This document shows positions 1 to 64,000 of a stretch of DNA of 64,000 nucleotides, one piece after another. Each line of letters starts with the position of its first letter. Positions within the stretch are counted from its first letter, which is position 1. The translations under genes and the position numbers were made by a program. The DNA lies in assembly GCA_045541795.1 (NCBI GenBank), contig JAZQJV010000018.1, forward strand, positions 37,857 through 101,856, read 5' to 3'. The notes under the pieces are model-generated. The model made no database searches. It was not told the DNA's origin and saw only the letters and a program-made list of their open reading frames with translations. The stretch comes from Patescibacteria group bacterium (GTDB taxonomy: Bacteria; Patescibacteriota; Microgenomatia; UBA1400; PJMF01).

Positions 1-1012
1 TACTGATGATTACTTGATCGCTTACGAACTGCTCAAAATGTACGAGCCAGAATTTACCAATTACGAGCGCACTTTTGATCTGGCCGCCATCCAACAAATG
101 TATGCTGATAAGCAGTCTATTGACGATGATCTGACCAGCCACATCGGCCGTCAATTTTTGCGCATCTCCAATAAATACGATGCCGTTTACCGCATGATCG
201 GCGAAATCACCAAGTCACTCAACATGAAAGCTGTGAGCGAAGGAGAAGAATTTTTTGGTGACGAGGGGAAAGTCCACGCCCGTTACCAGGAAATTTACGC
301 TGCTAAGTATAAAAGTCTCAAAAGCCGCCTGCTCAAAACCGCTTTCTGGACGACGCTTTCGGTGATTATTGCCAATCTCGCCAGCGTCATCATCATTGAG
401 TGGCCGGTAGCGGAATTTTTGGGGCTCGGTTTTGGTCCCGCGGCGATTGCTTTTGATATTTTCATCCCGTGTGTGGCGATGTTTATTTTGGTGATGCTCA
501 TCCGCCCGCCCAAAAAAGAAAACGAAGCTGTCGCCTGGAATGAAATCCGCAAAATCATCACAGCCGAGGGTCAGCAAGATACTTACGAGATCCGCCGACG
601 CCAGCGCGGGCCCAATCGCTTGGTGCAGGCATTTTTTTACGGGACTACGCTTCTGGCCGGAGGCGTGGGGCTGTGGGCACTAGGGATGATGTTTACGCTG
701 GCTGGGCTACCACCGACCTCAGTGTACCTCAATGTTGTCTACATCACGATGGTGCTTTTTGCCTCACTCAATATCCGCGCCAAAGCCCAAGAACTGACGG
801 TGTTTGAAAAAAGTTCTTTATTTGACTTTGTACTGGATATTTTTTCCATCCCGCTGGCGCGGATCGGCCAGTGGTTTTCCAAAAAGTGGAAAGAATACAA
901 TATTTTTTCCATTCTTTTTTCACTCATTATTGACTCGCCACTTTCAAGTTTTATTGGTTTTATCGAGGATTGGCGTAACTTCCTCAAAGAAAATAAATCG
1001 GAAATCCGCTAA
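1..1012 (+). CDS. Multi-pass membrane protein of unknown function, 5'-truncated by the window edge (reading frame is open to position 2). Its stop overlaps the uvrA-like start as ATGA.
   Basis: The ORF-track frame has no upstream stop before the window edge. About 6 hydrophobic helices are visible in the translation. The stop/start overlap with the next gene is at 1012. Confidence 0.5.
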   Translation, partial: TDDYLIAYELLKMYEPEFTNYERTFDLAAIQQMYADKQSIDDDLTSHIGRQFLRISNKYDAVYRMIGEITKSLNMKAVSEGEEFFGDEGKVHARYQEIYAAKYKSLKSRLLKTAFWTTLSVIIANLASVIIIEWPVAEFLGLGFGPAAIAFDIFIPCVAMFILVMLIRPPKKENEAVAWNEIRKIITAEGQQDTYEIRRRQRGPNRLVQAFFYGTTLLAGGVGLWALGMMFTLAGLPPTSVYLNVVYITMVLFASLNIRAKAQELTVFEKSSLFDFVLDIFSIPLARIGQWFSKKWKEYNIFSILFSLIIDSPLSSFIGFIEDWRNFLKENKSEIR

Positions 1013-3507
1013 TGACTAGTCAGACACCTGTGCAAATTGAAATCCGTGGCGCTCGTGTGCACAACCTACAAAATATCGACGTCGACGTCCCGCTACATCA
1101 AATTGTCGGCATTGCTGGAGTTTCTGGCTCCGGCAAATCGTCACTTGCTCTGGGAGTGCTGTATGCTGAAGGCTCACGGCGTTATCTCGAATCTCTTTCG
1201 ACTTTTACTAGGCGCCGGATGACGGGTGCGGCCGGTGCTGATGTGGATAGCGTTAAATATGTACCCGCGGCATTAGCACTCCATCAGCGCCCCGGTGTGC
1301 CTGGCATCAGAAGTACTTTTGGTACCATGACAGAACTACTCAATAGTTTACGCTTGATGTTTTCTCGTCTGAGCGTATATAAGTGCCCGCATGGTCATGA
1401 CGTCCCGCCCTCGCTCAGCGTTGCCGCAGAAGTAGATTTTTATTGCCCGACTTGCGGCGAGCAAGTCACGCCTATCGGCGCCGAGGAACTTGCTTTTAAT
1501 AGCGGCGGTGCGTGTACGCATTGTGGCGGCACGGGCACTATCCGCACTGTTGACCGCGCCACTCTCATCCCTGATGAAAGTCTGACGATAGACCAGGGCG
1601 CTGTCGCTCCCTGGAATAGTTTGATGTGGTCACTCATGACCGATGTTTGTCGAGCGATGGGCGTGCGTACTGATGTACCTTTTAAAGATCTCACCGATCA
1701 AGAAAAAGAAATCGTCTATGACGGCCCAATGGTCAAAAAGCACATTTTTTATCGGCCCAAAAATGAAGACAGCGTTACTGCCGCCGAAATGGATTTCACT
1801 TATTACTCTGCCACGGCCACAGTCCTTAATGCTCTCAAAAAAGTCAAAGACGAAAAAGGCATGGCGCGCGTCGAAAAATTTTTGCGAGAAGATACTTGTC
1901 CTCATTGCCACGGCACGAGACTTAATGAGCGCGCCCGCTCGCTGAAGTTGTGTGGTATCAGCCTGGATCAAGTCTGTACTTACACGCTCGCGCAGGCAAT
2001 TGATTGGGTCCGTCAGATGCCAGGGACACTGCCGGCACCAATGCAGCCGATGGCTAGGGACATTGCAGATGCTTTTTTGCACACGGCCAAAAGGCTTACT
2101 GACTTGGGACTGTCTTACCTCACGCTCGACCGCCAGGCTGCCACTCTTTCTACCGGCGAGCGTCAGCGCACTCAGCTCGCCCGTAGCGTGCGCAACCGCA
2201 CCACCGGTGTGCTTTATGTACTCGACGAGCCATCTATCGGCCTGCATCCTTCCAACCTTGAGGGTCTCACAGGGGTAATGGACGATTTAGTGGCAGACGG
2301 CAACTCTGTCGTCTTGGTGGATCATGACACTCAAGTCCTTGCCCATGCTGACTGGCTGATCGAACTCGGGCCGGAAGCTGGCGCTGAAGGCGGCACCATT
2401 ATTGCCACCGGCAGCCCGGCTGCTCTTGCCAGCGATCCTCACTCCCGCATCGGCCAATTCCTCACTCCAGACCAGCCGCATGTACTTAGAGCACGCACAC
2501 CACAGTCGGCTCTTTTTGCTGTTGGCCGCATTACTATTGCTACTGATAATATTCACACTGTTGCTCCGCTAGAGGTCAGCTTTCCCAAAGGCCGACTCAC
2601 CGTCGTCACTGGCGTTTCTGGCTCTGGCAAGACCACTCTCATCCTCGAAAGTCTCATTCCCGGCTTGCGCTCATATATTGAAAACACTACACTTCCTGCG
2701 CACGTCAAATCCATCCATGCGGACGGCATCACTCAAGTCAAACTCATCGACGCTACGCCGATCGGCATTAATATCCGCTCTACAGTGGCCACTTATGCCG
2801 GCATCCATGACGAGCTGCGCAAAGTTTTCGCCCGAGTGCCGACGGCAAAAGAGGCTGGTTATAAAGCCGGCGACTTTTCTTACAATACCGGTAAACTGCG
2901 CTGTGCCACGTGTGACGGCACTGGTTCCATCAGCCTTGACGTCCAATTTTTACCCGACGTAGAAATTGAGTGTCCTACCTGCCACGGTACGCGTTACAGC
3001 CGCGAGGCCTCCAACGTCTACCGACAAAATCAAGACAGTACCAAAATCTCTTTGCCTCAGTTGATGGCCATGAGTGTGGACGAAGCACTTCAAATCACTG
3101 GCGACCTCAAAAGCGTCCACGCTCGGCTGCAAGTTTTGCATGACTTAGGCTTGGGTTATCTCACCCTGGGCGAACAGACTCCCAGCCTTTCCGGCGGTGA
3201 AGCCCAACGTCTCAAGCTCGCCAGCGAAATGGGCAAAGGCCAAGCGGACACAGTTTTTGTTTTTGATGAACCCACGATCGGTCTTCATCCTCTGGATGTG
3301 CGCACTCTCATGAATGTTTTCCAACACTTGTTGGATCTAGGCGCCAGTGTCATTGTCATCGAACATGATCTTGACGTGATGAGGAATGCAGATTACATTG
3401 TTGACATGGGACCTGGCGGCGGCGAGGCTGGCGGGCGAGTGGTGGCCTGTGGCACTCCGGATGACATCCGTGCCTGCAAGCACAGTGTCACCGGGCGTTA
3501 TTTGTAA
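1012..3507 (+). CDS. UvrA-family ABC ATPase, class II (UvrA2-like), lacking the UvrB-binding domain
   Basis: The N-terminus reads IRGARVHNLQNIDVDVPL..GVSGSGKSSLA..LYAEGSRRYLESLS, matching UvrA. Cys-rich zinc modules (CPHGHD..CPTCGEQ, CTHCGGTG, CATCDGTG, CPTCHGTRY) and two ABC signature/Walker B regions (LSTGERQR..VLDEPSIGLH and [18 protein letters not shown]) are present. At 831 aa it is shorter than canonical UvrA (~940 aa). The segment corresponding to E. coli residues ~130-250 is absent. Confidence 0.85.
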   Translation: MTSQTPVQIEIRGARVHNLQNIDVDVPLHQIVGIAGVSGSGKSSLALGVLYAEGSRRYLESLSTFTRRRMTGAAGADVDSVKYVPAALALHQRPGVPGIRSTFGTMTELLNSLRLMFSRLSVYKCPHGHDVPPSLSVAAEVDFYCPTCGEQVTPIGAEELAFNSGGACTHCGGTGTIRTVDRATLIPDESLTIDQGAVAPWNSLMWSLMTDVCRAMGVRTDVPFKDLTDQEKEIVYDGPMVKKHIFYRPKNEDSVTAAEMDFTYYSATATVLNALKKVKDEKGMARVEKFLREDTCPHCHGTRLNERARSLKLCGISLDQVCTYTLAQAIDWVRQMPGTLPAPMQPMARDIADAFLHTAKRLTDLGLSYLTLDRQAATLSTGERQRTQLARSVRNRTTGVLYVLDEPSIGLHPSNLEGLTGVMDDLVADGNSVVLVDHDTQVLAHADWLIELGPEAGAEGGTIIATGSPAALASDPHSRIGQFLTPDQPHVLRARTPQSALFAVGRITIATDNIHTVAPLEVSFPKGRLTVVTGVSGSGKTTLILESLIPGLRSYIENTTLPAHVKSIHADGITQVKLIDATPIGINIRSTVATYAGIHDELRKVFARVPTAKEAGYKAGDFSYNTGKLRCATCDGTGSISLDVQFLPDVEIECPTCHGTRYSREASNVYRQNQDSTKISLPQLMAMSVDEALQITGDLKSVHARLQVLHDLGLGYLTLGEQTPSLSGGEAQRLKLASEMGKGQADTVFVFDEPTIGLHPLDVRTLMNVFQHLLDLGASVIVIEHDLDVMRNADYIVDMGPGGGEAGGRVVACGTPDDIRACKHSVTGRYL

Positions 3508-3525
3508 TCGGCTAGTTGTAAGGGG

Positions 3526-3852
3526 ATGATGAGCCAGGCTCAAGCGGAGTCTTACGCGCGTGACCTGCGTGAACTTACCCAAACTGATCCTGATCTTACG
3601 GCACGCATTGACCGCCAGTATCAGCGAGCGTTGGAACTTTCTCATGAATCCGCTGGCGCTGATATGCAGACTTCATTCGCGCAGGCAAACGTTACTGAAG
3701 GCGATCCGCTAGTAGTGTACATGCAAAAGCAACTCGCCGGCGTAGACATGAATGAACAAGTGGATGCGATCCGCACTTTTTTGGATGGAGAACGTTTACG
3801 TAGCGAGCGGGATCAGTTGAATACGCAAATTGAGAATGCCGAACAAAAATAA
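3526..3852 (+). CDS. Hypothetical small acidic protein
   Basis: An intact ORF sitting between uvrA-like and the terminator/repeat cluster. No recognisable motif. Confidence 0.35.
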   Translation: MMSQAQAESYARDLRELTQTDPDLTARIDRQYQRALELSHESAGADMQTSFAQANVTEGDPLVVYMQKQLAGVDMNEQVDAIRTFLDGERLRSERDQLNTQIENAEQK

Positions 3853-3905
3853 TTGAGTATTTATTGTGTACAATAAATAAATTAATATTGATACATAAAG
3901 ATTTT

Positions 3906-3950
3906 TAAAAGTAGTTAAAAACGTTAGCAGACAAGAGGCGCGACTGCTAA
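3906..3950 (-). terminator. Hairpin gttagcag-N13-ctgctaa preceded by an A-run on the plus strand (a U-run on the minus-strand RNA). Candidate intrinsic terminator for the minus-strand gene 4102..5217, and module C of the intergenic repeat family.
   Basis: The inverted repeat is seen directly. The same conserved stem with different loops occurs at ~25521-25560 and ~60953-60980. Confidence 0.45.
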
Positions 3951-4033
3951 AAATTAGTCACTTATTTTTTAGGGAGTGTTTCGGGATTTTTGGGCTGCGC
4001 CCAAAAATCCCGAAACACAAAAACTCCCACAAC

Positions 4034-4065
4034 CAAAAAAATCTGCGCTCCCTTTGGGAGCGCAG
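4034..4065 (-). terminator. Rho-independent terminator (stem ctgcgctccc/gggagcgcag with a T-run on the minus strand) for the glycine-rich protein gene
   Basis: A 10-bp GC-rich stem with a 3-nt loop, followed on the minus strand by ATTTTTTT. It lies about 40 nt past the stop of 4102..5217. Confidence 0.6.
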
Positions 4066-4101
4066 TGCATCTAAAGGTAGAAAGAGAAAGTAAGTGACGA
4101 A

Positions 4102-5217
4102 TTAATTAAGGCGCGTGATCCTGGCATAGCCGTTTCCCGTTTTGCTGCAATCGGCGGTTGCTGTCGCACTTACACAAGTATTCGACTGCGTACGGGTAGC
4201 GTCAACGGTAGAAGTCGCACAGTTGTAGCACGTCATGTGTTTGGTGATGCCGTTTGCGGAAATGAGGTTGGATGAACCAATGTAACCGGAGCCGCCAGAA
4301 CCAGACGAAAATATTGCGCCACTTCCACCATAGTATCCTGCTCCTCCACCACTATTTGTTTCGCCAGTTGAGACGTGAGAATCACCGCCACGTCCAAAGT
4401 CACCACAGGCATTATTGCCGTTAGAACATCCACCATTTGTTTGCGTACCAGGATATGACTTTCTTCCTGAATAAGTCCACCCAGAACATAAACTTGTCCC
4501 TTCTGCACCAGAGTAACCTCCTCCATTACCACCGATTCCGCAATTGGCATAATTAGTATAATTAGCACCGCCGCCAGCACCAGCAACAATTATTATTGCT
4601 GCTTGATTGGTTTTAAATGTTTGCAGCAAGCCAGTACTTGTTGTGATACTGGTGGCACCGCCGCCGCCAGCTACTGAAGTTGTACTTTCGTACATATAGA
4701 CATGATATCCAAAACCACCACCATTATACCCTCCGTTTGTGTAACCCGTAGCGCTGTAAAGCGACTGACCTTTGCCACCAACATTGATAAATAATGAAGT
4801 ATCTAGTGATGACATAATACTGCCAACTGCATAACCGCCATAACCTCCGGCTCGACTAGTAGCATCTCCTCCCTGCGCTCCCCACACCTCCAACTTGTAA
4901 CTCCTCCCGGCACACGCCGTAAATGTCTGCTCACCGCCGGTATAGTCAAAATTCTTACTTCCGCCCACACTCAGCCCGTCATCACAAGTACTGGCCGGCT
5001 CTGTCGCCATCCATCGTCCGCCGCCAATCGCCACAAACTTACTCCCACCAATCCTGATCGTGCTGCCGGCGGCAATATCACGCACCTTCATCGTGGTAAT
5101 GCTAGCGCTCGCCGCCCACACTTTACCGTTTCGTGCGGGCAATTCATCGCTCCATCGTGCCGCTAGTGCCAGTATCATTGTCGCCGCCAAAATCCCCCGC
5201 CACGCTGCATACCGCAT
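4102..5217 (-). CDS. Secreted glycine-rich repeat protein of unknown function (about 372 aa from Met at 5217). It has an N-terminal signal/TM segment and long G/S/T/N/Y-rich tracts.
   Basis: The translation begins MRYAAWRGILAATMILALAARW, which is signal-like. GGxGG / GGYGGY / AGAGGG tracts run throughout. Cysteines cluster near the C-terminus. Confidence 0.6.
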   Translation of the reverse strand: MRYAAWRGILAATMILALAARWSDELPARNGKVWAASASITTMKVRDIAAGSTIRIGGSKFVAIGGGRWMATEPASTCDDGLSVGGSKNFDYTGGEQTFTACAGRSYKLEVWGAQGGDATSRAGGYGGYAVGSIMSSLDTSLFINVGGKGQSLYSATGYTNGGYNGGGFGYHVYMYESTTSVAGGGGATSITTSTGLLQTFKTNQAAIIIVAGAGGGANYTNYANCGIGGNGGGYSGAEGTSLCSGWTYSGRKSYPGTQTNGGCSNGNNACGDFGRGGDSHVSTGETNSGGGAGYYGGSGAIFSSGSGGSGYIGSSNLISANGITKHMTCYNCATSTVDATRTQSNTCVSATATADCSKTGNGYARITRLN

Positions 5218-5545
5218 GCCGTTCCTTTCGTCTATTTCATTTCCAGGCGGGACACTTCTTCGTCCAGAAAAATGCACACGAGCGCTTCCCATCCACAGTC
5301 AGCACAGCAGCGATCTTGGTGAGACTCATAGCTTTCGCTCGAACGTCTACTCCAGAAGCTCCTTACTCATGTGCATTTTTCTCCGTTCGAACTCCACTAA
5401 CAATTTCTTGCTTTGAAACGTTTGGAGTTACTCAACTATCACAAATTCGTCTTTTCCTTTCATCTCACTACTTGCTACTGTGGATGTATTTATTTGTATT
5501 TTAACTTGTCACCGCTTATTTGTCAATAGTCAGTTTTGACGGGTT

Positions 5546-5589
5546 TTTACATCTTGACGGCCTCGGTTTGATGTGTTATAATATAGTAT
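5546..5589 (+). promoter_or_regulatory. Sigma70-type promoter with TTGACG at -35, a 17-nt spacer and an extended -10 TGTGTTATAAT, with the ATG 7 nt downstream (leaderless start of the ATPase gene)
   Basis: The sequence ttgacggcctcggtttgatgtgttataatatagtatATG is read directly. Confidence 0.55.
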
Positions 5590-7011
5590 ATGAAGATCAG
5601 GGACATCAGCGTGAGCGGCCACCCGTTTTTTGGGGAGCTCACTTTTGATGCCCTCCTCCCAGACGGCACACCGGCCAGCACCATCGTCATCGCCGGCGAA
5701 AATGGTACCGGCAAGACTAAGTTTCTCGAGCTGCTTTATGATTTTTCTCGTCTCCAGCCTACAGCAACAGGCTCTGGTTACTGTCAGCTGACATTTGATT
5801 TTGACGTGGAGCAGCTGCAAGCACTTCAAGCTGAGCCAACGCTTTCATCCATCCTCACCGAGGCTACCAATACTTGGCGCATTAAAGTCGATCACTCACT
5901 ACCGGCCACTCAAGGCATTACTATTTTTTGCCAAGATGAAAGCGGCTGGAAACAGTTGGATGCGGCTCTACTCTTGGCTGATCCAGTATTCCGCGCCAGC
6001 GTCAAGGCGCTTTATTCTACTGTGGAAATAAATTACATTCCCACCGCCAGTACTTTCATCACTAATAATAGTATGGAGGATACCGCGCGCGAGAGTATCC
6101 GCTCTGGTCAAGATCTTGCCACCAAAATCCAGCAACTCCTGATTGACATGCAAAGTCGTGACGCCAATGATCTCAACGACTGGACACTAGCGCATCCAGG
6201 ACAAGTGCCGCCCGCATCCGTGCAAGGCCAGCGCATCAAACAGTTCCAAAATGCCTTTAGTGTCATGTTTGGTGACGAACTCAATTACTACGGGGTGAAG
6301 TCTGCTGGTGAGCGCAAACAGGTTTTATTCCGTAAACGTGGCCAACTGGTAGATCTGGCTGATCTTAGTTCTGGCGAAAAGCAAATTGTTTTCCGCGGGG
6401 CATTTTTACTGCAAAACCGCTCCAGCATGTGCGGTAATACTATCCTGATCGATGAACCAGAACTCAGCCTCCATCCGCTCTGGCGCACTGGGATTTTACA
6501 TTACTACCAATCACTATTTAGTGATGGTACCACTATCCGCGGTCAGCTGTTTGTCACTACTCACTCGCCACGGGTGGTAGAAAGCTGCTTCCATCAGCCC
6601 CAAAGTCTTTTGTGGATTTTGCGCCAGGAAAATGGCAAAATCAGCGTCCACAAAATCGGCACCACTCGTGCTCTGCCTAGCGTCACGATTGCCGAGACCA
6701 ATTACTTAGCTTTTGGCTTGGCGAGCATTGACTATCACGTGGGGCTGTACAGTTATCTGCAATCCCTGCTTCACAGTCCCAGCATTATCAAACTTGACCA
6801 CTTCATCCGTCATCACGCCGCTTTTAATCCCAGCCGCCACGAGCTTACTGATCAGTTTGCTGACGCCACTTATTTTACCCTACCTACCTATATCCGCAAT
6901 GCTATCAATCATCCTGAGTCCGGCCGTGAATTTACGCCCACTCAGCTGCGTGTCTCTATCGATTTGCTCCGTCAGATTTGTCAGTCAGAAAATAATAAAT
7001 GTAAAGGTTAG
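5590..7011 (+). CDS. ABC/AAA_21-type ATPase (SMC/OLD-like ATPase fold) with an uncharacterised ~120-aa C-terminal domain
   Basis: Walker A GENGTGKT, signature-like LSSGEKQ, Walker B ILIDEPELSLHP and an H-loop TTHSP are present. No Toprim or nuclease motif is recognisable in the C-terminal region. The stop at 7009-7011 lies 1 nt before the ispH ATG. Confidence 0.6.
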   Translation: MKIRDISVSGHPFFGELTFDALLPDGTPASTIVIAGENGTGKTKFLELLYDFSRLQPTATGSGYCQLTFDFDVEQLQALQAEPTLSSILTEATNTWRIKVDHSLPATQGITIFCQDESGWKQLDAALLLADPVFRASVKALYSTVEINYIPTASTFITNNSMEDTARESIRSGQDLATKIQQLLIDMQSRDANDLNDWTLAHPGQVPPASVQGQRIKQFQNAFSVMFGDELNYYGVKSAGERKQVLFRKRGQLVDLADLSSGEKQIVFRGAFLLQNRSSMCGNTILIDEPELSLHPLWRTGILHYYQSLFSDGTTIRGQLFVTTHSPRVVESCFHQPQSLLWILRQENGKISVHKIGTTRALPSVTIAETNYLAFGLASIDYHVGLYSYLQSLLHSPSIIKLDHFIRHHAAFNPSRHELTDQFADATYFTLPTYIRNAINHPESGREFTPTQLRVSIDLLRQICQSENNKCKG

Positions 7012-7012
7012 C

Positions 7013-7882
7013 ATGCAAGTTTTTTTAGCCAAGGTAAGCGGTTTTTGTGGTGACGGTGGCAAGTTTGGCGTCAGCGGTGCTATCCGTTTGGCCCAGGAAG
7101 CGGCTTTGGGCAATCCGGGGCAAGTTTACATCGTCGGCGATCTCGTCCACAATACTCATGTTACCGATTGGCTCGAGCAGTCTTACGGTATTCATTTCGT
7201 CAAAAATTTAGACGCAGTCCCGGATAAAGCCACCATCGTCATCAAAGCTCACGGCGCACCGCCAGATTTTTGTGATACTTGCATCAGCAAAAATCTTCAC
7301 ATCGTGGATGCCACCTGTCCGATGGTCAAGGCCGCCCAAAAAATGCTCAAAAAATACGTGGACGAAGGCAAGCAGGTCATTTACGTCGCCTCTAAACCTG
7401 ATCATGACGAAGCGGTGAGTGTAAGTCGCCAAGTGGATCACGGCGTCCAAGTGGTGACGCTGCCGGAGCTAGAAAATCTCACCATCAAAAATCCTCTCGC
7501 GACCGTCGTCATGACTCAGACCACTTTATCGATTTTAGAAACAAAGCGCCAGTTTGCCGCCTTGCAAAAAAAGTATCCCGACCTCACTATCCAGCCACAT
7601 TTATGTCGGGCGACGACTGACCGGCAGCAAGCAGTTTTGGAATTGGCCGCTAGTGTTGATGTGCTCATCGTCGTCGGTGCGCCGCACTCAAGTAATTCGC
7701 GCCGCCTGCTTGAAGTGGCCAGTACTAGTGGTAAACCAGCTTACAGTGTCGATGAAGCCGCCGACTTAGACGAGCACTGGTTTGATGCCAGCATTAGTAA
7801 AGTCGGCGTCATTGCCGGCGCCAGCACTCCGGCATGGATCACGACTAGCGTAGTAGAAAAAATTAAAAAAATCAAAAATTAA
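7013..7882 (+). CDS. ispH: 4-hydroxy-3-methylbut-2-enyl diphosphate reductase (IspH/LytB)
   Basis: The translation from the in-frame ATG at 7013 (MQVFLAKVSGFCGDGG..HNTHV..ATCPMV..GASTPAWI) matches the LytB family. The longer ORF-track call 6713..7882 overlaps the preceding gene and is rejected. Confidence 0.8.
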   Translation: MQVFLAKVSGFCGDGGKFGVSGAIRLAQEAALGNPGQVYIVGDLVHNTHVTDWLEQSYGIHFVKNLDAVPDKATIVIKAHGAPPDFCDTCISKNLHIVDATCPMVKAAQKMLKKYVDEGKQVIYVASKPDHDEAVSVSRQVDHGVQVVTLPELENLTIKNPLATVVMTQTTLSILETKRQFAALQKKYPDLTIQPHLCRATTDRQQAVLELAASVDVLIVVGAPHSSNSRRLLEVASTSGKPAYSVDEAADLDEHWFDASISKVGVIAGASTPAWITTSVVEKIKKIKN

Positions 7883-7911
7883 AAAAATTGAGTATTTTTT
7901 GTGTACAATAA

Positions 7912-8418
7912 ATGACTATGAAAAAACTCCCGCAATTCCTCACTGGCATCGGTCAAGATTCACACCGCTTGCGTGCGGCCAAAAAAGGTGAAGTTCTCAC
8001 TCTCGCCGGCGTCCCTTTCGACTGTGGTCTCACGCTACAAGCTAACTCTGATGGTGACGTCATCCTGCATGCTTTATTTAATGCTGTGTCTACCGCCTTG
8101 GGTGGCGGTTCTATCAGTACTGTCGCTGATAAAATGTGCGCCGCCGACATCACTGACTCTCGCGCCTACTTGCAGGTCATCTTAGAAAAAATGTCTGCCC
8201 GCGGCTACATGCTCGTCAATATCAGTATCAGCATCGAAGCCGGTCAGCCGCGTTTGGAAAAATATTTCGTGTACATGAAAAAGTCACTCGCAGATTTGTG
8301 TGGGCTCGATACTGATCAGGTCGGCTTGAGTGCCACTAGTGGCGAAGGACTCACTCGTGTGAGTGATGGCGACGGTATTAGCGTGATCGCCAACGTCCTT
8401 TTGGAACGGACCACATGA
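7912..8418 (+). CDS. ispF: 2-C-methyl-D-erythritol 2,4-cyclodiphosphate synthase (IspF)
   Basis: GIGQDSHRL..SDGDVILHAL..ISIEAGQPRL motifs are present. The stop overlaps the ispE start (ATGA). The alternative start is Met at 7918. Confidence 0.8.
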   Translation: MTMKKLPQFLTGIGQDSHRLRAAKKGEVLTLAGVPFDCGLTLQANSDGDVILHALFNAVSTALGGGSISTVADKMCAADITDSRAYLQVILEKMSARGYMLVNISISIEAGQPRLEKYFVYMKKSLADLCGLDTDQVGLSATSGEGLTRVSDGDGISVIANVLLERTT

Positions 8419-9293
8419 ATAAATTTAGCGTCTGCGCACCCGCCAAAATCAATCTCTCGCTGCATATCGGCGAACGTTTGCCGGGCGGCTATCACGAGGT
8501 CGAGACGATCATGTGCAAACTGCCGCTCGCTGACGTCATGACGGTGGAACTGTTGCCGTCACAAGAGTCGGATGAAGTAATCTGTGATCAAGCTCTAGTC
8601 CCCACCGGTGAGGCCAATCTTATCAATAAAGCTTTGCGCTTGCTGCGCGCCCAGGTGTCCTTACCCGCTTGCCGCATCCATTTGCAAAAAAATATTCCCG
8701 TCGCCGCGGGCCTAGCTGGCGGCAGTAGTGATGCTGGCAGCTTACTGGTGGCGCTCAATGATGAGTGCGGTCTCGGTCTTACTCCTGATCGGCTCACAAG
8801 CCTCGCACTCCAGCTGGGGGCGGATGTACCTTTTTTTACCAGAAACGACAACGTCACTCGCGAAATCCATCACGGTCTGCCCACCTTACAAAGCCAGTCA
8901 CTACCTGATTTGCTGCCCTGCCGGATCATCACTATTTACCAAGCCACCGGCCTGGATACCGCCGCTATGTATGCCGCCTGGGACAGCGAAATTATTTTCG
9001 TCACTGACCGCAGCCATACCATCTCTGCGCTTGACGCTCTCCAAGCCCACTCACTGCCAGGCATTGCCGCGGCTCTCCACAATGACTTCTACCAGTTGGC
9101 GGTCTCCCGTGCACCAGCAATTGCCAGCGCCCGAGAATCTCTAGTGCGTACTGGCGCGCTTGGCGTGAATCTTACCGGCAAAGGGCCGACAATTTTTGGC
9201 CTTTTCCCGCCGGGCGCAGCCATTGATGAAAAATTATTACGAGGTTTTAGTTATCAAGTTTTTGATTTAGAAAGTGCTTATGATCCAACGTAA
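8415..9293 (+). CDS. ispE: 4-diphosphocytidyl-2-C-methyl-D-erythritol kinase (IspE)
   Basis: APAKINLSLHI..GYHEVETIM..PVAAGLAGGSSDAGS is a GHMP-kinase glycine-rich loop. Confidence 0.8.
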   Translation: MNKFSVCAPAKINLSLHIGERLPGGYHEVETIMCKLPLADVMTVELLPSQESDEVICDQALVPTGEANLINKALRLLRAQVSLPACRIHLQKNIPVAAGLAGGSSDAGSLLVALNDECGLGLTPDRLTSLALQLGADVPFFTRNDNVTREIHHGLPTLQSQSLPDLLPCRIITIYQATGLDTAAMYAAWDSEIIFVTDRSHTISALDALQAHSLPGIAAALHNDFYQLAVSRAPAIASARESLVRTGALGVNLTGKGPTIFGLFPPGAAIDEKLLRGFSYQVFDLESAYDPT

Positions 9294-10341
9294 AGATACC
9301 AGATCCGTCCACGTGGGCAATGTCCAAATCGGTGGCGGTGCTCCGGTGAGCATCCAGACCATGGTCAAGGTAGACTCTCACGATCCAGAGGCGTGCATCC
9401 GCCAAATCCTCGATTTTGAAGCCGCTGGTGCCCAGATCGTGCGTATCGGTTTCCTCGATATGGACAGTGTCCGGCAGGTGAGCACGATCAAGCGTCATGT
9501 CCACGTACCCTTAGTGGCCGATATTCATTTTGAGGCTGAACTAGCACTCGAAGCACTGCGCCAAGGCATAGATAAGTTGCGCATCAATCCCGGCAACATC
9601 GGCGGCAAAGACAAGACGGAAGCCGTCGTCAAGGCGGCCGCCCAAAAAGGTGTGCCTATCCGTATCGGTGTCAATGCTGGCAGTCTGCAAAAAGACATCC
9701 TCGCGCGCTACGGCCACCCCACGCCAGAAGCTTTAGTGGAATCCGCCGCCGCTCACATCAAAATCTTGGAAGATCTCGACTTTCACGATATTGTCGTGTC
9801 TCTCAAAATGAGCGACGTCCCCAAAATGGTCAGCGCCTATCGTCTTTTTAGTGAACGTTTTGACTACCCGCTGCATCTAGGTGTCACGGAAGCTGGCCCG
9901 GGTCGCAGTTCCACTGTCAAATCCAGCATGGGTATCGGCAGTCTGTTGCTAGACGGCATTGGTGATACCCTGCGCGTTTCTATGACTGGTGACGGCCGTG
10001 AAGAAGTACTCGTCGGCCGCGAGATCCTCAAACATCTTGGACTGCGGCAAGAACCGATCTTAATTTCTTGTCCTACCTGCTCGCGCACTCAGTGGGACTT
10101 GCTTGAGGTCGCATACAAAGTCGAGCACTACCTTGCCCAAAAAAAAGAACCAATCAAAGTGGCGGTGATGGGTTGCGCCGTCAACGGCCCTGGTGAAGCT
10201 CGGGAAGCAGACATCGGTATTGCCGGTGGTAAGGGCATGGGGATCATTTTTGAGCACGGTCAAGTGGTGGCCACGCTGCCGCAAGAAAAACTGTATGACG
10301 CACTGGTGGCGAGAATTGAAAAAATGACCCAAACTACTTAA
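9274..10341 (+). CDS. ispG: 4-hydroxy-3-methylbut-2-en-1-yl diphosphate synthase (IspG/GcpE)
   Basis: IQRKDTRSVHVGNVQIGGGAPVSIQTM..RINPGNIG..SCPTCSRT..MGCAVNGPGE matches the GcpE family. It overlaps ispE by 20 nt. Confidence 0.8.
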   Translation: MLMIQRKDTRSVHVGNVQIGGGAPVSIQTMVKVDSHDPEACIRQILDFEAAGAQIVRIGFLDMDSVRQVSTIKRHVHVPLVADIHFEAELALEALRQGIDKLRINPGNIGGKDKTEAVVKAAAQKGVPIRIGVNAGSLQKDILARYGHPTPEALVESAAAHIKILEDLDFHDIVVSLKMSDVPKMVSAYRLFSERFDYPLHLGVTEAGPGRSSTVKSSMGIGSLLLDGIGDTLRVSMTGDGREEVLVGREILKHLGLRQEPILISCPTCSRTQWDLLEVAYKVEHYLAQKKEPIKVAVMGCAVNGPGEAREADIGIAGGKGMGIIFEHGQVVATLPQEKLYDALVARIEKMTQTT

Positions 10342-10356
10342 TCGCTACAGCCGTGT

Positions 10357-10453
10357 CAGTTATTCGGTAATAAAAATCAGTATTACGGTTGGAAAATTCA
10401 GTTATTCGGTAAAACGAGAAATTTAAATCGAGTATTTATTGTATACGATAAAT
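10357..10453 (+). repeat. Left copy of a ~100-bp inverted-repeat pair (modules A+B: a ttattcggtaa-rich segment plus the degenerate palindrome ATTTATTGTATACGATAAAT)
   Basis: It is about 90% identical to the reverse complement of 14711-14810 over ~100 bp. Confidence 0.7.
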
Positions 10454-10550
10454 TGTTTTTATTCCGGTATATCAATGTATTCATATACCTCACTTTTTAA
10501 GTAAATTGTACACAATTTGTCTACGCTATCTTCTACCGGAAGACTGAAAT

Positions 10551-11003
10551 TTACTTAGTAGTCAAATTTTTATTGAGTGTGCGCAATTCTTTCAGGATTA
10601 ATTCATCAGTGGTGGGCTTTTTGGGTGTTTCATCTTGCTTTTGTTTTTCTTGACGCATGAATTTATTGATCACTTTCACGATCACAAAAATACACGCCGC
10701 CACGATCACGAAGTCGATCACATTTTCGATGAAAACGCCGTACGTGATTTTGGCCGCACCCACATCCAGTGACAAATCACTAAAATCTATTCCGTTTAAA
10801 ATGATCCCCAAAACTGGTGTGAGGATGTCATTGACCAGCGAGCTGACAATTTTGGTGAAAGCTGCACCTACGATCATCCCGATAGCTAGATCGAGCACGT
10901 TGCCCCGGGCAATAAACTCTTTAAATTCCGCCAGCACATTACCAGTTTTTTGCACTGTCGCTGCCGTTTTTAATTTTTCTAAGTTTTTGATTTTAGCTTT
11001 CAT
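10551..11003 (-). CDS. mscL: Large-conductance mechanosensitive channel MscL
   Basis: GNVLDLAIGMIVGAAFTKIVSSLVNDILTPVLG is the canonical MscL TM1/loop. Confidence 0.85.
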   Translation of the reverse strand: MKAKIKNLEKLKTAATVQKTGNVLAEFKEFIARGNVLDLAIGMIVGAAFTKIVSSLVNDILTPVLGIILNGIDFSDLSLDVGAAKITYGVFIENVIDFVIVAACIFVIVKVINKFMRQEKQKQDETPKKPTTDELILKELRTLNKNLTTK

Positions 11004-11004
11004 C

Positions 11005-11577
11005 TTAATTTCCTTGTTTGATCAGTCCCATTGTCGCCACCGGCCAGTAAGAGAAAAAAGCCCGGCCGATAATACTCGACTCCTCGATCGGTCCCCAGTA
11101 ACGTGAATCAGAAGACTGCTGACGGTTATCACCACAGACAAAATACTGCCCCTCGCCCAAGACAACTTCTTTGTCGCCCGCGGTATAATCCGCCGCTCCC
11201 GTGATCACGCTGTCAGACAAATAGTTACTTTCATCTAACACTTCACCATTGACGTAGACCTTACCATTAGCGATTTTTACCGTCTCACCAGGTAAACCGA
11301 TGATCCGCTTGATGTAATCACAATTGTCACCGATACATGCATTTAAAGGCGCCTTGAAAACAATCACGTCGCCCCGCTGCGGCTGCCCAAACCGGTAACT
11401 GATTTTTTCCGTCAGTAAATACTCGCCGGTACGCAAATTGGGATCCATACTGTGGCCGTTGACCTGATGCGGCTGCACGATAAAAATATAGATGACAAAA
11501 AAAATCGCCAGGGAAGTGACTACTGTCTCTACAAAATCCAGCACCCAGTCAATAATTTTTTGCTTTGTGATCGTCAT
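11005..11577 (-). CDS. lepB: Signal peptidase I (S26 family)
   Basis: An N-terminal TM is followed by the GHSMDPNL catalytic-Ser box, KRIIGLPGE and GDNRQQSSDSRYWG. Confidence 0.85.
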   Translation of the reverse strand: MTITKQKIIDWVLDFVETVVTSLAIFFVIYIFIVQPHQVNGHSMDPNLRTGEYLLTEKISYRFGQPQRGDVIVFKAPLNACIGDNCDYIKRIIGLPGETVKIANGKVYVNGEVLDESNYLSDSVITGAADYTAGDKEVVLGEGQYFVCGDNRQQSSDSRYWGPIEESSIIGRAFFSYWPVATMGLIKQGN

Positions 11578-11595
11578 GGCCTTATTATACCACAG

Positions 11596-12408
11596 CTACG
11601 GGCTAAAAGTGACGTTAATTGTGACGGTGTTTTGGTTTTCGGCCGCGTCACTGGCTTGGATTTCTAATTTGTTCTCGCCATCACTCAAACGGTACTCTAG
11701 TTCAAAATATCCGTCTACATCCGCTCTGGTGGAGCGCTCATTGATGATGATCCGCGCGCCCGGCTCACTGTGTCCCTTGATCGTGATTTGTTGCTGGTCG
11801 CGCCCGTGGAATTCCTGGTGATTTTCTGGTGTTTCCAGATCAATTTCTGGTGTCTGCGTGTCCAGAGTGATGGAGTATTCCTTAGTCTGCGCCGAGGTGT
11901 GACCGGCATCGTCAAAACTGTATGCTTGCAGTGTATTTTCACCTTCCTCAAGTTCTAGGCTGGCACTAAATTCACCGTTGAGTGCGACGGCTGTCTGTAG
12001 ACGGCTGGAGTCATCACCATTGAGGATAAACTGCACGCTAGTGCTCGGCGTCCCGTAGCCCGTGAGCGTCAAAATGTCTTGATTGGTATAACTGCTGGGC
12101 GTATCAAAAAGTGGTGTCTGCGGTCGCACGGAGTGATCCGGAGCGACGTATTTGCTGGAGTTGAGTTGTCCTGTCCACTGTACCAAAAACGGGAAAATGA
12201 AAATCAGATAGATCAAGCCGCTTGCAATAATCAAAAAAAAGATAATCAAAATTTGCCAGCGTAAATATGTAGCCGCTTGCTTTTCATCCTGACGGCGTCT
12301 GTTGGTCGCGCCCAAGCGTGAGTTGCCACTAGAGCGTCCCACGGCCACTAGCTGGCGAGAATAAAAAGCTGGTGCCTGATTACTATTTACTAGTCGTGAC
12401 CTGGTCAT
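11596..12408 (-). CDS. Membrane-anchored protein with extracellular Ig-like/Big-type repeats, unknown function
   Basis: A basic cytoplasmic N-terminus is followed by one TM helix and beta-rich repeats (GEFSASLELEEGENTLQAYSFDDAGH; DVDGYFELEYRLSDGENKLEIQASD). The 5' end is uncertain. Confidence 0.45.
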   Translation of the reverse strand: MTRSRLVNSNQAPAFYSRQLVAVGRSSGNSRLGATNRRRQDEKQAATYLRWQILIIFFLIIASGLIYLIFIFPFLVQWTGQLNSSKYVAPDHSVRPQTPLFDTPSSYTNQDILTLTGYGTPSTSVQFILNGDDSSRLQTAVALNGEFSASLELEEGENTLQAYSFDDAGHTSAQTKEYSITLDTQTPEIDLETPENHQEFHGRDQQQITIKGHSEPGARIIINERSTRADVDGYFELEYRLSDGENKLEIQASDAAENQNTVTINVTFSP

Positions 12409-12437
12409 GCCTTGTATTTTACCTTGTTACTGACCAT

Positions 12438-12479
12438 TTGTCAATTGACAAATCAAGTTTTTTTGCATATACTTACATT
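12438..12479 (+). promoter_or_regulatory. Divergent promoter region containing the perfect 14-bp palindrome TTGTCAATTGACAA, which overlaps a TTGACA -35. A TATACT -10 lies 6 nt before the kinase ATG (leaderless).
   Basis: The palindrome is read directly (its reverse complement is identical). The spacing TTGACA-17 nt-TATACT-6 nt-ATG(12480) is also read directly. Confidence 0.5.
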
Positions 12480-14627
12480 ATGTGGTCACTTATTGCCATG
12501 ATTTTGTCAGCTGCGATCATTTTCTTGATCGGTTTCCAAGTGTGGCGTTTGCGTCCGTATTCTTATCAGCGCCGCTTATTTTTCTTTTTGTCATTTATTA
12601 TTTCTAGCTGGATGCTTTGTAATTATTTCTCCCTCAAAGTGACGGACAAAACTTTATTTCTGCTTTTTGTGCGCCTCGTGATGATCGTCACGGACTGGTT
12701 ACCGCCCACCTTACTACTTTTTTCTTACTGCTTTCCCAATGGCGTCGTCACGCTCTCACGCCGACGTCTGCATTTACTCATGATCTGGACAGTATTCATC
12801 ACTCTGCTAAATTTTACCGATTTTGTTTTTCCCGATGCCAGGATCGTGGGCGACAGCTGGATCCCGCAAGCAGGGTGGGGGATTGGCTTTGTCTTGATCA
12901 ATATGATCGGTTTGCTGTCTTTGACCGCGGCCAACTTTTTCCGCAAATCGCAAAATGCCGCCGGTTTGGAAAAAGTGCGCCTGACTTATTTTGCCTTTTC
13001 ATTTTCACTGGCGATGTTTTTTGCTGTGGTTTTCAATCTCATTTTGCCGGCTTTCTTCCAAAATCCCGCTCTCATGGACATCGGGATTATGGCCATGGGG
13101 CTTACCTTTGTAGGCACTACGGGTTACACCATGCTCAAAACCAACTTTTCCAGTCTGGATCTTATCATCGCTACAGCGATCTATTACATAGTTTTGCTGG
13201 TGTGGCTGATAATCCCTTTTGCACTTCATCACATCCTTCCTAGTAATGATCATCCATCGCTTGTGGCCGCTACTTTTTTCATCTATTTATTGTGGCTTTC
13301 AGCGTACGTGTATATTTACAATCACTTAGAAAAATTTTTGATCACCAAAATCGTCAATCACGGTGCCGACTGGAATCAAGAAAGTGAAAAATTTTTTGCT
13401 CACATCCAGGATGAACTTGACTTGAAAGAAGTGCTAAGCCAGACGCTTTACTTTTTCCAGCTGCTTATCAAAAACACCGGCACTAGTATCATTGGTGACT
13501 TCATGGATGAGGGGCGGCTCACGGTTTACGGCGATATTCCGTCCAAAGCTACCAAATTACAAACATTAGCCCGCAGCCTGTGGCAGGAAGACCGCACTCC
13601 TTACTGGATCGCCGAGCACTGTCTCACAGACGAGCGTCCAGCTTACAAACGCTTGGGCCAGGAAATGAGAGAGTTTGGTATTGCCTTGATTTTCCCGATT
13701 TATTTTTATGATGATTTTAAAGGCGTGATCGTTTTTGGTGATAAACTCGGCGGCAATCCTTATTTCGTCCAAGATCTAGACATGATCACTCAGACCTTGC
13801 GTGAGCTTTCGCCTCTGATCAATAAAACTGCCATCCACCAAAACACCAAAGATTTTAACGCCCACCTGCAGCGTAAAATCGACCGCGCCACGGCGAGACT
13901 GCGCCGCATGAATGAGCAATTGATCGCGGCCGATAAGCTCAAAGATGAATTTGTCTCGGTAGCCAGTCACGAGCTGCGCACACCGATGACCGCCATCAAG
14001 GGTTACTTGTGGATGGTCGCCAAAAACAACACTCCCGAGGCTATTCCCACCAATCAAAAATACATCGAAATCGCACTCAATTCTACCGAAAGATTAATTG
14101 CCCTCGTCAACGATATGCTCACGATCTCCCGTATTGAGGGCGGACGCTTTGCACTCAATAAAGAAATTTTTGATGCTCGCAGTTTGCTCGATCAGATCCG
14201 CCAAGAATTAGAGCCGATTGCCGCTGGTAAGAATTTGCGCTTTGTCACCAAAAAACCCCGCGAAAAATTAATGGTTAATGCTGACGCCAAACGGATCATC
14301 GAGGTCTTACACAATCTCACGGGCAACGCTCTCAAGTTTACCAAGAAAGGCAGTGTCACGCTCGCCGCCCGCGCCGATGCGCACACCGTCTATATTGATG
14401 TCATTGATACGGGTGTGGGTATTGATGAGGCAGATTTTGCCAAACTTTTTTCTAAGTTTGCCCGCATGGAAAAGTCCTACGTCAAAATCAAAGAAACCGG
14501 TACCGGCTTAGGGCTTTACATCTCCCGACAAATTATGAATATGCATGGTGGCGACGTCACTTTTGTCAGCCGGCTTGATCACGGTAGCACTTTCACCATT
14601 TCTCTGCCGCGCGTAAACGCAAAATAG
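12480..14627 (+). CDS. Sensor histidine kinase with a polytopic N-terminal membrane domain (orphan: no response regulator adjacent)
   Basis: About 8 TM helices are followed by a cytoplasmic linker, a HisKA H-box ASHELRTPMTAIKGY and HATPase_c motifs (NLTGNALKFT, DTGVGID, GTGLGL). The start is moved to Met 12480 to avoid overlapping the divergent gene. Confidence 0.8.
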   Translation: MWSLIAMILSAAIIFLIGFQVWRLRPYSYQRRLFFFLSFIISSWMLCNYFSLKVTDKTLFLLFVRLVMIVTDWLPPTLLLFSYCFPNGVVTLSRRRLHLLMIWTVFITLLNFTDFVFPDARIVGDSWIPQAGWGIGFVLINMIGLLSLTAANFFRKSQNAAGLEKVRLTYFAFSFSLAMFFAVVFNLILPAFFQNPALMDIGIMAMGLTFVGTTGYTMLKTNFSSLDLIIATAIYYIVLLVWLIIPFALHHILPSNDHPSLVAATFFIYLLWLSAYVYIYNHLEKFLITKIVNHGADWNQESEKFFAHIQDELDLKEVLSQTLYFFQLLIKNTGTSIIGDFMDEGRLTVYGDIPSKATKLQTLARSLWQEDRTPYWIAEHCLTDERPAYKRLGQEMREFGIALIFPIYFYDDFKGVIVFGDKLGGNPYFVQDLDMITQTLRELSPLINKTAIHQNTKDFNAHLQRKIDRATARLRRMNEQLIAADKLKDEFVSVASHELRTPMTAIKGYLWMVAKNNTPEAIPTNQKYIEIALNSTERLIALVNDMLTISRIEGGRFALNKEIFDARSLLDQIRQELEPIAAGKNLRFVTKKPREKLMVNADAKRIIEVLHNLTGNALKFTKKGSVTLAARADAHTVYIDVIDTGVGIDEADFAKLFSKFARMEKSYVKIKETGTGLGLYISRQIMNMHGGDVTFVSRLDHGSTFTISLPRVNAK

Positions 14628-14710
14628 TCAGCGCCAAAATTAACTTTTTTCACCTCAAAAAATCAGTGCCAAAATTATACCGGTGTACCAATTAAATTTC
14701 AAAAATCAAA

Positions 14711-14836
14711 ATTCATTTATTGTACACAAAAAATACTCAATTTAATTTTTCATTTTTACCGAATAACTGAATTTCCCAACCGTAATACTGATTTTTCTTA
14801 CCGAATATGTCATAAAAATTACCGAATAACTCAATT
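14711..14836 (-). repeat. Right copy of the inverted-repeat pair (palindrome B plus the ttaccgaataa-rich module A, in reverse complement), extended by an extra partial A unit
   Basis: Its reverse complement aligns with 10357-10453 at about 90% identity. Confidence 0.7.
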
Positions 14837-14878
14837 TTGGCGTCATTACTATTTTCCCCATAAAAAACGCGAAATCGG

Positions 14879-15571
14879 GTGTATAATATCCACATGTCAA
14901 AATTTAAGTCCGTGACTGCGCACTTGCAAGAGGTTTGGGAAATATTCCGTGCGGACGGCCTTTATTTGATAAATCTGAATTTTTTCATTGGTATCCAATT
15001 ACTCGTCTTTGGCGGTGGGCTGACACTTTTTTATTTTGGTAATCTGCCGCGCTGGTTCACCCTTTTATCCGCCATCATCTGTTTGGGCATTTTTAATATT
15101 TCCCTGACAGGTGTCTCCAAAAATTTGTTTGCGCTCTCGCGCGAGCGCGGTCCTGCTAAGTACCCCGTTTTTCATCGAAGCTATTTGGTGCTCGGTTTGC
15201 CGCTCCTTTTATCTTATTTACTTATCGGCGTCGTGCCGATTTTGATCATTGTCGCCATGGTGTTTGCACTTCTAGCCGGCGCTTTTGCTTATTGGCCGTA
15301 TATTTTTGCTGTCACTATCATTTTTTGTCTGCTTTGGCAGTGGCTGCTCGGCCTGGCGTCGAGCGTGATTTTAGACACCAGAGTCAGCCTCCCAGATGCA
15401 ATCGTCACCAGTTTCCGGCTGGTGCTGCAAAAGCCCTGGCAGACTTTACTCTTGGTGATTATTGATTTTGCTATTTTGATCGTAGGCAGTTTTATCCCAG
15501 TGGTGGGGACTTTTGCCGCCATCAATTGGATTATCATCAGTGCTGGTCATTTATATTGGGGTCTCAAGTAG
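14879..15571 (+). CDS. Integral membrane protein, unknown function (about 5-6 TM)
   Basis: Hydrophobic helices run throughout. The upstream sequence gggtgTATAATatccacATG indicates a leaderless -10. Confidence 0.5.
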   Translation: MYNIHMSKFKSVTAHLQEVWEIFRADGLYLINLNFFIGIQLLVFGGGLTLFYFGNLPRWFTLLSAIICLGIFNISLTGVSKNLFALSRERGPAKYPVFHRSYLVLGLPLLLSYLLIGVVPILIIVAMVFALLAGAFAYWPYIFAVTIIFCLLWQWLLGLASSVILDTRVSLPDAIVTSFRLVLQKPWQTLLLVIIDFAILIVGSFIPVVGTFAAINWIIISAGHLYWGLK

Positions 15572-15576
15572 TGACT

Positions 15577-16437
15577 ATGCCGGTATCTTCGCGTCTACAT
15601 TTTCTGGCGGCTGGCTCTGATCTCGGGGTCCATGTAGATGGCAGCGCGCGCGGCCCACGGCGGATTATCCAAACTCTGGGCGTTGAAGACCAGACCACGT
15701 TTTTGGATGCGCCGCTTATCGCCAAGTCGCACGCCGTCACTGATCGCGCTAAAAATAGGCACGCCCTGCAAGAATTTAACCGTCGGCTGTACGAGACTGC
15801 AGTGGCGATCAATAAGGAAAAATTTGTCATCACTCTTGGCGGCGATCATGCTGTCGCCATTGCCTCTGGCCTAGCTAGCCTACACGCTCGCCCGGGCAGC
15901 GGTATTATTTGGTTTGATGCCCACACGGATTTTCACCGCCTGGATACTACTATCACTGGTAACTTACACGGCTTGCCGCTGGCGGTGCTTACAGGTGTGG
16001 AGCCAGCGCTCAATGACCTTTGCCCCGGCAGTTTTTATGATCCTGCACGGGCCGTGATCGTCGGGGCGCGCAGTGTGGATGCGCCCGAGTGGGAAAACTT
16101 GCGCGCGGCTGGCGTGACGGTGTGGGGCAGCAGCGACATCAAAAAGCGGGGGATCGTGGCGGTTCTTGATGAAGCTTGGCAAATCGCAGCTGCTGGTGCC
16201 GGTATCCATTTTAGTTTTGATTTGGACGTCATTGATCCGCGCCTAGCGCCCGGAGTGTCGGTGCCAGAAGCAGACGGCCTGGATTCTGCCGAAGTCCAGA
16301 TGGCGGCCGCTTGGCTGCACGCTCACGCGGCAGACCTTAGTGGTTTTGATCTGGTAGAATATAACCCAGCCCGTGATCGCGCCGACAAAACCCTAAGCTT
16401 GGCGGTTTACCTTTTGCGGCAAATCTTTGCCTTGTAA
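15577..16437 (+). CDS. Arginase/agmatinase/formiminoglutamase-family ureohydrolase
   Basis: GGDHAVAI, DAHTDF and SFDLDVIDP are binuclear Mn-site motifs of the arginase fold. The start is placed at the Met immediately after the upstream stop. Confidence 0.7.
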   Translation: MPVSSRLHFLAAGSDLGVHVDGSARGPRRIIQTLGVEDQTTFLDAPLIAKSHAVTDRAKNRHALQEFNRRLYETAVAINKEKFVITLGGDHAVAIASGLASLHARPGSGIIWFDAHTDFHRLDTTITGNLHGLPLAVLTGVEPALNDLCPGSFYDPARAVIVGARSVDAPEWENLRAAGVTVWGSSDIKKRGIVAVLDEAWQIAAAGAGIHFSFDLDVIDPRLAPGVSVPEADGLDSAEVQMAAAWLHAHAADLSGFDLVEYNPARDRADKTLSLAVYLLRQIFAL

Positions 16438-16501
16438 TTGACAATTTTTTCCGTATCGGTTACAATGAGTTAGAAAATAAACAGTAGCCGAAAGCAAAAT
16501 T

Positions 16502-18154
16502 ATGATTAATAAATTCACGCCCGAGCGCCCAGTTGCTTACTTTAGTGCTGAGTTTGCGATTGACTCTAGTTTGCCGAGTTATGCCGGCGGTTTGGGAGTT
16601 TTGGCGGGTGACATTCTCAAGGAGGCTGCTGATCTTGGCATTAATATGGTTGGCGTCGGCCTGCTGTACAAAGGTGAAGATGCGCGCCAGGTGATTACGC
16701 CAGAAGGCAAACAAGCAGAAGAAAACATCGACTTTATCCCGCAGGAGCACGGCCTGGAGCTTGTCCGCGGCAGTCTCGGTCAGCCTCTGGTGGTACAAGT
16801 TCATCTCACTCAAGTAGATTTATGGGTCCAAGTGTGGCGCCGGCGCATTGGCGAGACAGTGGATTTATATTTGCTGGATCCGGATAATGAGCTCAATCAC
16901 AAGCACGAGCGGCGGCAAGCCTGGGCGATTTATGCCGGCACCCAAGAAGAAATCATCAAGCAACAACTCATTTTGGGCATCGGCGGTGTGAAGGCTCTGC
17001 ACGCTATGAATCTCCAGCCCGCACTTTATCACGTCAATGAAGGCCGGCCGAGTTTTCTGCACTGGCAGCTCATCCGTCAGGGGATGGATTTGCAAGGATA
17101 CAGTTATCAAAAAGCCAGCGAGCACGCCAAAAACATGACCGTCTACACCAATCACACCGTCGTTAAAGCCGGTAATCAGACCTATGACCTCGATCTGATG
17201 AAAGCTTACGTCAAGTACTTCAGCGAGCGGATGGGGATTAGCGTTGAGCGCTTACTAGCTCCCGGTACCGACGAAAACGGTCGTTTTGACGTCTCACTTT
17301 TTGCCCTCAATACTTCCCGCAAAGCCTCGAGCGTTTCCAAGCCGCACTTTAGCATCTGTCAGCAAAACTGGCCCGAGTACAGCTGGACTAATGTCACCAA
17401 CGGCGTCCATTTCCCCACCTGGACGGATAAACGTTTCCACGAAGGCAAACTTTCTGACGAAGACATTTGGCGTTTCCATCTAGAAAACAAGCGGGCGACC
17501 CAGAAACTGATCCAAGAGCGTACCGGCTTTGCTTATGATCCGGAATGCCTCATCCTTACCTGGGCACGCCGTTTTGCCACCTATAAGCAGCCAGATCTCA
17601 TTTTCCAAGACATCGAACGGCTGCGCAAGCTCCTTTTGTCCACCAATCGTCCCGTACAACTCTTGATGGCCGGCAAAGCTCATGTTTTTGATGAACGAGC
17701 CAAGCAAATCATCAGGGAAGTAATCAGTTACATGAGCCAAGAACTCAAATTCCATGCCCTGTTCATCCCCAATTATAATATGGAAATGGGAGCCGCCCTC
17801 ACTAGAGGCAGTGACGTCTGGCTCAATACCCCCATCGTTGGTCAAGAAGCCAGCGGCACTAGCGGCATGAAAGCAATCAGCAATGGTGTCTTGCAGCTCA
17901 CGGCTGTAGACGGTTGGACGGCCGAGGTAGACTGGTCGGCTGCCAAGGCCGGCTGGGCACTTAGTTATCCAGATACCCGCGAAAGCTTTTTTGGCTTGAT
18001 GGACGGCCAAGTTTTGCCCACTTTTTATCATCGCGACGCCGATGGCCTGCCGCGCGGCTGGATTAAGATGATGCGCGAGGCAATCAAGCTTTCCCGTCAG
18101 TACTCCGCCACGCGGATGCTCAAAGATTACGACGCCAACCTTTATCAACAGTAA
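16502..18154 (+). CDS. Alpha-glucan (glycogen/maltodextrin) phosphorylase, GT35 family, short form
   Basis: FSAEFAIDSSLPSYAGGLGVLAGDILKEAADLGINMVGVGLLYKGE matches the GT35 N-terminal signature. The PLP-lysine region (..GTSGMKA..NG..) is present. Confidence 0.75.
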   Translation: MINKFTPERPVAYFSAEFAIDSSLPSYAGGLGVLAGDILKEAADLGINMVGVGLLYKGEDARQVITPEGKQAEENIDFIPQEHGLELVRGSLGQPLVVQVHLTQVDLWVQVWRRRIGETVDLYLLDPDNELNHKHERRQAWAIYAGTQEEIIKQQLILGIGGVKALHAMNLQPALYHVNEGRPSFLHWQLIRQGMDLQGYSYQKASEHAKNMTVYTNHTVVKAGNQTYDLDLMKAYVKYFSERMGISVERLLAPGTDENGRFDVSLFALNTSRKASSVSKPHFSICQQNWPEYSWTNVTNGVHFPTWTDKRFHEGKLSDEDIWRFHLENKRATQKLIQERTGFAYDPECLILTWARRFATYKQPDLIFQDIERLRKLLLSTNRPVQLLMAGKAHVFDERAKQIIREVISYMSQELKFHALFIPNYNMEMGAALTRGSDVWLNTPIVGQEASGTSGMKAISNGVLQLTAVDGWTAEVDWSAAKAGWALSYPDTRESFFGLMDGQVLPTFYHRDADGLPRGWIKMMREAIKLSRQYSATRMLKDYDANLYQQ

Positions 18155-18261
18155 CGTATACATCTTGACGCCAATAATTTGAGTTAGATCGCCTCTGTTT
18201 GTGGTCAGTGTCTAAATTACCTCTTGACAAATTACAATTTTGTGGTATAATAGATAGGTTA

Positions 18262-19590
18262 ATGCAAAAAAAAGATACAAAAAAACAACCATTTATTAAG
18301 AAGCTCGGCGATAGTGCCTTGGAATGGATCAAAAAGTCACCCATGCTCGTCTTCCTGGCGGCTGTGGTAGTTCTCTTTGTTTTGATTGGCGTCTCCCAAA
18401 GCCAATCTCAGCCAGAAACGCCAGCCAGCGATGATTTTGTCAAGACCACTTTTGTAGAACTTTATCAACCAGGTCAGGCCTACCTCACCACCCAAGCCAA
18501 AGTTACGGATAAAGGCGTGGTCACGGTGGTGGCGCAAACTGCCGGCGTGGTGCAGCGCGTCAGCGTCACCGAAGGTCAGACTGTCCGCCGCGGCCAGCAG
18601 CTCGCCTCACTCTCGAGTAATTACCAAGGAGCGAATGCCTCTGCTCTCCAGCTCGAGCTTGCCAAGAAAAATTGGCTCATGACTCATGCCAACTTCTGGG
18701 ACCAGGAAAAAGTCGACGGTATCAATTACGAACTCAATCAAAACACTGCCTGGATGACCAGATGGCAGACCAATGGCGGCTCTGGTTCTATGGGTAACGG
18801 TGATGCTTACACCTCTTACAAGGGCTTGCAAAACCAAGAACTCCTGGACATCAGCGAGGCCATGACTCAGCGTGGTCAGCAACTCAGCCTCGATCAAGCA
18901 GAAAATAATTACTTTTCGGCACAGATTGCCGCCAGCCTCATGTATCCCGCCACCCCGGTAGCTGGCAGTGTGGAAAAAGTCAACGTCAAAGTCGGTGATC
19001 TGGTGACTGGCGGTCAGACAATCGCGATCATCAAGTCAGACAGCGGCAACGTCAAGATGGAATTATCCGTCCCGGAAAATGTGATCCGCAATTTATCACT
19101 GACAGCGCCTGCTTGGTTTATGGTGGACGGCCAAAGACAAAAAGTTTATCTGGATTTCTTGCCCACCACTCCCACCACCGGTAACAGTTATTACCTGACG
19201 ATGACCCTCAGTGATGAACAAGCTGATCTGGTGGCCAACGGCAGCTATGTGGACATCAATCTCCCCTTGGATACCAAGCAGGGTGAACGGCTCCTGCTGC
19301 CGCTCAATAGCGTCTACCAGACTCAGACTGCATCCTATGTTTATGTAGTCGGCTTTGATGACAATGGTCAACCGGTGGCCCGCCAAAAGCAGGTAGTTTT
19401 AGGCCCGGTGGTCGGCACTCAAGTAACCATAGAAAGCGGCCTGGAAGCCACTGATCAAGTTATCCTGTCCAACTCGCTCATGGATGGCGAACACATCACC
19501 TATACGATAGAACAGCACTCGGCAGAGGCGACGTATCCTATTCTCACCTTGCCCACTTCTACCATGAGCGCAGTATTATTTGTGGAGTAA
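18262..19590 (+). CDS. Efflux periplasmic adaptor (membrane fusion protein, HlyD/AcrA-like)
   Basis: An N-terminal TM anchor is followed by coiled-coil and beta-barrel segments. It sits immediately upstream of the RND permease. The start is set at the Met following a TGGTATAAT -10. Confidence 0.6.
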   Translation: MQKKDTKKQPFIKKLGDSALEWIKKSPMLVFLAAVVVLFVLIGVSQSQSQPETPASDDFVKTTFVELYQPGQAYLTTQAKVTDKGVVTVVAQTAGVVQRVSVTEGQTVRRGQQLASLSSNYQGANASALQLELAKKNWLMTHANFWDQEKVDGINYELNQNTAWMTRWQTNGGSGSMGNGDAYTSYKGLQNQELLDISEAMTQRGQQLSLDQAENNYFSAQIAASLMYPATPVAGSVEKVNVKVGDLVTGGQTIAIIKSDSGNVKMELSVPENVIRNLSLTAPAWFMVDGQRQKVYLDFLPTTPTTGNSYYLTMTLSDEQADLVANGSYVDINLPLDTKQGERLLLPLNSVYQTQTASYVYVVGFDDNGQPVARQKQVVLGPVVGTQVTIESGLEATDQVILSNSLMDGEHITYTIEQHSAEATYPILTLPTSTMSAVLFVE

Positions 19591-19593
19591 GAC

Positions 19594-22500
19594 ATGAAAA
19601 AAAACGGCATTGCTGGTTATCTAAGTAATTTACGCCTCGTTTTTTTCGCCTACGCGGTGGTGATTATCGTGGGTGTCTACGCCTGGATGACCCTTCCCCG
19701 TGAAGAAATGCCTTCGATCAATATCCCGGTTACCTTGGTTTCCACCGTTTTGCCTGGTGCTAGCCCTCAGGATGTAGAGCAGCTACTCACCAGACCGATT
19801 GAGGACAAAATCCGTGGTGTGAGTGGGATTGATTACGTCCGTTCCACCAGTATGGAAAACGCTTCCATCGTCATCATCATGTTTAAAGATGACGCCGGTG
19901 ACCCGGATGAGTTGACCCGCAAAGTCAAGGAAAAAGTAGACAGTGTAGATTTACCAGATAATGCCAATACGCCTACCGTCATGAAGATGGATTTTGATGA
20001 GCTACCAGTCTGGACGTTTGCGATCAGCGGCGAGGATAAAGTTGGTCTGCGCCGCCTGGCAGAAAAGCTAGAAAAGCAACTAGAACGGCAAGCCACCATC
20101 GACCGCGTGGAAATTACCGGTATCCAAGAACGTGAAGTCGTCGTCCATATGGATCAAGCCGACATCACAAAATACGGCGTCAATCCTGCTGTTTTGGCCA
20201 GCAACCTGGCTGCAGCGACCACTAATGTCCCCGCTGGCAGCATCAACTTAGGTGATTATTCGTACTCAGTCTCTCTGGCAAAAGAAGTCAGCGATATTGA
20301 CAGCCTGCGGGCAATGACAGTCATCCTTAATGGTGTGGAGTATCACCTGAGCGACATTGCTCACGTTTATGAGCAAGAAAAGCCTGGTAATACTAACTCC
20401 TACCAGCTGCGTGACGGTGAAGTCAAGCAGGTCATCACTCTCAATGTCTATAAGACAGCCGGCTCGGATATTGAAGCCAACGCTAGACTGGCCAGACAAG
20501 TGGCAGAAGACGTCATGAGCGATTATCCTCAATTCGAGTTGACTAATATTACCGATGTAGCGCAGGAAATCGATGACACATTTGATCGGCTCTACAACAA
20601 CATCTACGCCACTATTGCCTTGGTTTTCGTGGTGATGTTTGTCTTCCTGGGCATCCGTGAAGCCGCGATTTCTGCTATCAGTATTCCTTTGGTGATGCTG
20701 GTAACTTTTGCAGGGATTATGTTCTCTGGCATGACACTCAATTTCATCACTCTTTTTGGTCTGCTGATCGCTTTAGGTATGTTGGTGGATAACGCGATCG
20801 TGGTCACGACTGCCTTGAGCCGCAGCTATTTTGAGCGGCGCGAACAAGGCATTACCGCTTTACAGGCTGGCGTCGATGTCTGGAAAGAATTTTTTGTCGC
20901 ACTCATCTCTACCAACCTCACTACGATCTGGGCATTTTTGCCGCTGTTGATTATGACTGGAGTGATGGGGCAAATGGTAGCTCCGGTAGGCATCGTGGTG
21001 ACAGTCGCCATGCTGGCGTCTGCCATGGTGGCTTTCCTGTTGTCACTGCCTCTGGGTATTTATATCCTTGAACCATATCTACCAGTGCGCGTCCAAAAAT
21101 TACTGGTAGCTTTGGTAATGTTGACGGTCGCCGGTCTGGAAATTTATTTCCTGCCCAAAAACTGGACGCTCCTTCTCATTATCCCCGTGACGTGGTTACT
21201 CATGATAGTCCTGGCAAGCTTGGTCATGCGCTTGATCCGCTCACACCAACAAAAAAAGCCGCAAAACGCCAAGAGGAACTTCTTAGTACGCATCGTCCAA
21301 GACGGTTTTGTCAGTACCACCTGGCTAGAACAAGGATATCAAAAAATCATTGCTGCGATCTTGCAAACGCGTTCTAGCATGATTACTACTATTGTCTGCA
21401 TCGTTATTATTACCATTGTTTCTTTCTCTATGCCACTGCTCGGCTGGGTACACTCAGAATTCTTCCCCAAGGAAGAAGCTGACTCATTCCAGGCTACCTG
21501 GACTCTGCCTACCGGCACCAATAGTGACGAAGCTGATCGGGTGGCACGCGAGCTTTTACCTCAGCTAGCCGAAGGCGTGCCTGATCTGGAATACATCACA
21601 GCAGAAGTCGGCCGCACTACCGCTAGCAGTATTGCAAGTGGCGGCAATAGCAATAAGATCCTTTTCACCTTTAACCTCATCCCGGAGAAAAAACGTCATT
21701 CAAGCTCCATCCAGACGGCTGCTGATTTCCGCGCTCGCTGGAAAAATAATGCATACGGCACTGTGGACGTCAGCGAAGTCAGTACCGTGTCTACTGGTGG
21801 CAGCGACCTCTCTATGTACATCGTCGGTGATGATCTCAATGTCTTGGCTGCCAAAGCTCAAGAAATGGAAGCATGGTTGGCAGCGCAGCCGGGTGTAGTA
21901 GACATCAAATCTGATCTTGACTCCACTAGTAAGAGATTGGTGTTTTATCCGCACGCGGAGCTTTCTGCCGAATACGGCTTGTCCAATACCAGCCTTGCTG
22001 TGTTGCTGCGTAGCGCTCTAAGCGGCTGGACGCTCGGCACTCTCAAACTCAATGAAAATGATGACAAAGATACGGACATCGTTTTGCGCCAGCAGACTGG
22101 TATCCCAGATATGACTAATCTGGATAACATCCAAGTGCCGATTTCTGGTGTGGGCTATGTCCCGCTGGAAAGCTTGGGTGAGGTCCGCGTCGAGCCTAGT
22201 TTAGCCTCCATTTACCGCTATGATTACCAACATGCCGTGCAGGTCAACGCCAGTGTCATGAACGGGTATTCATCTACAGAAATTAATCAAGCCTTTGAAC
22301 ATTTTGTAGATACCGAACTCAACCTACCTCAAGGTTATTCCCGCAAGGTGGCCGGCACTCAGGACGTCAATAACAAAGCCTTAGTTGATTTGTCTAAAGC
22401 CATGGTCGTAGCGTTTGCCTTGATTTTGATCACCTTGGTCATCCAATTGCGCTCCTTCCGCAAAGCCTTCATCGTCATGAGTGTGATCCCGGTGGCTATT

Positions 22501-22926
22501 TCTGGCGTCTTCATTAACTTTGCTTTGCTCGGCTGGTCACTCAACTTGCCGGCCATTATCGGTATCCTGTCTTTGTTTGGGATCGTGGTCAATAACTCTA
22601 TCCTCATCATTGAGCGGATCAACCAAAACCTAGACGAAAAAATGCCGTTCCAGCAGGCCGTGATTGAAGGCTGCGTCAGCCGTCTCCAGCCGATCTTGCT
22701 CACTTCACTGACCACCATCATCGGCCTTTTGCCGATCACGCTTTCCGATCCTCTCTGGCAGGGTTTAGGCGGTACGATCATTTGTGGTTTGACGTTCTCT
22801 GGTATCTTGCTGCTGTTCTTCATCCCGGCCTTGTTTGTACTCATGTTTGAGCCCAAGCATCGCGGCGACACTGACGCGCAGTGGTATGCACTACTGGATC
22901 AACTCTCACAAAAGCAAGAAGACTAA
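19594..22926 (+). CDS. RND superfamily efflux permease (AcrB/HAE1-like, 12 TM with two large extracytoplasmic loops)
   Basis: The N-terminus MKKNGIAGYLSNLRLVFFAY..PREEMPSINIPVTLVSTVLPGASPQDVEQ..TRPIE matches the AcrB family. At 1110 aa it is full length. Confidence 0.85.
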   Translation: MKKNGIAGYLSNLRLVFFAYAVVIIVGVYAWMTLPREEMPSINIPVTLVSTVLPGASPQDVEQLLTRPIEDKIRGVSGIDYVRSTSMENASIVIIMFKDDAGDPDELTRKVKEKVDSVDLPDNANTPTVMKMDFDELPVWTFAISGEDKVGLRRLAEKLEKQLERQATIDRVEITGIQEREVVVHMDQADITKYGVNPAVLASNLAAATTNVPAGSINLGDYSYSVSLAKEVSDIDSLRAMTVILNGVEYHLSDIAHVYEQEKPGNTNSYQLRDGEVKQVITLNVYKTAGSDIEANARLARQVAEDVMSDYPQFELTNITDVAQEIDDTFDRLYNNIYATIALVFVVMFVFLGIREAAISAISIPLVMLVTFAGIMFSGMTLNFITLFGLLIALGMLVDNAIVVTTALSRSYFERREQGITALQAGVDVWKEFFVALISTNLTTIWAFLPLLIMTGVMGQMVAPVGIVVTVAMLASAMVAFLLSLPLGIYILEPYLPVRVQKLLVALVMLTVAGLEIYFLPKNWTLLLIIPVTWLLMIVLASLVMRLIRSHQQKKPQNAKRNFLVRIVQDGFVSTTWLEQGYQKIIAAILQTRSSMITTIVCIVIITIVSFSMPLLGWVHSEFFPKEEADSFQATWTLPTGTNSDEADRVARELLPQLAEGVPDLEYITAEVGRTTASSIASGGNSNKILFTFNLIPEKKRHSSSIQTAADFRARWKNNAYGTVDVSEVSTVSTGGSDLSMYIVGDDLNVLAAKAQEMEAWLAAQPGVVDIKSDLDSTSKRLVFYPHAELSAEYGLSNTSLAVLLRSALSGWTLGTLKLNENDDKDTDIVLRQQTGIPDMTNLDNIQVPISGVGYVPLESLGEVRVEPSLASIYRYDYQHAVQVNASVMNGYSSTEINQAFEHFVDTELNLPQGYSRKVAGTQDVNNKALVDLSKAMVVAFALILITLVIQLRSFRKAFIVMSVIPVAISGVFINFALLGWSLNLPAIIGILSLFGIVVNNSILIIERINQNLDEKMPFQQAVIEGCVSRLQPILLTSLTTIIGLLPITLSDPLWQGLGGTIICGLTFSGILLLFFIPALFVLMFEPKHRGDTDAQWYALLDQLSQKQED

Positions 22927-23879
22927 ATAAAGCGGCTGAAAAACCGTCTCCAGCGCCAATATAGTTTGGTCATGCCGGCTGACTGGCGTACCAGCAGATC
23001 TGCCCACCAGTAACGAGCCTCATATAAAAACTGCCGGCGCAAAGATTTCAGTTCTTGGCGAGTCAAAACACCGGGCGGGAAACCTTTGGCCTCCCAGGTC
23101 TTCACACTGCTCACCAGCTCATAAGCCGATTGTAGCAAGCTCAAACTCACACCGTGTGTGCCCTCCAACATTCCTTCATCACGAAAACCGCGCCGCCATA
23201 ACTCGTCAAAAAAACTTTGCCAAATTACTGCCGGACTTAGGCCTTTGGCACTACAAGTTTTTGCTTTTTCCTGGGCGGCGGCAGTAGTATATTTATCCAG
23301 CCGGCGCAAAAACTGCGAGACAGTCTGGTAATTATGATGGATGACGGCCAGCTGTCGGTCTTGATACGGCAAATACGCCGTTGTCCCTTTCACAATTGGC
23401 TGCGAATGCACGCCGGAGCGCCAGGTGATTTTTCCTGCTCGCCAGAGACGAAGCTGATAATCCGGATACCAGCCCGTCTGCTCAAAAAAATGACCAAAAA
23501 TCTCATTATTTCTGGGTAAATAGTAAATGTCTGCCTGAGGCAGTTGCGGACACGCGCTCACTTTTTTGCCGTCGACAATCTCACGGATACTGCGCGAAAG
23601 TGTGCTTGGCAAACATTCATCCGAGTCCAGGATCAGTAGCCACTCACCAGTCGCCCGCTCAAAAGCAAACTCACGTGCCGGATCAGCATAGCCGACCTCC
23701 GGATCAGGGTACTGATAAATCTTGACTTGGTCAAATTTCTCCGCAATTATCAATGTCTCATCACTACTGGCCATGTCCACCAGCACGATCTCATCGGCGA
23801 TCGCCGCTACGCTTTCCAGGGCAGCTTCTAAGTAAGCAGCACTGTTTTTGGTATTGACGATCACCGATAATCGCGCCAT
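22923..23879 (-). CDS. Glycosyltransferase family 2
   Basis: LSVIVNTKNSAAYLEAALESV..LVDMASSDET..ILDSDE (DxD) defines a GT-A fold. Confidence 0.7.
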   Translation of the reverse strand: MARLSVIVNTKNSAAYLEAALESVAAIADEIVLVDMASSDETLIIAEKFDQVKIYQYPDPEVGYADPAREFAFERATGEWLLILDSDECLPSTLSRSIREIVDGKKVSACPQLPQADIYYLPRNNEIFGHFFEQTGWYPDYQLRLWRAGKITWRSGVHSQPIVKGTTAYLPYQDRQLAVIHHNYQTVSQFLRRLDKYTTAAAQEKAKTCSAKGLSPAVIWQSFFDELWRRGFRDEGMLEGTHGVSLSLLQSAYELVSSVKTWEAKGFPPGVLTRQELKSLRRQFLYEARYWWADLLVRQSAGMTKLYWRWRRFFSRFI

Positions 23880-23900
23880 AGATAAAAATTCCTCAAATTA

Positions 23901-24368
23901 TCACTTTTTGGCCTTTACACGGGCATTAATGCTAAACTCCCACTGATCGCCATCGGAAGTATCAAAACTCGTAGAGCCCGTCAATTGGTGATAATTGACC
24001 AGGTGACTAGAAAGCGTTTCTTCGATCTCCTTTTTATTTTGTGAGATCTCCGCAATTTCTAGTTTGAGGTTGACGATCTCCGGCTTATTGAGGGCCTGTG
24101 ACTTTTTTTGTTTGATTTCGTCATTAAGCGCTTTCGCTTTAGTCTGCGCTTCGGCGATTTCACTATCATTTTCCAGCGCACTTTTGAGCATTTCTCGTTT
24201 TTCTTTGAGCGTCTTGCTGACTGTGAGCAGCTCATTGGCATTGCGCTCGATCACGCCCTGCAAAGCCGAAAGCGTTTCCGCAATTTTATCAGACGCGGCG
24301 GCTTCATCGACGTCATTATTTACTGACGCTAGGGCTTGATTTGCTAGGTCTTCTCCTGTTTGTGCCAT
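23901..24368 (-). CDS. Hypothetical coiled-coil protein
   Basis: A charged, heptad-rich sequence without recognisable motifs. Confidence 0.35.
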   Translation of the reverse strand: MAQTGEDLANQALASVNNDVDEAAASDKIAETLSALQGVIERNANELLTVSKTLKEKREMLKSALENDSEIAEAQTKAKALNDEIKQKKSQALNKPEIVNLKLEIAEISQNKKEIEETLSSHLVNYHQLTGSTSFDTSDGDQWEFSINARVKAKK

Positions 24369-24382
24369 TTGTCCTCCTTACT

Positions 24383-25420
24383 TTAATATTTTATTGCTTG
24401 TTCTACCAACCGATTACAATAACCCCACTCGTTATCATACCAGGCTACCACCCGCACTAGATTACCGCCAATCACGTTTGTCAGTGACAAATCTACCACT
24501 GATGAGTAATTAAGACCGATAATATCACTACTCACGATCGGGTCATTGGTCACCTTGACGATACGCCGATACTCATCCTGCGCGGCGGCAGTAGTGAGGG
24601 CTTGATTAACCTCGTCAATCGTCACGTCCTTACGGCTGACAAATACAATATCAGACAAACTGCCAGTCCGCACCGGTACCCGGATCGCGACTCCATCAAA
24701 TTTACCGGCCACAGCGGGATAAATTGCGCCCACGGCCTTTGCAGCGCCGGTGGTGGTGGGGACGATATTCATCGCCGCTGAGCGCGCCCGGCGCAGATCT
24801 TTGTGTGAGTTATCCTGGATATTTTGATCATCAGTATAGGCATGGATGGTATTGAGGAACGCCTTGTCTATGCCAAAAGCCTCATTAAGGATTTTAATAA
24901 TCGGGCCGACACAATTGGTAGTGCAAGATGCATTGGAGACGACAGTACTGGCCGGATCAAAGTCCTTCACGCTGATCACAGACATATCCACACCGTCACC
25001 TTTGGCTGGCGCGGAAATGATTACCCGTTTGGCGCCGCCCTGCAAGTGCAGTTCTGCTTTTTCCTTACTGGTAAAAGCACCAGTGGACTCAATCACTGTC
25101 TCCACACCGTACTTACTCCAGGGGATCAGCGCAGGGTCACGCCCAGCACTCACCGGGATCCGGACATCGTCTATCAGAATGTAACCAATCAAAGGATTTT
25201 CTGGTGTCGCCTGCTTAGCCGGTTGGAGTTTTTCAAAGCTCACTTCTTGGTGGAGTGGGCCGTAATTGCTATCGTATTTGAGTAAGTGTACCCAACCTTC
25301 AATATCCATGGAACCGGAAGTGTTAATCAAACCAATTGTCGCCGGCTTGCCTTTCGCCAGCCACACTCGCCACGCCGTGCGGCCGATACGTCCAAAACCA
25401 TTAATACCAATTGTCGCCAT
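24383..25420 (-). CDS. gap: Glyceraldehyde-3-phosphate dehydrogenase, type I
   Basis: MATIGINGFGRIGR (NAD-binding) and ASCTTNC (the catalytic Cys motif) are present. Confidence 0.9.
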   Translation of the reverse strand: MATIGINGFGRIGRTAWRVWLAKGKPATIGLINTSGSMDIEGWVHLLKYDSNYGPLHQEVSFEKLQPAKQATPENPLIGYILIDDVRIPVSAGRDPALIPWSKYGVETVIESTGAFTSKEKAELHLQGGAKRVIISAPAKGDGVDMSVISVKDFDPASTVVSNASCTTNCVGPIIKILNEAFGIDKAFLNTIHAYTDDQNIQDNSHKDLRRARSAAMNIVPTTTGAAKAVGAIYPAVAGKFDGVAIRVPVRTGSLSDIVFVSRKDVTIDEVNQALTTAAAQDEYRRIVKVTNDPIVSSDIIGLNYSSVVDLSLTNVIGGNLVRVVAWYDNEWGYCNRLVEQAIKY

Positions 25421-25520
25421 ACATTCCTTTCACTAATTTATCGCTTTATGCTTATCTATATTGTAACGCAAAAATTCGTACTTTTGACAGCAATTTTGCT
25501 GCAATTTTGATTTCCTAAAT

Positions 25521-25650
25521 TATTAGCACTCTATCATTTAGACTGCTAACGTTTTTAACTACTTTAAAATTTACCTATGTATCAATATAAATTCATTTAT
25601 TGTACACAATAAATACTCAATTTTCTTTTTCATTTTTACCGTATAACTGG
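25521..25650 (-). repeat. Full-length copy (reverse orientation) of the modular intergenic repeat, with the hairpin module C, the palindrome module B and the ttaccgtataa module A. It overlaps the stop codon of the A2M-like gene.
   Basis: The reverse complement of 25521-25622 is about 85% identical to 3853-3950. Positions 25611-25650 match 14730-14770. Confidence 0.7.
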
Positions 25651-28600
25651 TTGGGTCTCGCCGCCGCTGACTTCATCACCATCTGCCGCCACTTTTTGCG
25701 CCGTCTCTACCACTTCTTCTTGTCTCGTCATCACTTCTGGCGTAATGACGGGAGGTGGGGTCGGCGGTCGGCGGTTTTTGCGGATGATCGTGACTATGCC
25801 GGCTATGATTGCTACAGTTGCTAAAGCGAGTAAGATCCACGCATTAGTGCTGCCCTCGGGCTTGCTGATTAGTGTTTCTTGCTCGTCAGCGTAAGTCTCA
25901 TCAGCCTTGCTGATCCATGCCGGCTGCTTATCTAAGATTTGGATTTTATCCGTCATGGCTGTCTGCGCTACAAAGTCAGCATCATACATCGAACCGACAC
26001 GGGTCGGCGGTGCGCTTACTGTTTGTGCCAAATTTGTTAATACCGCTTGGTAAGAGACAATCGTCATTCCTCGTTTGACTTCATACAAAGTACCATTAAA
26101 GCCAGTGAAATTAAACGTCCGATTGGCCCAGACATTGTTTTCCCGCAAAAGTGGGCGCAAATTGCTGGGCAGATAATCATCAATATTGACGAAATATTGT
26201 GTCTGGCCTTTATTCTCAATCCCCAAGTATACCGTCACGATGTCGCCGGCTTTGATGTCCTCGCCAGTTTTTTCGGCGCGCACGTAGGCCTTGTAAATAT
26301 TGAGCTTCTTGTTTTCCCGCGGGGAATTGGTGCTGGTACGCCACTGATCGACACTGACGGTCACGTATATGGGTGCATCAGCGCCGTCATCTGTACGGCG
26401 TACGGTAATGGTATTGACGTCACCTGGTAAGTCAGCTAAGTTGACCGTAAAATGCTTTTCCCGGTCTATGCCAGAATTAAAATCAGCCATACCGATGGTC
26501 TGCTCGCCAGCCAAAATCACATAACTGCCGCCAACATCTTGGGGCGCAGCATACTCATACCATGCCATCAATGCCTCAATTGCTGTCGCGCTTTCGTAAG
26601 TGTTGGCCCAGCCAGCCTCGCGCCGATACCCCAAAAGCTGTGTCACGAGTTTTTCCAACTGTTGTTGATAGCCGCCATATTCTTGGTGATAAGCCAATAC
26701 TGCCTGTATCGTCAGTGCTAGATCTGCCGGTACGCTCCGGTAACGTTGGGCCTCACTACTGGTCAGATCGATGTTGTCATTTTCCATCGCTCGCAGTAAA
26801 CGGGTGACATTATGACTGGCTGCTTCTCGGTCGCCAGCTAAAAGATTAGCTTGCACCATCCACGAAAGCAAATCAACGTCAGTGGTGGCGGCGGCATTCA
26901 TCTGATCGTAATACTGTAAAGCGGCATCAAAGCTGGAAACTGATTTTCCTTCCATGGTCACTGTCTGACTGCGCTCACCCAGCAAAAGCAAACCGTACAC
27001 ACTGGAAATTAAATCAGCACTATTCAAACGTTCGCCAGCCGCTAAGTATTTACCCTGTAAAGTGTCAGCCAAAAACTGTGCGGCTCGAGCTTGCACCGGA
27101 GTTTGGGCTTGCGGCAAATGCTTCACCACGTATGTCGTCCGGAAAGCGCTAGCATCACCGCGAGTTTTATTCCAAAAACCCCAGCCGCCGCTGCTTTGCT
27201 GCAAAGAAGTCAGATTTTTCACGCCCGTCTCAATTAATTGATCAAGATCCACGCCGTCAAAATCTTCACTACTAAAGTAGTCACTATCGTGCGCTGCCAG
27301 GGCCGGCACTAATCTGGAGGTCACTTGCTCCACACAACCGCGCGGATACTCCAGCAAATCCTTCATCGCACTGCGCAGTGATGAGAGTAAATCCGCCGCT
27401 ACGCTGATGCTTACGCTCGAGCGCTCTCGCTCACTGTCGGGAGCAACTCCCAGATCAAATTCGCCCGCATGCAGTGAAAACTGACTCGTTTTCTGACTGT
27501 AGCCAAAAGGAAGAATCTGTAAGGTTTTAACCAGCACATCACCACTGCCTCCACTGCTGACATTACGCACGCCCGTAGTGATTTTGGTCGCTGGCATTTC
27601 ACTGATTGCTTTTACCGGTACGGTGACGTTTTTGGTTTCGCCAGCTGTGAGCGTAAGGCTGGAGGGGAAAGTTTCCAGAGTCTGCAAACCTTCTCCCGCT
27701 TCCCAGACAGGTACAAAGCTTTGCGTGACACCAGTATAATTCGTCACACTAAAACCCAAATGTAAAATGTCGCCCACGCGCATTCTTTCGGGCGCAATTA
27801 CCCGGGAGACTACGTCTTTTTGCGTGACTACTTCCTGTTTGCTTTCGCCTACTACTGTTTCCGGCGTCACGGCCACGCCCGTGAGTGCCCAGGTAGTCAA
27901 GTTATCCGGCATCACAAATTCCGTGCTGGCTTCACCATTGCTGTCGGTAATGATTTTTGGATTCCAGTAAGCGGTATCTTTGAAAACATCGCGCAGTTCA
28001 CTACCATCGCCACCACCGCCCTCGGCGCCAAAAAGCATAATGGATTGTAGTGAGTGGTAAGTACGGATCCAGTGATGACGCTCACTCCAGTAACGGCTAA
28101 AAATATCGCCCCGGTGTGAAGCCGCCAGCTCAAGCAAGGCTTTGTCAATCGTCCACAAAGTGACGCTGGCGCTTAGTGGTTTGCCTGTGTAGGCATTGGT
28201 AGTTTTTATTTTTACTTTTACGCTGTCACCAGGATTGTAAATTTCTTTGTCTGTAGTAATTTCTACGTTAATCTTTTTCAGGTCTCGAGCCATGTCCACG
28301 CCGCTCGTGCTGGAGATGTAATTATTACGGTCAAAAAGTGATACGTCATGGAAAGTGTTTGGCTGATCGGTATCTACTGCCTCGTAAGCGACTTGATCAG
28401 GGCTTTGGTGGAAAGTGCCGATAGAGTAACGATCTAGCCGCTGTCGGCCAAAGTCAGCAAAATACTGCCGACCGACTAAATTCTTGCCTACTTCGTAGCT
28501 GACATTGATTTTTTCACTCGGCACGTGCTTTTTGTCTTTGTCAATCACGATTTTGAGGGCAGAATCAGGGTCACTGCTGACGCCATTGCTACTTCCATCC

Positions 28601-30402
28601 AAGCCATAATCACTCCCACTATTGTCGTCACAATAAAACCAATCATAAGCAGCTTGAAAGTGTCCGTTCTCATCATAAACTTTGTAAATCACGCTACGAT
28701 TATCACAAGTACTGGGGCGATAACCAAAACTAAAATTCCCGTCAGCATCAGTACGGCTTTCGAGTGTAGTCAATTCCAAAAACTGCTCATAATGATCTGG
28801 GTCGCGCAAAATAATGGTGGCCGTCATCCGTCTGTTGGCAGCACTGACTTCATCACGGATACTGTTGATCTTTCCCGTCATTTCCATGCCGCTGCCCACT
28901 TGGAAGCTTTTGTTGGTGTCGCTTGTTTTAATTTCAAAAGGCGTGTAATTTATTTTTACCACTTTGAAGTCTTCGGCAGGCTCACTCAGGCCGTCACTAT
29001 AGCGGACAAATAAGGTGTAATAAAGCTGCGTTGTTCCTGACTCTTCACGTTTGTCCTCTTGCTTAGGCAGTCCAGTTTTAATTTCCCAGTCGAGCTCACC
29101 ATTTTCGCCCAGTGTCAGCGCGTGCCACTGGCAATCTTCGTTGTCATCATTGCCGCCCCAGGTATATCCTTGTTTGAAACAATAACTCACGCTTGAGCCA
29201 TTCATATCATGACCGGCAAAACTTGTCCCGCGCACGTGGGCGCTCACATTTTCTCCGGTCACTAGTGTATCTTCGTCTACATCCAAAATCAACTCATATT
29301 CCGGTTTGACGTACTCTCTCACTTCAAACCAAGTACTATTGCTGTACCGGTGCTCGCCACCCACAGACAAATAATAATCCGTCAGATCTGCATTCTCTCC
29401 GATCTTCCAGCTGCCATCAATGCCGCCGTATTCATCCGGGGTGTAAGTTTGTGCCCAATCAGTCACTTCACCATTTTTGCCAGAGTGAGTAATTTTCACG
29501 CTCACAGGTTCACGAGGCACACTGTAACGCGCGTCATCTTCTCGGCGCAGGAAAGCTTTAAAATATACCGTATCGCCGCGCTGGTAAAGCGGTTTATCGG
29601 TAAAAACATAATTATTTGCATCAGCGTGGTAAATCGAGTAGCTACCACCCGCAGTCCATAAACTACCAAGTTCCACGTCCTGGATCGCTAAAGGGATAAA
29701 ATCCCAACCGTTTGCCGTCACCACTACTAAAGCATCAGCATTTTCGGAGTAAGGGACAGTTGCGATCCCGTTGCTCGGGAAAGAAATTTCGTCGAGCGCG
29801 TGTACGCCGTCTTGTAAATTATACACGAACACTTGTCCGCTGATATTACCCGAGCCGCTAGCCAAATCCTGCGACCATAATGTAAGGTTTTCGTCACCAT
29901 TTTTGGCCATGGTAGCAAAACTTGAGCGCGTCACTAAAGCAAATTGCTCCTGGTCAGCGTCTACTGCCCGTATCCACCAAGCACCCGTGGCGGCTGGTAC
30001 GTCTAATTCATAATTACGGCCAGCCAACTGGTCCAAAGTCACACTGGTCACAGGCAATGCCAAGTCAAAATCAAAGTTTGACCACTGCAACTGACGGCGT
30101 TTGAAATAACTTTGCACTTCCTCATCTGGACTACTATATATCAAAGCATCAAGCAAGCCGTCCAAATCCAAAGGATAAAGACTGATCACTGCTTTAGGAT
30201 CGCTAAAATCTTGCGGATTTAGCTTGATTTTGTCATCAAGTCCCAGTGGTACAAATACAGAACGTGCCCCATAGTCTTCGGTAAAATTAAAACGTATCCG
30301 GCGCTGTTGCTGGTAAGCGGCACCAATTTCCTTGCCCTCGCCAAAAAACAATAAACTCAAACTCACCAGTATAGTCAACAAAAAACGTCCACACCATTTC
30401 AT
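25636..30402 (-). CDS. Alpha-2-macroglobulin family protein (bacterial A2M/ECAM-like, thioester-containing), 1,589 aa from Met at 30402, with an N-terminal signal peptide and a C-terminal TM anchor plus a Pro-rich cytoplasmic tail
   Basis: LEYPRGCVEQVTSRLVPALA matches the bacterial A2M thioester region (compare the E. coli YPYGCLEQTTS motif). DTAYWNPKIITDSNGEASTEFVMPDNLTTWALTGVAV matches the A2M domain. The start is chosen at MKWCGRFLLTILVSLSLLFF (signal peptide), downstream of the ORF-track Met at 30771. The C-terminus AWILLALATVAIIAGIVTII-RKNRRPPTPPP is a TM followed by a basic stop-transfer. Confidence 0.8.
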   Translation of the reverse strand: MKWCGRFLLTILVSLSLLFFGEGKEIGAAYQQQRRIRFNFTEDYGARSVFVPLGLDDKIKLNPQDFSDPKAVISLYPLDLDGLLDALIYSSPDEEVQSYFKRRQLQWSNFDFDLALPVTSVTLDQLAGRNYELDVPAATGAWWIRAVDADQEQFALVTRSSFATMAKNGDENLTLWSQDLASGSGNISGQVFVYNLQDGVHALDEISFPSNGIATVPYSENADALVVVTANGWDFIPLAIQDVELGSLWTAGGSYSIYHADANNYVFTDKPLYQRGDTVYFKAFLRREDDARYSVPREPVSVKITHSGKNGEVTDWAQTYTPDEYGGIDGSWKIGENADLTDYYLSVGGEHRYSNSTWFEVREYVKPEYELILDVDEDTLVTGENVSAHVRGTSFAGHDMNGSSVSYCFKQGYTWGGNDDNEDCQWHALTLGENGELDWEIKTGLPKQEDKREESGTTQLYYTLFVRYSDGLSEPAEDFKVVKINYTPFEIKTSDTNKSFQVGSGMEMTGKINSIRDEVSAANRRMTATIILRDPDHYEQFLELTTLESRTDADGNFSFGYRPSTCDNRSVIYKVYDENGHFQAAYDWFYCDDNSGSDYGLDGSSNGVSSDPDSALKIVIDKDKKHVPSEKINVSYEVGKNLVGRQYFADFGRQRLDRYSIGTFHQSPDQVAYEAVDTDQPNTFHDVSLFDRNNYISSTSGVDMARDLKKINVEITTDKEIYNPGDSVKVKIKTTNAYTGKPLSASVTLWTIDKALLELAASHRGDIFSRYWSERHHWIRTYHSLQSIMLFGAEGGGGDGSELRDVFKDTAYWNPKIITDSNGEASTEFVMPDNLTTWALTGVAVTPETVVGESKQEVVTQKDVVSRVIAPERMRVGDILHLGFSVTNYTGVTQSFVPVWEAGEGLQTLETFPSSLTLTAGETKNVTVPVKAISEMPATKITTGVRNVSSGGSGDVLVKTLQILPFGYSQKTSQFSLHAGEFDLGVAPDSERERSSVSISVAADLLSSLRSAMKDLLEYPRGCVEQVTSRLVPALAAHDSDYFSSEDFDGVDLDQLIETGVKNLTSLQQSSGGWGFWNKTRGDASAFRTTYVVKHLPQAQTPVQARAAQFLADTLQGKYLAAGERLNSADLISSVYGLLLLGERSQTVTMEGKSVSSFDAALQYYDQMNAAATTDVDLLSWMVQANLLAGDREAASHNVTRLLRAMENDNIDLTSSEAQRYRSVPADLALTIQAVLAYHQEYGGYQQQLEKLVTQLLGYRREAGWANTYESATAIEALMAWYEYAAPQDVGGSYVILAGEQTIGMADFNSGIDREKHFTVNLADLPGDVNTITVRRTDDGADAPIYVTVSVDQWRTSTNSPRENKKLNIYKAYVRAEKTGEDIKAGDIVTVYLGIENKGQTQYFVNIDDYLPSNLRPLLRENNVWANRTFNFTGFNGTLYEVKRGMTIVSYQAVLTNLAQTVSAPPTRVGSMYDADFVAQTAMTDKIQILDKQPAWISKADETYADEQETLISKPEGSTNAWILLALATVAIIAGIVTIIRKNRRPPTPPPVITPEVMTRQEEVVETAQKVAADGDEVSGGETQPVIR

Positions 30403-30466
30403 ATCTACTATCATAACACGCACCCTCATACTTGTCAAATCTGTGCACATGTAGTAAAATGAATTT

Positions 30467-31150
30467 ATGCCATTTGCAAGCACCAAACAATCAGCTGCGC
30501 CAGACCCTAATTCATCGGCCGACATCGCCGAAAATAGTGTCACTTGGGAAGAAGATGTGAACGTCGATCCTGACGAAGTTATTTTGGCGGCGATCATGGA
30601 AAACCTCGAGTCGGATATATGCGCTCGCTTGCAGGAGGATTTTGGCGACGAACTAGCGGCCACTTTTGAACAGGCACTTGCTGGCAACGGACAATTTGTA
30701 CGCATGTTGCTGCAGTCAGGCGTCCCGGTGGTGACGATGTTTGAGTGTCTGCGCGGGCGCCAGACGGCCATTAAAGATCAAGCGACTCTTGATGCTCTTT
30801 TGGATCACGGCTTGAGTTTGGAGCTTTTGCTGGGTGAGGCAGTGCCGTTTTATTTGCTAGTCTCTAGTGCCAATCGTGATGAGAGACTTTTTGACGCCTT
30901 GCTTGCCCACAAAAACATTAATCTGGACGATTTACTCCTGGCCAAAGCCGATCCGACCAAACTTGCCCGTCATCTTGATCGCTTTTCGCCAGTCAACGTG
31001 AGACTGCTACTACAATACGGCATCCCGCTACCCACGCTGGAAGCATACATTGATCAGTGTGACGCTGTCAATGAGCAACGCGGCTATGCGCCGCACTATT
31101 TCCGCCGGCGGGTGCAGGATATTTTGGATAGCGCGCACACAGGCGTGTGA
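30467..31150 (+). CDS. Hypothetical cytoplasmic protein with degenerate ankyrin-like LLxxGxxL repeats
   Basis: LLQSGVPV / LLDHGLSL / LLAHKNINL / LLLQYGIPL periodicity is visible. It is leaderless behind a TAAAAT -10. Confidence 0.35.
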   Translation: MPFASTKQSAAPDPNSSADIAENSVTWEEDVNVDPDEVILAAIMENLESDICARLQEDFGDELAATFEQALAGNGQFVRMLLQSGVPVVTMFECLRGRQTAIKDQATLDALLDHGLSLELLLGEAVPFYLLVSSANRDERLFDALLAHKNINLDDLLLAKADPTKLARHLDRFSPVNVRLLLQYGIPLPTLEAYIDQCDAVNEQRGYAPHYFRRRVQDILDSAHTGV

Positions 31151-31188
31151 CTAATTTCAGCTAAAGCATCACTGTCATTTAAGGTCCA

Positions 31189-31225
31189 TTCCCAAAAACT
31201 GGCCAAATGACCACTTTTTGGGAAT
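31189..31225 (+). terminator. Hairpin ttcccaaaaa-N16-tttttgggaa downstream of 30467..31150 (weak terminator-like structure)
   Basis: A 10-bp inverted repeat is read directly. It is AT-rich, so the confidence is low. Confidence 0.3.
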
Positions 31226-31406
31226 TGCATCCAAATAGTAATTGATAGGGAAGCGGGCTATTTGTCGTCATTCTTACTTTATACCCGATCACTAATTAGC
31301 GTCTGCATGTCCCGCCCGCCGTAGATGATCATTGCTATATCATTTTCCCGCCTTCTTGTCAAAACTTTTACTGTTTTCACTCATATCATCAAATTCCCAT
31401 GCATAG

Positions 31407-31435
31407 CGCTCATTTTTGTGGTATAATAAGAATAT
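31407..31435 (+). promoter_or_regulatory. Extended -10 promoter TTTGTGGTATAAT with the ATG 8 nt downstream (leaderless)
   Basis: catttttgtggtataataagaatatATG is read directly. The same motif recurs at 18237, 32663, 34118, 35222, 38676 and 47700. Confidence 0.55.
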
Positions 31436-32563
31436 ATGCGAAAACTTCGTGTTTTTAGCCAGGCTGTGTGTGTGTGTGTGGCTCTCGCCACTCTTTGTGC
31501 TAAGTCGGTAAGTGCAAATTATTGCTTGTGTCAGTATCCCGCCAGCGGGACACCGACAGAACTAGACTGCAAAGATGTAGGAAGCACGACCTCATGTAGT
31601 GATCAGTGTAGCTATTGGTCAGTTTACACATGGGGAACACATAGCGGACCATATAATACTTCAACCGAATGTGCAGCAAAGAAGCTTGAAGCTCAAAGGA
31701 AAACTGGTGCTGATACGGGCAATCAAACATGCCTGATTGTGGTTCAAGACAACACTACTAAGGGAGTTAGACATACGTGTGAAAAACTAGGCGGCGCCAG
31801 TTCTTGCAATGATGTAGCAGCGGCGGCAACACTTAATAGCAACGAAAGTATTAGGCAGAAGACGCTGTTTGATGATCCCTCAGCCTGTGAAAATGCATTT
31901 AGTACTCTTACAACACAAGTAGCCTGCAAGAAAACTAAAAACAGCGAGTGTATAGATATTACCGTCTACACTGATAGTTGGGATACAATAGGGTATTTTG
32001 CTTGTTTTAATGGCGAAAACCGTATGTCGTATTGTCAGGGTCCACAGTGCTGTATCTATCAAAACGATAGTGGACGCCAAACATGTCAATGCGGTACTGA
32101 TAATCTTACTGACAGCGGAAGTTGCAAGAGCACCCACGGTAGTGCTGGTTCATTGGTAAGTGGTCCGTATCACCGTACCGCTTGCGCAGATAAGCTAGAC
32201 TCCGAGCCCCTCACCGTCGACCTCCTCCCCAAATACGAAAAACTCTCCCAGACCTCACTTGACGAAATCAACCCTCTTACCCAAAGCAAAGTCCTCAGCG
32301 AAGCCAACACTCGTACTCCCGGCGCTCTCGTCTCTCGCCTTGTCCGCAATATTGTCTTCCCGATTGCTGGCTTACTTCTCTTTCTCATGATTACCTGGTC
32401 TGGCTTTCAAATCGTCCAAGGCGGAATGATGGGTGATGATAATGCTGTCAGCTCAGGTAAAGGACGTCTTACCGCCACTATTGTCGGCTTCCTACTGCTT
32501 TTTGGCAGTTACTGGCTCTGGTCGCTGGTAGAAGCGGCGCTGGGACTGGGGACAACGAGCTAG
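31436..32563 (+). CDS. Secreted cysteine-rich protein (about 28 Cys) with a conserved C-terminal two-TM hairpin anchor (VirB2/TrbC-type pilin-like), paralog A
   Basis: Signal peptide MRKLRVFSQAVCVCVALATLCAKSVSA. A Cys-rich ectodomain ends with the QCGTDNLTDSGSC motif shared with paralog B. The C-terminal 123 aa are identical to paralog B: TM1 IVFPIAGLLLFLMITWSGFQIV, loop QGGMMGDDNAVSSGKGR, TM2 LTATIVGFLLLFGSYWLWSLV. Confidence 0.75.
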   Translation: MRKLRVFSQAVCVCVALATLCAKSVSANYCLCQYPASGTPTELDCKDVGSTTSCSDQCSYWSVYTWGTHSGPYNTSTECAAKKLEAQRKTGADTGNQTCLIVVQDNTTKGVRHTCEKLGGASSCNDVAAAATLNSNESIRQKTLFDDPSACENAFSTLTTQVACKKTKNSECIDITVYTDSWDTIGYFACFNGENRMSYCQGPQCCIYQNDSGRQTCQCGTDNLTDSGSCKSTHGSAGSLVSGPYHRTACADKLDSEPLTVDLLPKYEKLSQTSLDEINPLTQSKVLSEANTRTPGALVSRLVRNIVFPIAGLLLFLMITWSGFQIVQGGMMGDDNAVSSGKGRLTATIVGFLLLFGSYWLWSLVEAALGLGTTS

Positions 32564-32684
32564 ACAAACCCAGAAATTGATAAATTAAGAAATAGAAAGG
32601 TAGAAAAAATATAAATAAAGTGGAGGTGAGAGCGTGTTTTAATTTCCCCTATTTACGGGAAGATTTTGTGGTATAATAAAAGGT

Positions 32685-34097
32685 ATGACGAAGAAAATTG
32701 GCTTCATTGTTATACTTGCAGCAACAAACATAATATTAGTTACTAATGCGGTTTTTGCGGACGAGAGTTGGTGCTTATTTGTTCCTACGCCAGGAACTGA
32801 TTCTGCTGGTAAGACGTATGCGGGAAGGTTTGATTGTTCACCACCAGATGTTTCCGGCGCCTGTAATCCAGCACTCGCAGGATATGGTAGCTGGGAAGCC
32901 GCTGGTTCGGGATACAAAAGCTTTGATGAATGTGCGAATGCTTATGACAATCTAAGCGGTTACTGCTATACAAGTGGTAGTGACGAATGTGCTAGTGCTA
33001 AGCGCAACACTTGCAGTTCCTTTTTTTATAAAGACGCAAATACGTGTGGGAATGAACATCTAGATTTCAACGCTTACTGCTATGACCCGGCTACAAACAA
33101 ATGCAATAAAATAAGTGGAGGGGTATCCAAAAGCTCTACTAGCAGTAAATGTGTCGGCGAATACACATATAAGGGGGGCACGGCAGAGTCTAATAAGAAA
33201 TCTTGCGAGGACTATGCTGCAACAATGGACGAACAGAAAAAAGCGGGTGATAAATTTTGTCTCTGGTACACTCATGGAGAGAATAATAATGAAAAGGCGG
33301 GAGATACGGATTTTAGGTCATTCAGATGTGAACCGATACTAATTGAGACCGAAACAACATGTGATGATCGTTTCCCACCAACTAATAGTGAAAAATGGAT
33401 ACTCTATCGCAAACAACCATATTCTACTCAAGAAGAATGTAAAAACGCTCTGTACCAAGAAAAAGTCTGGTGTTTCCATCCAAACGACGGCCGCTGCCAT
33501 AATGAAACATACGTCCAGTGTAGGGAACAAAACGGACAACAGTATAAGGATAAGACAACGTGTGAAGATAAACACCAAAAATGCTGTAAATATGAAGATA
33601 AGAATGGACACTCAACTTGCCAGTGTGGCTCTGATAATTTGGACGCAAAGGGGCAATGCTTAGCTTCATCTGATAAATACGGTTCTTTAAAGGGTAGCTA
33701 TGACGGTAGAACTGCTTGTTCTGATTCACTCGACTCTGAACCTCTCACCGTCGACCTCCTCCCCAAATACGAAAAACTCTCCCAAACCTCACTTGACGAA
33801 ATCAACCCTCTTACCCAAAGCAAAGTCCTCAGCGAAGCCAACACTCGCACTCCCGGCGCTCTCGTCTCTCGCCTTGTCCGCAATATTGTCTTCCCGATTG
33901 CCGGTCTTTTACTCTTTCTCATGATTACCTGGTCTGGCTTTCAAATCGTCCAAGGCGGAATGATGGGTGATGATAATGCTGTCAGCTCAGGTAAAGGACG
34001 TCTTACCGCCACCATCGTCGGCTTCCTACTGCTTTTTGGCAGTTACTGGCTCTGGTCGCTGGTAGAAGCGGCACTAGGACTGGGGACGACGAGCTAA
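32685..34097 (+). CDS. Secreted cysteine-rich protein (about 40 Cys) with the same C-terminal two-TM hairpin anchor, paralog B
   Basis: An N-terminal signal/TM (IGFIVILAATNIILVTNAVFA) is followed by a divergent Cys-rich ectodomain and the shared QCGSDNLDAKGQC motif. The last ~123 aa are identical to paralog A. The nt identity is about 97% over 33719-34097 vs 32191-32563, and all differences are synonymous. Confidence 0.75.
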   Translation: MTKKIGFIVILAATNIILVTNAVFADESWCLFVPTPGTDSAGKTYAGRFDCSPPDVSGACNPALAGYGSWEAAGSGYKSFDECANAYDNLSGYCYTSGSDECASAKRNTCSSFFYKDANTCGNEHLDFNAYCYDPATNKCNKISGGVSKSSTSSKCVGEYTYKGGTAESNKKSCEDYAATMDEQKKAGDKFCLWYTHGENNNEKAGDTDFRSFRCEPILIETETTCDDRFPPTNSEKWILYRKQPYSTQEECKNALYQEKVWCFHPNDGRCHNETYVQCREQNGQQYKDKTTCEDKHQKCCKYEDKNGHSTCQCGSDNLDAKGQCLASSDKYGSLKGSYDGRTACSDSLDSEPLTVDLLPKYEKLSQTSLDEINPLTQSKVLSEANTRTPGALVSRLVRNIVFPIAGLLLFLMITWSGFQIVQGGMMGDDNAVSSGKGRLTATIVGFLLLFGSYWLWSLVEAALGLGTTS

Positions 34098-34141
34098 TTT
34101 CCGTTGGACGCACGCCGGATTGTGGTGTATAATAAGCGCTA

Positions 34142-35203
34142 ATGTCAGAAAAAATTAACCAGTACGTACTGCAGGAAATTAATGAACTCAAAAGCCGTAT
34201 CCAAGAGGCCAAATTGCCGGAAGCTGTCCAAAAAAAAGCCGAACGTGACATCATTAGTCTGGAACGCTCGATTGACTTCGGCAATTACGACGAAAAATAC
34301 GAAATGGTGACGCACTACATCGACTGGCTGGTGCGCATCCCCTGGAATAAATTCACCAAAGACCGTCTCGACATCAATGAGACCCGCCGTATTTTTGACT
34401 CACACCACTACGGTATGATGGAAGTAAAAAACCGCTTCCTTGAATACGTCTCCATCCTCAAGCTCCAAAACCAAAATAACCAAACTCAAGCCTACCGCGC
34501 GCCGATTTTACTACTCGTTGGGCTGGTGGGTACTGGTAAGACTACTTTTGCTTATTCATTGGCTGAAGCCCTTGGTCGTTACATTGTCCGCATTCCTTTT
34601 GGTGGTATGGGTTCGGCCAGAGAACTGCGCGGCTGGTCGCGGCTACATCTGGAGGCCGAACCAGGCAAGATTATCAAAGGACTTTGCGAGGCAGGTGTCC
34701 GCAATCCGATTTTCCTGCTTGATGAAATTGACCGGGTGGCGGAAAGCGCGCTTATGGACATTATGGGCGTACTGGTGGAGTTGCTTGATCCGGCGCAAAA
34801 CCAAGCGTTTACTGATACTTATATCGACTACCCGGTAGATCTTTCTCAGGCGATCTTTTTGGCCACTGCCAACAATACCACCAAAATTGCCACTGCCGTC
34901 ATGGATCGTATGGAAAAAATTTCTATGCCTTCTTACACTGATTACGAAAAAGAAATGATCGCCAAAAATTACATCTTGCCGCGGCTCTACTCCAATGCTG
35001 GTATCCGTCCCGAGCAAATCCATATCGATGACTCACTCTGGAGTAAAATCATCCGTCCACTCGGCTATGATATGGGCATCCGCACACTCGAGCGGACTCT
35101 AGAAAACATGGTTCGCAAAGCCGTACGCATTATGGTGGAACAAGGCTATCAGGAAATCTGGGTGACGCCAGAAAATTCCAAGATCTTCTTGCCCCAATAC
35201 TAA
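34142..35203 (+). CDS. Lon-like AAA+ ATPase module without the N-terminal substrate domain and without the S16 protease domain
   Basis: YIDWLVRIPWNKFTKDRLDINETRRIFDSHHYGMMEVKNRFLEYV and ILLLVGLVGTGKTTFAYSLAEALGRYIVRIPFGGMGSARELRGWSRLHLEAEPGKIIKGLCEAGVRNPIFLLDEIDRV align closely with E. coli Lon residues ~270-420 (Walker A, Walker B and sensor regions). The ORF stops at 35203 and recJ follows with its own promoter. Confidence 0.75.
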   Translation: MSEKINQYVLQEINELKSRIQEAKLPEAVQKKAERDIISLERSIDFGNYDEKYEMVTHYIDWLVRIPWNKFTKDRLDINETRRIFDSHHYGMMEVKNRFLEYVSILKLQNQNNQTQAYRAPILLLVGLVGTGKTTFAYSLAEALGRYIVRIPFGGMGSARELRGWSRLHLEAEPGKIIKGLCEAGVRNPIFLLDEIDRVAESALMDIMGVLVELLDPAQNQAFTDTYIDYPVDLSQAIFLATANNTTKIATAVMDRMEKISMPSYTDYEKEMIAKNYILPRLYSNAGIRPEQIHIDDSLWSKIIRPLGYDMGIRTLERTLENMVRKAVRIMVEQGYQEIWVTPENSKIFLPQY

Positions 35204-35244
35204 TCTGTGCTCACTGCCTGTCTTTTTGATGGTATAATCAGCCT

Positions 35245-36912
35245 ATGGCAAAGTACACGTGGCAGTTTTTACATGAAGATCAGGCAGATACTATCCAAGA
35301 ATTTACGGCGGCCATCATAAATAATCGCCATTGGGACCAAGAAACCCTTCAGGCGGAGTTTGCTTGGGAGCGTCTCACGCCTAAGGCTCTCAATATTGAT
35401 AAAGGGCAGCTGGAGGCAGCTATCGCCCGTCTGCAGGAGGCGGCCAGCAAAAAACAAAAAGTGGTCATTTTTGGTGACTATGATGTCGACGGTAATTGCG
35501 CCACGGCCATCATGTGGCAAAATTTGCGTGAAATTGGTATTGACGCGGCTCCTTTCATCCCACACCGTATCCGTCATGGTTATGGCATGTCTGTAGGCGC
35601 CTTAGAAGAAATCTTCGCCGCCGGCAAGCCAGATTTGATTATCACTGTGGATAATGGCATCACTGCCCGCGCCGCGCTCGATTTTTGCCGGCAGGAAGGC
35701 GTAGACGTCATCGTCACTGATCATCACCAACCAGACCAAGCCGGACCGCTGCCGGTGGTCGCCCTCGTGCACACTATCAGTCTTTGCGGTGCAGGCGTGG
35801 CCTGGTATCTCGGCTGGCAGCTGCACACTGCTTCTCTCGGGGTCAAGCCCGCTCAGAGCAAAGCCTTACCAATGCTTGATTTAGTGGCGCTAGCCACTAT
35901 TGTGGATCAAGTGCCTTTGGTAGGTCTGTGTCGTGCTCTCGTCAAGAAAGGCATTGCTTGTCTGCGTGAGAGCCAGCGCGTCGGTATCATCGCTCTTTGT
36001 GAGCAAGCACGTATCAAACAATCAGCACTGCGCGTGCGCGATATTGGTTTTAGCTTGGGGCCGCGGATAAATGCTATCGGCCGATTGACCAACACTCTGG
36101 AAGCACTCCGTCTTCTTTGCACGTCCAAAAAAACTTATGCTGCTAAACTTGCCCAAAGTCTGGGTGACGTCAACACTTCTCGTCAAGAGCTTACGAGCCA
36201 GATGCTGGAGACGGCTTGCGGCCAGCTGGGGCAAAAGTGCCAGGATAATATTATCATCACCGGCAGCAGTGAGTTTCACGAAGGTATCATTGGTCTGATC
36301 GCTAGTAAATTGGTAGATAAATATGCCCGGCCGGCTATCGTTTTTGCCATCCATGACGGGATCGCCAAAGGCTCAGCGCGTTCGATTGAGGGCTTTGATA
36401 TTATTGCTTTTATCCGCCGCTTCCGCGATCAGCTGCTAGAAGCTGGCGGTCACACTATGGCGGCTGGTTTAAGTATCGCCGCCGATCGCTTCGAAGAAGT
36501 CACTGCCAACATGCGTCAGACTGCCAACCAAGTCATCACCAAGCAACAATTAACCCCAACACTCAAAATTGAAACCCGCGTCAAAATAGAAGCTCTCTTT
36601 CATCCTTTTTTGCCGGCTCTATTGGAAGAATTAGAACCTTTTGGTGCCGGCAATCCGGAGCTGACGATAGCTATAGATGCTCAGGTCCACCGCGTCAGCA
36701 CCATTGGCAAAGACAAAAATCATCTCCGCTTAGATTTCGTCACGAGTAAAGGTCAATATTTCAACGCCTTGCTCTGGAATTATGTAGACTCCGGCCTGAC
36801 GCCACCTTCAAGCGGCGACCGGCTCCAAGTAGCCGGACAGCTGAGTCTCAATGACTACAACGGCCGCGTCAGCCCTCAGCTAATTATCCAAGATTGGCGA
36901 GAGATGGCATAA
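35245..36912 (+). CDS. recJ: Single-stranded-DNA-specific exonuclease RecJ (DHH/DHHA1)
   Basis: VVIFGDYDVDGNCATAIM, ITVDNGI, VIVTDHHQP and the GGH motif are the DHH-family signatures. Confidence 0.85.
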   Translation: MAKYTWQFLHEDQADTIQEFTAAIINNRHWDQETLQAEFAWERLTPKALNIDKGQLEAAIARLQEAASKKQKVVIFGDYDVDGNCATAIMWQNLREIGIDAAPFIPHRIRHGYGMSVGALEEIFAAGKPDLIITVDNGITARAALDFCRQEGVDVIVTDHHQPDQAGPLPVVALVHTISLCGAGVAWYLGWQLHTASLGVKPAQSKALPMLDLVALATIVDQVPLVGLCRALVKKGIACLRESQRVGIIALCEQARIKQSALRVRDIGFSLGPRINAIGRLTNTLEALRLLCTSKKTYAAKLAQSLGDVNTSRQELTSQMLETACGQLGQKCQDNIIITGSSEFHEGIIGLIASKLVDKYARPAIVFAIHDGIAKGSARSIEGFDIIAFIRRFRDQLLEAGGHTMAAGLSIAADRFEEVTANMRQTANQVITKQQLTPTLKIETRVKIEALFHPFLPALLEELEPFGAGNPELTIAIDAQVHRVSTIGKDKNHLRLDFVTSKGQYFNALLWNYVDSGLTPPSSGDRLQVAGQLSLNDYNGRVSPQLIIQDWREMA

Positions 36913-36951
36913 ATCTTTGACGCCGGGCGCATTTCATGTTACAATGAAAAT

Positions 36952-38676
36952 ATGCGCCGATTATTAATGAGTTTTGGCATTTTTTTCCTGCTTTCCGGGA
37001 TGAGTTGTAGTGCTATTGACCCGGTAGATGAACTGCAAGGCCAGATCAACGAGCTGGAAAACCTCAAGAAAATGTCTGAAGATGCGACTTCTAATCTGGA
37101 AGCAGAAGTTAAGAATTTAAGCAGTCGCATTAACGCTGCCAGACGTCAAGTGGCACAAATTAAAGTCCAAATGGAGGAATTAGCCACCAGCATTGAGCAG
37201 CGCGAACAAACTCGCGAGGAAAAAACCGAACTTCTCGGTAATGTCGTCGCTAAAACTTACAAATCATCCCGTCAAACGTCACCTCTGCTCATCCTCCTCG
37301 ATCCCGAAAGTAATCATTCTGCCTTCCTTTCGGCCGTCAGTTACCAGGCTGCGCAAAAACGCAACCAGCAACAAATCCAAGATATTGTCAATGAACTTAT
37401 CCAGCTACAGCAAGACAAGGTATCTTTGGAAAACACCAAGACTCGTCTGGTTGCCTTAGAAGCGCAGCTCGACGAACAAACAAAATTTTTCCAGCACGAA
37501 ATTGACTCTGCCAAAAGTTACCAAGCTGAGCTTTCTGGAAAAATCGCCGAACTGTCCGCCCGCCAAAAGCAAATCATTGACGCTCGCTCGGGCACATCCA
37601 TTACTAGTGTCGGCGAGGTCCCGGCTGCCGATGATCCCAAAGCCTCCATCGAATGGAAAGCCCAGGCTCCCAGTAATCATTTTGCCGTTTTCTCTTTTGG
37701 CGCCTACACGCATCGTAACGGTATGAGTCAGTACGGCGCTCGCGCGCGCGCGAGCGAAGGCCAAAGTGTAGAGGAGATTTTAGCTCATTACTATCCCGGC
37801 ACTCATCTGGAAAAGGGCTATAGCGAGATGGGGGAGATCGACGTACAAGGTTACGGTCGGATGTCATTTGAAGATCAATACTTACAAAGTATTTACGAAA
37901 TGCCCGGCAGCTGGCCGCTGGAAGCGCTCAAAGCTCAGGCGATCGCTGCCCGCACTTATGCCATCCGCTACACCGGCAACGGCGCTCGTTCTATCTGTAC
38001 TACTGAAGCCTGTCAGGTCTACAAAAACGGCAAAAAGGGCGGCGACTGGGAAAAGGCAGTCAATGAGACCAAAAACTGGGTTTTAGTCACTGATGACGGC
38101 CAGCCGGCCTCTACGCAATACGCCTCCACTCACGGCGGCTATGCCAATACCAGCGGCTGGGATACGACCGATGGCAGCGGTGATGGTACCTGGTCAGATC
38201 GCGCCTGGGAAGCAAAAGCGTCCTCACCTTGGTTTTACAAAGCTTGGTGGCGCTCTGGGTATTCCTCCAGAGGTGATACTTGTGGCCGCGACAGTCCGTG
38301 GCTGTCTCAAGCCGAAATGAGCGACATCCTCAATGCATACCTGGTCAAAAACGGCTCTACTGGTGCCGACATCAGCCGGATCCAGCCTGTGACGATTAAC
38401 TCCTGCAAAATCGGTGGTTCGGGTGGCAATCCTTATTCCCTTGATGAACTCAAACGTTTTGCCGAGGCCGCTGGCGGAGCCGTCACTACGATCTCCGGTG
38501 TGACCGTGTCTCATGGCAGCGGCGGTCAGACAGCTCAGGTCCGTTTCCAGACAAATCGCGGCGAGCTCACCTTGTCAGGCAGCGAATTTAAGCAAATCTT
38601 TAATCTGCGCGCCCCCGGGTTTTTACGCATTCCCCAAAGTAGTTTTGCCAGTTTTAATATCGAGTACAAACCTTGA
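36952..38676 (+). CDS. Secreted SpoIID/LytB-domain protein with an N-terminal ~200-aa coiled coil (putative peptidoglycan remodelling enzyme)
   Basis: A signal peptide is followed by a long heptad-rich region. MSQYGARARASEGQSVEEILAHYYPGT and PLEALKAQAIAARTYAIRYTG are SpoIID-family motifs. Confidence 0.7.
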   Translation: MRRLLMSFGIFFLLSGMSCSAIDPVDELQGQINELENLKKMSEDATSNLEAEVKNLSSRINAARRQVAQIKVQMEELATSIEQREQTREEKTELLGNVVAKTYKSSRQTSPLLILLDPESNHSAFLSAVSYQAAQKRNQQQIQDIVNELIQLQQDKVSLENTKTRLVALEAQLDEQTKFFQHEIDSAKSYQAELSGKIAELSARQKQIIDARSGTSITSVGEVPAADDPKASIEWKAQAPSNHFAVFSFGAYTHRNGMSQYGARARASEGQSVEEILAHYYPGTHLEKGYSEMGEIDVQGYGRMSFEDQYLQSIYEMPGSWPLEALKAQAIAARTYAIRYTGNGARSICTTEACQVYKNGKKGGDWEKAVNETKNWVLVTDDGQPASTQYASTHGGYANTSGWDTTDGSGDGTWSDRAWEAKASSPWFYKAWWRSGYSSRGDTCGRDSPWLSQAEMSDILNAYLVKNGSTGADISRIQPVTINSCKIGGSGGNPYSLDELKRFAEAAGGAVTTISGVTVSHGSGGQTAQVRFQTNRGELTLSGSEFKQIFNLRAPGFLRIPQSSFASFNIEYKP

Positions 38677-38697
38677 TCGGTGTGGTATAATATCCCC

Positions 38698-39900
38698 ATG
38701 CAAAGGCTTTGTCGTTGGTTAAGTTTTGACTGGGTACGTATTGGTTTGATTTGGATCGTCTATCATCTCTTCATCTTGACTGTCGCGAGTCTGACTACTT
38801 ACTTTGAGCCGCTCGGCTATCATCCCAGTCACGCGCTCTCAGAACTCCTCGATGCAGCTCCGTTGTCGCCTTACATTTCTCGTCTCGCTGGCTTTGATGG
38901 CGTGCATTACCAGACTATCATCAATCACCGCGGCTACCGAGAAATTGGCGGTGTACAGGCTTTTTTCCCGCTTTATCCTTGGCTCATGTCACTGTTTAAT
39001 TTTATCACTCACCAGTCTATTGTTTCGGGTTTACTGATTTCCAGCCTGAGCCTATATGGATTTTTACTGCTTCTTTTCCGCTGGACTAGAAAAAAAACCG
39101 ACACTACCACCGCTTGGTGGCTGATCGCCCTCGTTTTGTGTTTACCAGGCAGTTTTTTCTATCTTACGGTGTACACGGAGAGCCTCTTTTTATTCCTACT
39201 TTTAGCTGCTTTTACCGCTTATGAACACAAAAATTACCCCATTTGTGCCGTTTGCTTGTTTTTCCTTTCTGCCTGCCGGATTGTGGGCATTTTGGCAGTG
39301 GTTGCACTGTTTTGTGACTATTTTATAAAGTCATACAAAAGACATCAATTAACCAAAAAATCTTCTCTTTGTAATCTTTTTGTACTCAGCCTCGGCAGTC
39401 TTGGTTTGATCTCCTATATGATCCACTTATACCTTATTCATGGTGACCCTCTAATGTTTGTCCATGTCCAAGCTGATTTTGGCGGTGGGCGGGACACCTC
39501 ACAGTTGGTGCTGCTACCGCAAGTTTTTTACCGTTATCTAAAAATGTGCCTGGTCGGGTTTAGTTCTTGGCCTGAAGCCTACCGCGTTTACCAGGAATTG
39601 CTGATTTCGCTCGCTTATTTACTGGGGCTTATCGGCGCCAGTTACCAATATTGGCGACAAAAAGACCGCATTCAACCTCTCTACTTACTCCTTTTTAGCC
39701 TGGCCGCCTACCTGATCGGCCCAGCCACCGGGATGCTCAGCAGTATGAGCCGTTATACACTAGTCTGCCTGTCAGTACCCCTTTTTATCTTGTGCGTAAG
39801 AAAAATACGCTGTCATTATTTGATACCCTCTATAATTATCATGGCGGTCATCCAAATCATCAACTTAATATTATTTCTCGAGGGTATTTTTATCGCATAA
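38698..39900 (+). CDS. Polytopic membrane protein, probable GT-C-fold glycosyltransferase
   Basis: About 10 TM helices with an HYQTIINHRGYREIGGVQAFFPLYPW loop. The start is at the ATG 6 nt after TGGTATAAT (the ORF-track GTG start lies inside the promoter). Confidence 0.45.
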   Translation: MQRLCRWLSFDWVRIGLIWIVYHLFILTVASLTTYFEPLGYHPSHALSELLDAAPLSPYISRLAGFDGVHYQTIINHRGYREIGGVQAFFPLYPWLMSLFNFITHQSIVSGLLISSLSLYGFLLLLFRWTRKKTDTTTAWWLIALVLCLPGSFFYLTVYTESLFLFLLLAAFTAYEHKNYPICAVCLFFLSACRIVGILAVVALFCDYFIKSYKRHQLTKKSSLCNLFVLSLGSLGLISYMIHLYLIHGDPLMFVHVQADFGGGRDTSQLVLLPQVFYRYLKMCLVGFSSWPEAYRVYQELLISLAYLLGLIGASYQYWRQKDRIQPLYLLLFSLAAYLIGPATGMLSSMSRYTLVCLSVPLFILCVRKIRCHYLIPSIIIMAVIQIINLILFLEGIFIA

Positions 39901-39975
39901 TTGCCCCTTGACAAAATGAAGATGATATGTTATAATATATTTGTCATGGTTAAAAGTGACTAAGTTAAGGAAAAT

Positions 39976-40347
39976 ATGAAAAAGTTAATTATTAGCTCCG
40001 CCATCATGCTCGGCCTTGCTGGCGCTGTCTTACCAGTTAGTGCTGACACGCGCACTTATACTGAGCGCGAGTGTAGTACCGATAGTTACGGCAATACCAC
40101 CTGTCGTGACAAAACCACCAACGTGGAAACTGGAGTCATCACTTACTCCAATCACACGGTCAATGGTTATGCCACAGGCAGCAGTACTCGCGGCGGTTAC
40201 ATTACTTACGGCCAGGCGGTCACCGGCCAGAGTGTCAATATCCTCAATACCGGTCTGCCCACCGGTGGTGCGCTGGTAGCAGGCGTCATTGTTGCCTTGG
40301 GGAGTCTCAGCTTAGCTTTCAAAGTGCTTTTGCGCCAAGCCAAGTGA
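39976..40347 (+). CDS. Small LPXTG-type cell-wall-anchored surface protein (predicted sortase substrate)
   Basis: A signal peptide (MKKLIISSAIMLGLAGAVLPVSA) is followed by a T/S/G-rich domain and LPTGG + hydrophobic segment + RQAK at the C-terminus. An AAGGA RBS is present. Confidence 0.7.
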   Translation: MKKLIISSAIMLGLAGAVLPVSADTRTYTERECSTDSYGNTTCRDKTTNVETGVITYSNHTVNGYATGSSTRGGYITYGQAVTGQSVNILNTGLPTGGALVAGVIVALGSLSLAFKVLLRQAK

Positions 40348-40406
40348 AACCTCATTTCTGTACAAAATTGCCCCGTTAAATTGCGTTTGACATGTTATAA
40401 TCACTC

Positions 40407-43400
40407 ATGTCAAATTTTGCTGCCAAATTTAAAAGTGAACTCGCCAAACTCAACCCTGCCCAAAAACAGGCCGTGGACACGCTGGAAGGCCCGGTGATGG
40501 TTTTTGCCGGCCCAGGCACAGGCAAAACCCAGATCCTCACGCTGCGCATCGCCAATCTCATCAGTCAGGGTCTGGCCGAGCCAGCCCAGATCTTAGCACT
40601 GACTTTCACTACCTCAGCTGCCGCCAATATGCGCACTCGCCTGGGCAGAATGATCGGCACCGCTGGGCTGCAAGTCCCGTTTTTCACTTTTCATGAGTTT
40701 TGCCAGACGGTGATCGGTGACCATCCAGAAGTTTTCCCTTTTGGTGAGCACGCCTTACCTCTGGGAGACTTAGAACGGATCGACATTTTGCAACAGGTGA
40801 TTGACCAAGTAATGCCGCCTAGTCTCCGGCCTACGGGCGCCGCTTACACGTATCTGGAGGCGATTTCGAGTGCGATCCAAAATCTCAAGGCTGAGTACGT
40901 GACACCAGAAAAATACCGCCAGCTTTTGGCGCAGGAAAAAAAACGGGTAGACAGCTTGATTGACGAAGAAATGGCCCGCAAGCGCCCGCGCAAAACTGTG
41001 ATTACTCATTTGAGGGTCACTTTTGCCAAGCAAGAAGAACTGGCGGATTTATACGAGCATTATAACCGCCTGCTGAGTGAGCGTCATCGTTACGATTTTG
41101 CCGATATGATTTTGCAAACAGTAAGCGTTTTCCGCGAGCAACCGGATATTTTAGCTCAGTACCAGGAGAAATTCCAGTATCTGCTCGTGGACGAGTATCA
41201 AGATACCAACAATTCTCAAAATGCTGTGCTTGACGCTTTGGCTAGTTTTTGGGGTGAACAGGCAAATATTTTTGTCGTCGGCGATCCTTATCAGTCTATC
41301 TACCGTTTCCAGGGCGCCAATGTAGAGAACTTTTTGGGCTTTACCAGTCGCTATCCGGCCGCCCGAGTCATCAATCTCCTCACAGGTTACCGTTGTCATG
41401 CTCATACTTACGCGCTCGCACATGCCCTGACCCATGAGATGAGTCCGCTCGAGGTAGACGGGGCAGGGGAGGCCCTAAAAAGTGGCAGTCACTTGTCACC
41501 ACTGCCGGCTTTACTTACCGCTTGTCCTAGTCAACAAGCTGAAATCATCAATATTTTTACCCGCATTCGCTCACTTATTGCTTCCGGCACGCCGCCTGAG
41601 CAAATTGCCATCATTTACCGTAAAAATCGTGAAGCCGACGCGCTCCTAACGGCTGCTGCTCACTATGGTATCGCTTGCGAGATTGAAGGCGGCGCTGACG
41701 TACTCGAAATGGAGACAGTGATCTGGATTTTACAGCTTTGCCGTCTCTGCGCCCATCTGGAGGACAGGCAAACCAGTGATAGCCTGGTCTATCAGCTGCT
41801 GTGGCGTCCATTTTGGCATGCAGACACTCTGGCTGTCGTCAAACTTATCCGCCTGGCTCGGGAAAAAAGATGGGTGCTCTGGGATATTTTGGCCGATCGC
41901 CGCCACCCGGCTTGGTTAGAGCTGGCAGCTGACGGCGTGAGCGAGCAACACTTAGCGGCCCTCGAAAACGTCGGTAATATTCTTAAAGATCTGGCCGCGC
42001 AGGCCGCCAATCTGCCTCCGTCACAATTTATCGCCTTACTGCTGGAAAAAAGCGGCATTTTGGCCTGGGTAAGGACACGCCAGGACTACTTACATCAGTT
42101 GACCGCCATTTTCACCTTTACCCAAGCTGTAGGTGAATGGTGCAGTGCCGATCCATATTTAACTCTAGCCGGAGTATTGACCAATTTTGATCTGATGCGC
42201 CAGCACAACTTACATTTACCACTGCAAGATCTCAACGCTCGTGATGGCGCGATCGCTCTTACCACTGCTCACAAAGCTAAGGGACGAGAATGGGATTATG
42301 TTTTCATTTATGGGCTTAATAAGGGCGTCTGGGATCACGCGCGGGCGGCTTTGAGTGTCAAATTGCCCGCTGGTATTATCACCATGCAGTCGCTTGATGA
42401 TAAAGAAAGTATCCTTGATGAAGAAAAACGGCTTTTTTACGTCGCGCTCACGCGTGCCCGGCGGCAAAACTTTCTCAGCTGGCATGAAAGCGAAATTAGC
42501 GCCGCTCGTACCCGCCAAATGCAGGCTTCTGATCTCGTTTTCTTTCTCCAAAAGCAGGTCACCGCTGGTCTGGTGGAAGAAGCACCGCTACTTTTGGATG
42601 CAGCCGCGCTCACTCGTGAACTTGACGTCTTCCTGGCGCCCGCTCCCGAGCGAGACTGGGGATCGGTAAGTCGTGACTATCTGCAAGGGCACGTCAAAAA
42701 CCTCAAACTGTCGGCTACCATGCTTAATGACTATTTGAGCGACGTCAACGTATTTATCGAGCGACACTTACTCGGTGCTCCAGGAGAGCCGGCCAGCACC
42801 CCGCAGCTTTTTGGCAACAGTTTCCATCGCACTCTGGAGCGAGCATTGCGGCCACAATTGACGGGCGCTGATCGCCTCTCGCTTGACGCGGCCAAAGAAC
42901 TATTTGCTGCTGATTTTGGGCGGGCAATTATCGAAAAGGCCGATTTGCAAGCCTGGACGAGTTTGGGTCTGGACTCACTAGAACTGTATTACAGGCAGCT
43001 GGCCACCTCACCCGTCATGCTGGTGGCCCTAGAGCGTAAATTTGGGGATTTGCCGCCCGTCTACCTAGACGACATCCCGCTTACAGGCAAAATCGACCGT
43101 ATTGATCAGCTGGATGCTGACACTGGTGAGGTCATAGATTATAAAACTGGTCAGCATCTGACTATGGGACAGCTTTTGGGTACTACGGCCAGCTCCAAGC
43201 TTTCCGCCCGCGAGCAAGAACTGCCAGAATGCATTCGCTCGCCATATAAGCGGCAGCTGCTTTTTTACAAACTTCTATGCGAGCGCGACCCTGAGTTTCA
43301 TTTACCAATTGCTCGGGGTGCTTTACATTTTGTCAAATCCGAAAAAGGAAAAATCGACGTCCGCCAATTCACACTTCCTGATGAAGAAGTTGCCGCTCTC

Positions 43401-43463
43401 GCCGACCTCATCCGGCAAGTCTGGAGAGAAATCCAGGAGTTGTCGTTTTGGACGGGGAAATAA
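40407..43463 (+). CDS. UvrD/PcrA/AddA-like superfamily-1 DNA helicase fused to a C-terminal PD-(D/E)xK (RecB-type) nuclease domain
   Basis: Walker A FAGPGTGKTQILT, motif II LLVDEYQDTN, motif VI-like VALTRAR, and the C-terminal GKIDRIDQLDADTGEVIDYKTG nuclease motif are present. Confidence 0.75.
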   Translation: MSNFAAKFKSELAKLNPAQKQAVDTLEGPVMVFAGPGTGKTQILTLRIANLISQGLAEPAQILALTFTTSAAANMRTRLGRMIGTAGLQVPFFTFHEFCQTVIGDHPEVFPFGEHALPLGDLERIDILQQVIDQVMPPSLRPTGAAYTYLEAISSAIQNLKAEYVTPEKYRQLLAQEKKRVDSLIDEEMARKRPRKTVITHLRVTFAKQEELADLYEHYNRLLSERHRYDFADMILQTVSVFREQPDILAQYQEKFQYLLVDEYQDTNNSQNAVLDALASFWGEQANIFVVGDPYQSIYRFQGANVENFLGFTSRYPAARVINLLTGYRCHAHTYALAHALTHEMSPLEVDGAGEALKSGSHLSPLPALLTACPSQQAEIINIFTRIRSLIASGTPPEQIAIIYRKNREADALLTAAAHYGIACEIEGGADVLEMETVIWILQLCRLCAHLEDRQTSDSLVYQLLWRPFWHADTLAVVKLIRLAREKRWVLWDILADRRHPAWLELAADGVSEQHLAALENVGNILKDLAAQAANLPPSQFIALLLEKSGILAWVRTRQDYLHQLTAIFTFTQAVGEWCSADPYLTLAGVLTNFDLMRQHNLHLPLQDLNARDGAIALTTAHKAKGREWDYVFIYGLNKGVWDHARAALSVKLPAGIITMQSLDDKESILDEEKRLFYVALTRARRQNFLSWHESEISAARTRQMQASDLVFFLQKQVTAGLVEEAPLLLDAAALTRELDVFLAPAPERDWGSVSRDYLQGHVKNLKLSATMLNDYLSDVNVFIERHLLGAPGEPASTPQLFGNSFHRTLERALRPQLTGADRLSLDAAKELFAADFGRAIIEKADLQAWTSLGLDSLELYYRQLATSPVMLVALERKFGDLPPVYLDDIPLTGKIDRIDQLDADTGEVIDYKTGQHLTMGQLLGTTASSKLSAREQELPECIRSPYKRQLLFYKLLCERDPEFHLPIARGALHFVKSEKGKIDVRQFTLPDEEVAALADLIRQVWREIQELSFWTGK

Positions 43464-43507
43464 TCAGGGTGAAAATTAGTCATTTTTATGATATAATATA
43501 GACAGTT

Positions 43508-44281
43508 ATGACAGTAAAAAGGCCCAATACTTCCAGATATTTGTTCATTTGCGCTGCCTTTTTAGTAGTGGGGATAGGGTTTTTATTTTTCCGTCACGTC
43601 CGCCAGCAAAAAAAGATTCTTGGCGAGACGACTTGGCTAGCGCCAGAGGCTAGCAGCGAAGCGGTAGTCAGCGAAAGTCCAGACCTTGCAGCTGACAGTC
43701 CGAATCAGTCTCCAACTACCCGTCTGCTCGAGGAGCGACGCCGAGTGCTGTGTGATCAGACTGCTGGCGTATATGAGCTTATTTCTCGTGAGACTGTCGA
43801 CGCCAGCATAGTCACCGGCTATTATCGCCTGGATGTCTCGCCGGCACTGACCATTGCTGCGGCTACACGGATGACAATTGAGACTGATGGCGTCACGGAA
43901 ACTGTGGACTTGCCCGCGTCAACCCATACAAGTTATACTACCTATCAAAGCAGTGATGATGCTGGCTTGCAGGCGCGCACCTACAGCCTCCAGGGAGATG
44001 CCTGGGTGTATACAAGCAAACCTGTAAACGGTGAGGCACAAAAAATTCTCGGCCATCATTTGTGGGAGCTGGCAAGTTTACCAGAACCAGACGGCACCGA
44101 CCGCCTGACTGCGCCTGGCGTTGCAGGCGGCACTTACCAGTTTGAATTCCAAGACTTGCAGCTTACAAAAGTCATTTTTACCAGCGGTGATGGCCGTGCT
44201 CGTATGGAATATTTACCACTGGATGAAAAGCCGCAAACCCAATTCCCGCCAGAAATAGCCGCCAACGCGACCAGTTTATAG
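43508..44281 (+). CDS. Hypothetical N-terminally anchored extracytoplasmic protein
   Basis: An N-terminal TM (YLFICAAFLVVGIGFLFF) is present and no other motifs are recognisable. A hairpin ctcgcc-cggtga-ggcgag follows the stop. Confidence 0.35.
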   Translation: MTVKRPNTSRYLFICAAFLVVGIGFLFFRHVRQQKKILGETTWLAPEASSEAVVSESPDLAADSPNQSPTTRLLEERRRVLCDQTAGVYELISRETVDASIVTGYYRLDVSPALTIAAATRMTIETDGVTETVDLPASTHTSYTTYQSSDDAGLQARTYSLQGDAWVYTSKPVNGEAQKILGHHLWELASLPEPDGTDRLTAPGVAGGTYQFEFQDLQLTKVIFTSGDGRARMEYLPLDEKPQTQFPPEIAANATSL

Positions 44282-44336
44282 TCTGGTATACAAAAACTCG
44301 CCCGGTGAGGCGAGCCTTTGCATTCTAAGATGACCT

Positions 44337-44582
44337 TTAGACGCCGCCCTTGACCGTCTGTGCAATCAAAAGAATAAAGAGGAAAAACAAAGCTACACCG
44401 GCCCAAAAAAGCACTGTTGTAGGAAATTCCACCTCAAAAAGCGTCGTTGGCGCTTTACAGTTGGCCTCGTCCTTGACTTTGGAAGCCACCCGTACTTGTT
44501 TACTCTTAGCGGCCTTAGTGGCGGACTTCACGCCCGTCCGTTTTGCCGTCGTCTTTTTGGCACTACTTTTTGTTTTTGTCAT
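44337..44582 (-). CDS. Small tail-anchored protein with a Lys/Ala/Thr-rich basic N-terminus (histone H1-like composition) and a C-terminal TM
   Basis: MTKTKSSAKKTTAKRTGVKSATKAAKSKQ is followed by a hydrophobic C-terminus LFWAGVALFFLFILLIA. Confidence 0.35.
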   Translation of the reverse strand: MTKTKSSAKKTTAKRTGVKSATKAAKSKQVRVASKVKDEANCKAPTTLFEVEFPTTVLFWAGVALFFLFILLIAQTVKGGV

Positions 44583-44710
44583 ATACTGCCATTATAACAT
44601 AGTTATTAGAGCGTGTCAACGGCATTTTCGCAAACTGTCTAAATTGCTCGCCAAAACTGCATTTGTGGTGGTAAAATACGACTAGGATAAATGATATACA
44701 AGGAGAAATT

Positions 44711-46003
44711 ATGAAAATTGCCTCGATTAAAGCTCAGGAAATTCTTGATTCACGGGGAAATCCAACCGTCTATGCACAGTTGGCACTTGAGGATGGTACC
44801 TGTAGCGCTGCTGGCGTCCCTTCTGGCGCCTCCACCGGCTCGCATGAAGCCGTAGAGCTGCGTGATGGCGACAAAACTCGTTACTCCGGCAAAGGGGTAC
44901 TGCAAGCCGTCGCCAACGTCAATGATATTATTGCGCCCGCATTAGTCGGCCAAGACATTGAGGATCAAGCTGCTCTTGATGACCAAATGATTAATTTAGA
45001 CGGCACACCCAACAAAGCCAAACTTGGTGCCAATGCTATCCTGGCTGTCTCCATGAGTATCACTAAGGCTGCTGCCGCGCTCAAAAAAGTGCCGCTATAC
45101 CAGCACGTGGCTGAGCTTTTTGGCCAGTCGACTGATCACTATGTGCTACCCATCCCAATGATGAACGTTCTCAATGGTGGTAAGCACGCGATCAAATCCT
45201 CTGATATGCAAGAATTTATGCTTTTCCCGCTTGGTCGCCCCAGTATTGCTGAGGCTGTCCGTGCTGGTGCAGAAACTTTTCACGTACTCGGGGGACTCCT
45301 CAAAGATAGCGGTTTTGCTACCAGCGTGGGCGATGAGGGCGGTTATGCTCCTTCGCTGGGGACCAATGAAGCTCCGCTGCAATTAATGGTCGAAGCGATC
45401 GAAGCGGCTGGCTATCGGCCAGGAGTAGATATTGGTATCGCTCTTGATCCCGCCTCAAGCGAATTTTACGACGCTGACACTCGTACTTATAACTTAGCCA
45501 CCGAGGGAGTACGACTGACCAGCAGTGAGCTGACCGCCAAATACGCCGCTTGGTTGGATCGCTATCCGATCGTCTCTATCGAAGACGGTCTCGCCGAAGA
45601 TGACTGGGAAGGTTTCACCGCCCAAACGGCTCTGCTTGGTGACCGCTTGCAAATTGTCGGCGATGATCTTTTTGTCACCAATCCTGCCCGGCTCCAAAAG
45701 GGAATTGACTTGCACGCTGCCAACTCTATCCTCATCAAACTAAATCAAATTGGCACGGTCAGTGAAACGATTGCTGCCATCAAGCTTGCCAAAGCTCACG
45801 GCTACACAGCGGTGGTCTCTCATCGCTCCGGTGAGACGGCTGATACCTTTATCGCTGATTTCGTCGTCGGCGCGGGTACGGGTCAGATCAAGACCGGTTC
45901 GGCAAGCCGCAGCGAGCGGATCGCCAAATATAATCGCTTGATGATGATTGAAAGAGAACTTGGTGAACGGGCATCATTTGCCAAATTTCCGTTCACAAAA
46001 TAA
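44711..46003 (+). CDS. eno: Enolase
   Basis: IKAQEILDSRGNPTV, SGASTGSHEAVELRDGD and SHRSGETED-like SHRSGETAD are enolase signatures. An AAGGAGA RBS is present. Confidence 0.9.
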   Translation: MKIASIKAQEILDSRGNPTVYAQLALEDGTCSAAGVPSGASTGSHEAVELRDGDKTRYSGKGVLQAVANVNDIIAPALVGQDIEDQAALDDQMINLDGTPNKAKLGANAILAVSMSITKAAAALKKVPLYQHVAELFGQSTDHYVLPIPMMNVLNGGKHAIKSSDMQEFMLFPLGRPSIAEAVRAGAETFHVLGGLLKDSGFATSVGDEGGYAPSLGTNEAPLQLMVEAIEAAGYRPGVDIGIALDPASSEFYDADTRTYNLATEGVRLTSSELTAKYAAWLDRYPIVSIEDGLAEDDWEGFTAQTALLGDRLQIVGDDLFVTNPARLQKGIDLHAANSILIKLNQIGTVSETIAAIKLAKAHGYTAVVSHRSGETADTFIADFVVGAGTGQIKTGSASRSERIAKYNRLMMIERELGERASFAKFPFTK

Positions 46004-46061
46004 AACAAAAGTTACAAATTAACACATTTTGTTTTCGTTTGTTCATCAAAACCAGGCGAAA

Positions 46062-46094
46062 TTGTTAAACATTTGTTAAACATATGTTTAACAA
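46062..46094 (+). promoter_or_regulatory. Candidate operator upstream of gpmI: three 11-mers TTGTTAAACAT (two direct, one inverted), with the second and third forming a perfect 22-bp palindrome TTGTTAAACATATGTTTAACAA. A nearby direct repeat GTGAACAA occurs twice.
   Basis: Read directly. The reverse complement of 46073-46094 is identical to itself. Confidence 0.5.
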
Positions 46095-46148
46095 CAAATA
46101 TAGACAAAATGTGAACAATAATGTACACAAAAAGTGAACAAAGGAGTC

Positions 46149-47678
46149 ATGAAAAAATTTAATAAAGTTTTACTCGTGATTATGGACGGCTGGGGCATTG
46201 CTCCGGATGGTCCCGATAACGCCATCAGCGTCGCCCGTACTCCATTTTATGACCGATTGATGGCTACAGATTTATCAGCTACCTTGGCAGCTTCTGGTGA
46301 GGCCGTCGGCCTGCCGGCTGGCCAGATGGGCACATCCGAGGTCAATCATCTTACGATCGGTTCTGGTCGTGTAGTTTTCCAGGACTTGGTCAAAATTAAT
46401 AAAGCCATAGGCGATAAAAGCTTTTTCCACAATCAGGCTTTTATTAAGGCTTTCGAGCACGTCAAAAAGCATGGATCTACCCTCCATATCCAAGGTTTAC
46501 TCTCGCCTGGAGGTGTCCATTCTCACGAAAACCATATTTTTTCACTGTTACAAGCAGCCAAAGAGTACGGCCTGCAGCGTGTGTACTTGCACGTGTTTAC
46601 CGATGGCCGCGATACGCTACCGCAGACGGCCAAAAAATATGTGCACGAGCTAGAAGAATTTATGAAGAAAATCGGCATTGGTCAGATTGCTTCTATCTCA
46701 GGTCGTTATTATGCGATGGATCGTGATCACAACTGGGAGCGCACCGATAAAACCTTTGACGTCCTTTGCGGCAAAGCAGATAGTGCCCACCGCTTTCATT
46801 CCATTGAAGAAGCTATTGATTACAACTACGCTCACGGCCGTAGTGATGAGTTCATCGAACCAGCCTTGATTGAAATTAATCATGACGGCGAAGTTGGCTG
46901 CATTTCCACTCACGACGCTGTGATTTTTGCCAATTTCCGCAATGATCGCACCCGTCAGCTTACGGAGCGCATTCTTGACGTCAAAAAGAGCGAAGATCTG
47001 GAATTTGTCACCATGACTAAGTACAAGCCAGAATATCAGGTGCTAGTTGCCTTTGAACCAGAGGATCTGCGTGAGACTTTGGGAGAAGTCCTCTCGGCCG
47101 CCGGCAAAAAGCAACTCCGGGTGACAGAAACTGAAAAATTTGCTCATTTGACGTTCTTTTTTAATGCCAAACGCGAAGCCGCTTTTGAAGGCGAAGATCG
47201 GATGATGATTGATTCTTACTCAGACATTAAAACGCACGATCAAAAGCCATATATGCGCACGCCAGAAATTACCAGGCGCCTCTTGCAAGAACTTGGCGGT
47301 GGTTACTATGATTTCATCGCCACCAATTTGTGTAACGCTGATATGGTCGGGCACTCCGGCAAGATGGCTCCGACAATTGTAGGCATAGAAACGATAGATC
47401 AGGCACTCTCACAAATTGTGCCTGAAGCCATCAAAAACGGCTATCACGTGATTATCACTGCCGATCACGGCAATGCTGACGAAATGCGCGATCCGGACAC
47501 CGGCGAGCCCAAAACCTCCCACACCACCAATCCCGTACCATTTATCCTGGTAAGCCCAGATAAGAGTATCACTAGTCTTACTCATTACCAGGGTCTGCTC
47601 AGTGACATTGCCCCAACTATCCTCACACTGATGGATTTACCAGTGCCAAAGGCGATGACGGGTCGGTCGCTGGTGTAA
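46149..47678 (+). CDS. gpmI: 2,3-bisphosphoglycerate-independent phosphoglycerate mutase
   Basis: VLLVIMDGWGIAPDGPDNAI, SHEN/HxH metal motifs and ITADHGNAD are iPGM signatures. The start is at the ATG following AAGGAG (the ORF-track GTG at 46134 is rejected). Confidence 0.85.
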   Translation: MKKFNKVLLVIMDGWGIAPDGPDNAISVARTPFYDRLMATDLSATLAASGEAVGLPAGQMGTSEVNHLTIGSGRVVFQDLVKINKAIGDKSFFHNQAFIKAFEHVKKHGSTLHIQGLLSPGGVHSHENHIFSLLQAAKEYGLQRVYLHVFTDGRDTLPQTAKKYVHELEEFMKKIGIGQIASISGRYYAMDRDHNWERTDKTFDVLCGKADSAHRFHSIEEAIDYNYAHGRSDEFIEPALIEINHDGEVGCISTHDAVIFANFRNDRTRQLTERILDVKKSEDLEFVTMTKYKPEYQVLVAFEPEDLRETLGEVLSAAGKKQLRVTETEKFAHLTFFFNAKREAAFEGEDRMMIDSYSDIKTHDQKPYMRTPEITRRLLQELGGGYYDFIATNLCNADMVGHSGKMAPTIVGIETIDQALSQIVPEAIKNGYHVIITADHGNADEMRDPDTGEPKTSHTTNPVPFILVSPDKSITSLTHYQGLLSDIAPTILTLMDLPVPKAMTGRSLV

Positions 47679-47732
47679 TTGCTAGCGCTAAAATGACTAG
47701 TTTGTGGTATAATAGGGAAAAAGGAGCCGGAT

Positions 47733-48197
47733 ATGAACGAAAACAAACAACTTATCATCGTCGCTGTTTTATCAGCACTGGCAATATTTTTAGGTATTGG
47801 TGGCGGCTGGTTGCTCCGTGGGACTGGCACTACTCGCAGTGGCGGTGCTAGTGTGGACGGTGATGAACCCGTTGCGGTGACGGCTACAGTGGCTTCTGAT
47901 GTTTCTGCCATCAAAAAGGGCGATGTTTTTGGTAGCAGTAATCCTGATGATTTTGTCGATAGTGCTCAAGGTTATCTGCAAGCCGGTGGCGCTCATGGAG
48001 AGGGTTCTCACGCGCTACTGCGCCAAGGTGGCGCCAGTCAGACAGTATATTTGACGTCTTCCGTCACTGACCTTGATAAATTTGTCGGCATGGACATCCG
48101 CGTCTGGGGAGAAACATTTTCTGGTCAGTCCGTGGGTTGGCTCATGGATGTAGGACGAGTAGAAGTGATCAATCCCCAAGGTACCGATCCAAGTTAA
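47733..48197 (+). CDS. Hypothetical N-terminally anchored secreted protein
   Basis: A TM/signal (LIIVAVLSALAIFLGIGGGWLL) is followed by a Gly/Ser-rich linker. It is preceded by TGGTATAAT and an AAGGAG RBS. Confidence 0.4.
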   Translation: MNENKQLIIVAVLSALAIFLGIGGGWLLRGTGTTRSGGASVDGDEPVAVTATVASDVSAIKKGDVFGSSNPDDFVDSAQGYLQAGGAHGEGSHALLRQGGASQTVYLTSSVTDLDKFVGMDIRVWGETFSGQSVGWLMDVGRVEVINPQGTDPS

Positions 48198-48203
48198 GGC
48201 TAT

Positions 48204-48518
48204 ATGTTGGGTTTAGATACCAAGCCACAATTCATCAAATATCGGCTCTGGAATAACCGTCGCCCAATCACAGTGGTTTTTGCCGATGGCGAAGTCTGGC
48301 TCAATCAAAACCAAGTGGCCGAGCTTTACAAATTACAATTGTCTACTGTTAATGAACACTTACGCAAAATCACCGTGAGCGATGGCCCTTATCCTGCTAA
48401 GCACTATGCTCGGCGTTTCCGCACTCCGGGCAAAGACGGTAAACTGTATGAAGTCTGGCACTATCGTCTGGAGGCGGTGGAAGCATTAAGCAGCCGTACC
48501 CGCAAGAGTTCGCTTTAA
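48204..48518 (+). pseudogene. Truncated RhuM-family (virulence-protein RhuM-like) gene: only the N-terminal ~100 aa remain
   Basis: GEVWLNQNQVAELYKLQLSTVNEHLRKI and RFRTPGKDGKLYEVWHYRLEAV match the conserved N-terminal RhuM blocks. Full-length RhuM proteins are about 330 aa. The ORF ends 2 nt before the convergent ABC gene. Confidence 0.5.
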
Positions 48519-48520
48519 AA

Positions 48521-49282
48521 CTATTTTTTTTCTTTACTCGTGACGCCTTGCGCTGCTTGATAAAGCGGCAAGATCTTACTTGTGTTGCCGAACTTTTTAA
48601 TTTGTCCGTGGTCCAGCCAAAGGCATTTATCAGTTAAATTGGCGACGCTCGTTAGATTATGACTGACTATCAACACTGTCCGCCCCTCATCGCGTACCAG
48701 CTGTCTCACTTTGTCAAGACTTTTTTTCTGGAAGGCGCTGTCGCCCACACTGAGCACCTCATCAATAATCATTATTTCACTGGCCAAAAATGCACTAATG
48801 GAAAAGGCTAAGCGGGTGTACATGCCAGACGAATAATATTTTACCGGATCATCCAAAAAATTTGCGACGCCAGAAAACTCCACGATTTCGGCAAAATGCG
48901 CATCTATCTCAGCCTTACTCATTCCTAAAATCGTGCCATTTAAATAAATGTTTTCGCGGCCCGAAAGCTCAGGATGAAATCCCGTGCCCACTTCAAGCAT
49001 TGAAGCTACACGTCCGCGTAGTATCGCTTGGCCAGTGGTCGGCCTGGTCACTTTAGACAAGATTTTAAAAAGCGTACTTTTACCAGCGCCATTGTGACCA
49101 ATTACACCTAGCACTTGCCCTTCCTCCAAACTAAAACTGATATTTTGCAGCGCCCAAAACTCATGTCGAGGCACTTGTCGGCCCAGCGTCAAGAGTTTTT
49201 CCCGCAGTGTGGGAAAACTAGGCTCTAAGCCCGTTCGCTTGTAATAACGCTTGCCGATACCGTCTACCTCAATCATTTTCAT
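48521..49282 (-). CDS. ABC transporter ATP-binding protein of polysaccharide/teichoic-acid exporters (TagH/Wzt-like)
   Basis: GHNGAGKSTLFKIL (Walker A), YSSGMYTRLAFS (signature) and IMIIDEVLSVGD (Walker B) are present. Confidence 0.8.
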   Translation of the reverse strand: MKMIEVDGIGKRYYKRTGLEPSFPTLREKLLTLGRQVPRHEFWALQNISFSLEEGQVLGVIGHNGAGKSTLFKILSKVTRPTTGQAILRGRVASMLEVGTGFHPELSGRENIYLNGTILGMSKAEIDAHFAEIVEFSGVANFLDDPVKYYSSGMYTRLAFSISAFLASEIMIIDEVLSVGDSAFQKKSLDKVRQLVRDEGRTVLIVSHNLTSVANLTDKCLWLDHGQIKKFGNTSKILPLYQAAQGVTSKEKK

Positions 49283-49283
49283 A

Positions 49284-50111
49284 TTATGCCCGGTCTATCA
49301 AGTCTGATTCTTTGCGGCGGAAAAAAGCTAGGCCAGCGGCCGCCACCGCCACACCCAGTATCAGCTGTAAGCCCCAAGCCCACAGATCAATCTGCCCAGT
49401 CAAAAGTCCTGCTCGCACAAATTCCAGGATCCCTGTCACCGGATTGAGGTGAGCAATGAGCTCTAGTTTTCCTGATAAAAGCCCCCGGTCATAAAAAACC
49501 GGAGTGAGGTAAAACCAAATTTGCACTATAAATGGTACTAAGTGCCGGACGTCACGGTACATCACGCTCAGCGCCGAAGTGATCAGGCCCAGGCCTGCCG
49601 CCCACAAGAAAATGTTGACAGTCCCTAAGATGTAAGCTACTATACCGATACTTGTCGGCCACACGTGCTGCCAGCACATCGCCGCGATTAAAAATATCGT
49701 CCCGATACCGTAATCAAAAAGCTGACGAAAGACTATCGTGAGTGGGATATAAGCACGCGGGAAGTAAATTTTCCTGATAATCCCAGCTTGCTCATATACG
49801 CTTCCGCTGGCTGCCCCGATACAGCTAGAAAAAAACTGCCAGAGAGTAAAACCAGTAAGAGTACTCAGCAAATAATTGCTGTCATTGTTACTATTAAACA
49901 CTCGTGCGAGCACCAGCGTAAAAATCAAAGTGGATAGCGCCGGCTGTAGCACCACCCAAATCACTCCCAAAAAAGTATTTTTATAACGCACACGTAAATC
50001 TCTTTTGACCAAAGCCCAAAGAAGCGCTCGTCGTGACCATAACTCCGCCAAGCCCAAATCGCCAAAACTGCGTTTACTGGTGATTATTTCTTGGTAGCCA
50101 CGTGTGTGCAT
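49284..50111 (-). CDS. ABC-2 type exporter permease (TagG/Wzm-like)
   Basis: Six TM helices in an ABC-2 arrangement, and operonic position with the ATPase. Confidence 0.7.
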   Translation of the reverse strand: MHTRGYQEIITSKRSFGDLGLAELWSRRALLWALVKRDLRVRYKNTFLGVIWVVLQPALSTLIFTLVLARVFNSNNDSNYLLSTLTGFTLWQFFSSCIGAASGSVYEQAGIIRKIYFPRAYIPLTIVFRQLFDYGIGTIFLIAAMCWQHVWPTSIGIVAYILGTVNIFLWAAGLGLITSALSVMYRDVRHLVPFIVQIWFYLTPVFYDRGLLSGKLELIAHLNPVTGILEFVRAGLLTGQIDLWAWGLQLILGVAVAAAGLAFFRRKESDLIDRA

Positions 50112-50130
50112 ATTGCTGATTATATCATAC

Positions 50131-50721
50131 TTAGGTAGTTTTTGGCGGGCGCATGTGAATTCCTGTCTGTCTGCCGACCAAAAGATACCACCAAATCCCG
50201 GAAATAATTACCAAGCAACCAGTCAGCACCGGTGTAAACAAAAAGTGCGCGAACCGGAAAAACAAAAAGCTCGCGCTGCTGATAGCTACCCATGTTCCCC
50301 AGGCGGGTTTTTGGAAAAGATAAGTCACCACTGACCAGTTAGCGCCAGCGAGTAGTAATTGCACTAGTAAATATGAATCCGGGAAAAGCCAATTGGCAAA
50401 AACCGCCGGATCCGTGCGGCGCACTAACATGTAAAGCAGGCTGTAAAAAAAGATTCCCAAAATCAAAAGTGGTGACGTCCGGTAATAATTACCCCAAAAA
50501 CTTTTTTTGGCCGTCGCTTGCGCTTCTTCATTATTAAGCGCTGCACTCCTCTCTCTAACTGTCACTGCTTCCGGTGTGATTGGCCTATTCTTTTGTTCTC
50601 TCCTAAGCACAGGCGTGCGCACTAGCCTCCTGGAGACATTCGTCGGCGCAGGCGCCTGCTCACTCACCTCCGTGGTCAAATGTCTTTTCACTGGACTAAT
50701 TTCTACCACCTCACTCATCAC
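50131..50721 (-). CDS. Hypothetical membrane protein
   Basis: A Pro/Thr-rich cytoplasmic N-terminus is followed by about 4 TM helices. Confidence 0.35.
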   Translation of the reverse strand: MMSEVVEISPVKRHLTTEVSEQAPAPTNVSRRLVRTPVLRREQKNRPITPEAVTVRERSAALNNEEAQATAKKSFWGNYYRTSPLLILGIFFYSLLYMLVRRTDPAVFANWLFPDSYLLVQLLLAGANWSVVTYLFQKPAWGTWVAISSASFLFFRFAHFLFTPVLTGCLVIISGIWWYLLVGRQTGIHMRPPKTT

Positions 50722-51065
50722 TGATTTTCTATGCCGCGGAATTTTTGCGGCTGCTTATTATTACTGCGTGTAGGCTTGATTTTGCTCTTGCGGGCGACTT
50801 TTGGCGTTTTGGCGTCACTTAGTAATTCTTTGCGGATCTGCATTAGCCACTCGTAAAGACTAAAATCTGCCCCGATCAGACGTTTGCTCTCGCGTAGTCT
50901 GTCACATGTTTCCTGCCAGTCATGCTCAATCTCGCGGCTTACTTGTCGGCCTTCAGGCGTATGTTTGATGAAATAATCAAAAAGTGCCAAAAGCTCAGCT
51001 AAATTCTCGCCGTTATCACGTGCATTTTCCAGCTGCTGGTCAATGTTTTCTACGTTGACTTCCAT
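50718..51065 (-). CDS. Hypothetical protein (YtxH-like position next to a DUF948-like gene)
   Basis: A charged, helical protein that is operonic with 51065..51334. Confidence 0.3.
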   Translation of the reverse strand: MEVNVENIDQQLENARDNGENLAELLALFDYFIKHTPEGRQVSREIEHDWQETCDRLRESKRLIGADFSLYEWLMQIRKELLSDAKTPKVARKSKIKPTRSNNKQPQKFRGIENQ

Positions 51066-51334
51066 TATTTACGTTTTTTCAGCCACAGTGAAAACGCGTC
51101 AAAAGCCTTCATTCCTCCGGCCACGCCAGAAGCCAAACTGCCGAGCGTTCGGATAGGATTCACCAATAAATCCAATTTTTCGTCCGCATTCTTTATCAAA
51201 TGATCGCCACTGACTAAAAGTCGACGCGCATCTTTGATCAGCAAAAAAAGCTGGACGCCAAGCACCACCAATACTACGGCCACAACAGTCATGACTACTA
51301 TCAATACAATTGGGACAACTTGATCTGGACTCAT
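51065..51334 (-). CDS. Small N-terminally anchored protein, DUF948-like
   Basis: An N-terminal TM (PIVLIVVMTVVAVVLVVLGVQLFLLI) is followed by a helical domain. Confidence 0.35.
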   Translation of the reverse strand: MSPDQVVPIVLIVVMTVVAVVLVVLGVQLFLLIKDARRLLVSGDHLIKNADEKLDLLVNPIRTLGSLASGVAGGMKAFDAFSLWLKKRK

Positions 51335-51355
51335 CAGGTTCTTTCCTTGTACTTA

Positions 51356-51796
51356 TTATTTCGCCAGTAAACGCTCTACTGCTGCTTTTACCCGCGCTCC
51401 GTCACACTGACCGGCAACTTGTTTCATCACTTGTCCCACCAAACGGCCACTATTGCTTGTATCGCTGGCTTCAGCAATGATCTTTTTGACTACTTCATCC
51501 AATTGTGCTTCGCTTAATTGCTGCGGTAAGTACTTCTCCATTACTTGGATTTTTGCCTTTTCTTGCGCGGCGAGGTCACTGCGACCGGCAGCTTCAAACT
51601 CATTTACTGCCTCTTTAGATTTTTTGACTTGTGAAGCAATGATTTTTTGCAGATCGCCATCCGTATTGCCAGCTCCATCTATTTGCGCGTTTTGGATGGT
51701 GGAGCGCAAAAAACGGATCACTTGCAGTGTCTCCATGTCATGCGCTTTCATCGCCGTCTTCATGTCATCCATCAGTTGTGCTTCTAGTGTCATCAT
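51356..51796 (-). CDS. GatB/YqeY domain protein
   Basis: LEAQLMDDMKTAMKAHDMETLQVIRFLRSTIQNAQID matches the YqeY family. Confidence 0.7.
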   Translation of the reverse strand: MMTLEAQLMDDMKTAMKAHDMETLQVIRFLRSTIQNAQIDGAGNTDGDLQKIIASQVKKSKEAVNEFEAAGRSDLAAQEKAKIQVMEKYLPQQLSEAQLDEVVKKIIAEASDTSNSGRLVGQVMKQVAGQCDGARVKAAVERLLAK

Positions 51797-51825
51797 TTCT
51801 TTCTAATTATTTGCAATTATCCATA

Positions 51826-53094
51826 TTATACACCTTTTTTGGGCAAAACTCGCCTGTGTTTGTAGGCTAAACGCAACCCGGATATAATTAAGTAAATACT
51901 CACCGGGGCTAAAGTGATCAGCTGCTGAGTAAAATGGAGCTGCTCGGTGTGCTCGCCGATCCACAAAAAAGGTACGTATCGAAGCATCGCGCTTAGTGAC
52001 AAAATGTAAAACGCCATCACTGACATTTTTGCCCGTGCCAAAGGTACAAAGATTAGCGCCCAAGACAAATACCACGGATGAAAACGTTGGGCGCGACTGG
52101 TTAAAAGCGGTAGGAACATTGCGACGGCGCATAGATCAAAAAAGTATTTATCAACCCATAAAAACAAAGTGCGCACTTTTGGGATCAGTACTTTCGAGTT
52201 TTTAAGCAGCCGACTACATAATTCCTCGATTTTGCTGCCAAGAATTAAGTACAACCAAGCCGGTAATAATGCGAGCGTCGCATATTTGATGGAGAGAGAA
52301 AAAATTAAGCACAAAGCAGAAACGACCATAGTTTTGAGCGTTTTTTTGTGTCCGCGCGGATAGAGCAAAAATACTGACCATAAAGCTGGCAGCATCATCC
52401 ATAAATCATTATGGATATTACCGATAATTTCAATCAACACCAAAGGACTAAGGCAAAACAGCCACCAAGCGTCATTATCTCGCTCAGGATAAATTTTGCG
52501 CACGCCATAAATAAGGCAATATGCGACCGCAATTAATAAGACTACATTAAAAAGGCGAAAACTCCACCATGACAAGCTAAATTTCCCCATGCCTAGCGCC
52601 AACGGCAACAGTGATACCCCAGTCCAACCGTAACCATAAGGAGCAGGAGTGTGCACATTGTGCATAAAACGAGTCCAGTCGTCAGCCTGATAATCCAAAG
52701 CCGTCTTTACATGAGGATTATCATGATACACGCTCACTATTTTGGCATTAAAAAGATAATTAAATACATCACTGGATAAAGCATTATACGCAAAAAGCAG
52801 CGGTATTATGGCCGGCAAGATGGTAAATAACACTGACCATCGACCAATTGTTTTTGCTGGGGTCATTTTTTTGGCCAAGGCCACAAATACCAAAAATAAC
52901 AAACCGATGATGACAGCATAAATTAGCGCCCCTTGCGGACGATGCATACTAAAATATGTAGTCAGCCAATTTTGTATCGCCACGTAATTTTCCTGGGTGC
53001 TAAAATATAAATTGGGATTAACCAGCAGCCACGACCACACGGAGTAAGCCCACAGGAGTAAACTATAAATAATAATCAATCCATATTTTTTCAT
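51826..53094 (-). CDS. Polytopic membrane protein, probable GT-C-fold glycosyltransferase
   Basis: More than 10 TM helices. It is operonic with GT2 and GT-C genes. Confidence 0.45.
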   Translation of the reverse strand: MKKYGLIIIYSLLLWAYSVWSWLLVNPNLYFSTQENYVAIQNWLTTYFSMHRPQGALIYAVIIGLLFLVFVALAKKMTPAKTIGRWSVLFTILPAIIPLLFAYNALSSDVFNYLFNAKIVSVYHDNPHVKTALDYQADDWTRFMHNVHTPAPYGYGWTGVSLLPLALGMGKFSLSWWSFRLFNVVLLIAVAYCLIYGVRKIYPERDNDAWWLFCLSPLVLIEIIGNIHNDLWMMLPALWSVFLLYPRGHKKTLKTMVVSALCLIFSLSIKYATLALLPAWLYLILGSKIEELCSRLLKNSKVLIPKVRTLFLWVDKYFFDLCAVAMFLPLLTSRAQRFHPWYLSWALIFVPLARAKMSVMAFYILSLSAMLRYVPFLWIGEHTEQLHFTQQLITLAPVSIYLIISGLRLAYKHRRVLPKKGV

Positions 53095-53873
53095 GATTGT
53101 TGCTTATATAAGCCTCGCCAACTTGCCAAACGGATCCGGATAATATCGCGCAACATCCGGACTGAGTCTTTTAGTGGGGCTACTCTCTGCGTTGGGCGGT
53201 GCTGCCATAATACTGGTATTTCCGCCACCGGGATGTGATTTTTGCGAGCCAGAAATAATAATTCCACGTCAAAAGCTCCCGTAAAGGCATCGCGAACATT
53301 GTTGCCGCGCGCATAAATCCGCAATTGAGGAAAAAGTTTGCGCGCAGCACTGGCGGAAAAAAGTTTAAAACCGCACTGCGAATCCTTTATCCCAGGTAGG
53401 ACGATTATCTGCGTGAGCAAATTAAAGCCTACCCCCATTATATGCCGATGCAGAGGTTCTTTTTCTCGCTTTGCTCCTTGTGCCGCCCGTGAGCCGATCA
53501 CGATTTGGTGATCTACTGTAGACGGCAAGAGTTTTTCTATCTCACTAAGCGGTGTGGATTGGTCAAAATCGCTAAAAAGCCGCCACTGACCTTTAGCCGC
53601 CAGCATCCCTGATGCCACAGTAGGGCCTTTGCCAGCGTGTTCCAATGCGAGCACCCGCCAACCTTCGTGGGATTGGCAAAATTCTTCTAGCAGTTTCCGG
53701 CTGCCGTCACTTGAGCCGTCGTCTGCAATAATGACTTCATATTTATAGTCCCGAGTATGCAAATATTTGTCTATTTTCCCCAAAACTCCCTTGGAAATAT
53801 TATTCATCTCATTGTAAGCCGGGAGCACCACTGATAAAAAAACACGCTCATTATTTATTGCTTTATTGGTCAT
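53091..53873 (-). CDS. GT2-family polyprenyl-phosphate sugar synthase-like glycosyltransferase (DPM1-like)
   Basis: LSVVLPAYNEMNNI, IIADDGSSDGS and a DxD-containing GT-A core are present. Confidence 0.7.
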   Translation of the reverse strand: MTNKAINNERVFLSVVLPAYNEMNNISKGVLGKIDKYLHTRDYKYEVIIADDGSSDGSRKLLEEFCQSHEGWRVLALEHAGKGPTVASGMLAAKGQWRLFSDFDQSTPLSEIEKLLPSTVDHQIVIGSRAAQGAKREKEPLHRHIMGVGFNLLTQIIVLPGIKDSQCGFKLFSASAARKLFPQLRIYARGNNVRDAFTGAFDVELLFLARKNHIPVAEIPVLWQHRPTQRVAPLKDSVRMLRDIIRIRLASWRGLYKQQS

Positions 53874-55570
53874 ATGTCCTCTTCTAAGTCTGCCGCCACG
53901 CCAGAGCTTTGCCGGTACAAGCGGTATACGTCACGCTGAGCATCACTAAACATCAGCTCATACGTGGCCTCAGGCAAATTGCGGAAAACTACCAGCTCAT
54001 AGCTCGGATTATCATACAAATTAATATCTCGCATTTCATCGATAACGATGAAATCGTCACCAAGCAAAAATTGATCATGCGGTAAAATTTTATCAGTCAA
54101 GCTCTCAAAAAAATAGCGGTAATGCTCGCCCCACAAATCACCATTACCGTCGATTAAAATAAAATCAAAGTGATGATCAGCCGGCAACATCTGTACAATT
54201 TTTTTGCATGCTTCCCAAGTACTGCGGTAGGGTAGACCGTTGGGTAGTAAATAATCGCTTGGGCGATTGGCAAACGCGAAAATGATCAAAAATACAGCGA
54301 TCATGACGGCATTGGTGCGCCAGCTAAAAGCCGTCAGCAGACATCCATAAACCAAAAAAAGTACCGGCAAAAAATACAGCACATAATGATCAAAGACCGA
54401 ATGCCGGTAAAAAGCGAGCGCCACAATTGTAAACACGCACGTCACCAAAAGAATCCACAAACCCGTGATCCGTTCATTTTGATCAGTGTGAAATAATGTC
54501 CGTAATTTTGTCCATAATCTCGAGGCATGTGTCTGCTGACGGTAATTTGTGATCGTCTCTCGACCAACTAGAGCTATAAAAGCCAACAGCACCATCAGAC
54601 CATAGCTGACGCGCATCCAGTATACGCCGCTGCCTAAAAAAGCTAAATCTGCCTCAATCTTGGGGAAAGATAAAGTAGTAAAAATGTGAGCAATACGGCC
54701 AAAAATTCCCAGTGCACCGGTAAAAACACTAATGAATATATTCGTATCGGCAAAACTCGATTCCGCAGTAAATATTCCTCCTAATGCTTTGAAGTTTAGC
54801 CAACCATGTTTCCAGTCAAAAAGGAAAAGCGGTACACATGTGAGCACAAAAATCATCACCGCTTGCATCGAAACTAACCAAAACTTTTTTTGTTCAGCTT
54901 TTTGTTTTTGCTTGGTAATTTGAACCGCTTGTAGCAGCCAAAAAAACCCTGCTACCGCTACCAATATGAGATTGACGTAATGTAGCTGGATCAAAATCCC
55001 GGCCAAAAGTGCCACTAAACGCCAACTGCGTGCCGTCTTCACGAGCGAGGCGTGGATGAAGTATAATGTCAGCACTGAAAAAAACAATGATAAATTTGGA
55101 TTCCAACTAAAACGTGAATAAGTGGCTGCCACCGCTGAAATTGCCGTCAGGACGCAGGCGATCAAAGCGGCTTTTTTGCCCACAAGACGCTGTCCCAAAA
55201 AATAGACCAAGCCGATCGCGATGGTATTGACTAGGGCCACCGCAATTACCGGACCCAAAGGACTAGGATAAGAAAGCCACAACCAGGGCAACATAAAATA
55301 ATAATAAAACGGCCCTAAATACATATTACCGACACTGGTGACGGGTCCTATAAACACAGGATCTAATTTGCGCCAGATCGCTGAGACAATCATCGCGTCA
55401 CGCCCTTGATCACCCATAAACATCATTGTTTCCGGCAAGAGAAAAAGTCGCAACCAGCCACCCATCACGCAGGCAAGAATAACGATCGCAGCCCGCCAAG
55501 GTTCTGCCAGACACCAATGCCGCACACTGTGTGCTATGTTTCGCCAGTATGTACGCAGCATCTGGATCAT
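53870..55570 (-). CDS. GT-C membrane glycosyltransferase (PMT/ArnT-like, GT39/GT83-type)
   Basis: Twelve or more TM helices with an N-terminal motif region (ETMMFMGDQGRD) typical of PMT/ArnT-family lipid-linked sugar transferases. Confidence 0.55.
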   Translation of the reverse strand: MIQMLRTYWRNIAHSVRHWCLAEPWRAAIVILACVMGGWLRLFLLPETMMFMGDQGRDAMIVSAIWRKLDPVFIGPVTSVGNMYLGPFYYYFMLPWLWLSYPSPLGPVIAVALVNTIAIGLVYFLGQRLVGKKAALIACVLTAISAVAATYSRFSWNPNLSLFFSVLTLYFIHASLVKTARSWRLVALLAGILIQLHYVNLILVAVAGFFWLLQAVQITKQKQKAEQKKFWLVSMQAVMIFVLTCVPLFLFDWKHGWLNFKALGGIFTAESSFADTNIFISVFTGALGIFGRIAHIFTTLSFPKIEADLAFLGSGVYWMRVSYGLMVLLAFIALVGRETITNYRQQTHASRLWTKLRTLFHTDQNERITGLWILLVTCVFTIVALAFYRHSVFDHYVLYFLPVLFLVYGCLLTAFSWRTNAVMIAVFLIIFAFANRPSDYLLPNGLPYRSTWEACKKIVQMLPADHHFDFILIDGNGDLWGEHYRYFFESLTDKILPHDQFLLGDDFIVIDEMRDINLYDNPSYELVVFRNLPEATYELMFSDAQRDVYRLYRQSSGVAADLEEDI

Positions 55571-55572
55571 GA

Positions 55573-56817
55573 CTACGTTTCCTTTCTTTCCTTCCAGATG
55601 ACGTGATTGTAAATGAAATAGTTAATAAACATCCCAAAGAAAATTCCCACCACTTGGTAAATATTTTCTCGGTTGACGGTAATGACAAATGTAAAAAGCT
55701 CTCCGAGACCAAAAAGCGTCTTACCAGCCCACATACAAAGCGCTTGTACGCCAATACCCCAGATACCGTTGATATTAAACTTGATAAATTGGGGGATAAT
55801 TTCGCGCGGTGGGATTTTACGCTCCTTAAACGTCCAGATATTATTAATCGCGAAAGTGACCATGCCGCCAAACTCTATTGACAGGAAGTTGGCTACTTGG
55901 TAAGCCCAAGGATAAGTTAAGTCGTCGGCCAGCGGCGTAAACAGGCGCAACAGCAAAAAACTGATCAACTGTGTCATCGCTCCTGAGCCACCGGCGACCA
56001 CAAATTTAAAAACTCTGTGATTGACAATCTCATCAAAGCGAGCCTTAAAAATGTACAACAAAGTATTTTTGATATATTCGCTGCCGAGTTTTGATTGACC
56101 AATTTTACGATCTACAAAATGAATCGGCACTTCACAAATCCGGAAATTTTTGCGTACTGCTTTATGTAAAAATCCGATCTGCCAAGTATAACCAGAAAAC
56201 CGTTCACCTTTCATTTCTGGCACTACCGCTTCGTAGACCCGCTTGCTGATCGCCCGGTAGCCGCTCGTCCAGTCGCGGATACGGAAATCAGTGAGTACAC
56301 ACATGATCACGATGTTGCCCACCACCGAGTAAAACTTGCGGATCAAAGGCCAAGCTGGATCAATGCTACCGCCATCTTTATAACGGCCACCAATTACAAA
56401 ATCATACCCTTCATCTAATTTGGCCAAAAATGCCGGTATCCGTGCGGGGTCATGTGAGCCATCAGCGTCAAACTCAAAAATGTAATCAGCATCCAATTTG
56501 CCAAAAGCCTCTCGCATTCCCTTAAGGTAAGCTCCGCCCAAACCAGATTTGTTGGGATTGACCAGCAAATGCAAGCGCGGCCATTTCTTTTTCATCTGCC
56601 GTACTACTTCGTAAGTTTTATCTGGCGAAGTATCATCTACTACTAATACGTGCACATCATAGCTACTGACATTTTCACTGGCGGCAAAAATCTGCGGGAC
56701 AATATTTTGGATGTTTTCCCTTTCATTATAAGTAGGAATGATCACCACTACTTTTTTCCGGTTGTCTGCCTGGCGACTCTGTTTTGTGTTCTTAGATCTT
56801 GCCTTCTTTTTTGCCAT
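55573..56817 (-). CDS. GT2 polyprenyl-phosphate sugar synthase (DPM1-like) fused to a C-terminal GtrA-like four-TM domain
   Basis: VVVIIPTYNERENI and VVDDTSPDKT are followed by the GT-A core. The C-terminus FKFVVAGGSGAMTQLISFLLL.. through to the end forms a GtrA-like membrane domain. Confidence 0.7.
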   Translation of the reverse strand: MAKKKARSKNTKQSRQADNRKKVVVIIPTYNERENIQNIVPQIFAASENVSSYDVHVLVVDDTSPDKTYEVVRQMKKKWPRLHLLVNPNKSGLGGAYLKGMREAFGKLDADYIFEFDADGSHDPARIPAFLAKLDEGYDFVIGGRYKDGGSIDPAWPLIRKFYSVVGNIVIMCVLTDFRIRDWTSGYRAISKRVYEAVVPEMKGERFSGYTWQIGFLHKAVRKNFRICEVPIHFVDRKIGQSKLGSEYIKNTLLYIFKARFDEIVNHRVFKFVVAGGSGAMTQLISFLLLRLFTPLADDLTYPWAYQVANFLSIEFGGMVTFAINNIWTFKERKIPPREIIPQFIKFNINGIWGIGVQALCMWAGKTLFGLGELFTFVITVNRENIYQVVGIFFGMFINYFIYNHVIWKERKET

Positions 56818-56828
56818 CTTATCCTATC

Positions 56829-57821
56829 TTAAAAATCACACATCTTAGCTTTCCCCTCCAAAATCGCCAGCTCACTGTCTACCATGATCTTCACAAGCTC
56901 ACTAAAAGTCACGCTTGGTGTCCAGCCCAATTGCTTTTTGGCTTTCGTCGGATCACCAATGAGTAAGTCTACCTCGGCCGGCCGGTCAAATTCTGGATTA
57001 TGACGGAAACATCTTTCCCAATCATCAATTCCTACGTGATGAAAAGCCAACTGTAAAAACTCCCGCACGGTGTGCGTTTCACCGGTGGCGATCACATAAT
57101 CATCCGGTTTGTCTTGCTGTAGCATCAACCACATTGCTTGTACATAATCTTTAGAATAACCCCAGTCGCGTTTTGCTTCGAGGTTGCCGAGCTCCACAAA
57201 GTCACGCCGTCCGAGTTTTACTTCCGCCACTTGATGAGCGATTTTGCGCGTGACAAATTCCAAGCCCCGGCGTGGTGACTCGTGATTAAAAAGTATCCCC
57301 GAACAAGCAAACATGTTATAAGACTCGCGGTAATTAACTGTGATAAAGTGACCAAAAGCCTTAGCAACGCCATAAGGAGAACGAGGATAAAACGGCGTCA
57401 ACTCCGTCTGCGGGATTTCGCGGACTTTACCAAACATTTCTGACGACGAAGCTTGGTAAAAATGAGCATCCGGCTTGAAAAGGCGCACAGCGTCTAAAAT
57501 CTTAGAAACAGATACGGCCGTGTACTCGCAACTAGCGATCGGCTCATCCCAGCTAGCATGGACAAAAGAATGAGAAGCCAAATTATATACTTCATCTGGT
57601 TGAATATCGCGTACTGCCGTCATCAGGGACACCGTATCCGTGATGTCACCAGGCACGAGGTGAAAATTTGGTTTATCGAGGATTTTTTCAATTCTTTCGG
57701 TGGTGGGTGTACTGGTACGTCTGATCAAACCAAAAACGTCATAGCCCTTTTCCAGCAAAAATTCCGCTAAATAAGAACCGTCCTGACCGGTTACACCAGT
57801 AATAAGTGCTTTTTTTGTCAT
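56829..57821 (-). CDS. gmd: GDP-mannose 4,6-dehydratase
   Basis: KKALITGVTGQDGSYLAEFLLEKGYDVFGLIRRTSTPTTERI is near-identical to the Gmd N-terminus. YGVAKAFGHFITVNYRESYNMFACSGILFNHESPRRG contains the YxxxK active-site motif. Confidence 0.9.
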   Translation of the reverse strand: MTKKALITGVTGQDGSYLAEFLLEKGYDVFGLIRRTSTPTTERIEKILDKPNFHLVPGDITDTVSLMTAVRDIQPDEVYNLASHSFVHASWDEPIASCEYTAVSVSKILDAVRLFKPDAHFYQASSSEMFGKVREIPQTELTPFYPRSPYGVAKAFGHFITVNYRESYNMFACSGILFNHESPRRGLEFVTRKIAHQVAEVKLGRRDFVELGNLEAKRDWGYSKDYVQAMWLMLQQDKPDDYVIATGETHTVREFLQLAFHHVGIDDWERCFRHNPEFDRPAEVDLLIGDPTKAKKQLGWTPSVTFSELVKIMVDSELAILEGKAKMCDF

Positions 57822-57823
57822 AT

Positions 57824-58783
57824 TTACCCTTCTTTATTTGCGCCAGCCTGCCTGTCACGCCAAAATTGTAAAATATCTTTCAAGGTTTCATCAAGTGTAA
57901 TTTGCGGTGTCCAGCCAAGGGTGCGCAATTTTCCCGCATCGCAGATCACTTGTGGATAATCCACCGGTCGGAATTTTTCCTTATCGCTCACGACTTCTAT
58001 CGGTACGCTGGCTAACTTAATGAGCTTATCCAATACCGTCTGGATTTTAATACCCTTGCCCGTGCCGGCGTTGTATATTTCTCCGCTCGCGCCCTCCCTC
58101 ATGAGCAGATGATAAGCGCGCACCATGTCGCGGACATCTGTAAAATCTCGCTCGGCCGACAAATTACCTACTTTCATGATTCGCTGACTGGGGTCGCATT
58201 CGGCTTTGGCTACACTAGAGGCAAAATCAGCCACTACAAATCCCGTCCGCTGACCAGGACCAATGTGATTAAACGGCCGTACGATCACAATTTGCAAATC
58301 AAAACTTGCCGCGTAAGCTTGAGCAAGCATATCTTGAGTGGCTTTGGAGACGGCATACGGATTAAGCGGCCGCACCAAGCGTTTTTCATCAATTGGTGAT
58401 GGATCGTCATGATCGTACAAATCGGCGCTACTTACGAGCAAGATCCGCGACTTTGGCGCATACATCCGTACGGCTTCCAGCAAATTGAGCGTAATCATAA
58501 AATTATTCCGCAACACGAGTCCGGGGTCGCGAAAACCTATTACGACGTGGGCGATAGAGGCCAAGTGGTAAATTTCATCGGGCGTATATTTTTTGATTAG
58601 ACGAGCCGTATCGTCTTCATCCGTCAGATCCAATGCCTCAAAAATCACTTTCTTATCAGCATTATTGACGACTTCCTGCTGCGTCGTCACGATTAGCTCC
58701 GCTTCCGGCTCGTGCTCGCGCAAAAACTCAGTCAGATAACATCCGACGAAACCAGTCCCACCAGTAATTAATATCCGCTTCAT
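57824..58783 (-). CDS. NAD-dependent epimerase/dehydratase (SDR), likely a GDP-4-keto-6-deoxymannose reductase (Rmd-like) partner of Gmd
   Basis: The ILITGGTGFVG Rossmann motif and the YAVSKATQD YxxxK motif are present. Assignment of the exact product is an inference from adjacency to gmd. Confidence 0.55.
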   Translation of the reverse strand: MKRILITGGTGFVGCYLTEFLREHEPEAELIVTTQQEVVNNADKKVIFEALDLTDEDDTARLIKKYTPDEIYHLASIAHVVIGFRDPGLVLRNNFMITLNLLEAVRMYAPKSRILLVSSADLYDHDDPSPIDEKRLVRPLNPYAVSKATQDMLAQAYAASFDLQIVIVRPFNHIGPGQRTGFVVADFASSVAKAECDPSQRIMKVGNLSAERDFTDVRDMVRAYHLLMREGASGEIYNAGTGKGIKIQTVLDKLIKLASVPIEVVSDKEKFRPVDYPQVICDAGKLRTLGWTPQITLDETLKDILQFWRDRQAGANKEG

Positions 58784-58784
58784 A

Positions 58785-60089
58785 TCAAACTGTTTTATTT
58801 TGTCTGCCGATGCCTAGATAGGTATAACCAGCTTTCGTGATTGCTTCTTGATCAAACTGATTGCGCGCATCCAAGAATACTACCTGTTTGTCTGCCGTAT
58901 TCTTAAATTTGTAATCAGTAATCTCTGGCCACTCTATCAAAGCGATGACCACGTCCGCATCCGTGATAGCTGCCTTGATCGAACGTACTTGTTCGTAATT
59001 TTTATCCTCGCTGATCTTATCACTGGCGATTTTTTTCACCATCGGGTCATATGCCGCCACACTCGCGCCTTTTTCCAGTAATAATGGGATCAAAAATAAT
59101 GCCGGCGCTTCGCGCTGATCATCGGTGTTTGGTTTGAAAGCTAGTCCGAGTACTGCTACCTTCTTGCCCTTGAGTTTACCGGTGACGTTTTCTAGGTTTT
59201 CTACCACGTCAGCTGGGCGCTTGACGTTCAGCTTATTGATAAACCGGAACAAATTCCGCTCAGGTGATTCGTACTCATCCACAAATGCAGCCAGGGCTTT
59301 CACGTCCTTGGGGAAACAGGAACCGCCATAGCCAAGACCAGGATACCAGTAGTGACTGCCGATCCGTTTCTCATGACCCATAATTTCTAAGACCTCATCA
59401 ATATCGGCCCCAGATTGTTCACAGACATCAGCCAACACGTTAGCGTACACAATCCGCAAGGCCAAATAATCATTGCTGGCATACTTCGCCAGTTGTGCTG
59501 ACGCCGGGCGCACGCGTACCATAGGTGCTTTGAAAGGTTCGTGTAATTTAGACAACTTCTCCCAGGAAAAATCATCTTCCACGCCGATGGCGATTCGATC
59601 TGGGTATAAAGTGTCGTCTACCGCTGTCCCTTCCTTGAGGAATTCTGGCAAACTGGCGTAATGAATCTTCTTGGCCGTCAATTTCTTGACAATCGGCTTG
59701 ACTTGCTCCAGCGTCCCCGGCAGTACTGTGGATTTAATCACCAAAATTGCATCCTCCTTGAGATATGGTGCTGCCTCCTTTGCACTTGCCTTCACATAGT
59801 CTAGATTAATGGATCCATCCGGACGCGAAGGTGTGCCGACAGCGATCAAGACGACATCGGCATCACTTATAGCTTCTTCATAAGAAGTAGTAAAGTGCAA
59901 TTTCTTCTTTTCCAGACCACTTTTGAGCAGCTCTTCCAGTTTTGGCTCAAAAAAAGGCACTTTACCTTTATTAAGGCTGGCCACCTTGGACTCATCTACA
60001 TCTAAGCCGATCACATTATTGCGAAACTTAGCATAGACAGCCGAAGTCGTTACACCTACAAACCCTGTACCTATAACCGTAATATTCAT
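58785..60089 (-). CDS. Nucleotide-sugar 6-dehydrogenase (UDP-glucose/GDP-mannose dehydrogenase family)
   Basis: MNITVIGTGFVGVTTSAVYA, the GGSCFPKD catalytic-Cys motif and the central/C-terminal UDPG_MGDP_dh domains are present. Confidence 0.8.
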   Translation of the reverse strand: MNITVIGTGFVGVTTSAVYAKFRNNVIGLDVDESKVASLNKGKVPFFEPKLEELLKSGLEKKKLHFTTSYEEAISDADVVLIAVGTPSRPDGSINLDYVKASAKEAAPYLKEDAILVIKSTVLPGTLEQVKPIVKKLTAKKIHYASLPEFLKEGTAVDDTLYPDRIAIGVEDDFSWEKLSKLHEPFKAPMVRVRPASAQLAKYASNDYLALRIVYANVLADVCEQSGADIDEVLEIMGHEKRIGSHYWYPGLGYGGSCFPKDVKALAAFVDEYESPERNLFRFINKLNVKRPADVVENLENVTGKLKGKKVAVLGLAFKPNTDDQREAPALFLIPLLLEKGASVAAYDPMVKKIASDKISEDKNYEQVRSIKAAITDADVVIALIEWPEITDYKFKNTADKQVVFLDARNQFDQEAITKAGYTYLGIGRQNKTV

Positions 60090-60201
60090 TTTTTCTTTCT
60101 ATTTTCACTACGATAGTCGTATTGTACCACGGATTTGCCGTTTTTGGATAGCAAACTGAAATCATTTTCTCAACTTTTTGTGCTATAATAACAGACACCT
60201 T

Positions 60202-60285
60202 GGAAGTGTCGCCTAGCGGCTATGGCAGCGGTTTCGAAAACCGCCGGGAGCAATCCCTCGCAGGTTCGAGTCCTGTCACTTCCGC
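60202..60285 (+). tRNA. tRNA-Ser (anticodon CGA), type II with a long variable arm. CCA is not encoded.
   Basis: The acceptor GGAAGTG pairs with CACTTCC. The anticodon stem is GCGGT/ACCGC with the loop TTCGAAA. The variable arm is GGGAGCAATCCCTC, and the T-loop is GGTTCGAGTCC. It is preceded by tgtgcTATAAT. Confidence 0.8.
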
Positions 60286-60317
60286 CCAAAATCACGAGCA
60301 AAAGGATACTATTATAT

Positions 60318-60905
60318 ATGGATCAAAACAGATCAAACAAACAGGATATTTTGGCGGCTTTACGCTCATATGTGCCAGCCGACGAGCGTGAGCGCTCAAG
60401 TCTCCAGCAGACCATCACCTGGCTTGGTCACAATTCCATCCTTACTTATCCGGCCAATAAGTCTGGCCATCTCACGGCCGACTGCTGGCTTTTAAGCCCG
60501 GATTGCTCGCATGTTTTGCTTACCCTTCATCACAAATTTCATCGCTGGGTACAGCTGGGCGGTCACATGGACGCGGGCGAGACACTTATCCAAACGGCTT
60601 TGCGCGAAACTCATGAAGAAAGCGGCATTGCGGATGTTACTCTGCTAAGCAGTGATATTTTTGACCTCGACGTCCACCGTGTGGACGCGTACCCTGGCGA
60701 GCCTCACTATCATTATGATGTCCGGTTTCTCGCTCGTGCCGGCAGCTGGGATTATCAGATTTCACCAGAATCAGACGAGTTGCGTTGGTTTACGCCCGAG
60801 GATGTGGATGCACTTGCAGCTGGCGATCTCAATCAAATCAATGCGACTCTGACACGGATGACGGCTAAATGGAGAAAGTTTTTGAGTATTTATTGTGTAC
60901 AATAA
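60318..60905 (+). CDS. NUDIX hydrolase
   Basis: The Nudix box GGHMDAGETLIQTALRETHEESGI is present. The start is trimmed to the Met after the tRNA (the ORF-track call 60222 overlaps the tRNA). Confidence 0.75.
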   Translation: MDQNRSNKQDILAALRSYVPADERERSSLQQTITWLGHNSILTYPANKSGHLTADCWLLSPDCSHVLLTLHHKFHRWVQLGGHMDAGETLIQTALRETHEESGIADVTLLSSDIFDLDVHRVDAYPGEPHYHYDVRFLARAGSWDYQISPESDELRWFTPEDVDALAAGDLNQINATLTRMTAKWRKFLSIYCVQ

Positions 60906-60981
60906 ATCGAAAAAATACCTATACACAGGTAAAATTACAAGTCAATAAAAACGTTAGCAGAGTAGGAGTGAGACTGCTAAT
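60883..60981 (+). repeat. Copy of the modular intergenic repeat (palindrome module B overlapping the NUDIX stop codon, plus hairpin module C acting as a minus-strand terminator for 60982..62226)
   Basis: ttgagtatttattgtgtacaataaat .. aaaaacgttagcag-N13-ctgctaa has the same architecture and stem as 3853-3950. Confidence 0.7.
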
Positions 60982-62226
60982 TTAATTTACAAACAACCGC
61001 ATGCTGTCAATCATCCCGGTGGAATAGCGTGAGGTAAAATCCAAATCAGCGCCGTACCACGGATCATGCATTTTATAATTGCCGCCGCTTCCCTCGTAAA
61101 GGACGATAAAGTGTCCGCCGTAACCATTATTGGTGCGCACGTGGACAATCACCGGCCGTCCCGCTGCCAGTTCACGGTCTAGCGTCTCGCGGTTAAAATA
61201 ATCTTGCCTCTTGTAAGTGTAACCGCTCGGGGATGGGGGAGTGGTCATCAAGGCCGTATTGGAAAAGAAATAATTACGGTTGCTAGCGATGATACTGGGG
61301 CTGGTATTGGTCCCGTATTTTTTGAAAATCATCGCCACCGAAGAAATATAACAGCCTACGTCACCCACTGTCATATCGGAGCCGCCGATCAGCTGATTAC
61401 ACCATCGCGGATCGCGCTGGGAAAAATAAAATCCATTGCTGCCTTCGCCCGGCATTGAGGATAGACACCGCCCACCGCCGGCGCTTTGCGCAAACCGGCG
61501 AAATGATTCCGCTTCCTTGGCCGCTTCTTGTTTGAGCTGCTGGTAACGTTTTTCGTCATTTTTGGTTTGTGCCAAAAGAATTGCTTTCTCCTCTTTTTGC
61601 GATTCCAGTGCTTTTTGCTGGTTTTTGAGTTGTACCGTTTTGGCCTCCAGCTCTTCTTGTAATTTTTCTCGGTCTTGTTTTTGTTGGTCAAAATCAATTT
61701 TTTCTTGCATCGAGCGGAAAAGCACTTTGCTGGTCTGCAAACTTACTAGTTCTTCGCGTTCACGTGCGCTTACCGCTGAGCGGAAATTGGCATTGGCCAA
61801 AAACATTTCCAAAGTCGAAACGTGCTGAGATTTGTAAGACGTCACTACCAGCTGTGAAAGTAGTGCCGCCATCCTCTCCATAGAGGCAGCTAAGTTTTCA
61901 ATGCGCGCCGATAAAATTTCTGCTTCTTTGCCCGCCTTCACAATTTCGAGGCGAGTTTTTTCAATTTGTGTTTCTTGATAAGCAATCCGGTTGTTGATGT
62001 ATGAAAGCTCACCCGAAAGCGTGTTTTGCTGCGATTTACTTTCATCTATTTTTCGCTGATAACAAGCCATTTTTTCGTCTACACATACTGCGCGTTCGTC
62101 GTCGTTTTCGATCGCCGCACAGTTGTAATTATCCTGACATTCATCCGCTCTCACCACGCCAGCGCCGCCAAAGCCACTAACTAGTAGCGTGACGATCGCT
62201 AGTAGTAAGGACAATTTTTTTGGCAT
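60982..62226 (-). CDS. Secreted coiled-coil protein with a C-terminal papain-like (C39/CHAP-type) cysteine peptidase domain, a PcsB-like putative FtsEX-regulated peptidoglycan hydrolase
   Basis: A signal peptide is followed by a ~230-aa heptad-rich region. The C-terminal domain has a candidate catalytic Cys (VGDVGCYISS) and His (NGYGGHFIVLYEG). It lies immediately downstream of ftsE-ftsX. Confidence 0.6.
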   Translation of the reverse strand: MPKKLSLLLAIVTLLVSGFGGAGVVRADECQDNYNCAAIENDDERAVCVDEKMACYQRKIDESKSQQNTLSGELSYINNRIAYQETQIEKTRLEIVKAGKEAEILSARIENLAASMERMAALLSQLVVTSYKSQHVSTLEMFLANANFRSAVSAREREELVSLQTSKVLFRSMQEKIDFDQQKQDREKLQEELEAKTVQLKNQQKALESQKEEKAILLAQTKNDEKRYQQLKQEAAKEAESFRRFAQSAGGGRCLSSMPGEGSNGFYFSQRDPRWCNQLIGGSDMTVGDVGCYISSVAMIFKKYGTNTSPSIIASNRNYFFSNTALMTTPPSPSGYTYKRQDYFNRETLDRELAAGRPVIVHVRTNNGYGGHFIVLYEGSGGNYKMHDPWYGADLDFTSRYSTGMIDSMRLFVN

Positions 62227-62227
62227 T

Positions 62228-63127
62228 TTATTTTTTGATTAATCTACCTGTAGACAACCAAGCGGCAATACAAGCCAATTGCGCGGCCACAAATTGTCCC
62301 ACAAACGCTTGCCAAAAGAAGAATTGTGGCGGGAAAGGCAGGACATGAATATCGCCAAAAAACTCAATCAGTTGCGGGGAAATGTAAGACAAAGCAGCAT
62401 AAGAAAGACCAAAAGCGATCAAACTCCCGACCGTCCCCAACCAAAAAGCTTCGCGGATGAAAGTTCCTTTGATTGCTCCTCGGCTCGCACCTAAAATACT
62501 CATGATGTTGAGTGTGCGCCGGCGTGCGGCCACCTTCATCCCGGTGATCACAGCAATGACCAACATAAACTGTACCGTGAAGACGGCACAAATCACGACG
62601 CTGACATTACGCAGGGCACTCGTCCAACTTAAAAATTGATCAACGACATCTTGGTGATAATCTATTTCATCAATGCCGTCAAGTTTGGTGAGTTCATCGC
62701 GTACTTTTTCTAATCCTTCGGGAGAATTGGCTTTAATGCTCATACTGGCGGGGAAAAGATCAGCGCTTAAAAGACCCAGTAGTAATGGTTCATCGGCATT
62801 TTCTGCTTGGTAATTTGCGAAGGCATCTGTTTTGCCCACGACCGTCACCTCGTCTACGTAGTCAAGTTTTTCGACGAGCTTGGCGGCTTGCGTGGCAGCC
62901 TCATCACTCACGCTCACGTCGAAAAACACTAAGACTTCTGGTTGTGTCTCAAAGTGATGGAGGATTAAATTACCCATGTATAAAAAATCAGTCAGCACGT
63001 ACACCAAAAAGAAAGTGGTGATCACCGCAAAAAGCGCCGTCAAACTCTGATTGGGCGTGCGTCTCAGGTTTGTCCAACTCGAAAAAATATTATTCATGTT
63101 GACCTTCCTGATCAGGTGTAACGTCAT
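62228..63127 (-). CDS. ftsX: Cell-division permease-like protein FtsX
   Basis: A basic N-terminus is followed by TM1, a large extracellular loop and three C-terminal TMs, matching the FtsX topology. It is operonic with ftsE. Confidence 0.8.
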   Translation of the reverse strand: MTLHLIRKVNMNNIFSSWTNLRRTPNQSLTALFAVITTFFLVYVLTDFLYMGNLILHHFETQPEVLVFFDVSVSDEAATQAAKLVEKLDYVDEVTVVGKTDAFANYQAENADEPLLLGLLSADLFPASMSIKANSPEGLEKVRDELTKLDGIDEIDYHQDVVDQFLSWTSALRNVSVVICAVFTVQFMLVIAVITGMKVAARRRTLNIMSILGASRGAIKGTFIREAFWLGTVGSLIAFGLSYAALSYISPQLIEFFGDIHVLPFPPQFFFWQAFVGQFVAAQLACIAAWLSTGRLIKK

Positions 63128-63995
63128 CAGTATCTTGCAGCGTAGCTAAATCAATCTGTCGGATTTTGTGATCAATCGGCACTTCATCTGCGGCCTCCGC
63201 TGTCACATTCGGCTCAACTTCCGATTGAGACACGGGCTTTGCATGCGGTTTTTCTGGTTTGGCTGTCTGCTCTTCCCGACGCTCAGCTGCTGGTTTTTCT
63301 TCTGGCGGCATTTTTACTTTGTTTTTTTTGCCGGTATCTTTTACAAGTTTGCCGTGCTGGAATTTTAGCTCTCGCGCGCCCGGCACTTGTGAGATGAGGC
63401 TAAGGTCATGAGTTGTCATGATCACCGTAGTGCCATAACTGTTGACGCTGGCGAGTAATTTGAGCATGTCGCTGGCATTTTGCGCATCAAGGTTGCCGGT
63501 GGGCTCATCGGCAAAAATCACTTCTGGCGCCGTCACTAGTGCCCGTGCCAGTCCCACCCGCTGGGCTTCGCCCCCAGAAAGCTGTGACGGGAAGACTTTT
63601 TCGTAGCCTTCCAACCCCAAAAGTGTCAGTAACTCTTCGATCCGATTTTGGATTTCTTTTTTCTTTTCGTGCGCAATCAAAAGTGGTAAGGCAATATTTT
63701 CTTGGACGTTGAGTTCGTCAATCAAACGATAGTCTTGGAAAACAACGCCCACCTTGCGCCGGTGCTTAGCCACTTTGCCTCGTGATAGTCGGCGCAGATT
63801 TTTGTGATCAAAGTAAACGGAGCCGGCGGTCGGTTGCAACTCCCGCAGTAGCAAACGCAAAAGTGTAGTCTTGCCACAGCCAGAATGCCCCGTGACGAAG
63901 ACAAATTCACCATCATCAATGTCAAAAGAAACATCATCCAAAGCGATTTTCTCACCGCGGCAAAAATTCTTGCTCACTTGATCAAATTTAATCAT
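63090..63995 (-). CDS. ftsE: Cell-division ABC ATPase FtsE with a ~80-aa low-complexity C-terminal extension
   Basis: [25 protein letters not shown] (Walker A), [15 protein letters not shown] and [11 protein letters not shown] are present. The C-terminal ~80 aa are K/E/P-rich and presumably disordered. Confidence 0.85.
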
Positions 63996-64000
63996 ATACT

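What the first reader, a model, noticed from the sequence alone, without database searches (positions are those of the whole stretch)
3853..3950. Modular intergenic repeat family (A: ttattcggtaa-rich; B: 20-bp palindrome; C: conserved-stem hairpin) at 3' ends of at least six genes
A near-perfect palindrome, ATTTATTGTGTACAATAAAT, usually preceded by TTGAGT, occurs six times:
- 3859-3878;
- 7894-7913, where it overlaps the putative ispF -10 and start;
- 10433-10452, a degenerate copy;
- 14714-14740, in reverse complement;
- 25591-25620, in reverse complement;
- 60889-60908.

In five cases it begins within 0-5 nt of a stop codon. In two cases it overlaps the stop: the TAA of the NUDIX gene at ~60903 and the TAA of the A2M gene at ~25636.

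Three copies (3853-3950, the reverse complement of 25521-25622, and 60883-60980) extend into an 85%-identical ~100-bp unit. That unit ends in a hairpin AAAAACGTTAGCAG-loop-CTGCTAA whose stem is conserved while its loop is completely different in each copy, which argues for selection on the structure. Two other copies are instead joined to a ttattcggtaa-repeat module (10357-10420 and 14745-14836), and the 25521-25650 copy has all three modules.

The palindrome is AT-rich and lacks a U-tract, so it is not a classical terminator. It reads TGTGTACAAT, which is -10-like, on both strands. It could be a DNA-binding site, a REP/BOX-like mobile intergenic element, or a bidirectional promoter/terminator module.
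Basis: seen in the sequence. Interest (0 to 1): 0.6.

Follow-up and report, generated by a model that had tools for sequence, protein, structure and literature searches.

The report
Dispersed repeat carrying a CIRCE-like operator
A small uncultivated (CPR/Patescibacteria-like) bacterium carries a species-specific family of short modular DNA elements inserted at gene ends; one module looks like the binding site of the heat-shock repressor HrcA, and the elements are kept by selection, so they are probably portable regulatory cassettes rather than junk.

Summary
The 26-nt core B (TTGAGT plus the 9-2-9 palindrome ATTTATTGT-GT-ACAATAAAT) occurs at six sites against 0.01 expected by chance.

It combines with two other modules:
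- A: TTATTCGGTAA direct repeats with a 21-nt period.
- C: a fixed 38-39 nt downstream of B.

New points:
- C has the geometry and arms of CIRCE, the HrcA operator (TTAGCACTC-N9-GAGTGCTAA). Copy 5 differs at 1 of 18 positions. The "variable loop" is the unconstrained N9 spacer.
- The family is lineage-specific. It is absent from relatives with 77-87% IspG identity and from all scanned collections.
- Copy 6 replaced the last three codons of a NUDIX gene.
- Orthologous copies in a strain about 97% identical changed far less than 4-fold sites (10/526 against about 50 expected).
- Three of five convergent gene junctions carry an element.
- B's TACAAT sits 8 nt before the leaderless ispF start codon.

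Best reading: an insertion-derived, selected promoter/operator cassette. How it spreads, which proteins bind it and whether it is transcribed are not shown. No transposase, terminal inverted repeats, target duplications or Rfam match were found.

The parts
3853..3878 (+). Copy 1, module B: TTGAGT plus the 9-2-9 palindrome ATTTATTGT-GT-ACAATAAAT. It starts directly after the TAA stop of the 108-aa gene 3526..3852.
3879..3916 (+). Copy 1, 38-nt spacer ('mid') with the invariant ATACA. Its hairpin is degenerate in this copy.
3917..3950 (+). Copy 1, module C: AAAAACG plus the CIRCE-like 9-N9-9 repeat TTAGCAGAC-AAGAGGCGC-GACTGCTAA (3924-3950). It has 3 mismatches to CIRCE.
7885..7915 (+). Copy 2, module B alone, between ispH and ispF. 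It is 31/31 identical to copy 4. TACAAT (7904-7909) lies 8 nt before the ispF ATG at 7918.
   Evidence: (I9)
10357..10412 (+). Copy 3, module A: three 21-nt-phased direct repeats (TTATTCGGTAA, ATTACGGTTGG, TTATTCGGTAA), starting 15 nt after the ispG stop.
10428..10453 (+). Copy 3, module B, the degenerate copy: TCGAGTATTTATTGTATACGATAAAT.
10466..10518 (+). Copy 3, downstream part: the hairpin GGTATAT-N10-ATATACC followed by TCACTTTTT, then a second B-core palindrome AAATTGTACACAATTT (10503-10518), 67 nt centre-to-centre from B.
14715..14740 (-). Copy 4, module B, inverted relative to the flanking genes.
14745..14840 (-). Copy 4, module A: four 21-nt-phased units.
14640..14714 (-). Copy 4, downstream part: the small hairpin AUUGG-UACA-CCGGU, a TTGAAA-17-TATAAT promoter-like site and a T tract. 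There is no C module.
25636..25646 (-). Copy 5, one A unit (TTATACGGTAA). Its final TAA is the stop codon of the A2M-like gene.
25595..25620 (-). Copy 5, module B.
25523..25594 (-). Copy 5, mid spacer plus module C. Read on the + strand, 25523-25549 is TTAGCACTC-TATCATTTA-GACTGCTAA, with 1 mismatch in 18 to CIRCE. It lies about 100 nt upstream of the GAPDH start and 56 nt upstream of GAPDH's own conserved promoter.
60882..60907 (+). Copy 6, module B. It encodes the last residues and the stop of the NUDIX gene (..FL|SIYCVQ*), replacing the native ..FLAKM*.
60908..60946 (+). Copy 6, mid spacer with the hairpin TACCT-ATACAC-AGGTA. In the sister strain an A-T pair has become G-C (compensatory change).
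60947..60980 (+). Copy 6, module C: AAAAACG plus TTAGCAGAG-TAGGAGTGA-GACTGCTAA. It ends 1 nt before the stop codon of the convergent C39-like peptidase gene.

Best explanation
This is a species-level, insertion-derived family of short composite DNA elements whose conserved parts are protein-binding sites. In effect each element is a portable promoter/operator cassette.

**Modules.**
- Module C is a CIRCE-type inverted repeat (9-N9-9, TTAGCA..TGCTAA). It is most likely bound by the organism's HrcA heat-shock repressor or a close functional analogue.
- Module B is a second operator, a near-perfect 9-2-9 palindrome. It overlaps a -10-like TACAAT of the same GTG-TAYAAT form used by other leaderless promoters of this genome.
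- Module A is an array of B-half-site-like direct repeats spaced two helical turns apart, which could recruit more of the B-binding factor.

**Proposed working.**
- Transcription starts about 7 nt after TACAAT.
- It runs through a short 5' hairpin (mid) and meets the C operator about 35 nt downstream. A bound repressor there gates it.
- Depending on where the cassette landed, the transcript is a leaderless mRNA (ispF), an extra upstream transcript (GAPDH), or an antisense or colliding transcript at convergent gene ends.

**Shown.**
- The family, its modules and its fixed geometry.
- The match of C to CIRCE.
- Restriction to this lineage.
- An insertion into the NUDIX 3' end.
- Purifying selection between strains.

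**Inferred.**
- Which proteins bind the modules.
- That B fires as a promoter.
- How the element spread.
For: **1. The family is real.** Six sites against 0.01 expected; modular pairwise homologies.

**2. C resembles CIRCE.**
- TTAGCA-N15-TGCTAA is exact three times against 0.18 expected allowing 1 mismatch.
- It is absent from all 138 other loci held, the one further match being L001, the same element in the sister strain.
- Mismatches to the published consensus TTAGCACTC-N9-GAGTGCTAA (PMC7464140 and PMC4245973) are 1 of 18 in copy 5, 3 in copy 1 and 4 in copy 6.
- A metagenome scan for AAAAACG+TTAGCA-N15-TGCTAA returned 113 sites, almost all canonical CIRCE. In nature this signature therefore means CIRCE.

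**3. The conservation pattern fits operators.**
- B is 26/26 identical and AAAAACGTTAGCAG is 14/14 identical in copies 1, 5 and 6.
- The spacers have fixed length (38-39 nt and N9) but drift in sequence.
- The B and C stems never covary.

**4. There is purifying selection.** Against a sister strain, copies 2-5 show 10/526 differences against about 50 expected from 4-fold sites, P about 1e-12. In copy 6 none of the 7 changes touches the C arms or AAAAACG, and 2 fall in N9.

**5. The elements are insertions specific to this lineage.**
- No B motif occurs in about 20-kb syntenic loci of relatives.
- The ispH-ispF gap is 15 nt in L082 against 35 nt here.
- NUDIX orthologues end ..FLAKM*, whereas this one ends ..FLSIYCVQ*.
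- GAPDH's own promoter is conserved downstream of copy 5.

**6. B looks like a promoter.**
- TACAAT lies 8 nt before the ispF ATG, inside the 5-10 nt range of the other leaderless genes.
- GGTGTATAAT promoters occur at 14878-14887 and about 34125.

**7. The forward strand may be transcribed.** The mid hairpin shows C-G, U.G and U-A at the same pairs across copies, plus a strain-level A-U to G-C change.
Against: - No chaperone gene and no hrcA lie in the window. Two of the three C sites sit at convergent gene ends, where a classical operator has nothing obvious to control.
- Copies 1 and 6 exceed the usual limit of 2 mismatches for CIRCE.
- B has no -35 element. TTGAGT is only 10 nt upstream of TACAAT, and the TG is not in the canonical TGn register.
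- In the sister strain, copy 6 has CACAAT instead of TACAAT. That change makes the palindrome perfect, which argues that the dyad rather than the -10 is what is kept.
- No binding protein, transposase or recombinase was found.
- The mid-hairpin covariation is not statistically significant (40/500 shuffles reach it).
Confidence: 0.45

Rival explanations
1. This is a purely selfish miniature mobile element (MITE, REP or PATE-like). The conserved islands B and C are the sequences its transposase or recombinase needs, and copies survive only where insertion is harmless, at gene ends and convergent junctions. There is no host function, and the CIRCE likeness is captured or coincidental.
For: - The family is lineage-specific.
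- Copy 6 inserted into the NUDIX 3' end.
- Copies 2 and 4 are 31/31 identical.
- Truncated and modular forms exist.
- Three of five convergent junctions are occupied and none of four divergent ones. Hypergeometric P is about 0.008 by my own calculation.
- The elements make up about one third of all intergenic DNA in the window.
Against: - There are no terminal inverted repeats and no clear target-site duplications (sequence inspection).
- No transposase, Y1/HUH enzyme or recombinase is present among about 55 window proteins.
- All copies sit at identical positions in a strain with 8-10% synonymous divergence. There they evolve about five times slower than 4-fold sites, which selection for mobility alone does not explain.
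- No copy occurs in a further 6.9 kb beyond the window.
Confidence: 0.25
2. The element acts at the RNA level. One option is a small non-coding RNA gene family: a B promoter, a 5' hairpin, an AU-rich linker and a 3' hairpin C with a variable, target-specific loop. The other is a terminator or insulator module that stops read-through between convergent genes, since on the opposite strand C reads as a hairpin followed by CGTTTTT.
For: - The mid hairpin covaries, with U.G pairs allowed only on the forward strand.
- C on the reverse strand is followed by a T run in all three copies.
- Copy 6's C abuts the stop codon of the convergent gene.
- Canonical terminators are rare in this genome.
- The elements are enriched at convergent junctions.
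Against: - The C stem is 7 bp with a 13-nt loop and shows no covariation. Folding energies are unremarkable for composition, with z from -0.3 to -3.1.
- B is an AU-only stem without a U tract.
- Loop length is fixed, as expected for a protein site but not for a hairpin loop.
- Two other convergent gene pairs have no spacer at all, so terminators are not required at such junctions.
- No Rfam family matches.
- In copy 5 nothing converges on C.
Confidence: 0.2
3. B is a site-specific recombination (att, res or dif-like) site, and the modular combinations arise by recombination at B joining different left (A) and right (mid-C) flanks.
For: - B is a 9-2-9 dyad with an asymmetric central GT, as in crossover sites of serine recombinases.
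- B is the only module common to all copies, and the A and mid-C modules combine freely on either side of it.
- Copies 3 and 4 form an inverted pair 4.2 kb apart (I2).
Against: - No recombinase lies in the window.
- Gene order around all copies is identical in the sister strain.
- B does not resemble the dif consensus as I recall it.
- The flanking genes are housekeeping genes, not cassettes.
Confidence: 0.07

Closest known systems
[quoted passage not shown]
   Same: - Module C has the same 9-N9-9 geometry and identical outer hexamers TTAGCA/TGCTAA.
- It has a free-sequence, fixed-length spacer.
- Copy 5 matches 17 of 18 positions.
- The ACG flank also occurs next to canonical CIRCE in other taxa.
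- It lies downstream of a -10-like hexamer, as in many HrcA-controlled promoters.
   Different: - It is not next to groES, dnaK, hrcA or any chaperone gene.
- It is embedded in a dispersed repeat.
- Position 7 of both arms is swapped (G..C instead of C..G) in copies 1 and 6, and the inner triplets are degenerate.
- Two of the three sites sit between convergent genes.
- Binding by HrcA is untested.
BOX elements of Streptococcus pneumoniae and Correia/NEMIS elements of Neisseria (modular or promoter-bearing dispersed intergenic repeats)
   Same: - They are short (30-270 bp), lineage-specific, multi-copy intergenic elements.
- They are built from modules present in variable number.
- They lie near gene ends and can supply promoter-like or structure-forming sequences.
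   Different: - There is no sequence similarity.
- There are no terminal inverted repeats (Correia elements have them).
- Copy number is known only for 71 kb.
- One module is a recognisable transcription-factor operator.
REP/BIME elements with RAYT transposases
   Same: Palindromic units at gene ends, occurring in both orientations, with no target-site duplications.
   Different: - There is no 5' GTAG tetranucleotide.
- The element is AT-rich rather than GC-rich.
- No RAYT gene was seen.
- It carries three different modules instead of one repeated palindrome.
Dually regulated heat-shock promoters (HspR/HAIR sites upstream plus HrcA/CIRCE at the core promoter) of Campylobacter and Helicobacter
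   Same: The architecture is similar: an upstream cluster of one strong dyad flanked by weaker related sites (here B with the A units and mid), followed by a CIRCE-type dyad (PMC7464140). B begins with TTGAGT, one HAIR half-site.
   Different: - B is not a HAIR repeat: the second half, ACTCAAG, is absent.
- No chaperone gene lies downstream.
- The spacing differs.

Membership tests
CIRCE / HrcA operator | Inverted repeat of two 9-mers separated by exactly 9 nt | tested here: met
   All three C modules are 9-N9-9, with TTAGCA and TGCTAA exactly 15 nt apart.
CIRCE / HrcA operator | At most 2 mismatches to TTAGCACTC-N9-GAGTGCTAA (the criterion used in PMC4245973) | tested here: inconclusive
   Copy 5 has 1 mismatch, and the same copy in the sister strain also has 1. 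Copy 1 has 3 and copy 6 has 4, all at the inner triplets.
CIRCE / HrcA operator | Located in the promoter or 5' UTR of chaperone operons (groESL, hrcA-grpE-dnaK, clpB, etc.) | tested here: not met
   No chaperone gene is in the window. Copies 1 and 6 lie between convergent genes, and copy 5 lies upstream of GAPDH.
CIRCE / HrcA operator | The genome encodes HrcA, and HrcA binds the site | not testable with these tools
   Only about 71 kb of the genome was reachable, no hrcA lies in it, and binding needs an experiment.
MITE | Terminal inverted repeats and target-site duplications | tested here: not met
   The element ends (TTGAGTA... and ...CTGCTAA) are not inverted copies of each other. The flanks are A/T runs without consistent duplication.
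REP/BIME | A GTAG-prefixed imperfect palindrome with an associated RAYT (Y1 transposase) gene | tested here: not met
   There is no GTAG, and no PF01797-like protein is among the window proteins. A genome-wide search for RAYT was not possible.
Intrinsic (Rho-independent) terminator | A GC-rich stem with a short loop, followed directly by a U tract | tested here: not met
   - B is an A-U stem without a U tract.
- C has a 7-bp stem and a 13-nt loop. A T run follows only on the reverse strand, after CG.
- The scan does not call either module, but it does call the canonical terminator at 4043-4065.
Sigma-70-type promoter (leaderless type of this genome) | A -10 TAnnnT, a TGn extension or a -35 at 16-18 nt, and a start codon 5-10 nt downstream | tested here: inconclusive
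   - TACAAT is present.
- There is no -35 at 17 nt, and the TG is one base out of register. Two other apparent promoters share GTG-TAYAAT.
- The spacing to the ispF ATG is 8 nt.
- No start codon follows in the other five copies.
Integron attC | RYYYAAC ... GTTRRRY core sites, in arrays of cassettes next to intI | tested here: not met
   GTTAGCA fails GTTRRRY, there is no inverse core, the neighbours are housekeeping genes at irregular spacing, and there is no integrase.
Known RNA families (Rfam 15) | A covariance-model hit at the gathering score | tested here: not met
   Only tRNA-Ser reaches the gathering score in the window. The E-value scan of 3780-4110 gives only chance miRNA-type hits on the neighbouring 43-bp palindrome.

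The most novel reading that the evidence does not exclude
In a reduced, 95%-coding, largely leaderless genome with almost no intrinsic terminators, a mobile cassette has spread operator sites to the ends of non-chaperone genes. One operator is CIRCE/HrcA-type and the other is an unknown palindrome. Bound repressors there would act as stress-releasable roadblocks or gates for read-through and antisense transcription. The heat-shock repressor would then control gene-boundary insulation genome-wide rather than only chaperone promoters.
Probability: 0.12. Interest if true: 0.75.

Novelty: new variant of a known kind. Interest (0 to 1): 0.45.

Why it matters
- Regulation in CPR/Patescibacteria is almost unknown, and these genomes have few transcription factors and tiny intergenic regions.
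- About one third of the window's intergenic DNA is this one selected, lineage-specific element family.
- One module looks like the operator of a nearly universal heat-shock repressor. This offers a concrete, testable handle on how regulatory sites are created and moved in minimal genomes.
- If HrcA binds, it would be a case of a transcription-factor operator spread by a dispersed repeat to non-chaperone loci.
- If HrcA does not bind, the family is still a clean example of a constrained modular repeat in an uncultivated lineage.

Tried and rejected
- **Collection scans for B.** The pattern GAGTATTTWTTGTRTACRATAAAT gave 0 hits in GTDB species genomes and 0 in JGI metagenome contigs. An 18-nt B pattern in viral contigs gave 53 single hits, none with TTGAGT or family flanks, so these are chance or generic promoter-like matches. 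A C pattern in viral contigs gave 0 hits.
- **More copies from the same organism.**
  - Four look-ups with window ORFs failed because the exact protein was not on record.
  - The 288-kb source contig could not be reached.
  - Searching the spurious 59-aa ORF that covers the A array found only itself.
  - nhmmer profiles of B-mid-C and A-B found nothing new in any held locus.
- **Other identities for A.** LytTR or other response-regulator sites were considered: the 21-nt phasing fits and TCAGTTATT matches 8 of 9 positions of the LytTR motif as I remember it. No such regulator is nearby and the motif is from memory, so this remains a lead only.
- **Other identities for B.**
  - HspR/HAIR: only one half-site (TTGAGT) is present.
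  - dif/Xer, parS, Noc and DnaA boxes: no convincing match.
  - Tn7-type ends: ACAATAAA and TGT resemblances only, with no partner end and no Tns genes.
  - Ter sites: the orientation pattern + + + - - + and the monotonic GC skew argue against them.
- **Other ideas.**
  - Integron attC: the core sites are absent.
  - Small peptides downstream of B: only 4-15 codon ORFs, which are not conserved.
  - The TGTACA hexamer as a general motif: 19 occurrences against about 16 expected.
  - Literature on HrcA or CIRCE in Patescibacteria/Saccharibacteria, or on CIRCE within repeats: nothing relevant.

Full report
**1. Observation**

The palindrome ATTTATTGTGTACAATAAAT (up to 3 mismatches) occurs at six places in the window: 3859, 7894 and 10434 on the + strand, 14715 and 25595 on the - strand, and 60888 on the + strand. 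Chance expectation is 0.01. Five copies are preceded by TTGAGT and one by TCGAGT, giving a 26-nt core "B". A core-only seventh copy lies at 10505-10516.

The other two modules are also non-random:
- TTATTCGGTAA (module A): 7 matches against 0.88 expected.
- AAAAACGTTAGCAG (the start of module C): exact in three copies.

Pairwise homologies and alignments give this architecture, read in the element's own orientation:
- A: zero to four 21-nt-phased direct repeats.
- B: 26-31 nt.
- Spacer ("mid"): 38-39 nt.
- C: AAAAACG plus a 27-bp inverted repeat.

The copies carry these modules:

| Copy | Modules |
|---|---|
| 1 | B-mid-C |
| 2 | B only |
| 3 | A-B plus a different downstream part |
| 4 | A-B plus a different downstream part |
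| 5 | one A unit, then B-mid-C |
| 6 | B-mid-C |

**2. Context**

- The window is about 95% coding, with only about 3.15 kb of intergenic DNA. Roughly one third of that is these elements.
- The genes are housekeeping genes: ispH/F/E/G, GAPDH, enolase, iPGM, RecJ, UvrA-like, cell-envelope genes and an A2M-like protein. There is no transposase, recombinase or obvious transcription factor.
- The best IspG match among GTDB species genomes is a Parcubacteria-group MAG at 57% identity, so this is a deep-branching CPR/Patescibacteria-like organism.
- Most genes have their own TGnTATAAT promoter 5-10 nt before the ATG, so they are leaderless. Canonical terminators are rare.
- Three of the five convergent gene junctions hold an element, and the other two have no spacer at all. 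None of the four divergent junctions holds one, and 3 of about 44 tandem junctions do. The hypergeometric P is about 0.008 by my calculation.

**3. Module C is CIRCE-like**

- All three C modules read TTAGCA-N15-TGCTAA (3 matches against 0.18 expected allowing one mismatch).
- None occurs in the 138 other loci held.
- The published HrcA operator is TTAGCACTC-N9-GAGTGCTAA (PMC7464140 and PMC4245973).
- Copy 5, read on the + strand, is TTAGCACTC-TATCATTTA-GACTGCTAA, which is 1 mismatch in 18. Copy 1 has 3 mismatches and copy 6 has 4, all in the inner triplets.
- A scan of metagenome contigs for AAAAACG+TTAGCA-N15-TGCTAA returned 113 sites. Nearly all are canonical CIRCE from other taxa, and none belongs to this family. 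In nature the signature therefore essentially means CIRCE.
- The stem shows no covariation: 6 of 7 pairs never vary, and the seventh is simply lost in copy 5.

**4. Module B**

- B is a 9-2-9 dyad. It is 26/26 identical in copies 1, 5 and 6, although their spacers have diverged by 20-40%. Copies 2 and 4 are 31/31 identical.
- B contains TACAAT preceded by GTG. The same arrangement occurs at two other apparent leaderless promoters, upstream of 14894 and 34142.
- In copy 2, TACAAT ends 8 nt before the ispF ATG at 7918. The gene caller used that ATG on the sister contig, and it aligns with the start in a relative.
- Against a promoter role: there is no -35 at 17 nt, since TTGAGT is only 10 nt upstream of TACAAT.
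- Also against it: in the sister strain, copy 6 reads GTGCAC. This destroys TACAAT but makes the 20-bp palindrome perfect. The dyad therefore seems to matter at least as much as the -10.
- The A unit TTATTCGGTAA resembles the B half TTATTGTGTAC at 8 of 11 positions, and the units are spaced 21 nt apart. This suggests auxiliary sites for the same factor, which is an inference.

**5. Origin**

- The motif is absent from GTDB species genomes and from JGI metagenome contigs.
- It is absent from about 20-kb syntenic loci of relatives with 87%, 83% and 77% IspG identity.
- In the closest relative, the ispH-ispF gap is 15 nt without B.
- GAPDH's own promoter, TTTTTGCGTTACAAT, is conserved in that relative. 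In the window it lies downstream of copy 5, so GAPDH does not depend on the element.
- NUDIX orthologues (62-69% identity) end ..KWRDFLAKM*. The window protein ends ..KWRKFL-SIYCVQ*, with B starting exactly at the breakpoint.
- The convergent C39-like peptidase keeps its native ..LFVN* end 1 nt beyond C. Copy 6 is therefore a clean insertion of about 99 bp, from TTGAGT to CTGCTAA.
- No terminal inverted repeats or target-site duplications were seen.

**6. Selection**

Contigs from JGI sample 3300011008 (L086, L001, L253), and L254 from sample 3300010998, come from a sister strain about 97% identical in DNA. All elements are at the same positions in that strain.

- **Copies 2-5:** 10 differences in 526 nt (1.9%), against 8.4% at 4-fold sites. 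After adjusting for composition, about 50 differences are expected (P about 1e-12).
- **Copy 6:** this copy lies in a more divergent region (4-fold divergence 10.5-15%) and has 7 differences in 99 nt:
  - two in the N9 spacer of C, and none in the arms or in AAAAACG;
  - two forming a compensatory A-T to G-C change in the mid hairpin TACCT-ATACAC-AGGTA;
  - one elsewhere in mid;
  - two in B.
- **Mid hairpin across copies:** the same pairs read C-G, U.G and U-A around an invariant ATACA loop. This hints at an RNA hairpin on the forward strand, but it is not statistically significant (40 of 500 shuffles reach it).

**7. Interpretation**

The best-supported reading is an insertion-derived, selected cassette of protein-binding sites. 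B is a dyad overlapping a -10-like hexamer, C is a CIRCE-type operator about 35 nt downstream of the presumed transcription start, and A units act as auxiliary sites. The cassette would behave as a portable, possibly HrcA-gated promoter. Its output depends on where it landed:

| Copy | Presumed output |
|---|---|
| 2 | leaderless ispF mRNA |
| 5 | additional transcript upstream of GAPDH |
| 1, 3, 4, 6 | antisense or colliding transcription |

What is not shown:
- that any protein binds B, C or A;
- that transcription starts at B;
- how the element spreads.

The rivals are scored in the report sections: a purely selfish element, an RNA-level sRNA or terminator module, and a recombination site. 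The absence of chaperone genes near C and the degenerate inner triplets in copies 1 and 6 are the main reasons not to file C as a bona fide CIRCE member.

**8. Limits**

- Only six loci (plus strain variants) in about 71 kb were accessible. A further 6.9 kb beyond the right edge has no copy.
- Rfam gives no family.
- RNA folding is not exceptional for the composition.
- No relevant literature was found.

Noticed in passing
window 31436-34097 (repeat 32177-32476 / 33711-34010): Two adjacent paralogous genes (375 and 470 aa, the first with a weak T4SS-pilin hit) share a 300-nt stretch at 94% identity. The sister-strain contig L001 lacks about 1.2 kb here, so it has only one copy. This is either a strain-level tandem duplication or deletion, or an assembly collapse.
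   Followed up: partly
window 3973-4022: A perfect 43-bp palindrome (20-bp arms GTGTTTCGGGATTTTTGGGC, 3-nt loop) is nested in GGGAG...CTCCC. It lies just downstream of copy 1 and upstream of the canonical terminator at 4043-4065 (minus strand). It is unique in the window and has no U tract on either strand.
   Followed up: partly
window 46050-46100: Between enolase and iPGM lies a three-half-site motif, TTGTTAAACAT TTGTTAAACAT ATGTTTAACAA (two direct copies and one inverted). It looks like an operator for a glycolysis regulator.
   Followed up: no
whole window, e.g. 5554-5589, 31405-31438, 32655-32687, 36913-36954: Most genes have their own TTGAC-N17-TGnTATAAT promoter ending 5-10 nt before the ATG, so they are leaderless. 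A few genes (44711, 47733, GAPDH) have leaders with AGGAG-type Shine-Dalgarno sequences. The four TTTTGTGGTATAATA promoters form a near-identical set.
   Followed up: partly
window 60201-60288 and 60222-60905: A tRNA-Ser(CGA) overlaps the 5' part of the long ORF listed for the NUDIX gene. The real NUDIX start is the ATG at 60318 (195 aa), as in the sister strain.
   Followed up: yes
window 14628-14680 and 14830-14845: Around copy 4, the sequence CGCCAAAATT occurs once directly (14631-14640) and once inverted (14832-14841), flanking the element. A second direct copy, TCAGTGCCAAAATTA, lies at 14663. This may be a remnant of terminal repeats or a chance match (estimated P about 0.03).
   Followed up: no
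L083 8562-8593 (relative with 83% IspG identity): The ispH-ispF spacer of this relative contains the 8-bp palindrome TTGTACAA in an AT-rich context, at the position where the window has B. This may be a coincidence, since TGTACA is not enriched overall.
   Followed up: partly
L140-L252 (metagenome hits): In a large group of human-gut contigs the CIRCE dyad extends to AAACGTTAGCACTC-N9-GAGTGCTAACGTTT and lies directly after a coding region ending ..ctgatctat..aagcatg. This shows that the ACG flank seen in module C also occurs with canonical CIRCE.
   Followed up: no

What the first reader, a model, noticed from the sequence alone, without database searches (positions are those of the whole stretch)
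5546..5592. Pervasive extended -10 (TGnTATAAT) promoters placed 5-10 nt upstream of start codons: apparently leaderless mRNAs
The motif T(T)TGTGGTATAAT, or close variants such as TGTGTTATAAT, TGATGGTATAAT, CATGTTATAAT and CATGTTACAAT, lies immediately upstream of many start codons with no room for a Shine-Dalgarno sequence. The gap between the -10 and the ATG, gene by gene, is:
- 5590 (ATPase): 7 nt;
- 12480 (kinase): 6 nt;
- 14879 (membrane protein): 6 nt;
- 18262 (MFP): 10 nt;
- 30467: 6 nt;
- 31436 (paralog A): 8 nt;
- 32685 (paralog B): 8 nt;
- 34142 (Lon-like): 8 nt;
- 35245 (recJ): 6 nt;
- 36952 (SpoIID-like): 6 nt;
- 38698: 6 nt;
- 40407 (helicase): 5-6 nt;
- 43508: 10 nt.

Transcription normally initiates about 7 nt after the -10, so the transcripts would begin at or within 1-3 nt of the AUG. 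A minority of genes (eno, gpmI, 39976 and 47733) instead carry AAGGAG-type RBSs.

This matters for gene calling: the ORF-track starts at 38680, 12372 and 18199 fall inside promoters. It also implies leaderless translation is a major mode in this organism.
Basis: partly seen in the sequence, partly recalled or inferred. Interest (0 to 1): 0.5.

Follow-up and report, generated by a model that had tools for sequence, protein, structure and literature searches.

The report
Leaderless genes behind extended -10 promoters
In this stretch of an uncultured Patescibacteria (CPR) genome, about a third of the genes have a near-perfect promoter box only 5-10 bases before the start codon, so their mRNAs probably begin at the AUG with no ribosome-binding leader: a known way of expressing genes, but not one I found described for this group.

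Summary
**Observation: confirmed and extended.**
- 19 of about 52 genes have a -10 hexamer (at least 5/6 match to TATAAT) 5-10 nt upstream of an ATG.
- Gap distribution: 5 nt x1, 6 x7, 7 x5, 8 x4, 10 x2.
- With a start rule that ignores the motif, 12/51 genes have a perfect TATAAT at that gap, against 0.09 expected.

**The motif is a real sigma-70-type promoter.**
- TG at -15/-14 in 13/19 (P~1e-11).
- TTGACA-like -35 at 16-18 bp in 8/19 (P~6e-10).
- The same box lies 19-39 nt upstream of SD-led genes (eno, GAPDH and others) and 11 nt upstream of a tRNA.
- It is absent from 14 tightly coupled internal genes.

**The start codons are sound.** An in-frame stop often lies inside or just after the -10, N-terminal signal peptides begin at the ATG, and Pfam domains start near residue 1.

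**Relatives agree.**
- RecJ orthologues at 52-63% identity keep TATAAT 6-8 nt from the ATG while the rest of the spacer has diverged.
- 50/238 genes in related loci show the architecture, against 5.7 expected.

**Verdict:** leaderless (0-5 nt leader) mRNAs are very probably a major expression mode here. This is a known kind (GeneMarkS-2 "group C") in a lineage for which I found no published description. TSSs are unmapped.

The parts
5554..5592 (+). Promoter and start of the AAA_21 ATPase gene: TTGACG(5554)-17-TGTTATAAT(-10 5577-5582)-7 nt-ATG 5590
   Evidence: An in-frame stop lies directly before the ATG (ORF opens at 5587).
7899..7920 (+). Possible leaderless start of ispF: TACAAT 7904-7909, 8 nt, ATG 7918. 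The hexamer is part of a repeated 26-nt palindromic element, so this case is less certain.
   Evidence: (YgbB domain from residue 9)
11575..11594 (-). Signal peptidase S26 gene: TGTGGTATAAT (-10 11584-11589), 6 nt, ATG 11577
   Evidence: The L022 orthologue has the same box but a 16-nt gap.
12406..12444 (-). Big_6/Glucodextran_B protein gene: TTGACA(12439-12444)-17-TAAAAT(12416-12421)-7 nt-ATG 12408
   Evidence: The syntenic L022 orthologue has TATAAT at gap 6.
12445..12482 (+). Histidine kinase gene: TTGACA(12445)-17-TATACT(12468-12473)-6 nt-ATG 12480. It is back-to-back with the 12408 promoter. The 71-nt spacer is exactly two full promoters with no room for leaders, around the palindrome TTGTCAATTGACAA.
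   Evidence: (HisKA_7TM from residue 7)
14877..14896 (+).
   Evidence: The L020 orthologue (69% identity) keeps TATAAT-6-ATG.
18224..18264 (+). HlyD-type membrane fusion protein gene: TTGACA-16-TGGTATAAT(18246-18251)-10 nt-ATG 18262. The leader is probably about 4 nt.
30400..30438 (-). True start of the alpha-2-macroglobulin-like giant gene: TTGACA(30433-30438)-17-TGTTATGAT(30410-30415)-7 nt-ATG 30402. The product is 1588 aa with a signal peptide, not the 1711-aa ORF.
30432..30469 (+). Gene 30467: TTGTCA(30432)-17-TAAAAT(30455-30460)-6 nt-ATG. Its -35 overlaps that of the divergent 30402 promoter.
31417..31438 (+). Pilin-like paralogue A: TTTGTGGTATAAT (-10 31422-31427), 8 nt, ATG 31436
   Evidence: (signal peptide from M1)
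32667..32687 (+). Pilin-like paralogue B: TTTGTGGTATAAT (-10 32672-32677), 7 nt, ATG 32685
34123..34144 (+). AAA+/Lon-lid ATPase gene: GTGTATAAT (-10 34128-34133), 8 nt, ATG 34142. The spacer to the upstream gene is 44 nt.
35228..35247 (+). recJ: TGATGGTATAAT (-10 35233-35238), 6 nt, ATG 35245. The spacer is 41 nt.
   Evidence: (orthologues keep TATAAT at 6, 7 and 8 nt)
36917..36954 (+). SpoIID-domain gene: TTGACG-17-TGTTACAAT(36940-36945)-6 nt-ATG 36952. The spacer is 39 nt.
38681..38700 (+). Membrane protein gene: TGTGGTATAAT (-10 38686-38691), 6 nt, ATG 38698. The spacer is 21 nt, and GTG 38680 lies in the extended -10.
40391..40409 (+). UvrD/PD-(D/E)XK helicase-nuclease gene: CATGTTATAAT (-10 40396-40401), 5 nt, ATG 40407
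   Evidence: (UvrD domain from residue 15)
43487..43510 (+). Membrane protein gene: TATGATATAAT (-10 43492-43497), 10 nt, ATG 43508. The likely TSS is the A four nt upstream of the ATG (cA).
44580..44619 (-). 81-aa Lys-rich protein gene (44337-44582): perfect TTGACA-17-TGTTATAAT(44591-44596)-8 nt-ATG 44582
50109..50129 (-). ABC-2 permease gene: TATGATATAAT (-10 50119-50124), 7 nt, ATG 50111
39908..39978 (+). Comparator, same promoter type with a leader: TTGACA-17-TGTTATAAT(39931-39936), a 39-nt gap containing AAGGA, ATG 39976
44667..44713 (+). Comparator: eno promoter GTGGTGGTAAAAT (-10 44672-44677), a 33-nt gap with AAGGAG 5 nt before ATG 44711
47703..47735 (+). Comparator: TTTGTGGTATAAT (-10 47708-47713), a 19-nt gap with AAGGAG, ATG 47733
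25418..25470 (-). Comparator: GAPDH gene, TGCGTTACAAT (-10 25460-25465), a 39-nt gap with AAGGA, ATG 25420
16438..16504 (+). Comparator: glycogen-phosphorylase-like gene, TTGACA-17-TACAAT(16461-16466), 35-nt leader region, ATG 16502
60179..60288 (+). Comparator: tRNA-Ser(CGA) 60201-60288, preceded by TTTTTGTGCTATAAT (-10 60184-60189) 11 nt upstream of the tRNA 5' end

Best explanation
The motif is the -10 element of housekeeping sigma-70/sigma-A promoters of the extended '-16 region' type. The consensus here is T-17 R-16 T-15 G-14 G-13 TATAAT, with a TTGACA -35 at 17 bp in fewer than half of the cases.

In 19 genes the hexamer ends 5-10 nt (mode 6) before the ATG. RNA polymerase, which normally starts at the 7th base after the hexamer, would therefore begin the transcript at the A of the AUG or at most about 4 nt upstream. 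These mRNAs have no Shine-Dalgarno leader and must be translated by the leaderless route, in which the ribosome and initiator tRNA recognise a 5'-terminal AUG.

The organism appears to use three initiation modes side by side:
1. Leaderless: about 19 genes, roughly two thirds of the recognisable promoters.
2. Promoter plus a 19-39 nt leader with AAGGAG(G): glycolytic genes and a few small proteins.
3. Stop/start coupling inside tight operons.

Shown:
- the positions of the motifs and their statistical enrichment;
- the co-occurrence of TG and -35;
- the validity of the start codons;
- conservation of the arrangement in orthologues and relatives.

Inferred:
- the actual TSS;
- leaderless translation itself;
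- that the extended -10 plus leaderless design is favoured because it packs a complete expression signal into the 20-60 nt spacers of a streamlined genome.
For: 1. **Position.** 12/51 genes with motif-blind starts have a perfect TATAAT at gap 5-10, against 0.09 expected. TATAATN{5,10}ATG occurs 17 times against 2.7 +/- 1.6 in shuffles. The curated gap histogram is 5:1, 6:7, 7:5, 8:4, 10:2.
2. **Promoter identity.**
   - TG at -15/-14 in 13/19 (P=1.6e-11).
   - A -35 matching at least 5/6 at 16-18 bp in 8/19 (P=5.8e-10).
   - A TRTG consensus.
   - The consensus scan finds 12/12 and 11/12 matches at 44582(-), 39976 and 30402(-).
3. **The box is not tied to the start codon.** It also lies 19-39 nt upstream of SD-led genes and 11 nt upstream of tRNA-Ser. 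It is absent from all 14 genes that overlap or abut the preceding gene.
4. **The starts are right.**
   - The ORF opens only 0-2 codons before the ATG in many cases.
   - Signal peptides or TM anchors begin at M1, and no downstream start is preceded by an SD, apart from one weak TTG.
   - Pfam domains begin at residues 1-15.
   - RecJ homologues are 553-562 aa at 98-100% coverage.
5. **Conservation.**
   - RecJ orthologues at 63, 58 and 52% identity have TATAAT 6, 7 and 8 nt from an ATG whose N-terminal peptide aligns, while the rest of the spacer is unalignable.
   - The 14894 orthologue keeps TATAAT-6-ATG.
6. **Lineage.** In 16 non-redundant related loci, 50/238 genes have the box at gap 5-10, against 5.7 expected (P~7e-30). 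The mode is 6 and 26/50 have TGn. Three non-Patescibacteria loci have none.
7. **Calibration.** TSSs centre 7 bp downstream of the -10 across 49 bacteria (PMC12641261). GeneMarkS-2 group C is defined by a Pribnow box 6-8 nt from the start (PMC6028130).
8. **Base before the ATG.** It is a pyrimidine in 17/19 genes, which fits the Y-1/R+1 start preference, against 21/33 in the other genes. This is suggestive only.
Against: - No transcript 5' ends are available for this organism or any close relative. The only TSS set I found for a CPR organism was inferred indirectly from RNA-seq coverage.
- Two genes (18262, 43508) have 10-nt gaps, so a leader of about 4 nt is more likely than none.
- Three promoters (7918, 14894, 34142) have GTG directly before the hexamer rather than TGn, and no good -35.
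- The 7918 hexamer belongs to a repeated element found elsewhere at gene 3' ends.
- Spacers of 21-59 nt contain no recognisable terminators; the terminator scan is not enriched (26 found, against 19.4 +/- 6.0). Read-through transcripts probably exist, and how the downstream ORFs behave on them is unknown.
- One close relative by enolase (L009) is mostly SD-led in the stretch seen, so the share of leaderless genes varies.
Confidence: 0.8

Rival explanations
1. The UAUAAU-like sequence acts at the RNA level as a non-Shine-Dalgarno, A/U-rich ribosome-binding or enhancer element on longer, read-through or upstream-initiated mRNAs (GeneMarkS-2 'group B' logic). It might do so instead of, or in addition to, being a promoter.
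For: The motif sits at the same 6-8 nt distance that an SD would occupy. Several carriers lie only 18-59 nt downstream of a same-strand gene with no terminator in between, so read-through RNAs carrying the motif in front of an internal AUG must exist.
Against: - The motif comes with DNA-level signals that a ribosome would not need: TG at -15/-14 (13/19) and TTGACA at exactly 16-18 bp (8/19).
- The same box occurs 19-39 nt upstream of genes that have their own AAGGAG, and also upstream of a tRNA.
- It is absent from all 14 tightly coupled internal genes.
- The organism clearly uses canonical AAGGAG(G).
Confidence: 0.08
2. The promoters are real but the annotated ATGs are not the translation starts. 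Translation would begin further downstream, so the mRNAs have ordinary leaders that happen to contain an in-frame ATG.
For: For genes with no homologue information (30467, 38698, 43508) the start rests only on the ORF, the promoter position and the look of the N-terminus.
Against: - No downstream in-frame start within 50 codons is preceded by an SD, except one weak TTG.
- N-terminal residues 2-9 of RecJ are conserved among orthologues from the same ATG.
- The 14894 and S26 orthologues align from residues 1-2.
- Signal peptides with a K/R n-region start at M1.
- Pfam domains start at residues 1-15.
Confidence: 0.04
3. Chance or compositional artefact: AT-rich intergenic spacers are short, so any TATAAT-like hexamer necessarily lies near a start codon.
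For: Many spacers are only 21-60 nt, which limits where a motif can lie.
Against: - Enrichment is over 100-fold above the window-wide frequency. Within the upstream 60 nt, 12 of 16 perfect TATAAT fall in a 6-nt window.
- Dinucleotide shuffles never reach the observed count.
- In long spacers (372, 285, 263, 121 and 107 nt) the box is still 6-10 nt from the ATG.
- The spacing is conserved in orthologues whose spacers are otherwise diverged.
Confidence: 0.01

Closest known systems
Leaderless transcriptomes of Actinobacteria and Deinococcus-Thermus (M. tuberculosis, Cortes 2013; D. deserti, de Groot 2014), i.e. GeneMarkS-2 'group C' genomes (PMC6028130)
   Same: A Pribnow box lies 6-8 nt upstream of the start codon of first genes. 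There is no SD. The architecture coexists with SD-led genes, and a quarter to a half (here more) of transcription units are of this type.
   Different: - The lineage is Patescibacteria/CPR, probably Microgenomates. The group C text names Actinobacteria, Deinococcus-Thermus and a few Proteobacteria and Firmicutes.
- The -10 here is a near-perfect TGnTATAAT at 48% GC, rather than the degenerate TANNNT of high-GC actinobacteria.
- No experimental TSS support exists.
Extended -10 / '-16 region' TRTGnTATAAT promoters of Gram-positive sigma-A (B. subtilis, streptococci) and E. coli TGn promoters (my own knowledge: Voskuil & Chambliss 1998; Mitchell et al. 2003)
   Same: T-17 R-16 T-15 G-14 precedes a consensus TATAAT, and the -35 is dispensable when TG is present.
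   Different: Here the promoter is fused directly to the start codon, so promoter and translation start form one 25-40 bp unit.
Archaeal leaderless genes (Haloferax, Sulfolobus; GeneMarkS-2 group D)
   Same: Most transcription units start at or within a few nt of the AUG.
   Different: The archaeal TATA/BRE lies at about -26 and the transcription machinery is different.

Membership tests
Bacterial leaderless-gene architecture (GeneMarkS-2 group C type) | -10 (Pribnow) box about 6-8 nt upstream of the start codon | tested here: met
   19 genes, gaps 5-10 with a mode of 6. 12 observed against 0.09 expected under a motif-blind start rule.
Bacterial leaderless-gene architecture (GeneMarkS-2 group C type) | Motif confined to first genes of transcription units. 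Internal genes use an RBS or coupling. | tested here: met
   0 of 14 overlapping or abutting genes carry the box. Several of these have AAGGA/GGAG or ATGA/TAATG overlaps.
Bacterial leaderless-gene architecture (GeneMarkS-2 group C type) | No Shine-Dalgarno sequence, and AUG as the start codon | tested here: met
   All 19 starts are ATG. There is no room for an SD, and no downstream alternative start preceded by an SD.
Bacterial leaderless-gene architecture (GeneMarkS-2 group C type) | Mapped primary 5' end at the start codon, or a 5' UTR of at most 5 nt | not testable with these tools
   No transcriptome is available. The only CPR TSS set I found in the literature is an indirect one for N. lyticus.
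Sigma-70/sigma-A extended -10 promoter | TATAAT-like hexamer with invariant T1, A2 and T6 | tested here: met
   T1, A2 and T6 are present in 19/19. 13/19 are a perfect TATAAT.
Sigma-70/sigma-A extended -10 promoter | TG at -15/-14 (TRTG in Gram-positive bacteria) | tested here: met
   13/19, P=1.6e-11. T-17 in 13/19 and R-16 in 17/19.
Sigma-70/sigma-A extended -10 promoter | TTGACA -35 at 17 +/- 1 bp where one is present | tested here: met
   8/19 have a match of at least 5/6 (five are perfect), P=5.8e-10. Independent scan.
Sigma-70/sigma-A extended -10 promoter | Drives transcription initiation in vivo or in vitro | not testable with these tools
   Needs run-off transcription or TSS mapping.
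Non-SD A/U-rich RBS (GeneMarkS-2 group B type) | The same motif lies upstream of all genes, including internal operon genes, on leadered mRNAs | tested here: not met
   The motif is absent from the 14 coupled internal genes. It is accompanied by -35 and TG, and it also occurs far upstream of SD-led genes and of a tRNA.

The most novel reading that the evidence does not exclude
Leaderless initiation from extended -10 promoters may be the default way of expressing genes across a large part of the Microgenomates-like Patescibacteria. Most genes, even neighbours 20-60 nt apart on the same strand, would carry their own 25-40 bp 'promoter = translation start' cassette instead of relying on operons and SD leaders. 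This would be a streamlining solution, possibly linked to the reduced ribosomes of the CPR. A bolder variant is that on read-through transcripts the same UAUAAU box doubles as an A/U-rich ribosome landing site.
Probability: 0.45. Interest if true: 0.55.

Novelty: new member of a known kind. Interest (0 to 1): 0.4.

Why it matters
1. **Gene calling.** Start-codon calling in CPR/Patescibacteria MAGs must model leaderless starts. In this window, longest-ORF starts at 12372, 14879, 18199, 38680 and 30771 run into or across promoters. One of them creates a false 123-aa N-terminal extension and a false gene overlap.
2. **Genetic tools.** The 25-40 bp promoter-ATG units are ready-made minimal expression cassettes for the genetic systems now being built for Patescibacteria.
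3. **Evolution.** If TSS mapping confirms the prediction, a third large bacterial lineage joins Actinobacteria and Deinococcus-Thermus as rich in leaderless genes. This bears on whether leaderless initiation is ancestral or repeatedly selected in particular genome architectures, and it could be studied alongside the unusual CPR ribosome.

Tried and rejected
- **Exact look-up of window proteins** (RecJ, enolase) in the contig index found nothing, so the rest of the source genome could not be analysed. It is a 288,690-bp NCBI contig.
- **The GTDB scan with RecJ** gave only relatives at 38% identity or less.
- **The metagenome scan with the helicase** gave only relatives at 35% identity or less. 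These were useless for orthologous-spacer comparison but usable for the lineage-wide profile.
- **Neighbourhoods of close enolase homologues** (L008, L009) are not syntenic with the window.
- **Rfam** found only the tRNA. No riboswitch or leader RNA explains the leadered genes.
- **Literature.** Searches for leaderless with Patescibacteria, candidate phyla radiation, Saccharibacteria, TM7x or CPR bacteria, and for TSS with Saccharibacteria, returned no paper describing leaderless genes in the CPR. The GeneMarkS-2 supplements are not held.
- **The 26-nt repeated palindrome** was considered as a mobile promoter and set aside. Most copies lie at gene 3' ends, and it is absent from relatives.
- **Y-1/R+1 preference** was tested, but the result is only suggestive (17/19 against 21/33).
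Full report
**Source organism.** The window is about 48% GC.
- Its enolase is identical to a protein on a 288,690-bp NCBI contig. The nearest named relatives are Woesebacteria, Pacebacteria and 'Patescibacteria group' MAGs.
- The named RecJ relatives are Pacebacteria, Curtissbacteria, Collierbacteria and Levybacteria.
- The organism is therefore an uncultured Patescibacteria (CPR) bacterium, probably of the Microgenomates. The exact record could not be retrieved.

**Check of the observation.** Reading the 60 nt upstream of each listed start confirms a TATAAT-like hexamer 5-10 nt before an ATG at all 13 places. There are small corrections:
- The '14879' start is a GTG lying inside the promoter (GTG-TATAAT-atccac-ATG). 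The real start is 14894.
- The gap at 32685 is 7 nt, not 8.
- The -10 at 12480 is TATACT and the one at 30467 is TAAAAT.

A scan of every TAnAAT on both strands, followed by curation, adds six cases:
- 7918 (ispF)
- 11577(-) (signal peptidase)
- 12408(-) (Big-domain protein)
- 30402(-) (alpha-2-macroglobulin-like giant protein)
- 44582(-) (81-aa Lys-rich protein)
- 50111(-) (ABC-2 permease)

This makes 19 of about 52 genes. The gaps are 5 nt (1 gene), 6 (7), 7 (5), 8 (4) and 10 (2).

**Is it more than chance?**
- To avoid circularity, I took the first ATG of each long non-overlapping ORF without looking at the motif. 12 of 51 such starts have a perfect TATAAT ending 5-10 nt upstream, against 0.09 expected from the window-wide frequency.
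- 15 of 51 have a match of at least 5/6, against 0.78 expected.
- Within the 60 nt upstream of starts, 12 of 16 perfect hexamers fall in that six-position window.
- The pattern TATAATN{5,10}ATG occurs 17 times, against 2.7 +/- 1.6 (maximum 8) in dinucleotide-preserving shuffles. 13 of the 17 open the long ORFs listed above.

**Is the motif a promoter?** I aligned the 19 sites on the hexamer.
- T1, A2 and T6 are invariant.
- TG is at -15/-14 in 13/19 (P=1.6e-11).
- T-17 is present in 13/19 and a purine at -16 in 17/19. This is the TRTGnTATAAT '-16 region' form of the extended -10.
- Eight sites also have a match of at least 5/6 to TTGACA at 16-18 bp (five are perfect), against a chance rate of 1.8% per site (P=5.8e-10).
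- The independent consensus scan lists 44582(-), 39976 and 30402(-) as 12/12, 12/12 and 11/12 promoters.

Three internal controls show that the box is a transcription signal and not something tied to start codons:
- It lies 19-39 nt upstream of genes that carry their own AAGGAG(G): 39976, eno 44711, 47733, GAPDH 25420 and 24368. It also lies upstream of 16502, 51796 and 60089.
- TTTTTGTGCTATAAT lies 11 nt upstream of tRNA-Ser(CGA).
- None of the 14 genes that overlap or abut the preceding gene (spacer of 3 nt or less) has it.

**Are the ATGs the true starts?**
- In many cases the ORF opens only 0-2 codons upstream. The in-frame stop is the TAA of TATAAT or lies just after it, so no upstream start is possible.
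- No in-frame start within the next 50 codons is preceded by an SD, apart from one weak TTG.
- Several products begin with a classical signal peptide or membrane anchor directly at M1: 30402, 31436, 32685, 36952 and 43508.
- Pfam domains begin at residues 1-15: UvrD at 15, S26 at 14, YgbB at 9 and HisKA_7TM at 7.
- RecJ homologues in the protein database are 553-562 aa with 98-100% coverage of the 555-aa query.

**Comparative evidence.**
- RecJ orthologues fetched from four other assemblies at 63, 58, 52 and 47% identity have the following upstream of an ATG whose encoded N-terminus aligns with MAKYTWQFL: TATAAT-6 nt, TATAAT-7 nt, TATAAT-8 nt and TAAAAT-12 nt. The rest of the spacer is unrelated.
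- The orthologue of 14894 in L020 (69% identity) keeps TATAAT-6-ATG. The S26 orthologue in L022 (75%) has the box with a 16-nt gap, so leader length can change.
- Applying the same motif-blind rule to 16 non-redundant related loci, 50 of 238 genes have a -10 matching at least 5/6 at gap 5-10, against 5.7 expected (P~7e-30). There is a sharp mode at 6 nt, and 26/50 have TGn.
- Individual loci reach 8/20 (L022) and 9/22 (L017).
- Three non-Patescibacteria loci picked up by the same search have none.
- One relative close by enolase (L009) is mostly SD-led in the stretch seen. The proportion therefore varies with lineage and gene class.

**Mechanism.**
- Across 49 bacteria with mapped TSSs, initiation centres 7 bp downstream of the -10 (PMC12641261). 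This means 6 nt lie between the hexamer and +1. From my own knowledge of the MASTER experiments (Vvedenskaya et al. 2015), the usable range is about positions 6-10, with a preference for a purine preceded by a pyrimidine.
- In 17/19 genes the A of the ATG lies at positions 6-9. In 17/19 the preceding base is a pyrimidine, against 21/33 for the other genes, which is suggestive only.
- For the two 10-nt gaps the best-placed purine gives a leader of about 4 nt. Leaders this short fall within the 0-5 nt 5' UTR range used as the working definition of leaderless in M. tuberculosis (my own recollection of Cortes et al. 2013; not verified in the text read here).
- The transcripts therefore cannot contain an SD and must use leaderless initiation.

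**Local anatomy that fits the model.**
- The divergent pair 12408/12480 is separated by 71 nt. This equals 7+6+17+6 | 6+17+6+6, i.e. two complete promoters back to back around the palindrome TTGTCAATTGACAA, with no room for any leader.
- The pair 30402/30467 (64 nt apart) shares overlapping -35 hexamers (TTGTCAA).
- From 34142 to 43508, six of seven consecutive same-strand genes, separated by 21-59 nt, each have their own box. There is no terminator-like hairpin between them.
- I infer that the extended -10, which needs no -35, combined with a leaderless start is a compact solution for a streamlined genome. This is inference.
- In this window the SD-led genes include the three glycolytic enzymes GAPDH, enolase and iPGM.

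**Rival explanations.**
- An RNA-level, non-SD ribosome-binding role for UAUAAU is not excluded for read-through transcripts. It is disfavoured by the -35 and TG association, by the motif's presence far upstream of SD-led genes and of a tRNA, and by its absence from coupled genes.
- Mis-assigned start codons and compositional chance are rejected by the tests described under 'Are the ATGs the true starts?' and 'Is it more than chance?'.

**Comparison with what is known, and novelty.**
- Leaderless-rich bacteria are well documented: Actinobacteria 90% and Deinococcus-Thermus 97% group C. The mechanism and the promoter type are both known.
- Six full-text searches found no paper describing leaderless genes in Patescibacteria/CPR. 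Hits on 'leaderless' were reference-list items or unrelated.
- The literature I found notes loss of the anti-SD in some Parcubacteria (PMC9297842) and a single, indirectly inferred TSS set for N. lyticus.
- I therefore rate this as a new member of a known kind: solid and useful, but not surprising in mechanism.
- Absence from the searched library does not prove that it is undescribed elsewhere. Automated pipelines that use GeneMarkS-2 may already model it silently.

Noticed in passing
window 3853-3878(+), 7888-7913(+), 10428-10453(+), 14715-14740(-), 25595-25620(-), 60882-60907(+): A 26-nt element, TTGAGTATTTATTGTGTACAATAAAT, contains a 20-bp near-palindrome (ATTTATTGTG/TACAATAAAT) and occurs 6 times (0 expected), always in intergenic DNA and mostly at gene 3' ends. 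Three copies share a further downstream module, ...AAAAACGTTAGCAG...CTGCTAA, which could form a hairpin. Two others share an upstream module (CAGTATTACGGTTGG.AAATTCAGTTATTCGGTAAAA). It is absent from all 23 related loci. It may be an operator for a dimeric regulator or a small repeated/mobile intergenic element.
   Followed up: partly
window 25636-30771(-) and 30467-31150(+): The 1711-aa longest ORF overlaps the divergent gene at 30467. The promoter at 30410-30438 and a signal peptide (MKWCGRFLLTILVSLSLLFFG) place the real start at 30402. The product is a 1588-aa alpha-2-macroglobulin-like protein (MG2, A2M_BRD, A2M and TED domains).
   Followed up: yes
window 44337-44582(-): An unannotatable 81-aa Lys/Thr/Ala-rich basic protein (MTKTKSSAKKTTAKRTGVKSATKAAKSK...) sits behind the best promoter in the window (12/12 plus TG). 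The 111-aa + strand ORF 44350-44685 that overlaps it is probably spurious. It has no Pfam hit and could be a histone-like or nucleoid protein.
   Followed up: partly
window 12438-12451 and 30432-30438: Two divergent gene pairs have back-to-back or overlapping -35 hexamers that form palindromes (TTGTCAATTGACAA; TTGTCAA). This implies competition between the two RNAP binding sites, or a shared operator.
   Followed up: partly
window 31436-32563 and 32685-34097: Two tandem paralogues have signal peptides and a C-terminal weak T4SS_pilin domain (just below the gathering score). They have nearly identical TTTGTGGTATAAT promoters.
   Followed up: no
window 4102-5217(-): This protein has a strong hit to the ALK/LTK glycine-rich domain (PF12810, E=2.7e-34), a family named after animal receptor kinases. 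It is SD-led (AAGGA).
   Followed up: no
L009 1-3155 (GCA_964452285.1, CAYVKW010000001.1): A relative at 77% enolase identity carries a Cas12a (Cpf1)-Cas4-Cas1-Cas2 locus about 7 kb upstream of eno. A 39-aa gene there (8868-8987) has a textbook TTTTGTGTTATAAT-6-ATG leaderless start.
   Followed up: no
window 46030-46133: The spacer upstream of gpmI contains repeated 'TTGTTAAACA' / 'ATGTTTAACAA' motifs (aaattgttaaacatttgttaaacatatgtttaacaacaaa). They look like an operator-type inverted or direct repeat. No -10 matching at least 5/6 was found within 60 nt of the start.
   Followed up: no

What the first reader, a model, noticed from the sequence alone, without database searches (positions are those of the whole stretch)
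5590..7882. Stand-alone ABC/AAA_21-type ATPase with an unknown C-terminal domain, immediately upstream of ispH
The 473-aa protein has a complete ABC-type nucleotide-binding fold (GENGTGKT, LSSGEKQ, ILIDEPELSLHP, TTHSP) with an internal ~200-aa insertion between Walker A and the signature. This matches the layout of SMC/OLD/AAA_21-class ATPases that drive many anti-phage systems (OLD, PARIS AriA, Gabija GajA, Septu PtuA, AbiL). It also has a ~120-aa C-terminal region without an obvious Toprim or nuclease motif. No partner gene is visible.

Its stop is 1 nt from the ispH ATG, so it appears to be the first gene of the ispHFEG transcript. The glycine-rich surface protein gene and a terminator/repeat cluster lie on its other side.

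It could be a single-gene defence or abortive-infection ATPase, or a housekeeping ATPase. The operon fusion with MEP genes is unusual either way.
Basis: partly seen in the sequence, partly recalled or inferred. Interest (0 to 1): 0.5.

Follow-up and report, generated by a model that had tools for sequence, protein, structure and literature searches.

The report
Solitary ABC ATPase–HEPN defence gene
The gene in front of ispH encodes a stand-alone ATPase fused to a small RNase-like (HEPN-type) domain, an uncharacterised relative in design of the phage-suicide enzyme PrrC, which was inserted in this one species ahead of an essential isoprenoid operon and is not a housekeeping gene.

Summary

The family has about 957 clusters at 50% identity, and the domain was C-terminal to an AAA_15/21 ATPase in all ten representatives checked. 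It is scattered across at least six phyla and has no conserved partner gene. Its commonest neighbours are type I restriction-modification genes, sometimes in a PrrC-like embedded position, and integrases. Sister proteins on the same ATPase carry a Toprim domain instead.

Relatives with 64-80% identical IspH keep ispHFEG but lack the ATPase. Only same-species contigs have it, and there it is under purifying selection (dN/dS 0.07).

Best reading: a single-protein, PrrC-like abortive-infection RNase. This is a new variant of a known kind, of moderate interest.

The parts
5554..5582 (+). Sigma-70-like promoter TTGACG-17 nt-TATAAT with a TG extension. The ATG follows 7 nt after the -10 hexamer, so the mRNA is probably leaderless.
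   Evidence: Promoter scan, 11 of 12 matches. Sequence read. Function is inferred.
5590..7011 (+). 473-aa ABC ATPase with a HEPN-like C-terminal domain (whole ORF including stop).
   Evidence: AF2 pLDDT 90.9. dN/dS 0.069 against the same-species contig L008.
5590..6651 (+). ABC (AAA_15/AAA_21, PtuA/OLD-like) ATPase head, residues 1-354, with a beta-rich and helical-hairpin insert at about residues 55-230.
   Evidence: PADLOC PtuA PDLC00289 at 7.4e-27 over 1-354. Foldseek against PDB gives PtuA, retron PtuA and Rad50 at about 1e-13.
5695..5718 (+). Walker A, GENGTGKT.
   Evidence: G36, E37, N38, G39, G41 and K42 are invariant in 43 sequences.
6364..6384 (+). ABC signature, LSSGEKQ.
6442..6462 (+). 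Walker B with catalytic Glu, ILIDEPE, followed by the D-loop SLHP.
6556..6570 (+). H-loop, TTHSP.
6682..7008 (+). HEPN-like C-terminal domain (residues ~365-473). Predicted elements: helix 380-394, helix 399-408 (invariant D403), hairpin insert 409-430, helix 431-440, loop, helix 450-472.
6895..6912 (+). RNAINH, the Rx4H HEPN catalytic motif (R436, N437, H441).
   Evidence: Kept as [IVL]RNxxxH in 113 of 123 homologues, and in the distant plasmid and E. coli prophage members.
6724..6738 (+). SIDYH, a second invariant polar cluster (S379, D381, H383) at the start of HEPN helix 1.
   Evidence: Its role is unknown.
7013..7882 (+). ispH, the first gene of the conserved ispH-ispF-ispE-ispG operon. 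It starts 1 nt after the ATPase stop. This is context, not part of the system.
   Evidence: Pfam LYTB 1.3e-72. The operon is conserved without the ATPase in L093-L097.

Best explanation
The gene encodes a single-polypeptide abortive-infection or toxin-type defence protein built like PrrC. An N-terminal ABC ATPase of the PtuA/OLD (AAA_15/21) clade acts as sensor and switch. A C-terminal HEPN-fold domain acts as a metal-independent endoRNase through R436/N437/H441.

Proposed mechanism (inferred). In uninfected cells the ATPase head holds the HEPN domains apart or occluded. A phage cue changes the nucleotide state or oligomerisation of the ATPase; in restriction-modification-embedded homologues this is probably loss or inhibition of the restriction complex. 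The change brings two HEPN domains together into the composite active site typical of HEPN dimers. RNA is then cleaved (tRNA anticodon loops by analogy, or mRNA/rRNA), and translation stops before phage progeny form.

In this genome the gene is a lineage-specific insertion. It brought or captured a strong promoter and now lies directly ahead of, and is probably co-transcribed with, the essential ispHFEG operon.

Shown: the architecture, motif conservation, predicted fold, patchy distribution, restriction-modification/integrase contexts, absence of a partner, species-restricted adjacency to ispH, and purifying selection. Inferred: RNase activity, the substrate, the trigger, a defence phenotype, and co-transcription.
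For: 1. All ABC catalytic motifs are intact and invariant. The fold matches PtuA, Rad50 and SMC heads.
2. The C-terminal domain is conserved over the whole family, with near-invariant RNxxxHP, invariant D403 and invariant S379/D381/H383.
3. [quoted passage not shown] The acidic residue is in helix 2 and the insert lies between helices 2 and 3. This matches the HEPN definition (PMC3710099).
5. The same ATPase clade also occurs with a Toprim nuclease in the same C-terminal position (group B). L046 hits RT-Toprim_I-C at 2.5e-25 and AriAB, and the group consensus shows EGxTDE...DxD. An Old-like ATPase in E. coli prophages carries this HEPN-like domain where Old has Toprim. Both look like effector-module swapping.
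6. No conserved neighbour was found in 38 loci. The top neighbour families are ResIII, Phage_integrase, HsdM_N, N6_Mtase and Methylase_S.
7. PrrC-like embedding occurs in some loci: hsdM...hsdS-ATPase-hsdR in L075 (gaps -1 and +4), and similar arrangements in L034 and L088.
8. Members sit at prophage edges and in mobile contexts: E. coli L099/L100 directly after the integrase, L005, and a Klebsiella plasmid copy between two IS elements next to a TIR gene.
9. The family is scattered over Bacillota, Bacteroidota, Alpha-, Gamma- and Delta-proteobacteria, Bdellovibrionota and candidate-phyla bacteria.
10. It is absent upstream of ispH in relatives, but kept with dN/dS 0.069 within the species.

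Against: Most family loci are not in recognisable defence islands. The window itself has no other defence or mobile gene nearby. GC and GC3 match the neighbouring genes, so the acquisition is not recent. There is no hit in the phage genome collection. No antitoxin or immunity gene is evident. No experimental datum exists for any member that I could find.
Confidence: 0.6

Rival explanations
1. The protein is an orphan sensor ATPase. Its C-terminal helical domain is a non-catalytic docking or nucleic-acid-binding module, like the PtuA C-terminal region that holds PtuB. The effector would be encoded elsewhere or has been lost.
Against: No conserved neighbour was found in 38 loci. R, N and H of the motif, plus D403, are nearly invariant across phyla and in 27-30% identical members. 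That pattern suits an active site better than a docking surface. Toprim nuclease occupies the same position in sister proteins.
Confidence: 0.15
2. The protein is a selfish toxin or addiction module, or a nuclease with another substrate such as DNA, with no role in phage defence. It persists here because it sits between the promoter and essential MEP genes.
For: The stop codon is 1 nt from ispH, with no promoter-like or terminator-like site between them. Deleting the gene together with its promoter would therefore silence ispHFEG. The gene sits inside housekeeping gene strings in both candidate-phyla lineages. There is no defence island in the window.
Against: Across the family the recurrent neighbours are restriction-modification genes, integrases and prophage ends. 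This is the pattern of defence genes. Purifying selection on the whole protein argues that it has an activity useful to the host.
Confidence: 0.15
3. The protein is a housekeeping ATPase functionally tied to the MEP/isoprenoid operon, or to DNA repair (RecF/RecN/SMC-like).
For: It is tightly packed with ispH and probably shares a transcript. A UvrA-like gene lies 2 kb upstream. Composition matches the genome.
Against: ispHFEG is conserved without it in relatives at 64-80% IspH identity. The closest orthologue is at a different locus. The distribution across phyla is patchy, and only 10 of 5426 E. coli genomes carry a member. SMC_N scores E=0.085, below the cut-off, and no NCBIfam housekeeping model reaches its cut-off.
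Confidence: 0.03

Closest known systems
PrrC anticodon nuclease (E. coli prr locus)
   Same: A single polypeptide with an N-terminal ABC ATPase regulatory domain and a C-terminal HEPN RNase domain, and no separate effector. Some family members occupy the same position, embedded between hsdS and hsdR or next to hsdM of a type I restriction-modification system (L075, L034, L088).
   Different: The ATPase belongs to the AAA_15/21 (PtuA/OLD) clade, not the Rad50/SbcC-like AAA_13 clade; there is no PF13166 hit. The motif is the canonical RNxxxH rather than the divergent PrrC/RloC version. No sequence similarity is detectable. The window copy is not linked to restriction-modification genes. The substrate is unknown.
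RloC and RloC-like ABC-HEPN proteins in prophages (for example the 738-aa AAA ATPase in the P2-like prophage of E. coli APEC O1)
   Same: ABC ATPase plus C-terminal HEPN in one protein, often free of restriction-modification genes and sometimes prophage-borne (PMC3710099).
   Different: RloC-type proteins are much longer and have a coiled-coil with a CxxC zinc hook. The APEC O1 protein shares only the P-loop with the window protein (BLASTP E=0.04). I did not confirm that this protein is the APECO1_4465 prototype of the 2013 paper.
Septu PtuA / retron type I-A PtuA
   Same: These are the closest ATPase by sequence and fold (PADLOC PDLC00289 at 7.4e-27; PDB 8ee4, 9o4a and 9n69).
   Different: PtuA works with a separate HNH nuclease, PtuB. 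No such gene is present here. NCBIfam PtuA scores 46 bits against a cut-off of 500. The C-terminal domain differs.
OLD, fused PARIS AriAB and HEC-04 ATPase-Toprim proteins
   Same: One-protein design of ABC ATPase plus C-terminal nuclease. Direct sister proteins of this family (group B, 525-630 aa) carry Toprim in that position. The E. coli prophage member has an Old-like ATPase (1.3e-45).
   Different: The effector here is HEPN-like (metal-independent RNase chemistry is expected), not Toprim.
ERFG_01251-type ABC-HEPN proteins (Anantharaman et al. 2013)
   Same: Described as an ABC ATPase fused to a classical HEPN domain (PMC3710099). This may be the same or a neighbouring family.
   Different: That family is said to carry an extra HEPN/Toprim-NTD1 domain, which is not seen here.

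Membership tests
HEPN superfamily | [quoted passage not shown] | tested here: met
HEPN superfamily | [quoted passage not shown] | tested here: met
   R436-N437-A-I-N-H441 lies at the end of helix 431-440. It is kept in 113 of 123 homologues. The definition is taken from PMC3710099.
HEPN superfamily | Conserved acidic residue in helix 2. | tested here: met
   D403 is invariant in 43 sequences and lies in helix 399-408.
HEPN superfamily | Profile-level sequence match to a described HEPN family. | tested here: not met
   No Pfam hit for any of 29 C-terminal domains at E<=10. No PADLOC hit. No PDB sequence hit.
HEPN superfamily | Metal-independent endoRNase activity leaving a 2',3'-cyclic phosphate. 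| not testable with these tools
   This needs biochemistry.
PrrC/RloC anticodon nucleases | ABC ATPase N-domain plus HEPN C-domain in one polypeptide. | tested here: met
PrrC/RloC anticodon nucleases | Sequence membership (Rad50/SbcC-like AAA_13, PF13166; PrrC-type C-domain). | tested here: not met
   No PF13166 hit at E<=0.1. An RloC-like E. coli protein shares only the P-loop.
PrrC/RloC anticodon nucleases | Embedding in a type I restriction-modification operon (a PrrC feature). | tested here: not met
   The window has no restriction-modification genes nearby. Within the family it is met in L075, L034 and L088, and partly in L089 and L002-L004.
PrrC/RloC anticodon nucleases | Cleavage of the tRNA-Lys anticodon loop on phage infection. 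| not testable with these tools
   No experimental data.
Septu (PtuA + PtuB) | PtuA-type ATPase. | tested here: inconclusive
   PADLOC PtuA model at 7.4e-27 over residues 1-354, but the NCBIfam PtuA equivalog scores 46 bits against a cut-off of 500.
Septu (PtuA + PtuB) | Adjacent HNH nuclease PtuB. | tested here: not met
   The downstream gene is ispH. No conserved partner was found in 38 loci.
OLD / Gabija GajA / PARIS | Toprim (or DUF4435) nuclease, fused or adjacent. | tested here: not met
   No Toprim motif or hit in the window protein. Toprim is present only in the group B sister proteins.
Housekeeping SMC/RecF/RecN ATPases | A family-model match and conserved synteny. | tested here: not met
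   SMC_N E=0.085, below the cut-off. No NCBIfam hit above its cut-off. Synteny with ispH is absent in relatives.

The most novel reading that the evidence does not exclude
A potentially toxic ATPase-RNase gene has captured the transcription of an essential operon. By inserting with its own strong, leaderless-type promoter 1 nt ahead of ispH, it replaced the ancestral ispH promoter region. The cell can then no longer delete the toxin gene and its promoter without silencing isoprenoid synthesis. This would be an addiction-by-operon-capture route for fixing a defence or toxin gene in a reduced genome. More broadly, the roughly 957-cluster family would be an unrecognised single-gene RNase defence system that acts as a back-up to restriction-modification across many phyla.
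Probability: 0.15. Interest if true: 0.65.

Novelty: new variant of a known kind. Interest (0 to 1): 0.45.

Why it matters
If the prediction holds, a family of about a thousand 50%-identity clusters is a one-protein RNase defence or suicide system that current defence annotation does not cover. It gets no full-length hit in PADLOC 2.0, Pfam or NCBIfam, and PGAP calls its members only "AAA family ATPase" or "ATP-dependent nuclease". That would add a second, independently assembled ABC-HEPN lineage beside PrrC/RloC. It would also show that the PtuA/OLD ATPase chassis swaps Toprim and HEPN effectors. Finally, it would give a compact system, with sensor and effector in 470 aa, for studying how ABC ATPases gate HEPN RNases. 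The ispH junction is a tidy case for testing how accessory genes become locked into essential operons in small genomes.

Tried and rejected
- Housekeeping reading: rejected on synteny and distribution.
- Hidden partner gene: all-against-all clustering of neighbours in 38 loci found none. A Pfam census of 109 flanking proteins showed only restriction-modification genes and integrases recurring.
- Sequence-profile identification of the C-terminal domain failed: Pfam on the single sequence and on 29 members, PADLOC, and an HMM search of PDB sequences.
- Foldseek on the C-terminal domain model gave nothing. The afdb50 library was not available.
- A phage-genome tblastn search found no match.
- Scanning genome contigs and metagenome contigs with IspH to find relatives' contexts gave nothing useful. 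This was solved instead through an IspH homologue search plus contig look-ups.
- Exact look-ups of the window's own ATPase and IspH proteins returned no contig.
- Identity with the 2013 "APECO1_4465" ABC-HEPN family: I found an RloC-like 738-aa ATPase in the APEC O1 P2-like prophage, and it is unrelated beyond the P-loop. I could not confirm the locus tag. The first region of that genome I fetched was irrelevant.
- The Krishnan et al. 2020 ABC ATPase classification paper is not held in the library.
- The Rfam scan found only a distant tRNA at 60202-60284.
- The source organism was not identified. Candidate-phyla (Patescibacteria-like) affiliation is only inferred from neighbouring T4SS_pilin and DUF5652 genes in related contigs.
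Full report
**1. Observation**

The window has an ATG-initiated ORF at 5590-7011 (+) of 473 aa. Its translation contains GENGTGKT (res 36-43), LSSGEKQ (259-265), ILIDEPE followed by LSLHP (285-296) and TTHSP (323-327). I checked the coordinates. The TAG stop at 7009-7011 is followed by one base and then the ATG of ispH at 7013. ispH hits Pfam LYTB at 1.3e-72. ispF, ispE and ispG follow. Pfam assigns AAA_21 (1.8e-16) and AAA_15 (7.2e-14).

**2. The ATPase**

- PADLOC's best hit is a PtuA model at 7.4e-27, covering residues 1-354 only. AriA, AriAB, ATPase-Toprim, AbiLi and HEC-01/02 ATPase models follow.
- NCBIfam has nothing above a curated cut-off. PtuA scores 46 bits against a cut-off of 500, and the "restriction system-associated AAA ATPase" TIGR04435 scores 39.5 against 300.
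- PDB sequence search finds only PtuA, retron PtuA and AriA, over residues ~245-367.
- An AlphaFold2 model built from a 43-sequence alignment is confident (pLDDT 90.9, pTM 0.87).
- Foldseek against the PDB gives retron and Septu PtuA, Rad50 and SMC heads at about 1e-13.

All catalytic ABC motifs are invariant in the alignment. The N-terminal 354 residues are therefore a competent-looking ABC ATPase of the PtuA/OLD class.

**3. The C-terminal domain**

More than 100 homologues of about 450-490 aa align over 98% of the query at 34-42% identity, so the C-terminal region is part of the family.

*Conserved residues.* In the 43-sequence alignment the last ~110 residues contain invariant E369, F375, S379, D381, H383, L386, D403, I406 and I439. 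R436, N437, H441 and P442 are at least 90% conserved. The consensus reads TLPTYIRNAIDHP. [IVL]RNxxxH is present in 113 of the 123 retrieved homologues. The ten exceptions are truncated, frameshift-like, or belong to a different architecture. RNxxxH is the canonical HEPN Rx4-6H RNase motif, including the polar residue after R.

*Predicted fold.* A model of residues 358-473 alone has pLDDT 95.3. Its elements are:

| Element | Residues | Feature |
|---|---|---|
| Helix 1 | 380-394 | preceded by S379/D381/H383 |
| Helix 2 | 399-408 | invariant D403 |
| Insert | 409-430 | short helix plus beta-hairpin |
| Helix 3 | 431-440 | ends in R436-N437 |
| Loop | from 441 | begins with H441 |
| Helix 4 | 450-472 | |

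Anantharaman et al. (PMC3710099, read) describe HEPN the same way. It is a four-helix up-down bundle with frequent inserts between helices 2 and 3. [quoted passage not shown] A conserved acidic residue lies in helix 2.

- HEPN toxins 8xdj, 4nqf, 7ae2 and 5yep;
- HI0074, Csx1-Crn2, YutE and Csm6;
- AF0298, the C-terminal domains of ANT/KNT nucleotidyltransferases, and LAS1L.

By my reading, at least 13 of the top 20 are HEPN or HEPN-related.

**4. How the domain is distributed**

A profile of the domain searched against 1.84 billion cluster representatives finds 957 proteins at E<=1e-3 and 477 at E<=1e-10. In 148 of the best 150 the domain reaches to within about 45 residues of the C-terminus; in P0372 and P0304 it ends earlier. 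All ten representatives of unusual length that I checked have AAA_15/21 immediately N-terminal to it. Short ones are N-terminally truncated fragments and long ones have bigger ATPase inserts.

The domain rides on two ATPase sub-clades:
- the PtuA-like one of the window;
- an Old-like one in an E. coli prophage protein. That protein hits PADLOC Old at 1.3e-45 over 1-352 of 578. It is 30% identical to the window protein over residues 285-444 and carries TFIRNHIHHPEN.

The window's ATPase clade also has sister proteins of 525-630 aa, which I call group B (Collinsella, Treponema, Bacteroides and a Saccharibacteria genome). Their C-terminus is Toprim-like. The consensus reads ylEG.TDE ... L.DcDt ... 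GiENaL. L046 hits RT-Toprim_I-C at 2.5e-25 and AriAB, and L049 hits RloB weakly. A known nuclease module in the same position on the same chassis is good circumstantial evidence that the HEPN-like domain is the effector.

**5. Genomic context of the family**

A scan of 185,579 species genomes returned 80 loci. Of all 90 loci then held (these 80 plus earlier contig look-ups and the window), 45 have the window's architecture. They come from the following groups:
- Bacillota: Mediterraneibacter, Clostridium, Lachnospiraceae, Gemmiger;
- Bacteroidota: Chryseobacterium, Mesonia, Lacihabitans, Parabacteroides, Sediminibacterium;
- Alphaproteobacteria: Enterousia;
- Gammaproteobacteria: Shewanella, Lysobacterales;
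- Betaproteobacteria: Neisseriaceae;
- Desulfuromonadales, Desulfovibrio and Bdellovibrionota;
- Peregrinibacteria and Nomurabacteria.

All-against-all clustering of neighbours found no conserved partner. A Pfam census of 109 genes at positions ±1 and ±2 in 38 non-redundant loci is topped by ResIII (4), Phage_integrase (4), HsdM_N (3), DEAD (3), then N6_Mtase, SWI2_SNF2, T1R_D3, N6_N4_Mtase and Methylase_S (2 each). The remaining families are mostly singletons.

Specific contexts:
- In L075 the order is hsdM ... hsdS-ATPase-hsdR, with gaps of -1 and +4 nt.
- In L034 the order is hsdM-hsdS-ATPase-...-hsdR, and in L088 hsdM-ATPase-...-hsdS. This is the arrangement that defines the prr locus.
- One 479-aa homologue (P0007) is a solitary gene with about 500-bp flanks. 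It appears next to an integrase, RelB/ParE, a type I HsdR, or at the end of a Mu-like prophage, depending on the contig.
- Distant members lie on a Klebsiella IncFIB plasmid between two ISNCY copies beside a TIR gene, and on Lactobacillus helveticus pLH1.
- In 10 of 5426 complete E. coli genomes a member sits directly after a prophage integrase.

**6. The ispH junction**

Same-species contigs carry IspH at 97% identity and the ATPase at 98-99%. They keep the same 1-nt junction. Between the window and L008 the figures are:

| Gene | dN/dS | Detail |
|---|---|---|
| ATPase | 0.069 | 32 synonymous, 8 non-synonymous changes; dS 0.12 |
| ispH | 0.10 | |
| ispE | 0.31 | |
| ispG | 0.007 | |

The ATPase's GC and GC3 (0.495 / 0.521) match its neighbours.

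The next relatives have IspH at 80, 77, 69 and 64% identity. All keep ispH-ispF-ispE, and three of the four also keep ispG directly after ispE. Upstream they have a divergent T4SS-pilin gene, a divergent rpsT, or a small DUF5652 gene, and no ATPase. The closest ATPase orthologue outside the species (P0121, 54% identity, assembly GCA_017431625.1) lies 14 nt behind malQ and is not near ispH. The adjacency is therefore a species-level insertion, not conserved synteny.

A near-consensus promoter, TTGACG-17-TATAAT with a TG extension, lies at 5554-5582. The ATG is 7 nt after the -10 element, which suggests a leaderless mRNA. A divergent promoter at 5526-5498 serves the glycine-rich protein gene. 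Only one weak terminator-like hairpin (5993-6011, inside the ATPase ORF) and one weak promoter-like site (6143-6171) lie between the ATPase start and ispH, and neither is near the junction. Because the stop is 1 nt from the ispH ATG, the ancestral ispH upstream region must have been replaced. ispHFEG is then probably transcribed from the ATPase promoter. This is inferred and untested.

**7. Mechanism proposed**

By analogy with PrrC/RloC (PMC3710099; bioRxiv 10.1101/2024.01.29.577857), the ABC head would act as a nucleotide-dependent switch. It keeps the HEPN RNase off until a phage cue arrives. In embedded homologues that cue is most likely loss of restriction-complex integrity. The switch then allows two HEPN domains to pair into an active site that cuts tRNA or other RNA and stops translation. 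Every step after "architecture and motif" is inference.

**8. Comparison and novelty**

ABC-HEPN single-protein nucleases are a known kind: PrrC, RloC, and the computationally described APECO1_4465 and ERFG_01251 groups. This family is not a sequence member of PrrC/RloC. It has no PF13166 hit. An RloC-like 738-aa protein in the APEC O1 P2-like prophage shares only the P-loop with it. Its ATPase is PtuA/OLD-like and its HEPN motif is canonical. It is absent from PADLOC 2.0, Pfam and NCBIfam as a full-length family.

I could not exclude that it overlaps the ERFG_01251-type group listed in 2013. I class it as a new variant of a known kind. It is experimentally uncharacterised and of moderate interest. 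The promoter-capture arrangement at ispH is a side curiosity.

Noticed in passing
window 5554-5592: The ATPase gene seems to be leaderless. A near-perfect -35/-10 pair (TTGACG-17-TATAAT with a TG extension) ends 7 nt before the ATG, and no Shine-Dalgarno sequence is present. A second near-consensus promoter (5526-5498, minus strand) points the other way, towards the glycine-rich protein gene.
   Followed up: partly
window 1012-3507 (+): An 831-aa UvrA-like protein is about 110 aa shorter than canonical UvrA. It matches the UvrA models only from about position 250 onward and scores just below the TIGR00630 cut-off (709.6 against 729.8). It may be a class-II or truncated UvrA.
   Followed up: no
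window 4102-5292 (-): A 396-aa glycine-rich protein matches Pfam ALK_LTK_GRD (PF12810, 3.9e-34), the glycine-rich domain named after animal ALK/LTK receptors. A clean terminator hairpin follows the gene at 4065-4043.
   Followed up: no
L001 2209-3636 (P0003, P0123) versus L101 8001-9422 (P0121): The closest non-conspecific homologue exists in two forms. P0121 has an intact RNSINHPE C-terminus. P0003 and P0123 diverge after about residue 414 into unrelated sequence without the motif. This looks like a frameshift, from either decay or assembly error.
   Followed up: partly
L016, L031, L035, L038, L043-L053, L056-L058, L061, L063-L074, L076-L082, L084 (group B loci): Sister proteins of 525-630 aa share the window's ATPase (29-40% identity over residues 1-350) but end in a Toprim-like domain (EGxTDE ... 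DxD ... GIENAL). They are common in Collinsella and Treponema, and one is in a Saccharibacteria genome (L068).
   Followed up: partly
L099 6998-8446 and L100 6998-8446 (E. coli chromosomes): Ten of 5426 complete E. coli genomes carry a 482-aa protein that PGAP names 'ATP-dependent nuclease'. It has an Old-like ATPase plus the same HEPN-like C-terminus. It sits immediately after a prophage integrase inserted next to rcnR.
   Followed up: partly
L102 35936-38149 (-), E. coli APEC O1: The P2-like prophage carries a 738-aa AAA ATPase between the replication endonuclease gene and the portal gene. It has a CPFC zinc-hook-like motif and a C-terminal YINRGSHSD. It looks RloC-like and may be the APECO1_4465 prototype of the 2013 HEPN paper.
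   Followed up: no
P0151-P0153 (IspH homologues, 461-462 aa): Some relatives encode fused IspH-IspF proteins (PF02401 plus PF02542 in one polypeptide).
   Followed up: no
L097 3059-5864 and L101 6661-9422: malQ (GH77) lies two genes upstream of ispH in one relative. In another lineage it lies directly upstream of the ATPase, and there a T4SS-pilin gene follows the ATPase. The same pilin gene type precedes ispH in L093. The malQ / pilin / ispH neighbourhood may be a shared, rearranged region that the ATPase entered once.
   Followed up: no
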